From: Amphiscolops sp. MND2022
Lineage: Eukaryota
DNA length: 64,000 nucleotides
NCBI GenBank assembly: GCA_964187785.1
Contig: OZ076409.1
Coordinates: 42,844,001-42,908,000, forward strand
Direction of reading: 5' to 3'
The notes under the pieces are model-generated. The model saw only the letters and a list, made by a program, of their open reading frames with translations, searched no databases and was not told where the DNA came from. This document shows positions 1 through 64,000 of the stretch, piece by piece. Each line of letters begins with the position of its first letter. The stretch's first letter is position 1. Both the position numbers and the translations under genes were made by a program.

Positions 1-191
1 ACTATTTTAATTTGAATTCTCCAAGTGTTTGGTCGTATTGACTCCAAGACATTCTTGTCAGGTTTATTGTTTATATTAGTAGCATTAATGAGTTTGCTCA
101 ATATAAAGTTAGCTTCGTACGCTGAGTATATTCAACCAAAATGAAGTTTACTGCATGTAAAAGTGGATTTTGCAATACCCACATGTTCTAG

Positions 192-692
192 ATAAAGCAC
201 AAACACTACATGGCCGCCGTGAAGACAAGCCAGATGATCTACGATCAGCAATCGTCTGAAAAAAGTGGCACTTCAGCCTCAAGTCCCGATGACATCGATT
301 CAAAGGCCAACGAGTTGAAGGAAATGGCAAACGTGGAGAAAATGCTGAGTGACGAGTTGAGTAAAGTTGATGCACAAGAAAAGGGACTCTCGGTTATAAC
401 TGGCAGTGTTTCTGCCAATGCCACATCTGACTTTGTTGGCTCCATGGGTTCCGTCTCAGAAGACAAGAACGGGAGGCTTGCTTCTAGCCGAAACACGAAG
501 GACGAAAGCTCGCCTGCCTCAGTGAGGTTTTCAGACTCGAGTGTTGCTGAAAATGGCAGAATCAAATCTGGGGGTTCTAAAGAGAAGAAGAAAGACAAAA
601 AAGAGGAGCAGCCTTTGTTAAGTGCCGCCAGTATGGATGATAGTGTGAAAATATCGGTGGAGGAAGAGGATACGAACAGTGTGAAAACGTGA
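192..692 (+). CDS. Probable terminal coding exon of an unidentified host gene (Ser/Glu/Lys-rich disordered C-terminus)
   Basis: Acceptor-like ttctag ends at 191; open frame IKHKHYMAAVKT...NSVKT* to TGA 692; no TE motifs. Confidence 0.5.
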   Translation: MKHKHYMAAVKTSQMIYDQQSSEKSGTSASSPDDIDSKANELKEMANVEKMLSDELSKVDAQEKGLSVITGSVSANATSDFVGSMGSVSEDKNGRLASSRNTKDESSPASVRFSDSSVAENGRIKSGGSKEKKKDKKEEQPLLSAASMDDSVKISVEEEDTNSVKT

Positions 693-1785
693 ACCACACC
701 ATCACTCAGTCTATGGATCCTTTCATAAACTTAACTCACTTGTATTTTAATCCTCTAAGCCAAGCCAATCCAAAAAGCGAATAGCGTCGCAATATATTGG
801 TGTTAACCTTTTGTTGTAGAGAAACGAGACCGATCCATCTCACTAACACAGTAGCCAGCCACATTTTATTCAAGACGATATTTCAGCACGAACTTCACAA
901 GAAAGCATTCCAACTTAGTTTTGTACGTGCCTGATAGTAAATTTGGTCATAACCACCTTGTACAATTGAGTAGCTGTGCACATACTTTTAAACTCAGTGA
1001 CTCATCTTAAAGACGAAAAACTGATTTCGAATAGAAATAGTCTCATATCAACTTCAATCCAACTTCTAGTGTTCCTTTTTAAAAGGAATATTATATGGGT
1101 AGGTAGTTGATCAAATATAGGGTCAACTTCAAATTTTAATCCTTCAGCTTCCTATTCGATTAGAAAATAAATGATTCTATGAAGTTGGAATGAGATATGT
1201 GCAGTTCATTGACTGTTTATTTCTTTTCCGAACTTATTTCTTTGTAGAGCTTTCCCTCCGTTTTCAACACCAAATAGAACTTTAATGTTTGTAAAACTTT
1301 GTTCACTTCGCATGGATGATCGAACAAACGTTTTCCTTCTGGAAGTTGAAACGTTTCGTATGAGCATTAATCTGAAATTTTGATCTATTCCATGTTTTAA
1401 TTTTTGCAATTATTGGAATAATTTAATGTTTTTAAGATAGTTTACTTATCTTCCTCTAATATTTTTTAGAGAAACGTGGATGCCATTAAGACTTTCAATA
1501 TTTGAGGTATAAGCTTTATAACGAGTGAACATTTTAAATTGAGAGGTATCTATCGGAAGTCACTTTGAATTTATCGATCAAAAATGTAACTACGGTTTTG
1601 TGTAATATCCTGCCAAAAAACGACCGAATCGTTGAAAAGCTTGACGATTTAGTGTTGTATCAATTAGGTAAATAGCATAAATGTCATAAAAGGTGGTTTT
1701 GTTAACGTGGTAAACCACCACGCAATTAATTGTTCGTTTATCTCTTGAACATTCTTTTTCATTGCTTGGATATTATACATTGTAT

Positions 1786-2667
1786 CAGGGGCGGAAATAA
1801 AACACGGAGTGAAATCGCGTGAAATTCCATGTAATTCGACTAGTCAAATCACTCCGTGATAGAGCATGAAATTACAGCTCAATAAGTAAAATGGTGTGTA
1901 AAATAACACAATTACCGCCATCGTATACCCCTTTTATCGTTAATACATAATAATTTAATCACTTATTAACTAATTCATTTCTTCCCTCGTCTTCTGCGTC
2001 GGAAGAGCGAACATTCTCGTATTTCAATAAATTACTAAGCGAAGAAAGGGAAAATTTGCATGAAACTACCATAAATCACCTTCTGTTTCTTTGTCAATGC
2101 AAAATTTATTGAATAAGTACCGTATATTCCGGCAAATAAGCCCCCCTTTTTTGAATTTTTGGTGGTCAAAAGATTGGGGGGGGGGGCTTATACGACGAAC
2201 ATAAAACGAAGACGTTTTTTCAGAATAAAAATTTTGGCATGATCACTATTCACCCATTTGATGACGAGTTGGATGACGTTGCAGTTGATTTTCATTTCGA
2301 AGAAGTTTCAGAGCCAGAGGAAATGACAGATGATGACTCCGATTTTAGTCCCTGAGAATTGAAAATTGAATTTATACCAAGAAAGTTCATTCAATTTACA
2401 CTTATTGAACTTTTATTTTTTATTTTTCTTGATTTATGGGGGGGCTTATATGACGAACATACAGTAAATCAACAATTTCCCTTTCAAAATTGGGGAGGGG
2501 GCTTATTTGCCGGAATATACGGTATGTGTTAATTGATTATTTTTTTGCGTGAAAAAGCGTGTTTTTTTATACATTTTCCGTAATTTTTCCGTGTAATTTG
2601 TTTGAATCTTACGTGAACTTTTCCGTGATTTTTCAGTTGTTATGTCCGTGTAATATTACCGCCCCTC
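1786..2667. mobile_element. hAT-like non-autonomous DNA transposon (MITE)
   Basis: Imperfect ~22-bp TIRs AGGGGCGGAAATAAAACACGGA / TCCGTGTAATATTACCGCCCCT; 8-bp flanking duplication CATTGTAT (1778-1785) / CATTGCAT (2668-2675). Confidence 0.75.
2120..2522. mobile_element. Tc1/mariner superfamily (pogo/Tigger-like) MITE nested in the hAT-like MITE
   Basis: Perfect 26-bp TIRs CCGTATATTCCGGCAAATAAGCCCCC; TA on both sides (2118-2119, 2523-2524); two internal GGGGGGCTTATAYGACGAACATA repeats. Confidence 0.9.
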
Positions 2668-5665
2668 CATTGCATACGTTGATTTAATGCATAAAAGGTG
2701 GTGTGATAGACATGAGCGTTCATTTCACATTGCCTGAAATAGGCAATGAAACTTGTTGCTGTATCAGATTTTCTGCTCCAATGATATGAACTGATAATTA
2801 TCATTTGATCAATAATCACCTTTTTCGCCTAATGGTTTTCCACATTAAATTGCCAAAATTTTCTTTGCGTTAAAAGGCTTCCAACTAAAATTTTTCTGAA
2901 AGAATGACTTGGAATCAATTTGGTTAGTGGAGCCGAATTGCACGTTTTGCTTTAATTGTCGAGAAATGATGGTCCAGACGCGACTGTAAATGCATGAGTG
3001 TCAAATTGACTCCTCCAAAAACTTTTTTCACTCAATTTTTTTGGGAGTAGTCCCAGTAGAAAGATAACCGAACCTCTGTATATTGCTTTAAATGGAGCTG
3101 ATTATCGTGATTTTGTTCTCATCTGAGATATACTTGGTCGGAAGTAGCAAAAATGTCACTAACAAGTTCAATTTTTTCTCGAAGTAGTTCCATTTTTTCA
3201 AATGAAGCCTAATCGAAAGCTTGTTAAACCGAACCATTTTTGCTCATTTTCCAAGATATTTTGACGTGAAAACTGCCGGTGGCATTTGGCCAATTTTAGG
3301 TTAGTTTCCGTCTTGTCTCCGTCTGCAATTGTCCAGTTGATTTCATCGGTATCGGAACCAATTTTCGAACTTTCGTTTTGTTTTTGAAGGTATTTTCTAT
3401 TCGAGTCGGTCGTTTTTCTCCGAAATTTCTGACTAATCTGACTAAACAAAGCGTACCTAAGCTCGTGATAAGCATATTGATTCATGTTAACTTTTTAAAA
3501 TGCAATTTTGGAAAAGATTCTTCAAACCGGGGTTCCTATTCTCCAATCGATTTTGCCACTTGATGCAAAAATCAAAGTTCTCTGAAGTATTTGCTTCCCT
3601 GGAACATAGGAGAGTCTTGGACCAGTGAAGTTGCCCATCAGGCGTGCAAAAGTCAGTAAACAAAATATTCCACCAGTGGTTCCCCTTCTTTCAAATGCAA
3701 CCCTATTACCCCTCAACCGAACCAAGAGAACTTAGATTACAGCAAATAGACCCTTGAACTGTACAATCAGGCCGAAAGGCATAATTCACGCAAATAAAAA
3801 CGGAAAACCAAATGACAGGTAATGTATTGCATTGGCTTCTAAAAACCATTTGAATGCATCTGGTGAGGCGTCCAATAATTCTTTAAACCAAAAACAAGTA
3901 TCCAGTACCATCGAAGCAAATAGTGCATTACTTTCAGCTTTCATCCGAAAGTAGGCAGCTATCGAGAACCACTTTTGAGATCGAAACGAACAAACAACCG
4001 AAATATTTGCAGATGTTCGTTCAGTTCAGTTGACAATTCAGTTGGAATTATCAGTAAACACTTCAAGAGAACTGACGAAATTTTGATGAAACTTTCACAC
4101 CATGGAGAAGCAGTTCTTCGAACGATCGGATAAGAACCCACGAGAACGATAAAGCAAATAATGGCCAACTTCTAGACACCTGATCTACAAAAACGTCAGC
4201 ATCATGGGGCAGCTTCACATATCGAAGCGAAAATGAAACGAAACTAATCTACTTTCACAAGACTCCAGCTGAGCACGGGGCTACTTCCATTCTGAAATAA
4301 ATTATTGACATCAGGTTTCTGTTAACTTTCATATCAAGGAAAACATTCGACCATTTTATAACCGTGCACAAAAAGGTATAGGAAATCGCAATTTTACTAT
4401 TTCTGGTTAATTTCGACAATTTTTATGTCTAGACGTCAACAATCCTTTGGAGCATTTGATACAAACATAAAGGTTACATCGTTGAATCCATTGCAAAAAT
4501 TATCTTTCGAGTATAGAATAAGAATAGCAACTTTTTAGAAAACCTAGTGTGAGAGTATTTGTTTCACATATAAAACATCGACAAAAAACGTGCAATTTGG
4601 AAAAACTGCAAATGGGAACGTTACCGTATTTTGCTTTGAACGATGCAGGCATTTATTGTCCCTTTTCGCCATTTTCGTGGAAATTTAAGGCTTTGGCATA
4701 TTCGTGGAAACTGACAAAAGCGTGCTTTGATGATGCTCAATTGGTTTTTACGTAATAGACGATGCTTAAGGATAAGCTATGGATTGAAGACAGCGAAAAA
4801 ATTGTTTGAACCTTCTTACTCAGAATCAAACTGAGCGAAATTCACAGTTTCGTTTCTGTACGAAAAAGTGATGAGCCGAAAAAGACCACTCTCCCACCTT
4901 TTGAGAACCTTCCTGATCGCGCTGAAATTTGGCATGCATATACTAGAGGTGTTAACTCAAGTATCGGTTGGATCCAACCGACCTCAAAACTCCCCTGGAT
5001 GCCAAGCAAATAGCAAGTGACCAAGATCCAACGGGGCGTCGCAAAGCTCGAATCAAGACATTTTACATGGAACCGTTAGACCATAAAATATTGGGCCCTT
5101 TGCGTATGTTTTTGGAACCCGAAGACAAGCCCACGGGGAACACGAAGCCTATGTAAACAAACCCTGAACGCAATGTAAGTCTTCAAAAGGTGTCCAAGAT
5201 ACCTCCGATCAACACTATGTAAAATACATGAGGGGAACTTCAGTCGGCACATTGCGCGCGGAGAATTGTTTATTGAAGGTACGCGGGACACTCAGTTTTA
5301 TTTTTGTTTAAAGGACGTAGACTTCTCAGTTTCCCGAACAGATTTTTAAAAGTCTTCGAGCTTGCAACCTGTAAGATGTATGATTATAGACTGGCTGCAA
5401 ACATTCAATCATTAGACCATTTGGAGGGAAATTGTTTGATTTTAGGCAGTCAGAGAACTGATGCCACTGAATTTTTAAATACACTGAATAGTTTTAAACG
5501 TGCGAGTTTTCTGCTGGACAACGTTTGTCGAAGGAGACGAACCTCAAAGAGTTGGCGTCAAAGTCCGGGTTTCCCGACCAGGCCGATTATAATCTGACCA
5601 TATTATGGCACCATACAAATCATACAAAGTTCCTTACTATGATCTTGCTATGATCGGCCTGGAAT

Positions 5666-5797
5666 CATATATGGTCCAGAGTATGGTCAGCCTGAAACCA
5701 TAAACTTTTATGGTTCAGTATGGAACCATATATGGTCCAGAATATGGACAGCCTGAAATCATAAATGGTCCAGAGTATGGACAACCTGAAATCATAA
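5666..5797. repeat. 33-bp minisatellite, 3 copies
   Basis: ATGGTCCAGARTATGGWCARCCTGAAAYCATAA at ~5671, 5732, 5765. Confidence 0.8.
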
Positions 5798-7559
5798 AAA
5801 CCCAAAAGTTCAATTCTTATCAGACAAATGTCGGACAAGGCAACCACTTGCGCACAAGGTGCACAAAAATTTGTTGCCGAGGTCCTTATGCTGTATTTTT
5901 AGGGAGGCACTCAGCTCCTGAGATACATACATAGTATCGCACTTGACGAAACCCACGACAAAAACGTGGCCTCCTTCGGGTCTCAGAAAAAGTAAATCAC
6001 AATAAGCTCCAGGGAATTGATACTGCAGTGAAATCTGAAATCGAATTCAATAGCTTTACATGTATCATGGTAGTTGATGCATTTGAATGACACTAAAACC
6101 TGTTTTATTAGAGCCGAAAAACTCTTTATCAAACTGCAGATCATAAGGTCATACATTGACAACGATAGATTGGAAAAATGAAAGCTCCTGGTTACCTTAT
6201 AATGCAGTTAAACCTTGAATCGAATTTAGATAAGGTGTTGGTATGATGGTAATTGATGCAATTGAATGATTCCAAAACCTGTTTTAACATGGTCGAAAAA
6301 CTTTTTAAACTGCAGTTAAACATGCCCATGAGACGTAAAAGTGACATAAGGATATATTTTTAGAACTTCTCAGAGCGTGTACTCCCAGCATGCTTCAAAT
6401 GGTCCTTCCTGAGCCTCTATACAATACTATTCGAAGAAAAACTTCTTTTCCTTTTTTTCAACAGTTCCAAGTCTCAAATTATACAATGAAAATACACCTA
6501 AACTTTCAAAAACATTTTGGGTCGAGCGTGTGCAGAGTGCACGGTAGGGCCCGCCTATGGCAATTCACCTGCAGGGTTCATGATTAAAGCAATTAACAGT
6601 GTATTTTCGACTATAAATGCCACTATAGTGATGTAGCAAGAAAAAGGTAAAAAGAGTTGAAAAGAGATCGTACAAAGTCTAGATCTCGAAAAGTGTCCTT
6701 AAACATGAGTTGTCTCTTCTAAGATGGAGTATGTGTGGTCTTAACTAGAAGTTTGCACTTAGGTGACTTTGACAGCTGTTGAGAGGAAAATTGCGATTTC
6801 TGTGTTTTTCACTACTACGTCTCGTGGACAGTTTTTCGGCAGACCAAGAATGTTAAAATGGTCTAATCACTGTGCAAATCGCTTCAACAAATCCTAGCAC
6901 GTGTGTCTAGTGTAAAAGTGAGGTCGTTACTGCACTTTTTTTATTTCAGACGGTGTCTATCGAGGAGTTTTTGTGCAAATTTTGAAAAAGTCAGCTATTT
7001 TTGCATCAGAGGAAACAATTTAAAGCCGTTCCATTTAGAAAGATTTACAAGTTTGTTTGTGCTCTAAAACATTAACAAACCTCCATCTGGCACTGTTAAA
7101 CTTCCAGGTTGACTATCTCTTTGAAGCCAACAGAAAACTTCATCAGAATGATGTTTTCGATCGTCAAAAAATCAAAAGGTTGGAACTTTAGGCAACTATT
7201 TACCAAACTCAATCAAGGTGTATATGAAACTCTGTTCGAAGGCGTAGATGCATTGCACCGTTGCCACAACCCAATTATCTGACAGGGAATGAAATGAGGG
7301 ATCGAACAACAAACTACCAGCATAGTTTCCAGAAAGACTCTGGTCCACACTTAAAAGCTGCAAAGAACAACGGAACTTTAGGTATTTTTTCTTCAGAGGC
7401 TGGGAGAAAACTATTCACAAGAGAAAACATCCGGAACGAACATACGCCTGAATCAAGAAAAACTAACTCCTTGCTTTCATCCTCTTGAAACCCCCACAAA
7501 AATCTAGTTTTTTGCCAAAAGCGGTAAATGCGTGGTGGAACTGAAAGCACGCGCTTTTT

Positions 7560-9900
7560 AGGATCAATGTGGTTTTTTAGATATTAACAAAACACAACAG
7601 CACCATGCTTCCACGTTTCAGCTACTCGTTGAATGCAGAGTAATAAACGAACAAACAACAAGAATCAACATGTCGTTTCCATGATAAGTAGTTAGAAATA
7701 ATGAAACCAAGGTCATCAATTTTCCGACAAAGGGAAGAAGATTGCAGCCAAGCATCAATTGGACGGTATTGTTTTTGCAACTAAAATCAATAACTTTACA
7801 CTTTGGGGGTGAAAGTCAAGATATTGTTCAATTCGCTCCATTCAGAAAGACTGTCAATGTCGTCTTGAACTGTTTGTGCATTGAGGTGAATAAAGACCTT
7901 ACGGTCATCAGCAAAGTATCGGAATTTGCTGTCTTGTGTGACAGACCCAACGGATCCAACACTATACCCTGGGGCACACCTTGATGTATCAGGTGAGGCA
8001 GACGAGATAGATGGATTTATACGCACACTCTGGTAGCGCTCAAGCAGATAAGAGTTGAATAACTCTAGAAATACGATCGAAATGAGATTTTTCAGGTTTT
8101 GACGGCAACAAATGATGTGAATCAGAGTCGAAAGCCTTTGTGACATCAAAATAGTCAGGAACGGCAAACGAATCACAATCACAAGAACCATAAACACTGT
8201 CAAGGTAGTTGATCGTTTGCGAAACAGTGATTCTAGGTAATATGAAATCATGTTGTTCACGCTTAATCATTTGATTAATTGTAGGGTTGATAAAATTAAA
8301 CAAGAATCTTCCAAGGACAAGAGAGAGTTCAGGCAGAAAAATAATTGGTCTGTAATTTGTGATGTCCGATTGATTTCCAGACGTATGTAGACGAATCACA
8401 AGATAAATATTCCCTTGAGGTGACCTGGTACGGTTCCGTATGATCCACCTGAATAAATCAAAACCAAGAGGCGCAAGGAGCTCAGAACAGCTAATTAGAA
8501 CAAAAGATGGATTACTGTCAGCAACAGGTTCACTAAAATCGAGGCTTTTTCTCATTAGATCTTCAACATCGGGGACAGCTGGTGGTTATCTAGTTTAATT
8601 GAATGGTTATCAAAGGTCTCTAGAAACTGATAAGCACCTTTTTCATAGATGAGCAGACGCAAAATAAACGCAAAAACTAAGAAGATTTTTCATGATCGCT
8701 ATTGAGAAATTTGGTGTTGTGAAACATTACCGAGGATAGTGTCTTGCTGAGTACCAGGCTGCGTAACAACTTGAAGCTCAGCCTAGAAGACAAAAAATCA
8801 AACTGATTTACGAACAATTGTTTGTCTAGCTCAATAGAATCAAAAATAGCTGTTGTAACTTTTTTGAGTTTGATAGCTTGCAGGAAAGTACTGTACTTTG
8901 ATAATTTACGAAGAACTGTCTCTCTGGTCTTTGAAAAATGAATAGTTTGAGAAGAATAGTAGACTAGTATAAAAGCAGTTATAGTTGTTTAGCACGATTA
9001 GTTGTTTAACGATGACGATGGAATCAGATACCACTCTTCGTGATAGTGACTGCTGGAGACATTACCGAAACTGATTAGATTAAGCAACAACGGATTAGGT
9101 TAAACAACAATGGAACGAAATCACAATAAAAGATGATCTCGAAAGAGCATTCTTGTAAGAGTTTGGAGACACAGAGGAAGTGAAATCAAAGTATTATGGA
9201 TAATGATCGGAGAGTAGAACATAACTAATTGACAGGGCTAAACTTTGACAACCGCAGAACACAAAGTTTATTTTATTTTATTGGGTTATCTCATGAACCA
9301 ACTGAACTAAGTCTATTTTGAGAATAAAGTCAAGAAAAGAGCGTCCCAATAAAGAAGTTGAAGAGCAGGATTTCCAGTCGATATTGGGGAAGTTAAAAGC
9401 ACCAAGTATGTTTACATTAAAGGTACCAGTGTAGCTAAATTGTAGCAGGCTATCAAGGATTTTTTCATGATAAGCTTCCATACACCGAAATACTTCGGAA
9501 AAGCTACAGAGTATTTAGAAAAGTAGTAGGGAGGGTTGTACACCAAAATAAAGAACGTCGGAACTTCACTGAGAATTACACAAGCAATAGCAGAACAAAA
9601 TTTCTCGAAGGTAATATTAATGGAACCATTTGGAATGTTCGACCAAGGGGCAATTAGTTTGCCACCATGTTCACCGCGACTTCTATCAGTGCGCGCAATA
9701 GTACGATGAGAGGAACCAAAATTTCTGAGTTAGTATTTTCTTCATATCCCATCTTTCCATAAAAAAAACGAAGGTAACAGAGTTAGAATTGCACAGTTGG
9801 ACTAAATTCATACGTTGTTCCAATGGACGTAATGATTGATAATTCATTAGCATACATCTCCGAGAGTCTAGCCAAGTAGCATCAACTTCAACTTCTTTGT
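7560..9900 (-). pseudogene. Highly decayed CR1/L2-like LINE ORF2 (APE endonuclease + RT)
   Basis: Fragments ILGAFNFPNIDW, NYRPI, YFDVTKAFD, FADD in several minus-strand frames. Confidence 0.85.
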
Positions 9901-10624
9901 TTTGAAAATCGAGTTTTAGGTTTCGTATACGGAAATCTTTCCTGACTTTATTTTCTGCGTGGATCATAGGATACCTTTTGGATAGAATAATCTTTTTACG
10001 TTGGCGATTAGCAGAAAATAAAAGTTATTAGATGTAAACACGATAGTCGAATGTTTGGAGTTGGTGACTGCGAGCAAAGCAGTGGTTCCTGAAGAGAGGA
10101 GTTCTTACAATAACAAATGTGGGACGACAACGTGAATGAGAAGAGTTCATTCCCATTTCATATTCCCTAATAGGTTTTTGGCTGTTGCTCGAGTTAGAAT
10201 GGACTTGACCTGAATTTGTGGTCATTCGGCTGGAAAATATTAAGCCAAACGACTCTTAGAAAAAGTCAAGCGAAATGACTTTCGGCGACATTGACCTGAG
10301 GCGACATTGAATGACCTTCATGGATGATCCGAGTCATTAAAGGAGAAATCCTAAGAACTGGAAAATGTAGGATTCATTAGCTGCGCTTTCCGAAAAATAA
10401 ACTTACCAGGTTGAGGCTCGTGTTCCCAAGATCCGCTCGCCACTAATGTTTTTGACAAAGAATGATAATCAAAGTATAATTGAAGAGAGAGATCTCTATG
10501 AGTGCATACGTAGTCGAAAACGAATAGTTGTGTGTCACCTACCTAATGACCTTCACGGAATTAGTTTAGTGACTATGATCTACGTCATTTGAGGGTGAAA
10601 TAGTTCTTTGCATAAATCAAAAAC

Positions 10625-11100
10625 TTGTTTTTTTTTATTGAGTGGGGTGCCGACTTGGGCCGGTCGAGGCTTGTTTCCCGTGCTTTTCACTAGACTTGTG
10701 GAAGTGAAAGTGCGGAAGAGTATTGGAACAACGTAAAGGCACAGTGGTCAAACTAGCATACCCATAATAAAGGTCAGTATGGAATACAGGAAGACGGTGC
10801 TGACAAGATTAAAAAACAATCATTCACCTTTTTTCCGGATTGATTAACAAGCATTTTCTTAAAATATACTCTTGGCTCGACTGGTTATGTAATGATTTAA
10901 AGCTGTTCAAATTTATTGAAAATGAAAACACAAGAAGGTATATGAATTTGAGATGATTATGACTGAAAAAGTTCAATGACGCTTGAAAAAAGTGATGACT
11001 GGGATTCTGCCACTTAGGAGAATGAGGATGATTTCGTTTACATTTACATGAAATGTCAGTTTTTGGAAACGACTTCAATTTTGATCGAACGATTTTTCAG
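10625..11100 (-). mobile_element. 3' fragment of a LINE with polyA tail
   Basis: Minus strand reads AATAAA into an A-run at ~10630-10640, preceded by a stem-loop-like 3' UTR and a LINE-C-terminus-like ORF. Confidence 0.5.
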
Positions 11101-11119
11101 TATGGCAGGCTACACTTCA

Positions 11120-14100
11120 AGTGATTATCTGCAACGAATCACCACCGAGGACCTCGAAGAACAGTTGATTCTGAAAACCAACGCTCAGTTCTGGATGATA
11201 GAGAAACATGCCTTCTACTAGAATCGCATCATCCAGTAGAGATGAAGATGAGGGCTCGTCACACCTGATTAAATGCACAGGAAAAGGGCAGAACGGAAAG
11301 GGCTGTGTGGTGTGTATCCCTACCTGGCTCCCAAAAAATACCCAGATTATTCATGAATCGTCCTTTTTGTGCAGCTTCTTTGGTTTCGGAGCTTCGTGAG
11401 AAGCAATCCAAAGACCCTGAGCAATACCCATTTACTGGTAAACTTTCCAGCCTATTCAACGCTGATTCTAACGAGCAGTATGGAAGGCGAGATAACGGCA
11501 GAATATTCGGACTGAAAGAAGAAGCCGATGAGGATGTCTACCAAAAAGTTGTTGATGTTGCTATGAAAGTGGGACAAATTTCAAAAACAGACATCAGCAT
11601 ATGTCACCGGGTACCTAGCAAAAACTTGATAAACGATGAAGGGCGCCCTATCATTGTGAAATTTGAACGCAGACAAACAAAAAGTGGGCCGATGGCGCAC
11701 AAAAAATAACTGAAAGGTTGTGATGAAAAATTCTTTATCAACGACGACATCACTCTGTTGAGGGCGCGATTCGCCAAAACGTTCAGCATGCTAGCCGATA
11801 TCAAATCTATGGTCATGTTAAATGAGAAAGATGTCATTTATAATACTGATGAATCTAAAATTACTTTTGAGAGTCTGTTCAAGCTATATGATTGCGGTCC
11901 AGATTTCATCCAGATTTCCTGTTTGCAAGAGGAGCTTACAATTTTGTTAGGGGACCTCTTAGTTATACACTAAAACGTAAAAAAATTACAGCGTAAACGT
12001 GAACAAATTTGCAAAACTGATGCCCCTGATAATGTTGAAAACCAATGGATTCTACACCTAGATGTGATATCTATCGACCTTCATTTTGAGGAATTGGAAA
12101 CATTGATAGAACCTTTTGGAGTTTACTGCTCCGAAACGTGGATAGTTGAATCAACCGCTGAAGACCTTTATGTCTTGTATTATTATGCACCAATGAAATT
12201 TCATCCAGGAAAAACTATAGAAATGAAGGTGTGGTAATATACGTTCATGGATCACTCTCTTTTGAGATAATAAAATTTGGCACTGAAATTGATTTGAAAT
12301 ACCTTGCAAATAATTGTACTAATCTAGAATGGAGAAAACTAGTGTAGTTTGTTTATACAATTCACCCTCGGTCAATAAACAGTACTTCTTGGAGCACTTT
12401 AAAGTTTTTCGTGAAAGTTGTTGTCAGATGAGCAACTGTTTTCGTGTTGGTGACATGAATATCGATCTACTTGAAACATCTGCGATTGGTATTAGGCATT
12501 TAAACTCTTTGAAATTGAATGGGTGTTATCAAGGTCGAAAAGAGCCTACGCGTGTTACACCTACCTCAAAGTCACTTTTTGATCACATTGTACATTATGA
12601 TTGCGTAAGCAAGCTTGAGTTTCGTGTCATCAAAACCAATTTTGCAGACCATTATGCAACTTATGTCTATTTGGATATACCACGAAAATATCCATTCGTT
12701 TTCAATAAACCAGGGCAACAATGCTATTTCTTCGAAATAGGTATCACAAAGAGAAGTACTTAAACTACTAGTTTAAGTACTTCTCTTTGTGATACCTATT
12801 TCTAAGAAATAGCATTGTTGCCCTGGTTTATTGGAAACGAATGGATATTTTCTTGGTATATTTAAATGGACATAAGTTGCATAATGGTCTGTAAAATTGG
12901 TTTTGATGACACGAAACTCAAGATTGCTTACGCAATAGTATTCAAGGCATTGTCTATATCTGTCAAATTTAAAACAGGACGTCGATATGTTAACTGACAG
13001 TTTGGCTGATGCACTCACAACAGCCGTCAACGTTTTCACTTTCAAAGAAAAAACAAAGATTGCAAAATCAAATAAAACTTGGTTCGACAAAGATGGAAAG
13101 AAAAGCATGATCAGACAAAATTTCGCGTTTAACAGATACAGATCGCACTCCGTCTATCAAAGTTAAATACCCAAAAATGAGAAATCGCGTCTGCGAACTC
13201 CTGCGGTCGAATAAACGAGAACACATTAATGATCGACTTACCCGATTCTTGAATCTGCCGAAACGATTTATCAATGAATTGAATCAATTAACTGGTAGAC
13301 AGAAGAACTGTAACTTCATAATCCTGAACAATGAAAACAAATTGAACACAGATGATTTAGCCGGATCAAACTTGTTCAATGAGAGGTTTGATTCGATAAC
13401 CAAAATTTTAGCCGCTTCAATTCCCACTGTTCCATTCACTACTGAAGAATTAGGTAATAGTAAAAAGTCTCTCTTTTTCTATCCTACTGATTCCCTGGAA
13501 ATCTCTAAATTTGTACGGAACCTTAAGAACCAAAAAGCTGCTGAATTAGATGGCTTAACAGCTGAAATTTTAAAAGTTAGCCTTGATGTGATCTGTGATA
13601 GACTGACACACCTTGTCAACGAATCGTTATCAAGTGGTGTTTTCCCGAAGATTTTGAAAACTGCGAAAGTGGTTCCAATCTTTATATCTGGGAAAAAGAG
13701 CAGTTGTAAGAATTATAGACCCATATCAATTTTATCGGTTCTGAGCAAAGTCTTTGAGCGGATAGTTTTCGAGAGACTGTATAAATTCATGCAAGTAAAC
13801 AATCTTTTCTATTGTCATCAATACGGATTCAGATCAAAAATGAGTACACTGCAAGCAGTAGCGGATATACCGGAACTGATCCGGAATAATATCATGTTGA
13901 TGTATCCCGTATGCTATTAGACCTAAGAAAAGTTTTTGAAACAATAAATCATGAAATCATATTAATCAAACTAGAGAGCTATGGTGTGAGAGGTAATTGC
14001 TCAGAATTTGCTCAGAATGGTTCAGGTCGTATCTCAATGATTGTACCCAATGCGTTGCTAGTAATCATCAGTATTCAAACACCCTAGCTGTTGAGTGCGT

Positions 14101-16090
14101 TGTACCACAAGAATCCATTAAGGGACCGTTCTTGTTTCTAATATACGCCAATGATTTTCCAAGCTCTTGTGATGATATTGTACCATTTTTGTACGCAGAT
14201 GATACTAACTGTGTGTATATAACTGCAACGAATCACCATCGAGGACCTCGAAGAACAGTTGATTCTGAAAACCAACGCTCAGTTCTGGATGATAGAGAAA
14301 CATGCCTTCTACTAGAATTGCATCATCCAGTAGAGATGAAGATGAGGGCTCGTCACACCTGATTAAATGCACAGGAAAAGGGCAAATGATTTTCCAAGCT
14401 CTTGTGATGATATTGTACCATTTTTGTACGCAGATGATACTAACTGTGTGTATATAACTGCAACGAATCACCACCGAGGACCTCGAAGAACAGTTGATTC
14501 TGAAAACCAACGCTCAGTTCTGGATGATAGAGAAACATGCCTTCTACTAGAATTGCATCATCCAGTAGAGATGAAGATGAGGGCTCGTCACACCTGATTA
14601 AATGCACAGGAAAAGGGCAGAACGGAAAGGGCTGTGTGGTGTGTATCCCCAGACAAAATTTCGCGTTTAACAGATACAGATCGCACTCCGTCTATCAAAA
14701 CTAAATACCCAAAAATGAGAAATCGCGTCTGCGAACTCCTGCGGTCGAATAAACGAGAACACATTAATGATCGACTTACCCGATTCTTGAATCTGCCGAA
14801 ACGATTTATCAATGAATTGAATCAATTAACTGGTAGACAGAAGAACTGTAACTTCATAATCCTGAACAATGAAAACAAATTGAACACAGATGATTTAGCC
14901 GGATCAAACTTGTTCAATGAGAGGTTTGATTCGATAACCAAAATTTTAGCCGCTTCAATTCCCACTGTTCCATTCACTACTGAAGAATTAGGTAATAGTA
15001 AAAAGTCTCTCTTTTTCTATCCTACTGATTCCCTGGAAATCTCTAAATTTGTACGGAACCTTAAGAACCAAAAAGCTGCTGAATTAGATGGCTTAACAGC
15101 TGAAATTTTAAAAGTTAGCCTTGATGTGATCTGTGATAGACTGACACACCTTGTCAACGAATCGTTATCAAGTGGTGTTTTCCCGAAGATTTTGAAAACT
15201 GCGAAAGTGGTTCCAATCTTTATATCTGGGAAAAAGAGCAGTTGTAAGAATTATAGACCCATATCAATTTTATCGGTTCTGAGCAAAGTCTTTGAGCGGA
15301 TAGTTTTCGAGAGACTGTATAAATTCATGCAAGTAAACAATCTTTTCTATTGTCATCAATACGGATTCAGATCAAAAATGAGTACACTGCAAGCAGTAGC
15401 GGATATACCGGAACTGATCCGGAATAATGTCATGTTGATGTATCCCGTATGCTATTAGACCTAAGAAAAGTTTTTGAAACAATAAATCATGAAATCATAT
15501 TAATCAAACTAGAGAGCTATGGTGTGAGAGGTAATTGCTCAGAATTTGCTCAGAATGGTTCAGGTCGTATCTCAATGATTGTACCCAATGCGTTGCTAGT
15601 AATCATCAGTATTCAAACACCCTAGCTGTTGAGTGCGTTGTACCACAAGAATCCATTAAGGGACCGTTCTTGTTTCTAATATACGCCAATGATTTTCCAA
15701 GCTCTTGTGATGATATTGTACCATTTTTGTACGCAGATGATACTAACTGTGTGTATATTCGACCGAAAAATGCTACTTCGACACTTCAAGATAAAGTTGA
15801 GCATATACTGTTGTGGATGGCAAAAAATAAATTGAGCCTTCATATTGGAAAGACTGAGCTTGTGCACTTTTTGAGCTATCGGGATGAAAGTGTGAAAATG
15901 GGAAATACTACCATATCTCCAACCAAATCTGTGAAATACCTGGGCGTTCACCTGGATGAAAATCTGACCTTCGAAGCCCATGTTCAAAGTGTACTTGATA
16001 AAATGGCTCAACATTTATCAGTGGTAAAGCGGTTGAGACCTTTTTGTAAAAGTTCAATAGTGGTCAGATATTATAACATTTACCCTGCAT
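11120..16090 (+). mobile_element. L2/Crack-like LINE (ORF1 + EN-RT), decayed and internally rearranged; runs into gap
   Basis: ORF1 motifs CHRVP..RPIIVKF; ORF2 motifs GDMNIDL, EPTRVT, DH, NYRPISIL, QYGFR, PQES, YADD, KYLGV. Confidence 0.9.
12600..12936. repeat. ~168-bp-arm fold-back inverted duplication centred on C12768
   Basis: ...AAGTACTTAAACTA-C-TAGTTTAAGTACTT...; the arms match with scattered substitutions. Confidence 0.95.
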
Positions 16091-16290
16091 NNNNNNNNNN
16101 NNNNNNNNNNNNNNNNNNNNNNNNNNNNNNNNNNNNNNNNNNNNNNNNNNNNNNNNNNNNNNNNNNNNNNNNNNNNNNNNNNNNNNNNNNNNNNNNNNNN
16201 NNNNNNNNNNNNNNNNNNNNNNNNNNNNNNNNNNNNNNNNNNNNNNNNNNNNNNNNNNNNNNNNNNNNNNNNNNNNNNNNNNNNNNNNNN
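16091..16290. other. Assembly gap (200 N)
   Basis: Run of n. Confidence 1.
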
Positions 16291-16839
16291 CGAAAAATGA
16301 GTCAAACAGTTTAAAATTGAGGTAAAATTAGTATATATAATTCAGCAGCCAAAAACTTTGTGATTTATTGCAGTTTCTTGGTTTTTAGAAGGAAAGTTTT
16401 GAAAGAAGTGCAGACTTCGGTCCCCATAAGAAGAAGAGCTTGCAGGCCATGGGGTCTGTAGTTGTCATGCAGGGTACACCTGAAGAAAAAGTGGAATGCA
16501 TTTCCTTCAGATAATTCACAGGAGCACACGGGTGATGCACGTTTATAGATTTTCCACGAAATTTTCTTATATCTTGGAGAATTGCCGAAGAGAAGTTGTC
16601 ATATCTTTTTTGCTTCCCAGGGGTGGCTGTTTACCAAGGGATTGACTGTAGAGCCAGCAAGTTGTACAAGAAAATGTTTCAAGAAGCAGGTATTCGTAGG
16701 ACAACGCCAACGTTGATTCCACATTCTGTTCAAAAATTCAGTTTCCATTTAATTAGGGTAAAAACAACCATCATTATTAATGTTAAAGTTTTAAGATATC
16801 TTTTCAGTGTGCATTGAAGGTTATGCGCTGTGCTTTTAA

Positions 16840-17040
16840 CTAGGAGAGATTCAGCATGAGCTGTTGAGACAAGGTCGGATTGTAAGGAAACTTTGATAAG
16901 AAATTTGATGTCGAGCGAGTCGCCGTCAAGTCCAGAGGAGGAATTCTTTGCAGGACCTCAATAGCAGAAATAGGAGATAGACAAGGTCTAAATATCGATC
17001 GAATTATGTTCTTCTGAAACGTATTGAGATCGGAGATATT
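16840..17040 (-). pseudogene. Fragment of I-group-like LINE ORF2 C-terminal region
   Basis: FQKNIIRSIF...SAIEVLQRIPPLDL resembles ITAIEVLMGIPPV at ~43680. Confidence 0.6.
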
Positions 17041-20000
17041 TTCATGTCTCCAGATTTGTGCAACGGGATATGCTAAAGTTGAGTGCTTAGCAAAAATCTC
17101 CATCCAAAACCGATAAAAGAATGAGTGTCTTGCTGATATAGTTTTTTGTGCGATGGCCTGTGTGAGGACGGTTCTCCCCCGTCTTAGTATTTCTACTTGG
17201 AGTGTCTCCTTTGGTGTGAAATACCATTGGAAAAAAAATCTGTTACCTGTGGTTATAAATATTGTACTATTTTATGTGTGTGTAATTATATTGTACTATA
17301 TTGTACTATATATATACTACACCAAAGTAGAATTACCTTCTTCATAAATGATCCTTTTTCAGTATGCGACATTGTTTTTTCCCCAATTTATTGCAATATT
17401 CGATTATATTGATTGATTTGGTCTCCAATTTTTTCCTCTATAACTTGTGGGGACCGTGCGAGGCAAAACTATGTTGGTCCGCAACGAGAATGATGGCCCA
17501 TAGTTCAGAGAGGCATTTTTATAAGAGGCAAGATGAGATAGTGCCGAATCGCTGCAAGCTGCAGAGCCTCCTTGCAGTGTCAGTAACGGTCCCCGTAAAT
17601 ATATATAGTGAAAACCTTTTCAAGTGGAGGAACGATTTACAAAGCAAAACAACAAAAGTTATTAAAAAGGTCAAGAAACTGACGTTCAGGATCTGCACCC
17701 ACGTTAATTGTCATAATTCACGACAGCCTTCCCTCCTGCACTGTTGCCTAGATGGAAGACTCAACATGGCCTATTTGACGCATGGTCTCCAATCACTAAT
17801 TGGTTATTTTTTTTCAGACCAAATGATTGCAATGAAAAATTCTCCATCCCTGCTTGTGGGGAGTTGAAATAACGTCTAGAGCCAAGTTATGCTTTTTCAT
17901 AATGTTACAGAGGTTAAAACCAGATAAAAAGATTAGGAAGAAACGGAACCAGAGAGTTTGAAAGAAGCTCCGACAACTGAAAGTGTCTCAGTAGGTTAGT
18001 GATCTGTTTTTTTCTAGGTCTTCGAAAACTTTAGTTGGTTGGGAGTCCTTGAGTTTTGGCAGTGATCTGAAATAATAGGACCGAAAAACAGAAATCAGTC
18101 AGTCTCGTATGATTATTACCCTAAATGTAAAAGTTTTGTTGAGGAAACTGAAAAGAATTCAACATGTTGCAACGGATGTCAGTCGTGGTGGCATGGATCT
18201 TGTGGGGGCCTTGATGTAAAGGACCTACCAATATTTTCAAAATATGACTCTGTTCATTGGTTTTGCTCCAAATGCGAAGACAAGCATCTACATGGCCGTT
18301 CTTCTAACGTCTGGAAATCCTTGAATGCCATAAATCAACAACAGAAAAAAGAGACTAAAATTAGAAAAACGAAGACACAATTTATGGAAGCCATAAAAAA
18401 AGAACCTTTCATCCATCAAACTCAAGCTTGACAACCCAACGTCAGCTCAGCCTCTCGATAACTATGCGGATAAAGTAAAACCTAATCGAAACGAATCTCA
18501 AACGAAAAATACAACTGACATCGGAAGTGGAACAAGACAAAATCGTGATCCTCGCAACATATTGCTCATCGAGACAAATCAGAAATTCAGAGATAGCATC
18601 GAAATCAAAAAAGTGTTTGCTTCCATGTATCCAAACAAAAAATTACTGTACGCCTTCATTACAGCGCGTGATAGTATACATCTTGAGTTTACAACACCAG
18701 AGGAGGCTGACTGTGTTTTGCAGGGATGGAGGACTGAATTTTTTGGGGGCGACTCACAAGTTCGGAGAGCGAGTGACAGGAATGAGCAGCACAGCGCTGT
18801 AATACGGGGAGTTCAATTAGAAGTGTCCGACTCGGACATGACATCAGCTCTTACGGATAATTTTCCAGATGTCAGAATCAGACGCTTTGAAAAAAGCGAT
18901 AAACAATCACTGCAAACTGTAGAACTGACGTATCCCTCAAAAACCCAAATTGACAAGGCAACAATCGACGCGATTTTTATTGACCATTTGTACTATCAAC
19001 CAGTCGAATTGATACAGCAAGAAATACGAATAATCCGCTGCTACCGATGTCAAAAGTTCGGCACGTCAGTTTCAATTGCCATTCGAAAGTGTCATGCAAA
19101 CATTGCTCCGGCGAGCACTCTGTCGACAACTGCAAAGGTAATCAGCGTGCCAGGTGTACCAATTGCAGCCGAAGCCACGAAACAGATTCTCTTGACTGCC
19201 CAACTTATATTAAACAGGTACAAAAAGTTTATGAGGCGCGAGGTCTACGAGCACCGACTTCGAGAAACTCTGTGTCAAAAAATGATGGCTATCCATGGTT
19301 TCACCTTCTTGCAGAATAATATATGCGGCCGGAGTGATCATAGTAAAATAGCATTGAATCAAAACTTACAGCAAACCAAAGCTGATATAGTTTTTCTTGA
19401 TGAAACCAAAACACATATTAGCGCAAATCTATTCGACAATTTCACAACATTCATTTGTATGGGTGGAAGTTCTGGGAGCGTCGCAATTTTATTGAAGAAT
19501 CACATCCCTTACTCAAGACTTAATCAGCTCGAAGACAGCTCTATTGATAATGTTGTTTTGCCTGTTAGGCTGGGCGGAATTAAGCTAGTTGTGTCTACTG
19601 CCTATGTCATACCTGATGACTTCGAGGGATTGAGAAAAACAATAAAAGTTAGACAGAGTTGCAAAACGTATGTTGACAAAAGATGTCCGAATGGAGCTCT
19701 TTTTTTGGTGACCTCAATGCAAGACATACCTATTGGGGAAACAAATTGTGTAACTTGTTAGGTGAGGAACTAGTTCAAAAACCTGACCACTTCAGCATTC
19801 TGAATGATGGTGAGCCTACGTTTTTGGCAGCAAATGGCTCCAGTGTTATCGATCTTTGCATTTGCTATGAGTCTCTGTTCGATAGATGTAAACACTCTCT
19901 GTCTACGGATGATGTTGCTGAGCTGTTCACCGGTGTTCCACTAAGAGGTTATGTTCCTGTTATTATGAGATTGGAATGTAGTAGCATCACTGAGAACACC

Positions 20001-23000
20001 AAGAAATTATGGATTGAAAAAGGCGATTGGCCGGGTTGGACTTCTTTCATTGAGGGCCGAATAGATGATCTCATGGTTGTTGAGGACGACCCTGTTTTTT
20101 TCTTTGGAACGAGTTCAAGAATCTTTTCATGTCTCCAGATTGGTGCAACGAGATATGCGAATGTCTAGAGCTTAGTAAAAGTCTCCTTAACATCCAAAAC
20201 CGAATAAAGATAGTGTGTCTTGATGATATAGTTTTTGTGTGATCGCCTGTGTGAGGACGGTTCTCCCCCGTTTTAGTATTTCCACTTTGGAGTGTCTCCT
20301 TTGGTGTGAATAACTACCAATGGAAAAAAATCTGTTACCTGTGTTTATAATTATTGTACTATTTTATATGTGTGTAATTATATTTACTATATTGTATTAT
20401 ATATGTATAAACTACACCAAAGTAAAATTAACTTCTTCATAAATGATCCTTTTTCAGTATGAGACATTGTTTTTTCCCCAATTTATTGCAATATTTGATT
20501 ATAATGATTGATTTGGTCTCCAAATTTTTTTTCTCTATAAGTTGGGGGGGGGACCGTTCGAGGCAAAACTATGTTGGTCTGCAACGGGAATGATAGCCCA
20601 TAGTTCAGAGAGGCAATTTTATTAGAGGCCAGATGAGATAGTGCCGAATGGCTGCAAGCTGCAGAGCCTCCTTGCAGTGTCAGTAACGGTCCCCGTATAT
20701 ATAAATAGTGAAAACCTTATCAAGTGGAGGAACGATTTACAAAGCAAAACAGCAAAAGTTATTGAAAAGGTCAAAAACTGACGTTCAAGATATGCACCCA
20801 CGTGAATTATCATAATTCACGACAGCCTTCCCTCCTGCACTGTTGCCTAGATGGAAGACTCAACATGGTCTATTTGACGCATGGTCTCCAATCACTAATT
20901 GGTTAATTTTTTTCAGACCAATTAATTGCAATGAAAAATTCGCCATCCCTGCTTTTGGGGAGCAGAAATATCGTCTAAAGCCAAGATATGCTTATTCATA
21001 AAGTTACAGAGGTTCAAATCAGATAAAAAGGTTAGAAAGAAACTGAACCAGAGATTTAGAAAGAAGCTCTGACAACTGAGAGTGTCTCAGTAGGTTAGTG
21101 ATCTGTTTTTTTCTAGGTCTTTGAAAATTTTAGTTGGTTGGGAGTCCTTGAGTTTTGGCAGTGATCTGACATAATGGGACCAAAAAAAGAAATCAGTCAG
21201 TCTCGTATGATTGTTGCTCTAAATGTAAAAGTTTTGTTGAGGAAACTGAAAAGAATTCAATGTGTTGCAACGGAAGCGAGTCGTGGTGGCATGGATCTTG
21301 TGGGGGCCTTGACGTAAAGGACCTACCAATACTTTCAAGATATGCCTCTGTTCATTGGTTTTGCTCCAAATGCAAAGACAAACATCTACAGGGCCGTTCT
21401 TCTAACGTCACGTCTGGAAATCCTTGAATACCATAAGTCAACAACAGAAAAAACAGACTGAAATTAGAAAAACGGAGATACAAATTATGGAAGCCATGAA
21501 AAAGGACCTTTTATCCATAAAATTCAAGCTTGACAACCCAACCTCAACTCAGCCTCTCGATAACTATGCGGATAAAGTAAAACCTAATCGAAACGAATCT
21601 CAAACGAAAAGTACAACTGACATCGGAAGACAAAATCGTGATCCTCGCAACATATTGCTCATCACGACAAATCAGAAATTCAGAAATAGCATCGAAATCA
21701 AAAAAGCGTTTGCTTCTGTTTAACCAAACAAAATTTTACTGTACGCCTTCTTCACAGCGCGTGGTAGTATACATCTTGAGTTTACAACACCAGAGGACGC
21801 TGACTGTGTTTTGCAGGGATGGAGAACTGAATTTTTTGGGGGCGACTCGCAAGTTCGGAGAGCGAATGACAGGAATGAGCACCAGAGCGCTGTAATACGG
21901 GGAGTTCAATTAGAAGTGTCCGATTCGGACATGACATCAGCACTTACGGATAAATTTCCAGGGTCAGAATCAGACGCTTTGTAAAAAGCGATACGAAATC
22001 ACTGCAAACTGTAGAACTGACGTTTCCCTCAAAAGCCCAGTTTGACAAGGCAACAATCGACGGGATTTTCATTGACCTTTTGTACTATCAACCAGTCGAA
22101 TTGATACAGCAAGGAATACGAATATTCCGCTGCTACCGATGTCAGACGTTCGGACACGTCAGTTCCAATTGCCATTCCAAAGTGTCATGCAAACATTGCT
22201 CCGGCGAGCACTCTGTCGACAACTGCAAAGGTAATCAGCCTGCCAGGTGTACCAGTTGCAGCCGAAGCCACGAAACAGATTCTCTTGACTGCCCAACTTA
22301 TTTTAAACAGGTACAAAATGTTTATACGCGCGAGGTCTACGGGCACCGAATTGGAGAAACCTTGTGTCAAAAAATGATGGCTATCCATGGTTTCACCTTC
22401 TTGCAGATTAATGTATGCGGACTGAGTGATCATAGTAAAAAAGCATTGAATCAAAACTTACAACAAACCAAAGCTGATATCGTTTTTCTTGATGAAACCA
22501 AAACACACATTAGCGCAAATCTATTTGACAATTTCACAACATTCATTTGTAAGGGTTGAAGTTCTGGGAGCGTCGCAATTTTATTGAAAAATCACATCCC
22601 TTACTCTATACTTAATCAGGTCGAAGACAGCTCTATTGATAATGTTGTTTTTCCTGTTAGGCTGGGTGGAATTAAATTAGTTGTGTCTACTGCATATGTC
22701 AGACCTGATGACTTCGAGGGATTGAGAAAAACAATAAAAGTTAGACAGAGTTGCAAAACGTAGGTTGACAAAAGATGCCCGAATGGAACACTTTTCTTTG
22801 GTGACCTCAATGCAAGACATACCTATTGGGGAGACAATTTGTGTAATTTGTTAGGTGAGGAACTAGTTCAAATAACTGACCACTTCAGCTTTCTCAATGA
22901 TGGTGAGTCTACGTTTTTGGCAGCAAATGGCTTCAGTGTTATCAATCTTTGCATATTTATGAGCCTCTGTTCGATAGATGTAAACACTCTCTGTCTCCGG

Positions 23001-23213
23001 ATGAAGTTGCTGAGCTGTTCACCGATGCTCCACTGAGAGGTCATGTTCCTGTTATTATGAGATTGGAATGTAGTAGCATCACTGAGAACACCAAGAAATT
23101 ATGGATTGAAAAGGGCGATTGGGCGGGTTGAACTTCTTTCATTGAGGGCCGAATAGATGATCTCATGGTTGTTGAAGACGACCCTGTTTTTCTTTGGAAC
23201 GAGTTCAAGAATC
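17039..23213 (+). repeat. ~3.09-kb tandem duplication (17039-20124 / 20125-23213)
   Basis: Junction at ~20125, where ...GAGTTCAAGAATCT is followed by TTTCATGTCTCCAGAT (=17039); copies colinear, roughly 90-95% identical by eye. Confidence 0.9.
17449..20124 (+). mobile_element. I-group-like LINE, 3'-truncated copy (PHD + CCHC knuckle ORF1, APE endonuclease start)
   Basis: PHD remnant (~18110-18280, WFCSKC), CYRCQKFGH..C knuckles, GDLNARH, NDGEPTF. Confidence 0.85.
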
Positions 23214-24941
23214 TGCTGCACGACGCTTCTTTTGGTCACACACCCCTCAAATGTGTTTCAAATCAAAGCAAACTGTTCTGGAACTCCGACTTGACAGACG
23301 CAAGCAATGAACTTCGATTTTTACGCAAAAGTACAAATCAAATTTTGAAAACAGACAAAAACAAAAGGCAGCGAAGGAACTTTTCAAAGATCTACTCAAC
23401 AAAAGTGTAACTGAATGGATGTAAAACTATCTGTCATCGCTTGGGCATAAAAGACGAAGAGAGTTTTGGACTTCTTACAAGACTTTACTCAACACTAGAC
23501 ATGAAGAAGTTGGTCTAATACGCAGTAAGGATGTGAGGCTCTTATACGCTACAGAGGAAATTAGCAAAGAATTTGAAACCACGTTCTTCGGCGGAGAACA
23601 TCTGAAAAAGCACATTTTCAACGATGCAACACAACTACAAGTAGAAGACAAAATAACCAACCGCATGATGATCTTGAACATGATAATGATGATTTATATG
23701 ATGAAATTACTTTCGATGAATTGAAGAATGCCAATTTGAAATCAAGCAACGCTAAATCTTTTGATATTGGTTGTCTCCATGTGACAATGATAAAGAAATT
23801 GAGCACTCCTTTTTCTGCTGACTATATTTAATGCTTGCTGGGAATATCATGTGTGGCAATGGACGAGTCACGAGTCGTGTTCATACGCAAACCAAATAAA
23901 AAGAGATTTGATGAATGCTCTTCATATCGACCACTCTCAATCTCCACTCATATCGGCAAAACGCTGGAAAAAATACTTGCAACTAGAATCAAATCACATC
24001 TCGATGTGAATGGACTGCTTAGGGACGAACAGGGGGGTTTCAGAGCGAAAAAAACACCACTCGATCGTTCTACAGACTACATCTCATGCTCGGAAATGCC
24101 AAAAGTTCACGTTTGCCGACGGTTCTGCTTAACATTGACCTTGAAAAGTCTTTCGATTGCGTGTGGGTGGACGATCTTCTCTTTAAACTGTTGGAACACA
24201 ATTTTTCTGGCAAAATGTATCAGATAATAAAATCGTTTTTAAAAACCAGAGTCGCTTCCATCGAATTGAATGGATACCAATCGCCGAAGTTCCAGAGAGA
24301 CGTTGGTGTACCACAGGGAAGTGTGTTGTCGACATTGCACTTCATCATCTTCCTAAACGACCTCCTCAGTAGTCAAGCACAAAAATTCGAGTTTGCAGAC
24401 GAAGGATTATCTGCCATCCTTCGAAAAACTTGTTCTGACATCGAGAAGTGGTGTGCAGATTGGAGGATGTTAGTGAACGGAGGAAAAATCGAACTAATCC
24501 TTTTCAATTGCGAAGCGAAAGACTTCGAACTCCCGTCCCTCAATGGTGCTTTATGTCAAGTTAAAAACACAACAAAGTCTCTTGGATAGCAAGCTTACTA
24601 CCGGGATCATTCTATTAAAGCAATCGAGAGAGCCAAGCGAAATTGGAATATCATCAAGTCGTTATGCAATAGAAAATGGAGCCTTGCAGTTTTAACGCTA
24701 GTTCTGCTGTAAAAACCACCATCTTACCCTCACTTTTTTTTGCAGCACCAATTTGGCTTGAGAAAGACCTCAAATACGTCACAGCAGTACATAACGATTT
24801 CACAAGGACAGTTTTTAGACACGGTTTTTTGACGAATATCGACTCATGTCAGGTACTGCTGGGAACGCCGCCTCATGATCTTCTGAGTACAGTCATCAAC
24901 TTCAAATTCCTCTTGAAGCTCAAACTAGATTTACTATATTG
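20549..24941 (+). mobile_element. I-group-like LINE, near-complete decayed copy, 5' part (continues at 41199)
   Basis: Same ORF1; RT motifs YRPLS, DLEKSFD, GVPQGSVLS, FAD; interrupted by a MITE after 24941. Confidence 0.85.
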
Positions 24942-25154
24942 GGTAAAGGGTCACTTGGCTTAATGTCATTTGGCTTAAAGTCATTTGACCTAATGACGTA
25001 GGTCACTTTGCTTAATTATTTTAAACCAAGTGTATCGGGTATTGGCTTAAAATCACTTAGTTGAAAATACGTGGCAGATTTTGTCGAATTTATTAATATA
25101 ACGTAGTCAGCGTATTATTATAACATGTCATATCAAGCACCCCTCGGATATGTC

Positions 25155-27310
25155 TGTCACGACCCGCTCCCGGTCGGGATTTCACCTGCTGTGGGGGAAT
25201 ACCCAAATTCGCTAGAGGGAGAGGTCACGGAAGACCAGCGGGACACTAAAGTAATAAACACTTTTAAATCTTACCTTTATCTAAACCGCAGCACGAGTTA
25301 AGTTGAGCGGAAATGTAACGTAAAATATCCAAAAATGATTTCTGACAAATAGAATTTCCGGTCCAATGTTTTCACATGCAACAGTTTAATTTACTTCCGG
25401 TTTTAACTGTTGAAAATTCCATGACAATCTAAATACTAAAGATGAAAACATTCTTAACATTGGGATCAATTTTTCTCCTTTCCACACTAAAAAGAAAACA
25501 TTAAAACATTATCTAATTCCGTGATCCCAACGGAACGCATACAATCTAAAATGAAAAGAACATAGAAACAGTTAAGAAGATTTGTTTTCAGAGTTTGAAG
25601 TAGTTGTAAAAAGCCACTCAAAATACAGTCAAGTAATTTGAATAAACCTTTACAACGTTATGACAGCGTCACTCAAATATCTAAGTTGCTGGTATTTCTA
25701 ACTTACGGACCAATAGCGTTGTAGCTAATACAAGCAAATTTGCGCTCAAGCTAGTTAGAACCATTCCTAATGACGTCATTAAGAATGAATTTAAAGATGG
25801 CGAATTACTCCGAGCTTGCTCCGCTAGCAGCTAAGAAAGCTATACTCAATCTTAATATGTACGGAGTGCTTACGGAACAAATTGTAAGCCGAGAAACTTA
25901 TAGCCAATCTTAATACGTAGGGAGCATTTACGGAGCGTTTACGGAGTGAATTGTAATAGGTGAAGTTATACCTAATGTTAATACATGTAAGATAAGCGTG
26001 GAAAATTCTAAAACTCAGAAGCTATCCAAATACATTAGGATGTTCCTGAGGTCATGTAGAATTATTCTGAGATATTTAAATTATCATAAGGTTTTACTTT
26101 TTCCACCCGGATTCTCCCCGTTTAGTGATTAGATTAGAATGTTCGTGCTGTTAGTTAAGATAAAGGTAAATCACTTAATGAAGGAGCTTTGTATTATATT
26201 TTCGCAAAAGAAGTCACCTAATTTTGCTACGTTGGTATAACGTTACTGGATGTAATGCAATATTTTGTTATTTTGATTATTCGCTATAAAATCGAATCAT
26301 GTAAAATATTGTTAGATGTTTCTGTCATGTTGCCAGATATTCTTGATTCTTCAATAATCAGAATTCTTGTTTATGTTTATCACCTTTTCAGCATCACTTG
26401 TTCCTTGTCAAATATCTCACTTCATTAATCCGAAATTAGCCGAGATATTTCCGTAGCAAATTTTGCTTGTCATCATTTTTATAGCGAGTTGAAAATTTCA
26501 TCGCACGCAAACTGAATCATTGTTCACGCCAGCGTGCCTCTTGCGATGAAAATCTAACTAGATTTTTATTTTGCCGCATTTTCCGTGATTAAACCGGAAA
26601 TGGGACAACTGAACAAAATTGATTTCAACAAGTACTCCGTAAGATTGCCGTAACTAGGAATTTTAAATTATGAACAATTAATTGAAAGGCTGAAATGATA
26701 TGAATGATTAAGCATTTTTTATGAACAAAACGGATTTTAGGGATTCCTAGGAATTTTTAGGTGAGGAACAAATGATGCTGAGAGGGTATATATAGTTAGA
26801 AATCTCATGTAAAAATCAATCGACCCTTTTGTTTCACTGCGATCAATTTTGTTCCGTTATAATAACGAAAACTCATTCTTCGACGAATTCAAATATTTTC
26901 CGAAGACCTTGTTCTTGAACTCTGAAAAATGACTACCAGAAGCCAAAAGAGAAAAGCAGCTGAAGAGCTTATTTCAACTGAAATAGAAACTCCTCTACCC
27001 GAAAACACTACGGGCGAAAATCCTATAGTAGGTACAAGCAAATCTCCTAAAGTCACTACTGACAGTTTAGAGAATATAAAATCTGTGCTGAGAAAAGAAA
27101 TCATGTCTGACCTCACTAAGATCTCAGCTGAAAACCAGAAGGAGACGCTAAAACTGATAGCCCCGACCGTTAGAAAACAGACCGTATTAAGATCAACAGA
27201 GGATTCAGACTCTGACTCCGAGAACAATCCGGAAAACGCGACCTCAACCCCAATTAAAGGCAAAACCAATGCGACTAGCTCTAAAATAACGCCGAACAAT
27301 AGTCGTAACA
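25155..27310 (+). repeat. 5' LTR
   Basis: Direct repeat of 38719-40874 (~99% identical by manual count); TG...CA ends; TAATGACGTCATTA palindrome 25768-25781; TATATATAG 26787-26795. Confidence 0.97.
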
Positions 27311-28337
27311 TGGTGACAGGAGTCCTCAATGACACTACAAACCAACCCACCAAGAGACCAAAACACCGCGTACCTAACGACCAATCGAAGGAACGTCCAA
27401 CTACATCAAACATCCTGTTCGCGCCACAACCGCAGACATTCCCATCGGCCAATCTACTCCCGATGCCGAAAGCACTCACAGCTTCACTCCCCGTGTTCGA
27501 CGGTAAGTCAGAAAAATTCGAACTGTTTGAAGACTTATTCCGAAACAAAATCAAAATGTACCCCACTTAACTGAACTCCAAAAAATAAATTATTTCCACT
27601 CACTCCTGAGAGGGAACGCACTTCAAGCGTACTGTAACCTGGACGATACCAAAAAAGACAACTTGGAAGAAGTCATAACAGCCTTCAAACGCCGTTTTGG
27701 CGACTTCCAATCCTCTGCAAAAACGCGATGTGATTGGGACGCACTACACTTCGATCCCACTAAGCAAAAATTACACGAATTTCTGGATGTCTTGCAAAAA
27801 ACCGCAAAAGAAGCGTTCGGTCCAGAGGCGCAAAAATTCATAGACAAAGCTATATACGCAAAAATGCCGGACCATGTCAAAAAGATTCTCAACCGTGCCT
27901 ACCTCGAAGACAAGCCGTACAACGACATTGTCCTCCATCTCGAAAGAGAGATGCGCCTCAATGGCCTGGGCGCCCCAGACGAAACAATACTAGTTCCACT
28001 AAACACGGTCGACGTTGCTCCCCCGGAACCGAAAAAAGAGCCCACCCAACGAGGAAACTGCTTCCACTGTGGCAAATACGGCCACTACAAAGCCCAATGT
28101 AGAAAACTCCGCAAAGAACGCTACTACGAAACTAAAGCGCAAAACGGTGCTACCAATACAAATGACCCGCCCAGACCTAAATGTGACACATGTGGAAAAC
28201 TTCACAAAACTGAAAACTGCTGGTACGGAGCTAATGCGGCAAATGACCCCAGAAAGAAACGCCATGAATTTGCCATACCTACCAGCCAAATCAGTGAACA
28301 ACCGATCCCCACTGTCGAAATTCAGCCAAAAAACTAA
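26929..28337 (+). CDS. gag: Gag; one apparent 1-bp deletion at ~27561; two zinc knuckles
   Basis: ORFs 26929-27570 and ..28337 join (LPVFDGK...MYP/HLTELQKINYFHSLL); CFHCGKYGHYKAQC and CDTCGKLHKTENC. Confidence 0.9.
27311..27323 (+). promoter_or_regulatory. Primer binding site (tRNA-Leu-like, assignment uncertain)
   Basis: TGGTGACAGGAGT immediately follows the 5' LTR. Confidence 0.75.
28328..28334 (+). promoter_or_regulatory. -1 ribosomal frameshift slippery site A AAA AAC
   Basis: Heptamer directly before gag TAA; the -1 frame is open into pol (28481 frame); GC-rich segment with cTTCGg follows. Confidence 0.8.
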
Positions 28338-31300
28338 AAACGCCGCGCCTCCGCTTCGGGGAAACGGTAGACGCAAGGGCATATACAATCGAAGATCCCC
28401 CAAATCGTTACGAAGAAGACGCGATAACAGAATGCAACGACGAACCAACTCAGGACTGGCAACGGCGTTGGAACGTCGGCATGATCCTCCGTAACAACGC
28501 CAGACACCCCAATGATCCAAAACCACTACCTGCGTGGATCACGGAATCCCCCGACAACTATGCTACACTCAAACGGCCACTTCCCGAATCCAAAACGGAA
28601 CGAAAATACATCTATGATATGGACTATCGCTGCGACCCTTGGGATGAACCGGACATATACGATACCAATTCCCTGTCTTTCAAAATCCATATCCAAAACC
28701 CACCAAAAGAAAATGAAGAAACGATCAATTTTCCACAACCACCATCGCCAATTTTAAAGAAACCAAAATCGCCACAACCAACACCCGTCACCTCTGCGTC
28801 TACAACAATCAACGCCGAGGACATAATATGCTTAGAAGACAAAACACTGTGGCACACCAAAACTATAAACAATACCACAGACACCTCCGATCCTCCACCG
28901 TCACAGACAGCACCAGAACCACCAAAACGGCAGACCCAACATGAAAACGCAGAAACAACGGAATGCCCACAACAACTACCTTATGACCTCAAAGTCATAA
29001 AAGAGTTCATACAGCACGACAAGGACGACGACTACATTCCATTGATGTCAGCAATCACCCTAAAGAAGAAAAGGAGAATGCTCTTCATACCCCTAGACTT
29101 CGAAAAGGTCAGAATAGACGCCCTTGTAGATTCAGGCGCCTACATAAATGTCATCAGCGAGAGAGACGCAGAAAAAATACAAAAAGAAACTAAAGCGGCC
29201 ATAACTGCAAAAGCACCGCCGCCACCATTTAAAATTCAATACGCCAATACCGAACTTGAAAGAGCTCTCGCAACATACACGATGAAGTTCAACATCGGAG
29301 ACTACACGTTTGAAGAAACCTTCATCATAATGACAAAAGCATCATTCCCAATCATAGGTCTAGCATTTCTCCGGAAACATTCCGCGATCTTAGACACAGC
29401 GCAAGGAACAATCGACTTCCCACAAATACAAATCACCCTGGCCCTGAAAGACGAAATGCAGAAGTGTAACCCCAAACCCATCACCGTCAAAACCGAAGAA
29501 AAACACACCATCCCGGCACAATCTACACGGATCATACACGCGTCCATAACTGTGAGTACTGACCACCCAATAACTGGGACTATACAAACCCTACCACAGT
29601 ATGATGAGAACGCAAAACTCATAATAGCCCCTGCAATTACAACAGCCCGGGATAAACGCGTGCCTATTAAAATAGCGAACACAACAGACTTCCCCTACAC
29701 CATAACCCCCCACACAAAATTGGCGGAGTTACAAATATTGAAACCCGAAGAAACAAAATCAATTCGACCAGTAGACCTAGCAGCCCTCAATCTCCTCACT
29801 GAACATGACGATGTCATAGCGTACGTGAACGCGCTAATGCAAGTTGACTCTCCTGAACAAACAGAAGAGAAATTCTGGTTCCCTACCCCTGAAAATCCCG
29901 GAGATGAAACGGAACACACGCCCATTCAACAACGAATCCTCAAAGAACTGCGAGAATTACAGAAACTTGAGGAACTAGACCCCAAACAAAGTGAATCATC
30001 TAGAACCCAATTCCTATCAATGTTTAAATGGGACAATTCACTCATAACGGGAGAAGACCGTGAAAACCTAGAATCCATACTTGTTGAATTCAACGATATC
30101 TTTGCACTTCATCGGCTAGACATCGGAATGAATACGCAATTCAAAGTCTCACTGACGCCCAAAAACGACAACCCGGTATACACACAAAGCTTGCCCGTAC
30201 CAATCAACCTCAAAGACGACCTCACAGTGGAACTAGCTTTAATGCACAAATACGGGATCATCACCACCCTCCCCTTCTCCAAATACGCCAGTCCCATCTT
30301 CGCGCAACGCAAAGCCAACGGCAAATTACGACTTCTTGTGGATTTGCGGAAGATCAACGCACTCATCTCAGATGACTATATCAACAACAACCACCCCATC
30401 AGCACCCTCTCAGATGCGGCACAACACCTAGCGGGGAAACAACTGTTTTGCAAGCTCGACTGCTCCCAAGCCTACCACTGCCTCCAAATGGCAGATCAAA
30501 GGTCAGTAGAACTTCTCGCTTTTAATTTTGCTAGCAGAACGTTTGCCTACCGGAGGCTGGCCCAAAGCCTCAGCAGAGCACTGTCAGCATTCTCGAGCTT
30601 CATGCGGGAATACCTAGACACAGTCATCAAAGCAGTTCAATGTGCCCAATATGTCGATGACATCGGCATTGCCGCCAATACAATGGAACAACTAATCAAA
30701 AACATCAGAGCAGTTTTCAGGTGCATCCGCAAAGCGGGCCAAAAACTGACAATCGAGAAATGCCACTTCGGGGTCACTCAAGTTGAATTCCTCGGAAGAA
30801 CCATCACGCCCAACGGAATAGCCCCGCAAGACCACAAGATCACCAATTTCTTGTCCAAAATCAGATTTCCCCGATCAAAGAAACAAGTCCAAAAATACAT
30901 TGGGTTCATCAACTATTACCGAAATTACATACCAAGATTGTCAGAAAAAATGATCGGTATGTACGAACTTCTAAAAGCAGACGCCAAAATCACCATATCT
31001 GAAGAACTAGTCGACAACTTCAAAGCGATTAACGCGAGCCTAGCGGAAGCCTGCGGACTTGCACTCAGACAGCCGATTGCAGGAAAACAATATGTACTGA
31101 TGACGGATGCTAGCTTCCGAGCATCCGGATATGCGCTCATGATCGAAGAAAACGACGACAAAAAACTACTCTCCAAAAGAAAAACCTTCGCCCCTGTAGC
31201 TTTCGGATCACGCGTGTTCTCTCCGTCACAACTGAAGATGTCGATATACTGTAAAGAATTCCTCGCAATATATCATGCATTCCTTGAATATAGTCACATT

Positions 31301-33541
31301 CTCTGGGAAACAACACTATCTACACTAGTACTGACAGACAACAGATCAGTAACGAGATTTTTCCAGACGAAAACAACGCCACCCGCTCTCTGGAATGCAT
31401 GCGACTATGTACTCCAGTTCAAATTCAGCATCATGCACGTAGCTGGCTCGCAAAATACAGCAGCCGACTTCCTGTCTCGCCTCGAATTAACTCCAAAAGA
31501 GAGAATCCAACTCAAATTGCGAGACGACATCATAACGGCACCTATCGAGGTTAACCTACAGTCTACAGATGTTGCGGACGAAGAACAACTCTTTTTCCTG
31601 CCAGACGAAGAAGAGGAATCAGAACAAGAAATTTTCGCCAGGAAAGCCCTTAGCAAACAACGAGCAATAGACGAAAAGGAACAACAAAACTTGACAACGG
31701 AAGTCACAGAAACAGTGCACATACCTCTCAACTCAGCAGTATACGCCTTTGGAGCCATCAAGGAAAACGCCCGCATCCGCAACGAACAGGACGCGGACCC
31801 GATATTGAAAGCATTGAAACTACGGCTGCTTCACGAAGAGTACGACAAACACCTTCTCAAGACCGAACCCAGAGGACGAAACCTACTACGTCACGAAGAA
31901 AGAATAATAGTCAAAGACGGAGTACTCATGCGTAAATACTACGGAGAAGATGGCACAGTAACACATCACCAAATCCTCATACCGAAACATATAGTACCAG
32001 AACTCCTATCGACGCTACATGGAAAAATGAACAAACACCCAGGAATAACCAAAATGATTCAGGAAAGCCGAGCAAAGTACTACTATCCGGGACTAGCGCG
32101 GAAAATTAGAGCCTGGGTAATCAACTGCCCAGATTGCATAGCCAACAAACGAATCGACACGCGCCAAATACGTCCTAAAATGCTGAGTAATACAGAATTC
32201 ACATTCGGACCAGAAGATTGTCTAGAAGTCAATATTCTACCCAATCTACCCTCATCAAATGGCTACAAACACATCATAACCATGATGGACGTTTTCTCCC
32301 GTTATTTGTTCGCATACCCCACTCAAGACATGACTGCCAGAACAGTCGGACGATGCATAATTGACGTTATGACACGTCACTGTTATCTGCCTACAGTCAT
32401 TCTGACTGATAAAGGATCACAATTCCGATCAGATGTCGTGAACCAAATAGCACAAACACTGGACATACGGATTAGCCACGCATCGACGAAACATGCACAA
32501 ACGATTGGAATACTAGAGAGAACGCACGCATCTCTAAAGACGTCCCTTAAAATATCAACGGGAGAACGCCGTTCAATGTGGCACAAGTACGTACAAATAG
32601 CAGTCATGAATTACAATACAAGCTATCACGAGAGCCTAGGCTGCGAACCAACAACAGTGTTTCACGGACGCATCCCGTACAACATCCTAGACATCAAACT
32701 GGGACTCAAGCCAGAATGGAAAAAAGAAGCCAACAAAGACCTAACGGACGAATTACAGAAACAGATAGCTGAGATACATCAATCAGCCAAGGACAACCTT
32801 ATGCAATCATATTTGAAATATAAGCGATACTATGATAAAAAAGCGACAGCAACGCCATTGAAAATCAATGACTATTGCTATGTCCTGAATCCGAAGGCTG
32901 ATAACCAGTCAATGAAATTCGCTTTCAAAGATTGCATTTGGACGGGACCATATATAGTGGTCAAAGTCCTTTCTAACAACAACTATGTCGTAAGACGAAC
33001 GGGAACAAGATACACTCAAACCCTCCATAGAATTCGCCTAAGGCTATATGCGCCCAATCAACGAGTACCTGACGTAACAGTCAAAGTGGAAGAACAACTT
33101 CCAGATCCAGAGGTTAAAACAACCCACGACGATTGGTACGCGCAAGCTTGGGAAACCGAATTCGGAGAAGTTCTGTTCGGCAACTCATCGGAAAGAGAAA
33201 ATGAAGAAGCTAACATCACAGAGCTGCCAGCGGAAGACGCAAATACAACAGAGCAAGAAACAGTTATAACAACTGCAGACGAAACTTCAATAGCAGAACA
33301 AATTCCCTCCGGAAATGAAACGTCGCTCAACCTAGATGTCAGCGATAACCCTTTCATAATGACCCCACCGCCTATGTAAAGCCCTCCCATACCGCCTACA
33401 CTCCCGCCTATAGTTGTCGGATACAACCCGAGGAAAGCAGGAAGATACAACTTACGTCCTAACCCTAAGCCTAATGCACATCACGATTTCCGGATGCTTG
33501 ACGCAGTCACAACAGAAGAAATACCTCAAACTCAATATTGA
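28334..33541 (+). CDS. pol: Pol (protease, RT, RNase H, integrase); in-frame TAA at 33377 probably premature
   Basis: LVDSGA, QYVDD, TDAS, H..H..CPDC, TDKG..ERTH; frame continues past TAA with RYNLRP to TGA 33541. Confidence 0.95.
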
Positions 33542-33824
33542 ATGAAAACACTCAACGGGCTAAACCGAACCGGAGTAGCTACGTTAAATTTTTGCATCAG
33601 ATCTCTAAAACTACGTAAAACAAAAGAAAGCTACACATTAGCCAAAGATACAACAGCAGATAAAACAATATACAAAGGAAACTATCCATCGATGAAATAG
33701 CATCACAGTTTACATCACTTATTAGAAGGCTTTTTCAATTTATGGACTACGTCCGGATCTTTATCATTTTTCTTGCTCCCTTTCTTCGGCTTTTTCACTC
33801 CTCTGGCACCACCCTTCTGCGGTA

Positions 33825-36800
33825 CTACAGGCACTTCACGTGTCGTCTTAGGTCTCTTCGCATCAGAAGTGGTTCCAGCACTCTTTCCAACAGATAAACC
33901 ACAAGAAAGCTTAGATGACCCCGAACGCCCTTCCCAGCATCACTACTAGCAGTTCTAGTACATTGGTCCATACGAGCCAGCCGGTTGGTCTTATTACAAT
34001 CAACATAATGCGCCTCGTACTCTTTCCGGCGCTGCAACAACAATTTGTGACACGACTCATTGTGGGAAGAAACAAACGAGTCATACGTTGGGCCCACGAA
34101 ATCCTTCCACAAATTGATCTCACCACACACAAAGAAAACCCCAGCTTCATCTACAGCGGCTCGAACTGCATCCATAGTCTGACCGGTGAAGAAACGTTGA
34201 TGACAGTAACCAGGACTTAACACATATGACTGCACCAACTTGATACAATTCTGCAACGCGTCCTCACGCAGTGAACTACCACTGAGGATGATAGATACAG
34301 ATGGATAAACCACATCCAGGGTCTCGATCGTCAAACAACAGAGCTTAAAGATACGCATCAAACGCTCTCGAGACTGAAAACTAAAATCGCCCAACAAATA
34401 CTCCACTATATCTTTGACACTGCTAGCAGACTGCCAGGAACTACGGTGCTGACCCCGCTTCTCAAGCACATAACTGCTAAACTCGTCCACAGCACAGCGG
34501 GACTCCTCAGCAGTTATCAAATTACACGTCTTCAATAAACGGCACAAATCTGCAAACAAGGCAAATACACCATGGTCGCCGCCTTCGAACAAGATCTCAG
34601 GGCAGAAACTGTATAGACAACGTGACACTCCCGATGTCACACTCACACTACCAACAATCACGACGATCAACCTGTCCAGAAACTGTCGACATCGTGAACG
34701 AAACTCTGGCAGCTCTCCGGTCGTTCTAACCATCAAAGTTTTTCCGAAGTCATCATTTGCCAAGAAAGCGTCTGGAGCCACTACGGGAAAAGATGAAATC
34801 GCCTCAGCCGACATATATTTTTCCCACTCGTGAATGCCCGGAAGAGTTCCAACAGCGCGAGTCTTCAGCAAAAGGCAATACACGAAATTACAGAGCTCTC
34901 CGTATGAATGAAAACTGTAATCTCTACGGCTCTGTCGCAACTTCGTGAAATTGTTATAGACTAAAACACAAATGACACTAACCAACTGCTACGACTCCAA
35001 GACATACTCACAATTCAACGAAAACGCAAAGGCTACAAGAACAATCCATAAGGTGAATCTTCAGTCAACACAAGCACAATCAATCATCACGAATATCAAA
35101 CGGAACTCAATAGCCCTTACTCACATGTATCAAGTATCAGACGTAAAAGCCCGAGACGATGAAAAAACATCTCATCAGCAATGATGTTCCAATCAGTGCC
35201 TTTCAGCTAAAAACAACAAAATCACCGCCATCAAAATAACGAAACACACAATACCAAGAGAATTTATGAATATCCAACTTACTTTATCAGCAGTATCTTT
35301 AGCATGAGGAAGCCCGGTACAACGAATATACGGCTTTATCGATGGCCACAGCTCGATCAACTCGCCCACTAAATCGCGAAGATCTTCAAAAGCCACAACT
35401 CCTTTGGTGATACACCGGCGCAAGACAACCTTGTCCTCCGTCCACTCCTCGTACATGGCACTCTTCATCCGAACCACAATGTATTCGACCAATGTGACCA
35501 ACTCCACCATCCCGAATACATCCTGATGAGCTTGGCGAAAGCACTGGAGAAAGACATCGCTGCTGAAAGTGGACACAACCACAAATTGGCGAGTATCGTC
35601 CCGACTTTCACACAGCTCTCGGAATAACAACGGACTACAACCACGGATCGAAATTGGCAGAGGCCCATCAGTCAAACTACACAGGACCCGAGCAAGAGGA
35701 ACCAACTCAGCATCAGGGAATTTCTGGTCCAACGGCTGTTGATCCACGCAGATCCTTTTGAAATCCTCATCCTCCCAGTAGACTACGTAGCAACACTCGA
35801 GACCATCGCGCTTTACAAACTCCACACTGTTTTCACGTGACAAAGACACATTGCCCAGAACGGCACGCAATACCCGCGGAGCGAGACCCTGACAAAGGAA
35901 GGCCTAAAACACACACCAAATAAGCCAATTTGCTGATACAAACACTAAAGCAGTCAGTCATACAATCAGAGGAAAGATAAAAACACAAAACAACAGTCTA
36001 CGAAACAACCATAAACCAGACTAACCACAGTCTCAGAGCGGCTCCAATTCATCGAGAATTGAGGCTCCCGGAAGCCCAACGAAGACGTGAAGTGGCCCCA
36101 GAGATGTCGCAACAAGATAAAGTCGCCACCCCTGCCAACCAGGTCACAAACACTTGACACTAGGGTCATCAAAGGCACTTTTGAGTTTGGATGTGAATGC
36201 TTCAACAAATCCTCAGGGAAAGGAAATTCCACACCAAGATCTTCAAAAGGCCGCGCACGATAGTCAGCCAACTGTGTTTCGGTGAGAATCATTGGCTCCA
36301 GAATTTTGTTATACACAGGCAGATCCATATGTACCCTGTACGTAACATCACGCCGCCAATGTCCAACCGACCCGAAATGACGGATGATCTCGGACACACC
36401 GTGAGCACGTATGGCAACGTCTCGCTTGCACATCCGACAGAAGAAGTACTCATCTGACCCACTTTTGGCACCAGTCACGAAGTCATTGAATGTAGGATGT
36501 TCGCCAAGCATCCGTCGACTCAAAAGATTCCGCTTACTGTACTTGCGCTTCTTAGGACTCAACTTTGCGGACAGATCCCGAAATCCTATAACAACACCAT
36601 GAAAAATATCAAGTAAAGGCCACCACCATAGAGATAACTAATACTACACAACGCCCGCCATACAATAAGAAGAACTTACCACTTTGGATAGCCTCAGAAG
36701 TGCGTGTTTCCACCTCGTTCACTAACTGGCGACCCAATGCTACCCAATCCTGCGGCCCAAACGTAGTACCTCCGGTGTCATCTTGACCTATCAATACACA

Positions 36801-37623
36801 ATCATAAACAATAAGAGAAAAAAACACCTCTCCCCCATTACACAAATACAAAGGCCAACTAACTCAACCACCCCTTCAGATCCGCAGCCAGTTCAACGCC
36901 ATCAGAACTCTCCTCCACTCTCTTGGCACACGTAGGACTGACTCCAAAGCTAACGGACATACCCCGTGATACACCAGTCTTCCCTGCAAACGACACCCAA
37001 AGCGTAAAAACCACTCACCACAAAACAAACACCAAGAAAATTATGTCAACCATGTTAACCTTTCTTCCTGGTGGGGGTAACAGTCCCACCTCCATGGGAC
37101 TCAATACTGGAATCATCCCCATCCGAATCATCGTCGGAGTCTCCGGCATCTACTGTAGGCACACTTTTAGACCCACTAGCCTCACCCTCAGGAGGGAGAA
37201 CATTTACTGCCGGAGAAGATGCAAGTTCAGCCTGTCCGAGAGTAGACGTTATGTCGTTGATAACAGCACTGGGAATAACAAGCAAGATAGAGGAAACTGC
37301 GGGCAACAATGATCCAGAACAAGACGTCACTACTGCGGTAGTTGCAGAAGCAGCAACAACAGACGTTGTACCAGGTTGAGCTACTGAAAATCAGAATCTG
37401 GATTCAGACGCGTCAGAGTTACGGGTAGGACTACAAAGGCTGATCACCAAAATAACAAGTCCCAATACCCATGGAAATCAGAAAGATTTTACCAACCTGA
37501 AGTAGCCCGAACAAACTCTATGTCAGACACGCCCAATTCGCACTCAGAATGTCCATAAACCGTTTCGTTCCTACCGATGAAACCACCAGGTGGAATGGGG
37601 GGACGCACACTTTCTTCATCCAT
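33825..37623 (-). CDS. Spliced antisense accessory gene, ~1025 aa: acidic disordered N-terminus, BED-like zinc finger, putative inactive hAT-transposase-derived body
   Basis: Exons 37623-37497, 37383-37060, 36983-36864, 36787-36680, 36585-36026, 35903-35283, 35206-35125, 34960-33825; all seven introns GT..AG and phase-compatible; 3078 nt without internal stop; FCRMCKRDVAIRAHGVSEIIRHFGSVGH. Confidence 0.85.
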
Positions 37624-38084
37624 GATTCAACGGCAATCTAAAAATAAAAAGAAACGATCAGGAAAGAGAAGATTACGCGAGGTGAACGCAAACCCCCTAA
37701 AGGAACGAAACGTCCCCAAAATCCTACGGGCGAATCAAAACCTACAAGGAGATTCTCAAAAGACTTAAAGAAAAATCATTTTGAAATTACGGAGTATAAA
37801 CGTAGTTCCCCTAAAGAAGCATCAATGACGTCATACGGACAATCTCCGGAAAAGAATTGGTGACGCCATGATGAAGTTCAAAATTAGAAACTTTATTTAT
37901 ATCGGTTCAGCCAATCACAGCGCAGATGGAAACGAAACGTTTCCGAAGAAAAACGAACCGGAATAAAAGGAAAATAACAGCCAATAGGAATGCAGGAAAA
38001 TTACGAACGAAAAGGAAGTTGACCTTTTCCTTTGCCGCATCCCAAACGTGAAGTTAAGTTAGCTGAAATCTTCAGAATTCAAAA
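37624..38084. promoter_or_regulatory. Putative internal bidirectional promoter
   Basis: Lies between divergent ATGs; ATGACGTCAT 37825-37834, reverse CCAAT 37856-37860, CAGCCAATCA ~37908-37917, CAGCCAATAG ~37978-37987. Confidence 0.6.
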
Positions 38085-38813
38085 ATGAGCAATTACGAAC
38101 TCGTAATTGATATCTCTTCTGATGAAGAAGAAAACGAAGTCAGGCAAAGCACACCCATCAAAACCCTCCCACTAAATGGGATCACAGTTCTGAACCTCTC
38201 CGAAGCCTCCTTAGAAGCTACAAAAGGCAGCGCAGAAGAGATGATGGACTCTATCAATAGTCTAAATTTATCCGGCATCTCAGCGTCTACATTTGAGACT
38301 ATCGGTTCACCGAGAAAAATAAACTTCGGCACTACAAGCCCTGGCGAAGCTTTCATAGTGGAAGGGCATAGTACTGAAACGTCTGAAGAAAGCTACTTTG
38401 AAGAGCCGGATACTCCCCGTCAACTACCGCCGCTGCAGCCCGCCCCAGTATTACGAGACGTGTCTAACAAAGAGCTTCAGTACAATGGACCGCCTGCAAA
38501 AGCCGACAAACTCGACGACTTGATGGAGCCAGCAGTAGAAGAAATCGAAAACCCATACGGCATAGATCTACAAAGCAGCCTAGAATACAGCCCGTTGTGC
38601 GGACGTGGGACGAGATTCACCTCAACCAGGCTGGCAAGGACGCGGAAGCAACCCGTGCTCATCACGAGGGAGATTCCTCATTGCCCCAGACCGTGGGAAA
38701 CAGGCTATAGAGGCGCCCTGTCACGACCCGCTCCCGGTCGGGATTTCACCTGCTGTGGGGGAATACCCAAATTCGCTAGAGGGAGAGGTCACGGAAGACC
38801 AGCGGGACACTAA
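38085..38813 (+). CDS. Accessory ORF, 242 aa, acidic/Ser/Pro-rich with N-terminal SIM-like motif; ends inside the 3' LTR
   Basis: AAAATG start; MSNYELVIDISSDEEENE; uninterrupted frame; no signal peptide or TM stretch. Confidence 0.7.
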   Translation: MSNYELVIDISSDEEENEVRQSTPIKTLPLNGITVLNLSEASLEATKGSAEEMMDSINSLNLSGISASTFETIGSPRKINFGTTSPGEAFIVEGHSTETSEESYFEEPDTPRQLPPLQPAPVLRDVSNKELQYNGPPAKADKLDDLMEPAVEEIENPYGIDLQSSLEYSPLCGRGTRFTSTRLARTRKQPVLITREIPHCPRPWETGYRGALSRPAPGRDFTCCGGIPKFARGRGHGRPAGH

Positions 38814-40874
38814 AGTAATAAACACTTTTAAATCTTACCTTTATCTAAACCGCAGCACGAGTTAAGTTGAGCGGAAATGTAACGTAAAATATCCAAAAAT
38901 GATTTCTGACAAATAGAATTTCCGGTCCAATGTTTTCACATGCAACAGTTTAACTTACTTCCGGTTTTAACTGTTGAAAATTCCATGACAATCTAAATAC
39001 TAAAGATGAAAACATTCTTAACATTGGGATCAATTTTTTTCTCATTTCCACACTAAAAAGAAAACATTAAAACATTATCTAATTCCGTGATCCCAACGGA
39101 ACGCATACAATTAAAATGAAAAGAACATAGAAACAGTTAAGAAGATTTGTTTTCAGAGTTTGAAGTAGTTGTAAAAAGCCACTCAAAATACAGTCAAGTA
39201 ATTTGAATAAACCTTTACAACGTTATGACAGCGTCACTCAAATATGTAAGTTGCTGGTATTTCTAACTTATGGACCAATAGCGTTGTAGCTAATACCAGC
39301 AAATTTGCGCTCAAGCTAGTTAGAACCATTCCTAATGACGTCATTAAGAATGATTTTAAAGATGGCGAATTACTCCGAGCTTGCTCCGCTAGCAGCTAAG
39401 AAAGCTATACTCAATCTTAATATGTACGGAGTGCTTACGGAACAAATTGTAAGCCGAGAAAATTATAGCCAATCTTAATGCGTAGGGAGCATTTACGGAG
39501 CGTTTACGGAGTGAATTGTAATAGGTGAAGTTATACCTAATGTTAATACATGTAAGATAAGCGTGGAAAATTCTAAAACTCAGAAGCTATCCAAATACAT
39601 TAGGATGTTCCTGAGGTCATGTAGAATTATTCTGAGATATTTAAATTATCATAAGGTTTTACTTTTTCCACCCGGATCCTCCCCGTTTAGTGATTAGATT
39701 AGAATGTTCGTGCTGTTAGTTAAGATAAAGGTAAATCACTTAATGAAGGAGCTTTGTATTATATTTTCGCAAAAGAAGTCACCTAATTTTGCTACGTTGG
39801 TATAACGTTACTGGATGTAGTGCAATATTTTGTTATTTTGATTATTCGCTATAAAATCGAATCATGTAAAATATTGTTAGATGTTTCTGTCATGTTGCCA
39901 GATATTCTTGATTCTTCAATAATCAGAATTCTTGTTTATGTTTATCACCTTTTCAGCATCACTTGTTCCTTGTCAAATATCTCACTTCATTAATCCGAAA
40001 TTAGTCCGAGATATTTCCGTAGCAAATTTTGCTTGTCATCATTTTTATAGCGAGTTGAAAATTTCATCGCACGCAAACTGAATCATCGTTCACGCCAGCG
40101 TACCTCTTCCGATGAAAATCTAACTAGACTTTTATTTTGCCGCCTTTTCCGTGATTAAACCGGAAACGGGACAACTGAACAAAAATGATTTCAACAAGTA
40201 CTCCGTAAGATTGCCGTAACTAGGAATTTTAAATTATGAACAATTAATTGAAAGGCTGAAATGATATGAATGATTAAGCATTTTTTATGAACAAAACGGA
40301 TTTTAGGGATTCCTAGGAATTTTTAGGTGAGGAACAAATGATGCTGAGAGGGTATATATAGTTAGAAATCTCATGTAAAAATCAATCAACCCTTTTGTTT
40401 CACTGCGATCAATTTTGTTCCGTTATAATAACGAAAACTCATTCTTCGACGAATTCAAATATTTTCCGAAGACCTTGTTCTTGAACTCTGAAAAATGACT
40501 ACCAGAAGTCAAAAGAGAAAAGCAGCTGAAGAGCTTATTTCAACTGAAATAGAAACTCCTCTACCCGAAAATACTACGGGCGAAAATCCTATAGTAGGTA
40601 CAAGCAAATCTCCTAAAGTCACTACTGACAGTTTAGAGAATATAAAATCTGTGCTGAGAAAAGAAATCATGTCTGACCTCACTAAGATCTTAGCTGAAAA
40701 CCAGAAGGAGACGCTAAAACTGATAGCCCCGACCGTTAGAAAACAGACCGTATTAAGATCAACAGAGGATTCAGACTCTGATCCGAGAACATTCCGGAAA
40801 ACGCGACCTCAACCCCAATTAAAGGCAAACCAATGCGACTAGCTCTAAAATAACGCCGAACAATAGTCGTAACA
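38719..40874 (+). repeat. 3' LTR
   Basis: Direct repeat of 25155-27310; contains a truncated gag start at 40495. Confidence 0.97.
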
Positions 40875-41198
40875 ATGTCCCCATTTCCTCTAGTGCCCCG
40901 CGGCCCCTTGGGGCCGCCTATATTCCCATCTTGCTAAGCGAGGTCGAACAGGAGCAAAGACCTAGCGGGAACGGAGATCGCGAAGCGATCGTAGTGGGAG
41001 CTGGTCTTTGCGACGGTGAGGGCGAGCGTCCGTACACCGCATATGCCCCACATTGATATTTCCGTGAGTTGACTCATTTATTCTGTGAGTTGGATTGGAG
41101 TTGGCTTAATTTTGTGGTCACTTGGCCTAAAATTTTGAAGCCAAGTGACTCCTAAGAAATATTAGGCCAAATGGCATTAAGCAAAGTGACCTGTGACC

Positions 41199-41750
41199 CT
41201 ATATTGGACTCATGATGCATCTTCATTTTTCCCGGACAGTGTTGCTAACTTCCTCCAGAGTCATGTTACTCGATTCAGAAAGTTTTTGAGAATTCAAAAT
41301 TGTACGCGATAAAAACAGCAAGATGTCAGCCTTTTCAATAACCATCTTTGAAACCTCAGATGGAAAAATAATTACAAGTCATTTCTGAAATGTTGCACCA
41401 AAACCCCACCAGCTTGTAACAATATATCGCCCCTTTTAAACCTCCAATGGTATGACGCCATCAAAATATGTGAAATGTTGATCGGCAATTCTTTCGCTTC
41501 AGTCAAATACGCTTGGAAATATTGGCACGCGGAATCTCCGATGTGTCGTTGTGGCAAGAGTGAAGAGACTGCCGAACAATTCTTTCTGGCATGTGGTTAA
41601 TACCAAGTCATCAGACCTGAAGATATTGACTCATTGAATCTCCTGGACCCTGATGACTGCAATACCATTGTCGACTACATCTCACATTCAACGAAGTTAA
41701 AAGAATTCGTAAATCTCTCATCCTTGAATCCTAACCTAACTTTATCCAAC
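41199..41750 (+). mobile_element. 3' end of the I-group-like LINE begun at ~20549
   Basis: Resumes after the MITE TSD; C-terminal knuckle remnant MCRCGKSEETAEQFFLAC. Confidence 0.75.
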
Positions 41751-43866
41751 TCTCGAAGTAAAGCTTCAGTCTAGCAGAAATCATTCTCTAAAATAACTTT
41801 CCAACATGGCTAGAAATTGATAATGGTCTATGGCTGGAGCATTGTTCGTAGGATTTCTTTCCCGGCTTTTTTATAAGAGTGATCCTTGATATGTTCCAAG
41901 GCCATGTGGATGGGATCCAACATGTGTTAAACAGGAAGAGCAATAAAATTTTCATGTTGGCTCCCGATTTTTTCAGCATGGCAACATGAATCATTTCATT
42001 GTCAAATAACATGAATCATGTCATTGTCAAATGAAAAAGATCTGCATTTTTTCAAGGCCTCATTTAGTTCGACCATACTAAAATCACTGTCAAGTTCATG
42101 CCATAACTCAGGTGTGGTGTAATCAACAGTTGGTTGCCAGTCATGGAAATAGTTTCCTCCAAGATGCCTGCCTTCGAAAAATGTTTTGCGAAATTCTTGT
42201 GAAATGAACTTTGGATCGCACAAAAGCTCGCCATTTTTGTTTCTGACAATGCCAATATTCTCAAACTTATCTTTGAATAGTCTCTTATGACACTTCCAGA
42301 ATTCTCTACATTTTTGTACCCAAGCTGCTCTAGTTGATTACGTATCCACGTTGATGCAGACTCGCTCAAAAGGTCTTTGAAAAGCTCACTCTTCTCTTTA
42401 AAATCTTCGACATTCGAGTAATTGCATTGCGTTTGAATTTTCTTCTTGCTTCCCGCAATGATTTTCTCGCCTCTTCCAGCTTGGTAATCCAGAAAGGTTT
42501 GCTATGATTCGATACAGTTTTTGAGGGAATAAAATTTTGTGAGGCGTGGGCGATAAGCGAATTAGTGAATATCCAGAGTTCGTCAGCTTGATTGCTGGGA
42601 ACAGTGTAGCTATTCTGCTCCAGAAACAACGACCAATTGTCCCAATCGGCTTTTTCAATCCAAGGTTTAGACTTCGTTGTTATTGCTTCAGATACTGACT
42701 CAAATTCTACTGTGACTGGTATGTGGCCTCTATTTGGAGCACCCGAAAACAGCTCAACATCCTTGTCTACTGAGCTTCAATGAGGAATGTCACATTAGAA
42801 TATCACACAATATCCTTGATGAAGAACAAGAAGGTTTCAGGACTCATCGGAGCACTACCCGTTCTTTGTATCGTATGCATTTCGTATTAAAGGAAGCAAA
42901 GCGCTCGAAAAAGCCAACCGCACTACTGAATATTGATCTGGAAAAGACTTTTGATAGCATTTGGGTCCAAGGTCTGCTTTATAAACTTGAATCGGTGAAT
43001 TTGCCCCACAGGATGCTATGTATCATATCATCCTTTCTTAGCAATCGGAAGGGATTCATTGATATCAACGGCCATTACACTGAACTTTTCGATATTAATG
43101 TTGGTCTCCCCCAAGGCAGTGTGCTATCCCCTCTTCTTTTCGTTTTTTACCTTAGTGACTTCTTATCCGAAGTCGAGGTAAAGTTCAAATTTGCAGATGA
43201 CAGCTCGGCTATCATCTCTGCTTTTAACACAGATACCTTACATTCAACTCTACAAGCTATTTGTCATAATATAGAATTTTGGTGCAAAAAGAGGAGAATG
43301 GTAGTTAATGGGTCTAAAACTGAACTACATCTTTTGAATTGCTTGGCTGACAACACTGAGCCAATCCTTCTCAACGGGGAGCGATGCAAGACGAAGCAAA
43401 CTACTAAATCTCTGGGCTTAGCTATAGACACTAACCTCACCTTTAGAGAGCAAACGTCTATTACGGCCTCGAAAGCTTTAACTAGCTGGAGGCTGCTTTA
43501 GAGTAAATGCTCTAACAGGTGGGGCCTCAGTATACCAACACAAGCCTATCTGTATAAAACCATAATCAGACCACAGTTATTATATGCGGAGCCGATATGG
43601 GCCCAAAGAAACTATGCAAGCCTACAGATTGTTTAAAATCGAATAATTCGCTCCATAATGAAACACAGCATGTCTCCAAAGATAACAGCTATTGAAGTGT
43701 TGATGGGGATTCCTCCTGTAAATATTTATTGTTCTTCAATTGAAATAAAATTTTTAACCAAAGCAGTGAATGAAGATGATTTAGTTACCGCGACCCATGT
43801 CAAAACATTGACAAGACCCCGTAGTCTCTCCTCCCTTCTCCTAAGCAAACTGAGAAGATTTGAAAG
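41749..43866 (+). mobile_element. 5'-inverted I-group-like LINE, copy 1 (41749-~42795 inverted; ~42800 onward forward)
   Basis: Minus segment ends ...SHVGKLF*RMISARLKLYFE; plus segment resumes SHNILDEEQEGFR, DLEKTFD, PQGS, FADD. Confidence 0.85.
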
Positions 43867-44206
43867 GGGTGGTTGTAAATAGGTCCAATTTTTCTGGTCG
43901 AAAGGACAGAGGTCGAACCTTCTGATCGAATTGCAGGGATCGAATGGAATGCGGTCGAATTTTATCGTATTTGTTGTATGGCTCGGTCGCTTCGCTCCCT
44001 TCGCCAAGTAGCAACATTGAGGCATGGTCATATGGTACGTCGCTCCGCTTCGCTTCGCTCCTGCATTCAAGGCACTAGGGGTATGTGAACATATCTGACT
44101 ACGTTATAAAAATTTCGATCCGAGTTGTTTCGATCCCATTCAAAAATTTGGTATTTCGACCTGAGGACTAACTCTGATTTTCGATCCCGTTCCTTCGACC
44201 CGTTCC
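43867..44206. mobile_element. Truncated copy of the 47327-47696 MITE
   Basis: Near-identical to 47327-47680; right end cut by the duplication junction. Confidence 0.7.
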
Positions 44207-47200
44207 GTAATTATTTTAAACCAAGTGTATCGGGTATTGGCTTAAAATCACTTAGTTGAAAATACGTGGCAGATTTCGTCGAAATGTCATATCAAGCACC
44301 CCTCGGATATGTCCCCAATTCCTCTAGTGCCCCGCGGCCCCCCTGGGGCCGCCTATATTCCCGTCTTGCTAAGCGAGGTCGAACAGGAGCAAAGACCTAG
44401 CGGGAACGGAGATCGCGAAGCGATCGTAGTGGGAGCTGGTCTTTGCGACGGTGAGGGCGAGCGTCCGTACACCGCATATGCCCCACATTGATATTTCCGT
44501 GAGTTGACTCATTTATTCTGTGAGTTGGATTGGAGTTGGCTTAATTTTGTGGTCACTTGGCCTAAAATTTTGAAGCCAAGTGACTCCTAAGAAATATTAG
44601 GCCAAATGGCATTAAGCAAAGTGACCTGTGACCCTATATTGGACTCATGATGCATCTTCATTTTTCCCGGACAGCGTTGCTAACTTCCTCCAGAGTCATG
44701 TTACTCGATTCGGAAAGTTTTTGAGAATTCAAAATTGTACGCGATAAAAACAGCAAGATGTCAGCCTTTTCAATAACCATCTTTGAAACCTCATATGGAA
44801 AAATAATTACAAGTCATTTCTGAAATGTTGCACCAAAACCCCACCAACTTGTAACAATATATCGCCCCTTTTAAACCTCCAATGGTATGACGCCATCAAA
44901 ATATGTGAAATGTTGATCGGCAATTCTTTCGCTTCAGTCAAATACGCTTGGAAATATTGGCACGCGGAATCTCCGATGTGTCGTTGTGGCAAGAGTGAAG
45001 AGACTGCCGAACAATTCTTTCTGGCATGTGGTTAATACCAAGTCATCAGACCTGAAGACATTGACTCATTGAATCTCCTGGACCCTTATGACTGCAATAC
45101 CATTGTCGACTACATCTCACATTCAACGAAGTTAAAAGAATTCGTAAATCTCTCATCCTTGAATCCTAACCTAACTTTATCCAACTCTCGAAGTAAAGCT
45201 TCAGTCTAGCAGAAATCATTCTCTAAAATAACTTTCCAACATGGCTAGAAATTGATAATGGTCTATGGCTGGAGTATTGTTCGTAGAATTTCTTTCCCGG
45301 CTTTTTTATAAGAGTGATCCTTGATATGTTCCAACGCCATGTGGATGGGATCCAACATGTGTTAAACAGGAAGAGCAATAAATTTTTCATGTTGGCTCCC
45401 GATTTTTTCAGCATGGCAACATGAATCATGTCATTGCCAAATAACATGAATCTTGTCATTGTCAAATGAAAAAGATCTGCATTTTTTCAAGGCCTCATTT
45501 AGTTCGACCATACTAAAATCACTGTCAAGTTTATGCCATAACTCAGGCGCGGTGTAATCAACAGTTGGTTGCCAGTCATGGAAATAGTTTCCTCCAAGAT
45601 GCCTGCCTTCGAAAAATGTTTTGCGAAATTCTTGTGAAATGAACTTTGGATCGAACAAAAGCTCGCCATTTTTGTTTCTGACAATGCCAATATTCTCAAA
45701 CTTATCTTTGAATAGTCTCTTATGACACTTCCAGAATTCTCTACATTTTTGTACCCAAGCTGCTCTAGTTGATTACGTATCCACGTTGATGCAGCCTCGC
45801 TCAAAAGGTCTTTGAAAAGCTCACTCTTTTCTTTAAAATCTTCGCCATTCGAGTAATTGCATTGCGTTTGAATTTTCTTCTTGCTTCCCGCAATGATTTA
45901 CTCGCCTCTTCCAGCTTGGTAATCCAGAAAGGTTTGCTATGATTCGATACAGTTTTTGAGGGAATAAAATTTTGTGAGGCGTGGGCGATAAGCGAATTAG
46001 TGAATATCCAGAGTTCGTCAGCTTGATTGCTGGGAACAGTGTAGCTATTCTGCTCCAGAAACAACGACCAATTGTCCCAATCGGCTTTTTCAATCCAAGG
46101 TTTAGACTTCGTTGTTATTGCTTCAGATACTGACTCAAATTCTACTGTGACTGGTATGTGGCCTCTATTTGGAGCACCCGAAAACAGCTCAACATCCTTG
46201 TCTACTGAGCTTCTATGAGGAATGTCACATTAGAATATCACACAATATCCTTGATGAAGAACAAGAAGGTTTCAGGACTCATCGGAGCACTACCCGTTCT
46301 TTGTATCGTATGCATCTCGTATTAAAGGAAGCAAAGCGCTCGAAAAAGCCAACCGCACTACTGAATATTGATCTGGAAAAGGCCTTTGATAGCATTTGGG
46401 TCCAAGGTCTGCTTTATAAACTTGAATCGGTGAATTTTCCCCACAGGATGCTATGTATCATATCATCCTTTCTTAGCAATCGGAAGGGATTCATTGATGT
46501 CAACGGCCATTACACTGAACTTTTCGATATTAATGTTGGTCTCCCCCGAGGCAGTGTGCTTTCCCCTCTTCTTTTTGTTTTTTACCTTAGTGACTTCTTA
46601 TCCGAAGTCGAGGTAAAGTTCAAATTTGCAGATGACAGCTCGGCTATCATCTCTGCTTTTAACACAGATACCTTACATTCAACTCTACAAGCTATTTGTC
46701 ATAATATAGAATTTTGGTGCAAAAAGAGGAGAATGGTAGTTAATGGGTCTAAAACTGAGCTACTTCTTTTGAATTGCTTGGCTGACAACACTGAGCCAAT
46801 CTGTCTCAACGGGGAGCGATGCAAGACGAAGCAAACTACTAAATCTCTGGGCTTAGCTATAGACACTAACCTCACCTTTAAAGAGCAAACGTCTATTACG
46901 GCCTCGAATGTTTTAACTAGCTGGTGGCTGCTTTAGAGTAAATGCTCTAACAGGTGGGGCCTCAGTATACCAACACAAGCCTAACTGTATAAACCCATAA
47001 TCAGACCACAGTTATTATATGCGGAGCCGATATGGGCCCAAAGAAACTATGCAAGCCCGGCTTACAGATTTTAAATAGGGCCTACAGATTGTTTAAAATC
47101 GAATAATTCGCTCCATAATGAAACACGGCATGTCTCCAAAGATAACAGCTATTGAAGTGTTGATGGGGATTCCTCCTGTAAATATTTATTGTTTTTCAAT

Positions 47201-47680
47201 TGAAATAAAATTTTTAACCAAAGCAGTGAATGAAGATGATTTAGTTACCGCGACGCATGTCAAAACATTGACAAGACCCCGTAGTCTCTCCTCCCTTCTC
47301 CTAAGCAAACTGAGAAGATTTGAAAGGGGTGGTTGTAAATAGGTCCAATTTTTCTGGGAGGGGTCGAACCTATAGGGGTTCGTTCTATAGGGGTCGAACC
47401 TTCTGATCGAATTGCAGGGATCGAATGGAATGCGGTCGAATTTTATCGTATTTGTTGTATGGCTCGGTCGCTTCGCTCCCTTCGCCAAGTAGCAACATTG
47501 AGGCATGGTCATATGGTACGTCGCTCCGCTTCGCTTCGCTCCTGCATTCAAGGCACTAGGGGTATGTGAACATATCTGACTACGTTATAAAAATTTCGAT
47601 CCGAGTTGTTTCGATCCCATTCAAAAACTTGGTATTTCGACCTGAGGACTAACTCTGATTTTCGATCCCGTTCCTTCGAC
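44207..47680 (+). repeat. Second unit of a ~3.45-kb tandem duplication (first unit = 25012-25154 + 40880-44206)
   Basis: Colinear near-identical sequence at offset ~3435; includes an uninterrupted MITE core 44207-44633. Confidence 0.92.
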
Positions 47681-48290
47681 CTTCTTCCGCCCACCCATCC
47701 GAAAGAACTCATATGTCTCATTCTTACACTCGGGACTCCATTAATGCCTTTATCAGGGATGACTGGAACCGCAGATGGAAAGTCCGTATAATGACATTTT
47801 CCTCAAGAATTTCATTTCCAACTTACCACGAGAAATGATTTATTCACCTTTACTGGACGGAAACCCTTTGATTGCCAATATGATAAGCGATCTTCTCATC
47901 GGAAGCTCACGAAGATTAGCTGAAAACTCATGGAAACTGAGCCGCACACCATCGCCCATGTGTATTTGTGGAGTGTCAGAGCAGAACAGCTACCACTATT
48001 TCTCCTATTGTCCAAATTATCGTATATTCAGACCCTTTCATCTCAATTTTCTTGATCTTTTCATCTCTGATGACTGTGCCATTTTTAGAAACTTCACCTC
48101 CGGTACAAATATTATTAAATGTACTGAAACTGCCGTAGGCGATCCTGCCTGATATGTATGCATCCACTGTATTGTAACTGTTCTTAAATAGTTCTGTTTC
48201 ATACCTGTCCGCAAAGAGGGGCTTCATTTTAGAATTTATATATATATTTATTTAATTTGTAGCCTAATTGTTGTGATAAACTTATTAAAT
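45184..48290 (+). mobile_element. 5'-inverted I-group-like LINE, copy 2, with 3' end
   Basis: As copy 1; after the MITE it continues to CICGVSEQNSYHYFSYC and an AT-rich 3' UTR. Confidence 0.85.
47327..47696. mobile_element. MULE-like MITE with degenerate 9-bp TSD
   Basis: Ends GGGTGGTTGTAAATAGGTC / GACCTTCTTCCGCCCACCC; ATTTGAAAG (47318-47326) vs ATCCGAAAG (47697-47705); interrupts the LINE frame RRFER|THMS. Confidence 0.7.
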
Positions 48291-48485
48291 AGGAATTTCC
48301 CTTTCACCTTTTCAAATCGTGTATTTTCAGAACTTTTGAGCTAGAGGATTGAACCCATTTTTTTACTCTCCAATCAGGTAGCTATTTGAGGTTTTGTTAA
48401 CTTGGAGCGGCCTGAAAGGAGAAACAAAAAGGAACAATTTTAAAAATCCCACCGATCTCTAGCTTGGTGGGCGAAGATTCCATTC

Positions 48486-49088
48486 TTGATGTACATCATT
48501 GGAGCCAACAATATTGCAAGAGCTTTGAAGTTTTCCCCGCAGCTGAACAAAAGAGTACAATACCGAATAACAGGTATTCCCAGTCTCAGCTTAAACCATA
48601 ACAGTCCTAAAAACCTCAACCTCCAATATTACCTGGAGAGAAAACCACTTAACATGACCGATATTGTCTTTTGGCACAACATCTTGAGCAATTCCCTTAC
48701 TCCACATCACTCCAACAACAATAAACCTTTGACAATTGACGAAATGATCCAAGCCCTGATAACCATCAAGCATAGGGTCAAAGTGATTGTATACACCAGA
48801 AAGTTTGGGACAAAGGAATTGTTCGAAGTTATTTGGAACTCAACCGGTATCCTAACAATTAACATCCGCACCCATCTTCTCTCTAAAAGGAAGCAGAACA
48901 GTAACAGGTACAAACACCAGTTGCTAGAAAACCACCCTGAGGTTGAAATAGAGTTCAGCTTGTTGAAAATTGTATTTGATCATCGAAAAAAGTTGCGAAG
49001 ACTGACTTTGAAAAAAAAAGATCTCAAACACGCAAACGGCCCTCCAAAAAACGCCCTGGAAGTCAAAGAAGAAACACGTAAAGGTTAG
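48486..49088 (+). CDS. 200-aa ORF, possibly SGNH/esterase-like, directly upstream of a CR1 ORF1
   Basis: Open frame beginning YIIGANNIARAL with an alternating beta/alpha-like pattern; fold call is a guess. Confidence 0.45.
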   Translation: MMYIIGANNIARALKFSPQLNKRVQYRITGIPSLSLNHNSPKNLNLQYYLERKPLNMTDIVFWHNILSNSLTPHHSNNNKPLTIDEMIQALITIKHRVKVIVYTRKFGTKELFEVIWNSTGILTINIRTHLLSKRKQNSNRYKHQLLENHPEVEIEFSLLKIVFDHRKKLRRLTLKKKDLKHANGPPKNALEVKEETRKG

Positions 49089-49099
49089 TGTCACTTTTT

Positions 49100-52000
49100 T
49101 CTGAGGTAGCTTTTTGAGGTTTAATTATCTTGGAGCGGCCTCTAACCAAAATGGTCAATGGTCAAGGGTAAAAACAAAAAAAGTAAACAAAAGAAAGGAA
49201 GTACTAGTCTTGAATGTGAAAATTGGACCTGTATTGGTTGCAACAAAGCATTCACAGACCCTGATGATCAAGTTATTGTGACCGGTGCAGGGACCACTTT
49301 TGCATCAATTGTCTAAACATGCCTCAACAAGTTTACGAATTGATAAAAGAGCCCTCTGCCCTCTGGTGCTGCAGTAAATACAGCATAGCAGTGAAAACCT
49401 TGATTAAAAATGAAAAGAATGATAAACCGCGGAGTGAAGAGACGGACCAGATACGGAAGGATCTTGATACAACCATCAACTGCGTCAAAACCCTGATGAA
49501 AGATTTCCACTGCTTTGTAAACGGTCCTAATCGAACGCAGAAAGCGAACGAATGGGCTAAAACTTAAGACATACCCGTCAAACCATTGAAAGACATAATC
49601 CTGGAGGCAAACGCAGAGCAAGTAAGGGAGAAGAAAGAAGAGGAGAGACGAAAGAAAAACTTCATCATACACAGATCAGCAGAGCAATTCACTGGAAGTG
49701 AGGAAGACCGCAAAGAAGGAGCCAAAAAGTTTGTTCGAAGTTTCCTAGAGGAGTTGGAGCTTAGCTATTATGTTGTTGAGAAGACAACTCGTCTCGGTAA
49801 AAAGACGGACACTTCGCAAGAAAGAGACACACCGTTGACTGAACATCACCGACCGCTAATGGTTACATTTAACAATAGCAGCGACGTGGAAACTGTTATG
49901 AAAAACTTGCGAAAGTTGAAGAATGCACCAGATGAATTACGGAATCTTAGAATCAGTCCGGATCGTTCAATGAAAGAGAGAGAAGAAGTCAGAATTTTGA
50001 TCCAGCGGGTAAAAAACCTAACCGAACAAGAGACTGGAGATTTCATGCACATCGTCCGAGGAACAGTCATAATAAAAGTCAAAAAGAGAACGCAATGAAA
50101 CAAGGAAAAGAGATGAAACTCAACATTATGTTCACCAACGCCGAGACCTTAACAAAAGACAAAATGCTGGAGCTCCTACAAACAATCTATAATCGAAGCA
50201 CTTTACCGCATGTTATTGTTATCTCTGAGGCTATACCAAAACACTCGAAAACAGATTCAATCCTGTAACAGTCCAGATCCCATCGTACAACATGGAACCC
50301 CTAAACATGAAACTCACAGACAAAGGGAGAGGAATGTTACTCTTTTTGAGAGATGATCTTGACTACCGCCCCATTGACACAAGCAGCAAAATTGACGAGT
50401 TACTCTATGTCTTATTCAAACTACAAATAGAAACATTGTTCCTGGCATCTGTTTACCGTAGTCCAAACTCCTCTACCGAAAATAATATCATGATCAACGA
50501 TTTTATCAGGCAAGAATCACAGAGAAGCAATTTCCTGATGATCGGGGATCTCAATCTTCCAAAAATAGATTGGGAATCCAACACCTCTAACACAGTAGTA
50601 GGAAGCAAGGAGAACAACTTTCTTGATGCTTTAGCTGATTCTTACCTGACACAGCACACCAACAGACCAACACGTATCCGGGGCGACGATAAACCATCAC
50701 TAGTTGATTTAGTCATCTCAGACTAATCAACACCTGTGGAAGAGATTGAACACTTACCGCCACTCGTTGATAGTGATCATGCACTACTGCAAGTGAAAGT
50801 CTCGTTCGAGGTAGTCTCTTATGTGAAGAAACGTCTCGACTTCAGAATAGCAAACTTCGACGCGATGAGATCATTCTTGAGAGGAGCATCCATCCCGGTT
50901 GAGCTAGATGTCAATGAGAAATGGCTTTTCCTAAAAAGCAAAATCACTGAAGCTGTCAAAAAATTCATCCTGGAATTGAGCATTAAGTCGAACAAAAATA
51001 GACGATATACCGCTAACAGGGACATCCTGGAGCTAGTGAGAAAGAAAAAACGACTCTGTGAGAATTTTGTTAGTAGCAAATCCCCCGACGATCACAAAAA
51101 GTACAAAGCAAGCAGGAATTTGTTGAGGAAAGAAACCAGAAATCTTGCCCAAGAAATGGAACAGGAAATAACAAATAACCTAAAGTCCAATCCCAAAAAA
51201 TTTTGGAGTTATGTTAGCCAAAAAACAAACGAAGAGAGACGATTCCAGCAATCAGACGAGAAGATGGAAGCTTCACACAAACGGATTTGGAGAAAGCAGA
51301 AGAATTCTCGTTGTTTTTCAAATCCGTTTTTGTAAATGAAGGACCCGGACTCTGGCAAATAAACACCACGCACAAATGTATGAAAGATAACATAACTTTC
51401 ACTGAAAAAGAGGTGCTTGAAGAAATTAATGCCCTTAATACAGCAAAATCTGCTGGAGTGGACAACATCTCCCCAGGGATACTGAAAGAAGTATGAAATA
51501 GCGCCGCTCCTATCTCAAACCATGACGGAATCCTGGAATACTGCAATACTACCCGATGACTGGTTGCGGGCCAACCTAGTGGCGATTTTCAAATCAGAGA
51601 ATAAATCAGAGGCAACCAACTATCGTCCAGTGAGCCTGACCTCAATCCCCTGCAAACTAATGGAAAGAATTATCAGAAAAAGAATATTGACATTTCTTAC
51701 AGATAATGACATCTTGAGTGATAAACAATGGGGCTTCTTGTCAAAAAGATCACGAAAACATCTGAAAATATTTGATCAGTGGACTTTGGCATTGGACAAT
51801 AAGGTTGAAGTAGATGTAGTGTACCTCGATTTTCGGAAAGCGTTTGACAGCGTCCCACACAGAAGACTCATAGCTATTCTGGAATAAAATGGGGTTAATG
51901 GAAACACTCTGAACTGGATAAAAGCGTTCCTCTCCGGGAGACAACAGAGGGTAGTAGTCAATGGCACATTCTCAACCTGGCAGAATGTTGCAAGCGGGAT

Positions 52001-52945
52001 ACCTCAAGGATCAGTATTAGGTCCAGTGCTGTTCACGATCTACATAAATTCTATGCCGGAACCTGTGGCGTCAGAACTTTACCTGTTTGCCGATGACGCG
52101 AAGCTCTACAGGGAAATACACTCAGACGCAGATCAGAAAATACTCCAAGATGACCTCCGAAAGCTGGGAAGCTGGTCGAGTAGCAGTTTACTTCAATTCA
52201 ATGAGAAAAAATGCGTGAAAATGACCCTCACAACAAAGAAAGACTCCCTGAGAGACATTACTTTATGAACACAAGAAAGATGTCGGAAAATGTTAGGTGT
52301 GAAAAAGACTTGGGTGTACTAACTGATCACAAACTAAATTTTGACTTGCATATTGCTGAAAAAATAAAGAAGACGAATTCAATGCTTGCTATTATCAAAA
52401 AATGTTTCATGAAATTGAACTGCCAGTCACTGAGTGTACTAATTAAGACGCTTGTCAGGCCCCACTTGGAATATTGTAACCAAACATGGCATCCACATTT
52501 CCAAAAACACATAAGTAACCTCGAAAATGCCCGGAGACGAGCGACAAGACTCATCCCTTCTCTCGCATCTCTCCCTTATGAACAAAGGATAATGAAACTA
52601 GACCTACCCACCCTGGACTTCAGGAGGAAACGGGGTAGGATGATTGAAGTTTACAATGGAGTGTATGATAAGAGAGTCACTGGAGGGATGCTGATGGAAA
52701 ATGACAGAATCACAAAAGGAAAGAAATTTTTTCACTGTAAGAGCAGCCAATGACTGGAATAGCCTGCCAGATGATGTCACGTCGGCAGGAACCCTTGACG
52801 TTTTTGAAGCGAAATTGGACTACACCTGGAGAAATTTGAAATACGAAATGACGATGGAAGGGGAACCCAAACAGCAATGAGCCAATCACCAAAGGCTTCG
52901 GCCTTAGATTGTGAAACATCTATTCTATTATATATACTTATATAT
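49100..52945 (+). mobile_element. CR1-like LINE (PHD ORF1, EN-RT ORF2), decayed
   Basis: CIGC..DRC..HFCINC..WCC; RPLMVTF; ATGA stop/start overlap at 50095-50098; VYRSP, GDLNLP, SDH, NYRPVSLT, DFRKAFD, FADD. Confidence 0.9.
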
Positions 52946-53054
52946 ATACAGCATAATTGACAACATCCCCTTTTCGACTTTCTCTCTAAGCTTTTTTCAA
53001 CAAGAGCTCGAACATTTGCTATCTTTCTTGAACTCTGAGATTTACTACGTTTCA

Positions 53055-56000
53055 TACAAAAACTGTCTTTGATAGCCTCTTCAACTTATATGAATGAGAT
53101 CCTGATTTTGTCTACTCTGTATGCAAAAGTAGTCTACATTTTTGTTAGGGGGCCCTCTAGCTTACAAATTGAAACATAAAAAATCAAAGCCTAAACATAA
53201 AAACAACTTAAAAGAACAAAATGTTGAGAACGAATGGATTTTTCATTTGAACATAAGGTCTATTGACTACAATTTCGAAGAACTAGAAACGCATATAGAT
53301 ACCATATATAGATGAAAACAAACCGTCTATTATTTGCTTGTCCGAAACATGGATGACTGAATTCTCAGACAAAAATGCCTACGCACTAGAATCCTATGCA
53401 CCTATGGAATTTGAACCTGGTTCAACAAGAAATGAAGGTGTTGCAATATATGTCCATGAATCGCTGGCATTTGAACTTTTGGAGCTTAACATACAGAAAG
53501 ATTCTATTCCTGATCTAAACTATACTGGAGTCAATTGTACCGCTAGGAATAAGGAAAAAATTTACCGTTGTATGCTTATACAATTCGCCTTCCGTAAATA
53601 AACAGGATTTCTTGGATCAGTTTGAGTTACTTCTTGAGTCTCTTAGTCAAATTAAGAACTACTATCTAATAGGCGATATTAATATTGACCTCTTGGAATG
53701 CAACCCTGTTGCAGATAGGTATCTGAAATTGTTGGAAATTCATGGTTGCGCCCAAGGAATCGAAGAACCAACCCGTGTAACGCTTGACTCAGAATCGTTA
53801 ATCGATCATATAATCCATAATGACTACCAAAGACCTCTGGAATTTGGAGTTATCAAGACGTATATTACAGACCATTTTGCAACCTACGTTGATTTGAATA
53901 TAAGTAAATCTAAATCCATTCGTTCTCAACATTTTATTAAGGATAGACCGTTTCTCCGGGACGGTAATGCAACAAATCTCTATCTAAATTACTTAAACCA
54001 TTGCCTGGACTTGTAGACTTAGGGCAGGTCATCAATGCATCTACTGAATCGTTTGCCAATGCAATATCGGAAGCAGTTAATGCTTTCACAGGAGAAAAAC
54101 AATCAGAACACCAAGATGCCGTAAGACCTTGGTTCACAAAGGAAGTAAAAAAGGCCTTTATTCGAAGAAGTTGTAGTTTCCACAGATACAAGCGCTGTAA
54201 AACCTATCAGAACAAGCTACGCTACACAAGAGCTAGAAATAATGTGCACCAGCTGTTTCGTAAAAGCAAGCGCGAATACTACGATTCACGTCTGAATGGG
54301 CTTATCAATAATCCTAAATGTTTCTACAAAGAACTAAACAAAATCACTGGTAAAGCAACAAAAAATTCCAACTTTGTTATCAAGAATGATAAAAATGAAT
54401 TGATTACGGATGATATTGATGTGGCCGAATCGTTCAATGAAAAATTTGTTTCCATCAGTAAAACCTTAGCTGCTTCAATTGATAATGTCCCATTCACGAC
54501 TCATGGTATAAAAACTAATGAAAAATCACTATTTTTTTATCCAGCTGATGGCACTGAGTTTTCGAGGATTATAAAAAATCTTAAGAACCATAAATCACCT
54601 GGTCTAGATGGACTGACTGCAGAAATACTAAAAGTGAGTCACGATGTAAAAGTTGAAAAATTAACTCATCTCGTGATCGAATCGCTAAAAAGTGGAACAT
54701 TTCCTCAGGTTTTGAAAGCTGCGAGAGTGGTACCGATATACAAATCCGGCAAAAATCTATACGTAAAAATTACAGACCCATATCTGTTTTATCAGTATTG
54801 AGCAAAATATTTGAACGTGTTGTGCATGAACGATTATATAATTTCATGGATAAAAATAAGCTATTATACCCAAGACAATTTGGATTCAGGTCAAAACTGA
54901 GCCCCATCCACGCTCTTTCCGATATTACAGAAATGATTAGGGATAATTCTAACGTCGATATTTCTTGTATTTTGCTTGATTTACAAAAAGCCTTCGATAC
55001 AATAAACCATGAAATTCTCTTGTATAAACTCGAAGCATACGGTGTCAGAGGGGTTTGCTTGGATTGGTTCACATCATATCTAAGTAAACGAAGTCAATGT
55101 GTTTCAATTAACGGTAAAGTCTCAAAACCATTACTTATTGACTGCGGCGTTCCTCAAGGATCTATTCTTGGCCCACTGCTCTTTATAATTTATCTCAAGT
55201 TCAATCTCAATCTTTGTTTTTTGATTTCAATCTTGAAAATTTGCTAAGATTGAAAACACTGGTATTGAAAAATACTGAAATAACATGTACTGAATACGTT
55301 AAATATCTGGGTATCTTACTTGATAAAAATTTAACTTATGGTTTCCACGTCAAACGAGTACTGAATAAGTTAGCTAAACATGTATCCATTATTAACCGTC
55401 TAAGGCATTTCACCAGTAGTTCGGAGGTGATACGATATTATAAAACATACATGAAACCAATTATCCATTAATACGGACTCTTGATATTTGGGTGCACGAG
55501 GAAGAGTGTACTGAATGTTATATTTCTTGTTCAGAAAAAAATCCTCCGTATTACATATTTTAAAAGGTAAATGGTCACTTGGCTTAATGCCATTTGGCTT
55601 AAAGTCACTTGGCTTAATACAATTGGTCACTTGGCTTAATTTTTTTAAGCTAAGTGTCTCGGGTATTGGTCTCTTGGCTTAAAAAGTCATTTGACTTAAA
55701 ACCACTCAGTTGAAAACACGTGGCAGATTTTGTCGAATTTATCTTTATAACGTAGTCAGCGTATTATAACATGTCATATCAAGTACCCCTCGGGTATGTC
55801 CCCATTTCCTCTAGTGCCCTGCGGCCCCTTGGGGCCGCTTATATTTCCATCTTGCTCAGCGAGGTCGAACAGGAGCAAAGACCTAGCGGGAACGAAGATC
55901 GCGAAGCGATCGTAGTGGGAGCTGGTCTTTGCGACGGTGAGGGCGAGCGTGCATACACCGCAATATGACCGCATATGATGCATAAGGTGACCGCATATGC

Positions 56001-56690
56001 CCCACATTATGATATTTCCGGGAGTTGACATATTTATTCCTTGAGTTGGAATGGAGTTGGCTTAATTTTGTGGTCACTTGGCTTAAATTTTTTAAGCCAA
56101 ATGACTCGACGAAAAAATTAAGCCAAATGGTATTAAGCCAAGTGACTGGTAACCTTTTAAAAATAGACAATATCCATCGAATGAATTGTTCAAAGGAAGC
56201 GAAATTATGAATGTTTTTGATCTATACGTATTTGAACTATTAAAATTCGCCGTGCGTTCTAGTAGAGAAAGTCAACTGCATAATATCAAGAGCGTATTTA
56301 TCCACAAAAATTCACTCGTTTTTACTCGGAGTGTTTCTTCCAATATGTTTTATGTACCTGAAGCACGAACGCAAGTTAGCCGACAATCACTAAAATATCG
56401 TGGAACTGTCTTACTGAATCATCTAAAAACGAAGCTATTACCTCGCAATTATGAATCTATCGGTGAAAATGAGACTAAAAGATTGATATTAAAAATTAAA
56501 AACAATAAGTAGCGAACGTCTGGCAGACATAGTTTTCTGTTGATGCCCTTGTGTTTGGAGGGTCCTCCCCCGTTTAGGAATAATAACCTTTGGAGGGTCC
56601 CCTCTGGTGCTATATTTTAATTAAACTGACTGCATTGTACTTAACTTCTGTACTGGTACTATTGTTCAATTTTTTAAACATAGCATCAGA
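53055..56690 (+). mobile_element. L2/Crack-like LINE (ORF1 tail + ORF2), decayed; related to the 11120 element
   Basis: [34 protein letters not shown]; shared inter-ORF TTTGTTAGGGG; 3' UTR similar to 17130-17220. Confidence 0.9.
55566..56154. mobile_element. Intact copy of the 8-bp-TSD MITE family
   Basis: TIRs GGTAAATGGTCACTTGGCTTAAT / ATTAAGCCAAGTGACTGGTAACC; TTTTAAAA at 55558-55565 and 56155-56162. Confidence 0.92.
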
Positions 56691-56771
56691 GAAAATTTAA
56701 TTCTTTCTTCTTCTACGCAGTTATTGTTTTTCTGTTTGATTCTGTTTGAACGAGGAGTTATTTCAGGTAGA

Positions 56772-57664
56772 ATGGAGAATTTGTCTGAACTTGTCGAGTT
56801 GCATGCAAATCAGTTCTCAAAAATGGGAATGCCTAGCAGCTTATGGCGTAAGGCAATTGAAAATATTGTTCAAGAAGTTTACCTCAGTACGAGCAATTTC
56901 ACTGTAGGACTGATTAAGTCAGATGATGATGACGAAGATCAACCATTGACTTATCGCATTTACGCGTCACAGGTAGAGATATGAGTTTTCTTTCAAACCT
57001 TGGATAACCCAGAAAATCATTACTTGATGTTTAGTTCAGGATATTGATGCACTTGACAACGTTTTCTTGATCGATAACTGGTTCACTTTTCCTCTAAGAC
57101 GACTTGGATCCTTCTTGGAAGATGACATTAATCTGCTGGAAAAGATAGAACAACTGCTGGGATTGCTGCCACTGACAAATCAAAGCAGTTGTGCAAATGG
57201 CCATGGCTCTGATATTGATGACAAATTGCCGTCGGATAGAATTGACAAGGTTCGCTTTCGTGAGTAAAAACTAGGAATTTTAAATGAAAATATTGGGAGT
57301 CTTATTTGTCGAGTTTGGAATTTCAATTCCGTTTCCCGAAAGGAAAAACTCAAACCCTAGTTTTTTGACATTAAAGCTTATTTCCGAATTTCAAGAGTCA
57401 TGTAGTGCACAGGTTCCAGTATTTACAATGTAGTACCGCTCTAACGAAGGGTCTCTTGTAATATATGGGAGCCTCGGGTATTAAGTGCTCTAGTCTTTTG
57501 TAGTCACATTCATTATTAGAGAAATGCTTGTTTACAGGTCTATAAGCATATGTGGAAATTTATTGGAAGCTACTCGTTGAATGAAAACGAAGCTGTAGTG
57601 GATCCTTCAGTTGACAACAAAGATGAACTTTTGGAGCCAGTTTGGTACTTCATGGACCATTACG
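56772..57664 (+). CDS. TTLL12: Tubulin-tyrosine ligase-like 12 homolog, first three coding exons (56772-56972, 57040-57249, 57538-57664)
   Basis: LHANQF..MGMP..LW; FLIDNWFT; MWKF..SY; PVWYFMDHYG match recalled TTLL12 motifs (FLIDHAWT, MWKF, PVWYIMDEFG); GT-AG introns in phase. Confidence 0.85.
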
Positions 57665-57699
57665 GTAAGTGAACTCTTAGGCTTCTCATCTACAAACTC

Positions 57700-59378
57700 A
57701 ACAGCTCTTGGGAACAGCAGATCTTCTAAGTTCTCCGAAGACCCCTATTGAGTCAAAACTATTATCAAATAAGGTTACTGGTTTTTGCATCATGCAAAGG
57801 ACCAGCTACTTTCAAAAGTTAGACAAAATTTTGAATGGTCCACAGTTTGAAGCAATCAATGTTGATTCTGATTTTACCATCAAGCAAGAGACCAAGTTCT
57901 GCAAACAGTTGTCCGACATGATGAAACGAGGTGACATTTCCAAGGAGTTCTACCAGAAGGTACGACCAGTCGGATCGCAGCCTGCAAGACTTTACGGTTT
58001 CGCGAAAGTCCATGAAAAAGAATCCCTTCTTCGCCCTATCCTGTCCATGCCTGGCTCACAATATGAAAAGCTTTCGAAAGAAGTGGCTGAGATCATCAAG
58101 AAGCTTCCTTAAGCCGGTATAAGGACGGATAGAAGAAAAGTGCTACAAACCATCCAATCTACAAAATTGGAAGAGGATGAAATGGTGGTCAGTCTTGACA
58201 TTGAAGGACTCTTCACCAACTTACCTTTAGATGAAGCCATTGAACTCACAGTAAGCTTGCTATATCAAGACGATGACCGTGCACCTAATTTCAGCAGACC
58301 AACCTTTCGAACGCTTTTACAGATGGTAGCAAAGGACGTTGTGCTCCTCACTCACCGAGGTACTTTCCAGCAGGTACACGGTGTGGCAATGGGGAGCCCA
58401 GTTGGGCCATTACTGGCGAATATTTTTGTCTCCCGGTTTGATGCTGAATTGGGATCCTTCAGCAAATTCTACTTCCGCTATGTGGATGATGTGATACGGA
58501 CATTACGGGTCGGAGGGAGACAGTACCTCCTTGACTTTGTTAACTCGATGCATCCAAACCTAAAATTCACTATCGAGGAACCCGATGAAACAAATTGGCT
58601 AGCGTTCCTTGATATGAAAGTCCGTCGACTTGCTGATGGAACGTTATCGTCTGAGTGGTACAGAAAAAATACCGACACTGGTATCCTGCTTAATTTTCAC
58701 GCCCTTGCGCCGAAGATTTACAAACAAGCATTGGTCTCTGGTTTTATACATAGAATCTTCAGCACCACGAGCTCTTGGTTATAATTCAACAAATCGTTGG
58801 AAGCCCAAGTTGTTCTACGAAATAACCAGTATCCAAGGTCGTTCGTTAAAAATGTCACAAACTACACCCTTAGTAAACTCCTATGTAACACATATGTCAC
58901 TGCAAATAACAAAGAGAACCAAAAAAAACAGGGGGTACAGCTAATGATGCCGGTTGAATACGGAGGAAACGTGAGTGAAGATTTCATGCGCAAACTGAAG
59001 AAACTGCTCATCATTTTACTATTGCACAGCAAAATTGCGGCACCAAGTATGTCAATTGGAAGCGCCTATTCCATATGTTTATAAGAGTAAGTGGTCTATG
59101 AAATAACGTGTCCAGCTTTCTCCGGTGCCTACATTGGACAAACAGTCCGACACCTTGCCACAAGATTCAAAGAACATGGGATGAAAAGCGCTCCAGTCTT
59201 CAAACATTTTCAGGCATGCAAGGAGGTACTAACCCCTGATCACGCCCGAATTCTTGACACAGTGTCTGACAAAAGACAGAACCCCTCTTTTAACACCAAA
59301 AAGGAATTCAAGACTCACCGCCTACAACCCCCGGTGTTCCAGCCACATCATCCACGCTCAGCACCAGATCCACGACGC
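57700..59378 (+). mobile_element. Penelope-like element (RT + GIY-YIG), decayed, in the TTLL12 intron
   Basis: PARLYGFAKVH, LRPI, SLDIEGLFT, GVAMGSP, RYVDD, FLD, VYEITC...YIGQT.RHL..RFKEH. Confidence 0.92.
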
Positions 59379-62300
59379 TGTAATAACTGAAGCAAACAAG
59401 GCAAGGCAGAAACTGGAAGCTATAGAAATCAACGAAGGTTTTGGTGACTTTCTCCAATTGGGCGAATTTTGATGGTACATTTGTATTCAATTTCATGATG
59501 ACTTCCAAATGCCAGTACGAATACACTTGGTGAGTCTGATTCAATTCTGAAGCAGTAAAGTGATATAGTGCAGTTTTTCGAATTTCATGAGTGTTTCAAC
59601 TGTGAATCTCTGTAAAATTTTTCAACTTCACAATCGCAAGTTTCCTTTTTTCACTGCAAACAGTAATTGTTGCAAAAACTCCGTAAATTTGACTTCAAAG
59701 TTTCCTTGTTTTGCTTTGAAAGTTTCAAATTCGTTGTTCAGTTTTGGAAGTTCAAACTACGCGTCAGTGTTCGAGTGCGTTTTACACACTTTGATCGGCA
59801 ATTTTTCACTTTTTTGTTCACTACAATCTTGGTTTGTTTTATTCATCACTTCCTAATTTACACTTAACTCATAATATCATGGCTGCCTTACCTCAACTCT
59901 CGCTTACACCGTACTCGGGTTTAGAAAAAGAAAATTTTCGTGAATTGGAACATTTGGTACGAAGTATCTCAGCAGTAGCTGCGGTACCGCAAGCGCAACT
60001 AGCCAACGTTTTACAACTTCATCTAAGAGACGCTGCGCTCCGCTATTTTCAAACACTACCAGTAGCAACACGTGCTGACTTAGATATTTCTTTGACCGCT
60101 CTCCGTGATCATTTTTGTAATCCGAGACTTCAGGAATTGCATGTTCTTAAATTGGAAATTCTAAAATTCCATCCGAAAACAGACAATCCCGAGAATTTTC
60201 TAGTCACGTTACAAGCGAAGGCACTTAAAGCTTATCCCGATCCAAATCCACCTGCAGTAGCACCAATTGACGGTGCCGCACCGGACGCAGCCGTAGAACA
60301 AACACGATATGATTCTGAAACTGCCAGAAGAGCCGAAATATTTCATTCAGCGCAACAAGCGCGCCCGCTCAAATTCGGAGACAATTTATAAAAAATATGC
60401 CGAGATGGCTCCGAGCGAAACTTTTGGAACAACCTGAAAATACAACGGTTGAAGATTTGTGTATATTCTCTCGAGAACAACTTTCGATCTATAACCTTTG
60501 TAAGGTTGAAGATTCGGTTATGGATGCTTTTAGTGAAGTGCGATCTTCAGTATCTGATACTTTAGTTACAGCTCTCACTAATTGAGCCATAGTCAAGAAA
60601 CTATGGTCAATAGACAGAACGAAATGTCCAAAGAAATTAGAAGAACAAGCTACGAATTTTAACACTAAGTTACAAAATCAGCAAAACAAAATTCTCGACG
60701 CGGCTCTCAAAACTATCGTTGTCAAGGCTATCGCGGAAATCGAGGAAATTACCGTGGTCGCTATCGCGGCAATACCGCGGAAACTGAGGTCGTGGTTACA
60801 ACAGAAATTACAATCAGTCAAATCAAATTTAGCAAAATTCAAGTTTTAATCAAAAATCAAATAGTCAGCAATAATGGTCAAATCCGAATCAGGAAAACTT
60901 TCAATAAGGAAATTCTAATCAAGGTTCATCGCAAACTACATTTGAACTTTTTACTCCGGATCCGCATTACATGCCTTATACGCAGCAATCAACACGTACT
61001 TGCTATAATTGCGGATATCCAAATCATCTAGGAAAGGATTGTACCGCGCAAGGTAACCCACCACAAAGAGGATCCCAAATGCCATTCATTAAAAAAAACT
61101 AGAAACGCAGCACAAGATCCCACAGCCTACCTTACACATGAAAACCAGTCTGTAGCAAGCCAAACACATGTAATATAAAATTGAATGAGCCAGATATCTG
61201 CCCTGTTTTGCCTCTTGAAGGCGACAATCTCTCTTAGAAATGATTAGATTGAAGTTTTCTCCGCAAATTGCCGGAAAGCCCTCATTGATACTGGCGCCTG
61301 CGCTAATGCATTGCCACAAAATTTGTACGATGAATTACGATCGAATCATCCCGAATTTATTAGAAATGAAACTCCAAATTTTACGTCTGTCAGCATGGCT
61401 TCAGGACAACAAATTTCAGTTGACAATCAGGTGAATCTCACATTCTGTATCGGAATTCATTCATTTACGGACAGTTTTCTTGCGCTTCCACAATTGAATA
61501 GTGTAGTTTTGGAGAACTCCTTCTTAAAAAAACAACATATTCAAATCGACCAGAAAAACAACCTAATGAAACTGCCTTACTTTACTGTTCCACTCAGTGA
61601 AATGAAACCGGACGCTGGCAAAAAATCAATTTTAAAAAAATGAAAAATATCCTTATACTTTTAAGCAAAAAAGTAAATATTGGACCGTAGCATCAAGTCG
61701 TCCTTGAATGCTATTTGGATGAATATACAGTTAGCTAATTGTACAGGATTTGTAATTCCGAACAAGAATTTGGCGGAAAATGCCAATATTGCATTAAGTT
61801 CGTCGCTGAGCAAGATGGATAATGTCAATAAAATCTACATATCAGCGATCAATTTGTTCGATTCCCAGATTACGATGAATAACAAAAAGCAAATTGCACT
61901 TTTTGAAATTTTGCGCGAGTCACAGGCCGCTTATCTCCTCGAAATTGATCAACAATTATTGGCACCAGCAAAAATGAGAAAACCTGACGATTTTGAAAAT
62001 GAACCCAATCAGCTAATTCAAGATATACACTTTCAAAAATTTGACACTGACAATGGTCGATCGCCACCAGATAGCTCACAACTTTTCCAACTCCCGAAAC
62101 ATGTACTGATCTTTTAATATTGTCGCCGCTGCAACGTGAAATTTACGACCAAATTTTGCAACTTCAGCGTTGTGAAAAAATCCAAAACTATATCACAGGA
62201 TAGTTAAGAATTTTTGAAAAAAATGTGCCTAGAATTTATGTATTTTGAGCGCTGATGAAAAGTCAACATTGGAGGACTTCCTTGTTGAATATCCTGACGT

Positions 62301-64000
62301 GTTTGCAAAACATCGCTTCGATGCTGGGTATAATACCGAATTGAAGATCAAATTAACGCCTGCTGATCAACTTCCGGTATACGTTCAAGGTCCGCCAGCA
62401 CCGATTTATTTGCGTGACGAAATCTTAATTGAATTAGCGTTAATACAATTTTTTAATATCAACTACGTTGTCACACACTAAATATTCTAGTCCGATGTTT
62501 GTACATCGCAAACCATCTGGCAACCTTCGCATACTTATCGATCTCAGAAGAGTCAATCACCTCCTACGCCATGATTACTCAAATTGCAATTTCCCAATTT
62601 CAAATATGACGGATGCGACAAACCATTTTGCGGGGAACAAGCTATTTTTTAAACTCATTGTTCGCAAGCATACCATTGCGTTCAAATGGACGATGACCTT
62701 TCAGTACAATTGATGGTATTTAATTTTGCTCCTCGTACATTTTCTTATAATTGTTTAGCCCAAAGGCTGAACAAATCTGTCACTGGGTTCAGTTCCTTCG
62801 TTAAACATTAGCTAGATAACTGCCTTACTGCCAATGTTTGTACTCAATTTATGAACGACATTGCCATGGGAGTAAACAATTTTGATGAAATGATTCCTGC
62901 TTTGATGAAAATTTTTGATTGCCTGCGCGCATTGGGATTAAAATGTCTGCCCATAAATGTGAATTTGGGACTTTCAAGATTGATTATTTGTGAAGCACTG
63001 TATTATCTAAAGGAATCGCTCCGGAAGCTGACAAAATAAACAAATTTCCCGAAAAAATCAGAATGCCTGAAACTCTTGAACTAGTGAAAAGATTGATTGG
63101 ATTCGTCCTATTTTTTTCGTTCGATCATGCCCAACTTGTGCCAAAAATTGCTACCATTTTACCAACTTTTGCGAAAAGATGTACAATTTAAAATTACGAA
63201 AAAACACAGCGAACAAAGCATTGGATGTATTGAAAACCGATTTACGAAAAGCTACCAACTCTACTTTGTGATTGGCAAAACCTGGCCTCCAATACGTACT
63301 TCTTTGTGACGCTATTTACCATGGTACAGGCTCTGTTCCATGATTGAGGACTATTTGATAGATCAACAAAGAAAAGAAAAGTATATGCGCCAGTTTCCTT
63401 TCGATCTCGACATTTTGCCCGACGCAATTAAAGTTTTCAGTTTACTTCAAAGAATTTCTTGCTCTATTTCGCTTTAGACCATTTTGCACATTTTATATGG
63501 GGAGCAACTAAACCTGTGTTAATACTAACAGATAACCGTAGTCTCACAAATTTCCAGTCTAAAAGTTATCATCCATCGTTATGGAACTGTTTGGATAGTT
63601 TTGTCTTAGCAATTTTTTTCACGAATGCAAACAGACCCTACCCTAACTCTCTCTTAAATTAACTGATCGGATACCTATTCAAGACTTCGAAATCCAAACA
63701 GAGGCGAAAGCCCCGGATGTTGTTTTGTCTAATATTTCGAGTAGACAAAGTTTTCCAGAATTCATTGTTGACAAGGCTGACGAACGCCATCTTTCACAAT
63801 TGAAAGAATTTGGTCTCTATGAACAATTTTACTGAAAACAACTGAAGCGCAGACTGCCCAGTCTCTTGACATTACTGGACTTTACTCATTTTGTCAAACT
63901 TTGAAGATACTTAGTCTCGTCCGGGGAATTCAGCGACATTCTTGATGACTTGCCTAATCGGCCGGAGTCAATAGAGCTCGCCTTAGTACAAATTCAAGAC
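59379..64000 (+). mobile_element. Older decayed Ty3/Gypsy element (gag from ~59879, pol to window end)
   Basis: Candidate LTR 59379-59525 then TGG PBS at 59528; knuckle CYNCGYPNH; AAAAAAC-TAG at ~61093-61102; ALIDTGA, LRILIDLRRVN, MND, LTDNRS; many stops and frameshifts. Confidence 0.88.

Follow-up and report, generated by a model that had tools for sequence, protein, structure and literature searches.

We found that a lineage of Gypsy retrotransposons appears to have domesticated a hAT DNA-transposon enzyme, very probably disarmed, as indicated by the predicted fold of a protein encoded antisense to gag and pol. Host domestication of transposases is known; here, one class of mobile element has apparently domesticated the enzyme of the other class. 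The window, a 64,000-nt stretch of contig OZ076409.1 from Amphiscolops sp. MND2022, was originally predicted to hold a Gypsy element in which pol is followed by two head-to-head accessory genes around a CCAAT/CRE spacer, and this layout was borne out.

Positions 25,155-40,874 of the window are a Ty3/Gypsy LTR retrotransposon with paired LTRs and gag-pol. The matched LTRs and target duplication were as predicted: the 5' LTR (25,155-27,310, plus strand, 2,156 bp) and the 3' LTR (38,719-40,874, plus strand) are 98.7% identical with TG...CA ends, the 5-bp duplication ATGTC stands on either flank of the element, and both flanks are joined at a paralogous empty site at ~55,796-55,800 within the window. 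The non-coding part of the 5' LTR contains 12 copies of ACGGA, and its 3' end carries the first gag codons. The gag gene (26,929-28,337, plus strand) encodes a CCHC knuckle, is frameshifted near 27,561 in the window copy, and overlaps pol (28,298-33,379, plus strand) at a slippery A AAA AAC near 28,328. Pol comprises protease, RT, RNase H, and integrase in the Ty3/Gypsy order PR-RT-RH-IN, and Pfam found no chromodomain in the integrase. In a check for the PBS and polypurine tract by sequence, we observed that a TGG-start site follows the 5' LTR and that a weak run of purines precedes the 3' LTR; Rfam gave no match within 33,300-40,900. The genome contains many young, near-identical copies of the window lineage, indicating that the lineage is spreading, and 6 of 12 near-identical copies have uninterrupted reading frames, with L014 and L021 (split copy) excluded from this count.

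Downstream of pol, the minus strand carries a spliced gene with 8 coding exons and a product of about 1,060 aa. The coding part of exon 1 (37,497-37,623) is followed by exon 2 (37,060-37,383), which is S/T/V/A-rich and acidic with a short basic patch, the low-complexity exon 3 (36,864-36,983), and exon 4 (36,680-36,787). Exon 5 (36,026-36,585) encodes a BED-like finger, C-x2-C-x16-H-x5-H, and then a helical domain; exon 6 (35,283-35,903) encodes RNase-H-like strands without conserved catalytic aspartates. After exon 7 (35,125-35,206), exon 8 (33,715-34,960) covers the hAT-like fold's helical insertion/C-terminal part, followed by a basic tail. All 7 introns are GT-AG, and intron end-pairs were kept in 111 of 112 cases across the 16 copies compared. 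Among 8 diverged subfamily representatives, introns 5-7 keep their codon positions and GT..AG ends (24 of 24 cases), at lengths of 73-217 nt. The predicted eight exons thus stand as coding exons, but the window copy carries a frameshift near 33,931 in exon 8, shared by 0 of 16 compared copies, and eight is probably not the full number. A conserved splice acceptor lies 14 nt upstream of the ATG in the window, and 13-37 nt upstream in 11 of 11 loci inspected by eye. Therefore, the gene probably has a non-coding leader exon or undergoes trans-splicing, which would bring it above 8 exons.

The antisense product was originally described as a zinc-finger DNA-binding protein. The finger itself held up: its C2H2 pattern is invariant across all 9 sequences compared and matches the BED signature C-x2-C-xn-H-x3-5-H/C as given in PMC7471704. 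What had been missed is that, according to the structural model, the protein is a whole hAT-transposase fold and not merely a zinc-finger protein. The model (pLDDT 81.6, pTM 0.74) was built for the intron-free homologue P0146 rather than for the window protein; P0146 shares 28% identity with exons 5-8 of the window gene and aligns collinearly across their junctions. In a Foldseek search of this model against PDB, Hermes filled ranks 1-10 (prob 1.00, E 1.9e-5 to 3.2e-4), and the next unrelated row listed had an E of 3.4e-2. VIA-align also returned Hermes, at Z 12.4 (rmsd 5.8, 410 residues), as the sole match with Z>=8 among 48,161 chains (next 6.5), a score to be read against the chance Z near 13 that helical models may reach. 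The top match of the model in a viral-library search was a hAT protein (E 3.8e-4), and Atlas features gave hAT-clan families with scores of 0.81-0.83, which we took as a lead only. When exon 8 was modeled alone, the model was poor (pLDDT 53), the structural search matched the long helix alone, and the Atlas search was uninformative. We consider it almost certain that the antisense protein is of hAT DNA-transposon origin.

At the sequence level, no similarity to ordinary hAT proteins was found in profile searches of protein collections, whose matches, all from a single type of source, were confined to the antisense/sense cassette family, or by Pfam, in which 0 of 67 members matched hAT or BED (including zf-BED). 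Pfam gave nothing informative on single exons, 23 database homologues, or alignments; PDB sequence searches with three profiles returned chance rows alone, and a metagenome scan found no relative. Compared with Hermes and other hAT transposases (PMC10368747; PDB 2BW3, 4D1Q, 8EDG), the window-family protein has in common an N-terminal C2H2 BED-like finger and, across 410 aligned residues, the overall fold, but it is ~10% identical, lies inside an LTR retrotransposon, and lacks TIRs and a conserved DDE triad. From conservation mapped on the predicted model, the protein is very probably catalytically dead. In the alignment (n=36), strand 1 columns contain at most 19% D/E and those after strand 4 at most 11%, and a helix bearing a conserved E was not seen at the third catalytic position in this alignment and the P0146 model. 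The active-site positions were placed by the secondary structure of the model and general RNase-H-fold rules, not by a Hermes residue overlay. One strand-1 column has E in 7 of 8 window-clade rows, possibly a catalytic remnant.

Conservation of the accessory region and selection on it, proposed as tests with the original prediction, were both confirmed. The antisense/sense layout is present in 10 of 10 subfamily representatives and in a distant clade with a 52% identical integrase (13 of 14 near copies); it was kept in 6 of 6 diverged matches fetched, and at least 23 of the 40 nearest pol matches adjoin cassette evidence. With rows of saturated dS left out, dN/dS of the antisense gene against family B was 0.05-0.09 (exon 5, 0.061; exon 6, 0.045, with L016 used in place of L017, which has a stop; exon 8, 0.086), and that of the sense ORF was 0.14-0.18 (five unsaturated pairs). 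Both the antisense gene and the sense ORF are under strong purifying selection, and we have scarcely any doubt that both are functional for the element. The third positions of the antisense exons have the same strand bias as pol, which argues for long residence in the element.

These data bear on the reading that the region is passive cargo or a nested DNA transposon, functionless for the element, with which the frameshifted window copy and the hAT origin would agree. It is largely refuted by the dN/dS far below 1 at high dS and by splice sites that are conserved while intron lengths are free. In addition, the cassette occurs in lineages with 52% identical integrases, a conserved catalytic triad is missing, and in a search for TIRs or an 8-bp TSD, which gave 97 inverted pairs, none of the 25 longest brackets the antisense gene; this speaks against the secondary insertion raised with the original prediction. 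We give this reading next to no weight.

The sense ORF (38,085-38,813, plus strand, 242 aa) encodes an N-terminal SIM-type motif with an acidic/serine flank, an acidic low-complexity middle, and a basic RG-rich tail; the last ~31 codons, which encode this tail, lie inside the 3' LTR. The protein is acidic and looks disordered. The motif fits, as a sequence match, the SIM consensus with its acidic/CK2 flank described in PMC2808386 (V/I-V/I-x-V/I/L core, acidic and serine flank). Although SIM-like short motifs are frequent by chance according to that source, this one is conserved, being invariant in 8 of 8 aligned sense proteins and present in 87 of 120 homologues, in line with the predicted SIM-bearing protein. 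In the sense ORF of the distant clade, the same motif was absent and tblastn gave no match. An env identity, already doubted in the prediction, was rejected: the sense ORF has no transmembrane segment (maximal 19-residue hydropathy 0.77), and the antisense protein has a transposase fold.

The two genes diverge from a 461-bp spacer, ATG to ATG (37,624-38,084), with a CRE TGACGTCA at 37,826 and CCAAT at 37,911 and 37,981. Module-swap breakpoints map within this spacer, at ~37,820-37,860. Exchange of the antisense gene between subfamilies is not coupled to the sense ORF, the LTR, or pol: the gene is 98-99% alike in nucleotides between L011 and L013, whose sense ORFs are just 70-74% alike, and L032 displays the reverse pattern (L037 was excluded from the sense tree). 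Therefore, the predicted two-gene cassette is conserved in layout but is no fixed unit. Many deep antisense alleles coexist, and near-identical LTRs can accompany alleles that share only about 50% identity, so a change of LTR target does not explain the allele diversity.

A toxin-antidote or drive pair, with both genes working together as one matched selfish unit, would suit head-to-head genes with strong selection and deep allelic diversity. Given the free reassortment in L011/L013 and L032, and with no toxin-like domain found by Pfam on exons, 67 members, and alignments, we regard it as highly improbable. The allelic diversity is also in keeping with a decoy directed at DNA transposons or at hAT-derived factors of the host, whose multimers the dead transposase would poison or whose sites it would occupy; above the cut-off, the genome has at least 150 matches to Dimer_Tnp_hAT. 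However, mixed multimers are unlikely because of the missing sequence-level similarity to ordinary hAT proteins, and the carrier would have no clear benefit in cis; such a role seems very unlikely to us.

Repeated host-factor sites are common in LTRs. In 5 of 5 LTR stretches, ACGGA occurs 11-14 times, against about 2 expected (0 of 200 shuffles), and the presumed LTR of the distant clade has GGGAC instead (9 vs 0.9 expected); this motif-clade link covers just two clades of related LTRs. ACGGA is a candidate LTR target of the antisense finger.

We propose that the Gypsy lineage long ago captured a hAT DNA-transposon gene in reverse orientation, so that its introns would remain unspliced in genomic RNA and thus survive copying. 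The TIRs and DDE active site would have decayed, while selection has kept the BED-like finger and transposase scaffold. The antisense protein may then serve as an element-encoded nuclear DNA-binding regulator, like ZBED1/DREF, which would bind short repeated LTR motifs (candidate ACGGA) and keep its own LTR transcribable. The sense protein may, through SUMO-binding short motifs, divert or compete with SUMO-dependent heterochromatin machinery. As the respective sources describe, Hermes BED binds short repeated motifs (PMC10368747), ZBED1 SUMOylates Mi2-alpha with genes kept active (PMC7471704), and SetDB1 is recruited via SUMO-SIM in piRNA silencing (10.1101/533091). That the antisense protein regulates its own LTR or chromatin, with a SUMO-engaging sense cofactor, we hold to be roughly an even chance. 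We put forward more tentatively, as a somewhat doubtful extension, a sequence-guided counter-silencing in which the finger of the hAT protein marks the LTR and the SIM protein blocks SUMO-dependent H3K9 silencing at that site; the freely swapped, deep antisense alleles would then reflect an arms race between element and host.

The repeated LTR motif would also serve a disarmed transposase that acts on insertion instead of transcription: as part of the pre-integration complex it would hold the LTR DNA and anchor it to host chromatin or to nuclear sites rich in SUMO, thereby steering or protecting integration. Binding and bridging of element ends is natural to transposase scaffolds, by the account in PMC10368747, and the integrase is without a chromodomain by Pfam. 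However, the motif is internal to the LTR, not at its tips, and the antisense gene lies outside Gag-Pol with a presumed promoter of its own, so packaging is not evident; we think this role unlikely. We think it equally unlikely that the antisense protein acts as a repressor of LTRs, whether those of its own subfamily or of competing ones, and so limits host harm, comparable to antisense retroviral proteins such as HBZ, which modulate transcription. The DNA-binding anatomy would be identical, repressors also use SIMs as noted in PMC2808386, and retroviral antisense regulatory genes are discussed in PMC11963269, but the spread of the lineage in many young, near-identical copies speaks against restraint, and the sign of regulation is not derivable from sequence.

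Returning to regulation of the element's own LTR, the best functional model is ZBED1/DREF as described in PMC7471704, likewise a hAT-derived DNA-binding regulator with a SUMO link; those are host genes, whereas the window gene is a multicopy retrotransposon gene with many allelic forms. The original prediction invoked VANC of VANDAL DNA transposons, likewise a TE-encoded accessory factor that diversifies fast and for which non-coding DNA of the element offers a repeated motif as candidate target (PMC5735166; PMC13547354). VANC is MAIN-related and plant-specific and removes DNA methylation (PMC5735166; PMC13547354). In this demethylation sense the analogy is unsupported because CpG is neither depleted (o/e 0.86-1.13) nor hypermutable (sequence-based transitions raised just 1.2-fold), which suggests little DNA methylation on the element to remove. 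The window family also differs from VANC in its hAT fold, the top fold match, and in the lack of co-segregation of allele and LTR inside the clade; Pfam gave no match to a MAIN/VANC-like domain among 67 members.

The family has the layout that PMC11963269 and PMC7264820 describe for the antisense extra ORFs of plant Retand/Grande/RIRE2 elements. The plant ORFs encode TRP28 (PF04195), with no similarity outside TEs and an origin called unknown in these reviews; TRP28 matched 0 of 67 members at E<=0.1. Unlike them, the window antisense gene is hAT-derived, has at least 7 introns and a divergent SIM-type partner, and offers a traceable origin. Planarian Burro giant Gypsy elements and an orchid Gypsy AlkB are likewise Gypsy lineages with fixed extra host-interaction domains, and Burro has a SUMO-like motif, but neither is presented as a spliced antisense gene or transposase-derived protein in the accessible text of PMC6431247 and PMC9289625. 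In the literature searched, we found no LTR element described as carrying an accessory gene of hAT origin. Whether non-plant LTR retrotransposons encode their own defence against chromatin silencing becomes a testable question, with the finger, the candidate five-base target differing between two clades, the SIM-type motif, and the naturally swapped alleles in otherwise near-identical elements as handles.

Separately, we noticed that intron 1 and its borders (37,374-37,499, minus strand) form a conserved non-coding element. A coding exon was ruled out here by in-frame stops. Folding gave 2 double-sided changes, in one sequence each, and z of -0.6 to -2.9 with both strands alike, which weakly supports a structured RNA. 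The element is 84-92% identical in nucleotides across subfamilies, and a 7-nt inverted repeat spans both splice sites.

The Gypsy element (25,155-40,874) lies in a eukaryotic assembly of 1.07 Gb. By self-comparison, its two LTRs are 2,156 bp each (25,155-27,310 and 38,719-40,874) and 98.7% identical; both end in TG...CA, and ATGTC flanks the element on each side. A repeat at 55,566-55,967 is the empty paralogous site, and its two halves match the element's flanks. Pfam identified a gag knuckle and, in pol, the Gypsy order of protease, RT, RNase H and integrase. The copy is damaged, with a gag frameshift near 27,561 (relative to the diverged related family B) and another in antisense exon 8 near 33,931. 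The LTR is coding at both of its ends: 26,929-27,310 holds the gag start, upstream of the primer site, while 38,719-38,813 holds the end of the sense ORF.

The predicted eight-exon antisense gene is real. Its coding exons run on the minus strand from 37,623 to 33,715, and every intron is GT-AG. The 16 copies compared conserve 111 of 112 intron end-pairs, and 6 of 12 near-identical copies can be read through all 1,063 codons without interruption. In 8 diverged subfamily representatives (antisense protein ~46-76% identical), introns 5-7 do not shift in codon position and keep GT..AG in 24/24 cases, at lengths varying from 73 to 217 nt. Database homologues lacking these introns provide an independent check of the exon model: their alignment drifts by 0-1 residue over junctions 5/6 and 7/8, and by 4-7 residues over junction 6/7. 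By eye, a pyrimidine tract and splice acceptor lie 13-37 nt upstream of the antisense ATG in 11/11 loci, which makes a leader exon or trans-splicing likely. Both genes have dN/dS below 1. Pairwise Nei-Gojobori values against family B were 0.061 for exon 5, 0.045 for exon 6 and 0.086 for exon 8 (dS 0.7-1.5), and five unsaturated pairs gave 0.14-0.18 for the sense ORF (0.13-0.17 for its portion outside the LTR).

Intron 1 and its borders (37,374-37,499) are better conserved than the surrounding exons (84-92% nt across subfamilies), and 39 of the 45 sequences compared match in full. The region is closed by an inverted repeat of 7 nt that reaches across both splice sites, and the intron, if retained, would lead to an immediate stop. 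It is possibly a splicing switch or RNA signal; covariation is weak, and Rfam gave no match.

Pfam and PDB profile searches named no family for the antisense protein. The homologue P0146, identified by profile search, is contiguous over 890 aa and collinear with exons 5-8; we modeled its fold from a 67-row alignment (pLDDT 81.6, pTM 0.74). The first ten Foldseek rows were all Hermes, a hAT transposase (E 1.9e-5 to 3.2e-4, probability 1.00). Among 48,161 chains, VIA-align also placed Hermes first (Z 12.4, rmsd 5.8, 410 residues) and as the sole chain with Z of at least 8, followed by the DDE enzymes ISCth4 (6.5), Tn5 (6.2) and RAG1 (5.9). A hAT protein was also the best match in the viral library, and Atlas features, as a lead, lean the same way. 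The finger C-x2-C-x16-H-x5-H is invariant (9/9) and agrees with the BED signature described in PMC7471704. The original prediction of a zinc-finger DNA-binding protein thus captured the finger and missed the whole hAT-transposase fold suggested by the model.

We placed the active-site positions by the secondary structure of the model and general rules for the RNase-H fold. In 36 sequences, no column exceeds 19% D/E at core strand 1 or 11% downstream of core strand 4, and the stretch expected to hold the glutamate helix is modeled as extended chain. In the window clade, 7/8 rows keep E at strand 1, and the window copy has V. Judged from the model, the hAT-derived protein is apparently catalytically dead. 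A secondary insertion with its own TIRs finds no sign here: none of the 25 longest of 97 inverted pairs brackets the gene. Ordinary hAT elements are common in the genome, with at least 150 matches over the Pfam cut-off (150/150 scored), so donors existed.

The 242-aa product of the sense ORF is acidic over its first 170 residues (net -22) and basic at its end (+12). It has no membrane segment and no Pfam match; with the transposase fold modeled for the antisense protein, this agrees with the earlier view that neither gene resembles env. A VIDISSD-type N-terminal motif is invariant in 8/8 aligned representatives (37-89% identity) and occurs in 87/120 homologues from the databases; in many of the other 33 the N-terminus is missing. 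It fits the SIM consensus with an acidic and CK2-type flank given in PMC2808386, which warns that such motifs can arise by chance. We retain the proposed SIM as a putative, conserved SIM-type motif. The spacer also keeps the motifs noted earlier, a CRE in 9/10 representatives and two CCAAT boxes ~70 bp apart in 9/10.

The cassette is not confined to this copy. Of 40 candidates scored in a DNA search, 14 were copies with 95-100% identity and six had 77%. Exon 8 matched at 118/118 scored places (identity 46-100%), ~99 of them without internal stop by eye. In all ten loci examined, namely 6/6 diverged loci and four further ones, pol is followed by the antisense gene, then the sense ORF and the LTR, and at least 23 of the closest 40 pol matches adjoin cassette evidence. 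A distant clade in the same genome, typified by the homologue P0230 (28% identical; integrase 52% identical), likewise carries the gene antisense after integrase, and 13/14 near copies adjoin it. Its sense ORF, at the same place, is short and acidic, lacks the VIDISSD-type motif and shows no detectable similarity to the window's. Its 861-residue antisense core is without introns. At third codon positions the window's antisense exons have a base composition (A 0.38, C 0.30, G 0.19, T 0.13) close to that of pol (A 0.38, C 0.31, G 0.16, T 0.15), and this shared strand bias fits long residence in the element. As the P0230 clade (contig G000:C2, around L043/L044) lacks introns 5-7, intron gain or loss took place within the retrotransposon.

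The two genes of the proposed cassette do not form a fixed unit but reassort. At loci L011 and L013 the antisense gene is 98-99% identical in nt to the window's, whereas the sense ORFs are only 70-74% and the LTR starts 81-82% alike. Locus L032 shows the reverse, with the sense ORF at 99%, the LTR start at 97%, and antisense exons aligning partly at 65-71%. By inspection of topologies, the pol and sense ORF trees agree on the main split and the exon 8 tree disagrees, its branches measuring 0.4-0.6 and the corresponding ones of pol 0.01-0.1; one pol clade carries six deep antisense alleles. Breakpoints cluster directly after pol and at ~37,820-37,860. This reassortment speaks against a pairing of the two proteins by allele, and also against antisense allele and LTR having strictly co-evolved. 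A 27-nt motif lies just after pol at the left breakpoint (~33,562-33,590; 6/12 loci by strict pattern). In the P0230 clade, 26/40 pol matches diverge directly after pol, which hints at module swapping there too.

Antisense orientation spares introns from splicing out of genomic RNA, and here it would protect the gene's introns from removal. ACGGA occurs 11-14 times in 5/5 LTR stretches against ~2 expected, counts reached in 0/200 shuffles, and its density is 7 per kb in the LTR versus 1.3 in the flanks. In the presumed LTR of the distant clade the repeated motif is GGGAC, not ACGGA; this compares two clades with related LTRs, and the second LTR's start was inferred from likeness to the window's. 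Hermes BED domains bind short motifs repeated at element ends (PMC10368747). The antisense protein would bind the LTR as a regulator, with the sense protein as SUMO-engaging cofactor, and a clade-wide common target motif would account for allele interchangeability. The host-domesticated ZBED1 acts as a SUMO ligase on Mi2-alpha and thereby keeps genes active (PMC7471704). In piRNA silencing, SetDB1 is recruited through SUMO-SIM contacts (10.1101/533091). Because of these precedents we favor the regulator and cofactor reading, at about even confidence. It competes with five other readings: steering of integration, self-repression, a decoy role, a selfish gene pair and passive cargo. What the data show are the fold, the finger, selection, splicing signals and mosaicism; the function is a prediction. 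Across the genes, LTR and flanks of the element, CpG has an observed/expected ratio of 0.86-1.13, and private transitions hit 22/5,040 CpG site-copies versus 75/20,552 at other C/G sites, which suggests little methylation and gives the VANC analogy, in its demethylating sense, no support.

VANC itself is a transposon-encoded, sequence-specific anti-silencer, the only one described in the papers covered (PMC5735166, PMC13547354, PMC12859917). Plant Retand elements are defined by antisense extra ORFs after pol, a layout shared with our element; PMC11963269 and PMC7264820 call the origin and function of these plant ORFs unknown. Gypsy domain capture is described for Burro and orchid elements (PMC6431247, PMC9289625). 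The accessory region is real and selected, combining in a Gypsy element a hAT-derived, apparently catalytically dead protein with a SIM-type protein. We found no hAT-derived accessory gene of an LTR element in the literature covered, which included few subscription papers, and within it the region is so far undescribed; a Repbase, Dfam or GyDB entry may exist.

The element sits in a copy of a ~600-bp MITE-like repeat with 45-nt inverted ends (24,942-25,154 / 40,875-41,045), of which an uninterrupted copy lies at 55,558-56,162. The flanks (13,111-24,589 and 40,875-58,784) consist of decayed LINE pieces with RT and endonuclease matches, and contain tandem duplications of ~3.1 kb (92%) and ~3.4 kb (97%) and, on the left, a 200-N gap (16,091-16,290). 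A near-perfect palindrome occupies 12,600-12,936 (arms 168 nt, 95% complementary, spacer 1 nt). Elsewhere in the genome, L002 and L003 on contig G000:C1 are 13,595 bp apart, one element length minus one LTR, and are probably a tandem with a common LTR.

Follow-up and report, generated by a model that had tools for sequence, protein, structure and literature searches.

A conserved, intron-bearing antisense gene of probable hAT origin in a clade of Ty3/Gypsy retrotransposons

The window analysed here (64,000 nt of contig OZ076409.1 of Amphiscolops sp. MND2022) contains a young Gypsy element that carries a large gene on the strand opposite to pol. The account favoured on balance is that a Gypsy clade maintains this antisense, intron-bearing gene, that the gene is likely a former hAT transposase gene, and that its product would be a nuclear, non-cutting accessory regulator that binds the element's own DNA. 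Where the antisense extra genes of LTR retrotransposons come from and what they do is a known puzzle, and the gene described here is large, predicted to be spliced and strongly selected, with candidate places in the thousands (a first look gave 7300, and 109 of these were scored).

The host element and the predicted antisense gene

The element is a 15.7-kb LTR retrotransposon (25155-40874) with a 5-bp target duplication, ATGTC (Table 1). The domain order of its pol identifies it as Ty3/Gypsy. In the window copy, gag is split over two frames, with the switch near 27531-27570, and its start is observed to lie within the LTR (26926-27310, and again 40492-40874), so that about 125 gag codons are repeated in the 3' LTR. 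A spacer separates the antisense gene from a second extra ORF, and it contains CCAAT, TGACGTCA and TATA-like words as candidate promoter words. Pfam gave no match for this sense ORF, and similar sequence is present in all 20 copies fetched; in its similarity, the ORF is observed to follow pol and not the antisense gene. Elsewhere in the window, LINE-like sequence forms two tandem duplications, one at 40875-47681 (about 3.4 kb, 97%) and one at 17036-23214 (about 3.1 kb, 92%).

Table 1. Features of the retrotransposon and of its antisense gene (positions in the window)
Feature	Position	Strand	Remarks
5' LTR	25155..27310	+	2156 nt, TG...CA ends; about 98.7% identity with the 3' LTR
gag	26926..28337	+	Weak Retrotrans_gag and zf-CCHC matches (Pfam)
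pol	28298..33379	+	Order PR-RT-RH-IN
Antisense gene, whole coding region	37623..33825	-	Between pol and the 3' LTR
Exon 1 (predicted)	37497..37623	-	ATG; 42 codons
Intron 1	37384..37496	-	Highest DNA conservation within the cassette; possible cis element
Exon 2 (predicted)	37090..37383	-	Ser/Thr/Asp-rich low complexity
Exon 3 (predicted)	36864..36983	-	Splice sites by eye; least certain exon
Exon 4 (predicted)	36680..36787	-	Splice sites by eye
Exon 5	36026..36585	-	NLS-like basic PKKRK, CxxC-x16-H-x5-H finger, helical domain
Exon 6	35283..35903	-	Predicted sheet of three strands, with two more strands and helices, in RNase H-like order
Exon 7	35125..35206	-	27 codons; found in 20/20 copies
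Exon 8	33825..34960	-	Helical region with a putative remnant of the hAT C-terminus and a basic tail
Head-to-head spacer, antisense gene and sense ORF	37624..38085	.	Candidate two-way promoter
Second extra ORF	38067..38813	+	248 codons; extends into the 3' LTR
3' LTR	38719..40874	+	2156 nt, TG...CA ends

The first-pass annotation had read a series of minus-strand motifs as parts of one protein encoded within a retrotransposon, and this reading is borne out. PKKRK followed by FCRMCKRDVAIRAHGVSEIIRHFGSVGH, then ENSVEFVKR...CYVVYW, ISIRGCSP, LIELWPSIKPYI and RLMRIFKLCCL lie on that strand in the order given, all of them fall in a single predicted model of eight coding exons, and the model lies inside the LTR element, opposite to pol. 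The span of 34200-36500 that had been assigned to the gene falls short of its coding region.

The predicted spliced gene measures 3048 nt and encodes 1015 aa; its introns (76-164 nt) are without exception GT-AG, their phases agree, and no internal stop is present. When the splice borders are projected onto 20 diverged copies, GT/AG is found at 116 of 120 borders despite varying intron lengths, and both splice sites of exon 7 are present in every copy. Exons 1-4 are less certain, with splice sites and motifs judged by eye in nine other copies, in which the GF.SGNE motif and the donor of exon 1 are visible. Exon 6 also holds the beginning of a putative insertion domain, and near codon 345 exon 8 of the window copy shifts out of the frame used by the 12 scored copies closest to it. 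In exon 3 and in four other copies (L037, L045, L046 and L047), TPPK was seen by eye after a word of K/R-x-V-x-F type; we take these words to resemble a PP1-docking motif and CDK sites. The longest plus-strand frame across the gene has 149 codons, so the gene is not the shadow of a sense ORF, and that candidate was rejected. An env identity was rejected in view of the antisense orientation and the nuclear-type motifs.

Conservation, selection and cassette exchange

The candidate places mentioned above come from a search of the source genome (1.07 Gb) with the last exon, in which the 109 scored copies showed 46-100% identity. Twenty of these were picked for spread, and in all 20 exons 5-8 occur in order and antisense to pol. 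A search of 1.84 billion proteins with a profile of exon 5 retrieved 438 at E 0.001 or better, and the best 150 of the 438 were inspected. One homologue, P0077, is a single frame of 890 aa, and 26 more relatives accompany it. They form an intronless-core subfamily, which matches exons 6 and 8 with hhalign probabilities of 99.7 and 99.9, and by this profile comparison the intron-rich and intronless-core subfamilies are one family over the whole length. The intronless-core subfamily occurs in the source genome too, antisense to pol in LTR elements at 4/4 loci, with an integrase identity of about 55%; its member P0156 is identical to G000:C5:40514273-40516855. A third subfamily (about 20% identity), together with further relatives, is antisense to pol at 18/19 loci. 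Among loci sampled via the antisense gene, the orientation is thus shared by 42 of 43 (20/20, 4/4 and 18/19). The three deep subfamilies are 20-30% identical, and the antisense gene predates their split. One subfamily (L101-L114) shows an open frame of 872 codons where the window subfamily has three introns, a difference that reflects the loss or gain of introns within a gene of a retroelement.

No copy beyond LTR elements was recognised among the loci examined; at one locus (L122), no pol lies within 9.9 kb and a partial tandem copy is present. Copies about 13.6 kb apart were observed at G000:C10:2574432-2602300 and at G000:C1:90758099 and 90771693, a spacing that suggests tandem elements with a common LTR. 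Because four homologues match the source genome at just 30-40%, the family probably reaches other genomes as well. The metagenome and viral contigs searched contained no relatives of the gene, and none of 2499 candidates was a longer homologue of exon 8.

The antisense gene is under purifying selection. Selection was assessed in copies whose exon is free of stops and frameshifts (11, 14 and 15 rows for exons 5, 6 and 8, respectively). Against copy L032, dN/dS is 0.06, 0.05 and 0.07 for these exons, and the median over unsaturated pairs with dS above 0.3 is 0.11 (10/55 pairs), 0.14 (38/91) and 0.15 (33/105); 43, 50 and 66 pairs are saturated, and close pairs range between 0.06 and 0.65. These data contradict the candidate of a nested hAT transposon that merely decays inside the retroelement, which was rejected and which we regard as barely credible: nested insertions are common and several copies do contain stops or frameshifts, but dN/dS is 0.05-0.15 with synonymous sites saturated, the splice sites are conserved, position and orientation are identical in three deep subfamilies, and the flanks of the window copy (33380-33830 against 37621-38100) contain no perfect inverted repeat of at least 10 bp.

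In 19 of 20 copies the region of intron 1 is 85-100% identical over a stretch of 128-141 nt, and the remaining copy matches in part. Across cassette types this intron is observed to surpass every exon in conservation, and CAGGTTG at the donor is able to pair with CAACCTG just beyond the acceptor in 16/16 aligned copies. Intron 1 may serve as a site for protein binding, as an RNA element or as a point of crossover. It was not detected in the intronless-core subfamily, and Rfam gave no match over 33300-41000. Stems are predicted on both strands, with compensatory changes in 2/24 and 1/36 pairs; nearly all pairs are invariant, and the folds therefore give no structural proof.

A comparison of pol with the antisense gene reveals that the latter passes from one pol backbone to another as a cassette. 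Three copies (L037, L038 and L048) are 98-99% identical to the window copy in RNase H and integrase and 51-54% identical in the antisense protein, whereas the corresponding values for L032 are 90-94% and 85-86%. The pol tree places the window copy with L037/L038/L048, and the antisense tree (a quick tree) places it with L032-L036. Pairwise identities, which are non-independent, are correlated inside each module (rho 0.73 and 0.66) and hardly from one module to the other (0.10-0.17). At the DNA level, the window copy shares 86-95% identity with L037, L038 and L041 at the pol end; over the antisense gene the value is mostly 62-77% or the sequences are unalignable, and it is back to mostly 80-90% at the spacer and sense ORF. 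The cassette thus moves without the adjoining candidate promoter and sense ORF, which counts against strict type-specific self-regulation via those sites.

These swaps also bear on a distinctly unlikely alternative, in which a hAT-derived protein acts at integration by binding cDNA ends or the integrase and, as a tether, brings these to selected chromatin or sequence, replacing a chromodomain. Exchange on near-identical pol backbones could alter target choice, and the finger and basic tails are conserved; however, a separate antisense gene outside the polyprotein leaves delivery to the particle unexplained, and an integrase that stays at 98-99% while the antisense gene falls to 51-54% gives no sign of co-evolution. 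Returning to a regulator of the element itself, a more far-reaching and, taken whole, unlikely version is that a clade of animal retrotransposons domesticated a hAT transposase as an antisense regulator with seven introns and now passes strongly diverged versions of this regulator around between elements whose pol backbones are nearly the same, in the manner of phage immunity cassettes, the purpose being to evade host silencing or to decide which elements regulate one another. Natural swaps on near-identical backbones offer a ready comparison for function via genome and small-RNA data.

Probable relationship of the antisense protein to hAT transposases

The PKKRK motif and the CxxC-x16-H-x5-H finger were found as first annotated and lie in exon 5, and the finger is near invariant family-wide (CxxC in 47/47 rows, both histidines in 46/47), which suggests that the protein probably binds DNA. 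The NLS-like basic motif, the finger and the acidic low-complexity N-terminus point to a nuclear product, and dimerisation might be expected by analogy with hAT biology only. In Pfam searches of 91 rows, one row, the homologue P0150, matched zf-BED (E 0.013, below cut-off) and one matched DDE_Tnp_4 (E 0.15); Dimer_Tnp_hAT (PF05699) is not among the 25 families listed for these rows.

The body of the protein probably derives from a hAT transposase, a grading that reflects weak collinear signals, none of which is significant and which one setting lost. Against a set of 61 Tip-type hATs, the core aligns with β1-β3 at P 0.33, 0.074 or 0.041 depending on the profile, with FSLTFRE placed on FSVLVDE. 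The alignment at P 0.074 beats eight shuffles and a reversed control, and that at P 0.041 was obtained with both sides trimmed to the core. The last exon aligns with the hAT C-terminus over 131 columns (P 0.057), with a D on the catalytic E. The literal ER.FS motif is missing from this region, as the earlier annotation had noted, but a weak profile alignment puts YPSVSIILS/YPVVDMSLS on that motif. Under other hhalign settings the best matches are off register, and 2/45 and 9/45 shuffles score equally high; single-exon profiles likewise give off-register alignments with hATs. Against Ac-type hATs the finger alone is aligned (P 0.11, below the best shuffle), and a merged profile run on 139 sequences (long ORFs and proteins, most of them hATs) gives scores no better than those of their reversals.

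Structure prediction gave models of low confidence (pLDDT 58-60). The AlphaFold model of exon 6 (pLDDT 60) contains three neighbouring strands, two more strands and helices, and this strand-helix order fits RNase H. Hermes (8edg, residues 282-354) superimposes on the helical half of the model, residues 130-207, with Z 2.7 and rmsd 2.9 over 64 residues, and ranks 24 of 991; among the top 50 structure rows, two Hermes chains are the only ones to extend beyond residue 132. In the comparison with Hermes that had been proposed for the fold, Foldseek places Hermes at rank 19 with E 0.49. In a wide VIA search with the exon 6 model, the best Z is 4.8, from β-hairpin matches, and Hermes is absent from the best 50 rows. 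The exon 8 model has no Foldseek match at E 0.001 or better, and its VIA rows are of coiled-coil type only. An Atlas search with P0077 gave ten best family-bearing clusters, eight of which have a common family or clan; the rows listed for it are mainly DUF4371, FAM200-ZBED5, DUF659 and Dimer_Tnp_hAT (0.79-0.82; leads only). With exon 8, Atlas gave no hAT cluster.

Searches by sequence gave nothing in Pfam above cut-off for single ORFs and alignments of the antisense gene, and nothing in the PDB at E below 0.09. Exon profiles run against host hAT loci (443 and 638 ORFs) yielded no significant match, and a DUF4371 search of the source genome gave no match, though a Tip-type hAT (L085) is present there. 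The host possesses several hAT families (L072-L085; Ac-like, DUF659-like and Tip-like) whose open frames are long and whose motifs seem intact, and none of them matched the antisense gene.

In favour of hAT ancestry, the best profile and structure alignments lie where predicted and most Atlas leads belong to hAT families; against it, none of these is significant, and sequence searches of Pfam and the PDB gave no significant match. The absence of a significant match in profile, Pfam, PDB and fold searches would also suit a body of other origin, that is, a BED/C2H2-like finger joined to a domain of another DDE family or of a host gene, with the hAT likeness due to chance or to a generic α/β fold. 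We consider this rather unlikely: the separate weak signals run in hAT order over about 600 residues, they include the D on the catalytic E and the Hermes 282-354 segment, and the Tip- and Ac-type comparison sets may differ from the donor family.

Turning to the catalytic residues expected of a hAT-derived body, the window copy carries V, R and S where D, D and E are assigned, and to this extent the reported loss of acids holds; parts of the family nevertheless keep an acid at one position. The first position is acidic in 7/10 rows of the window subfamily (E), 0/20 of the intronless-core subfamily, 1/7 of the third subfamily and 2/5 others. The second, a column placed tentatively by motif, is acidic in 0/10, 2/20, 0/7 and 3/5, and the third in 0/10, 20/20 (D/E), 0/8 and 0/4, respectively. 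No subfamily is acidic at all three columns, which were assigned from weak alignments. CxxH, expected after the second Asp, is missing in 42/42 rows shown. Neither an intact DDE triad nor flanking TIRs, the combination that the first-pass annotation had set against its own reading, was found, with no complete triad at the assigned columns and no perfect inverted repeats of at least 10 bp between the flanks of the window copy. Residual metal-dependent activity with an altered active site, such as nicking or DNA-end processing, could draw on the D/E at the third position in all 20 intronless-core rows and the E at the first in seven of ten window-subfamily rows. It is nonetheless highly improbable, since the kept acids sit in different subfamilies, the window copy has none, and the CxxH that is missing in the rows shown is, together with DDE, described in PMC4763223 as required for the activity of Kat1 and Hermes.

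Proposed role and comparison with known systems

In the favoured account, an ancient nested insertion would have placed a hAT gene in reverse orientation, after which the retroelement kept it. The reverse orientation would shield the introns from removal, because genomic RNA reads them backwards, and it would account for a retroelement retaining an intron-rich gene. The ability to cut would have been lost, because an active transposase gives the retroelement nothing and would break DNA. The product may quite possibly promote transcription or counter host silencing by binding to the LTR or to internal sites, with the conserved intron 1 and the LTR as candidate binding sites.

Antisense extra ORFs are already known from plant Gypsy elements. 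The aORF-3R of maize Grande, rice RIRE2, Silene Retand (TRP28/PF04195) and Botrytis Boty (brtn), as described in PMC7264820 and PMC11963269, resemble the present gene in position, orientation and retention in most copies, and their products are proposed there to be nuclear DNA-binding regulators. In the loci sampled, the present gene likewise is conserved, coding, located between pol and the 3' LTR and antisense, which is the aORF-3R pattern. It differs in its animal host, its length of about 1000 aa, its seven predicted coding introns and its probable hAT origin, and Pfam gave no PF04195 match in the gene or its homologues. According to PMC7264820, most ORFs of this kind are of unknown origin, and their dissimilarity to other TEs lends no support to a nested-TE origin; to that view, the present gene would be a counter-example if it is hAT-derived.

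Two further systems share single traits with the gene. The plant mobile domain (PMD) is common to Gypsy and MULE elements, and thus to class I and class II, and an anti-silencing role is speculated for it in PMC5418596; however, PMD is not a transposase, and the same paper proposes that MULEs captured host PMD genes. LTR elements of bdelloid rotifers carry extra ORF3 genes (GDSL, DEDDy and env-like) and are, like the present element, animal LTR elements with modular accessory genes, but these genes belong to other protein families, and the word transposase is absent from PMC5408684. Within the titles and abstract openings searched, no hAT-derived gene, or other transposase-derived antisense ORF, in an LTR retrotransposon was described; prior annotation in Repbase or in subscription journals is possible.

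The hAT transposases themselves (Hermes, Kat1 and the Tip/ZMYM1/ZNF862 type) share with the antisense protein an N-terminal CxxC...H...H finger, a predicted RNase H-like strand order and a helical middle, and its C-terminal segment is weakly alignable to the hAT domain. Unlike them, it has no complete DDE, no CxxH and no TIRs, is borne by a retroelement and is accompanied by a 5-bp and not an 8-bp duplication. Host-domesticated hAT proteins such as ZBED1/DREF, ZBED6, DAYSLEEPER, ZNF862 and FAM200 are reused for DNA or chromatin binding, often without catalysis. A transposase scaffold would be reused in the present case as well, whereas the "host" is here a mobile element, and its gene exists in many copies that are swapped between lineages; if the proposed account is true, one mobile element has domesticated the enzyme of another, as hosts do.
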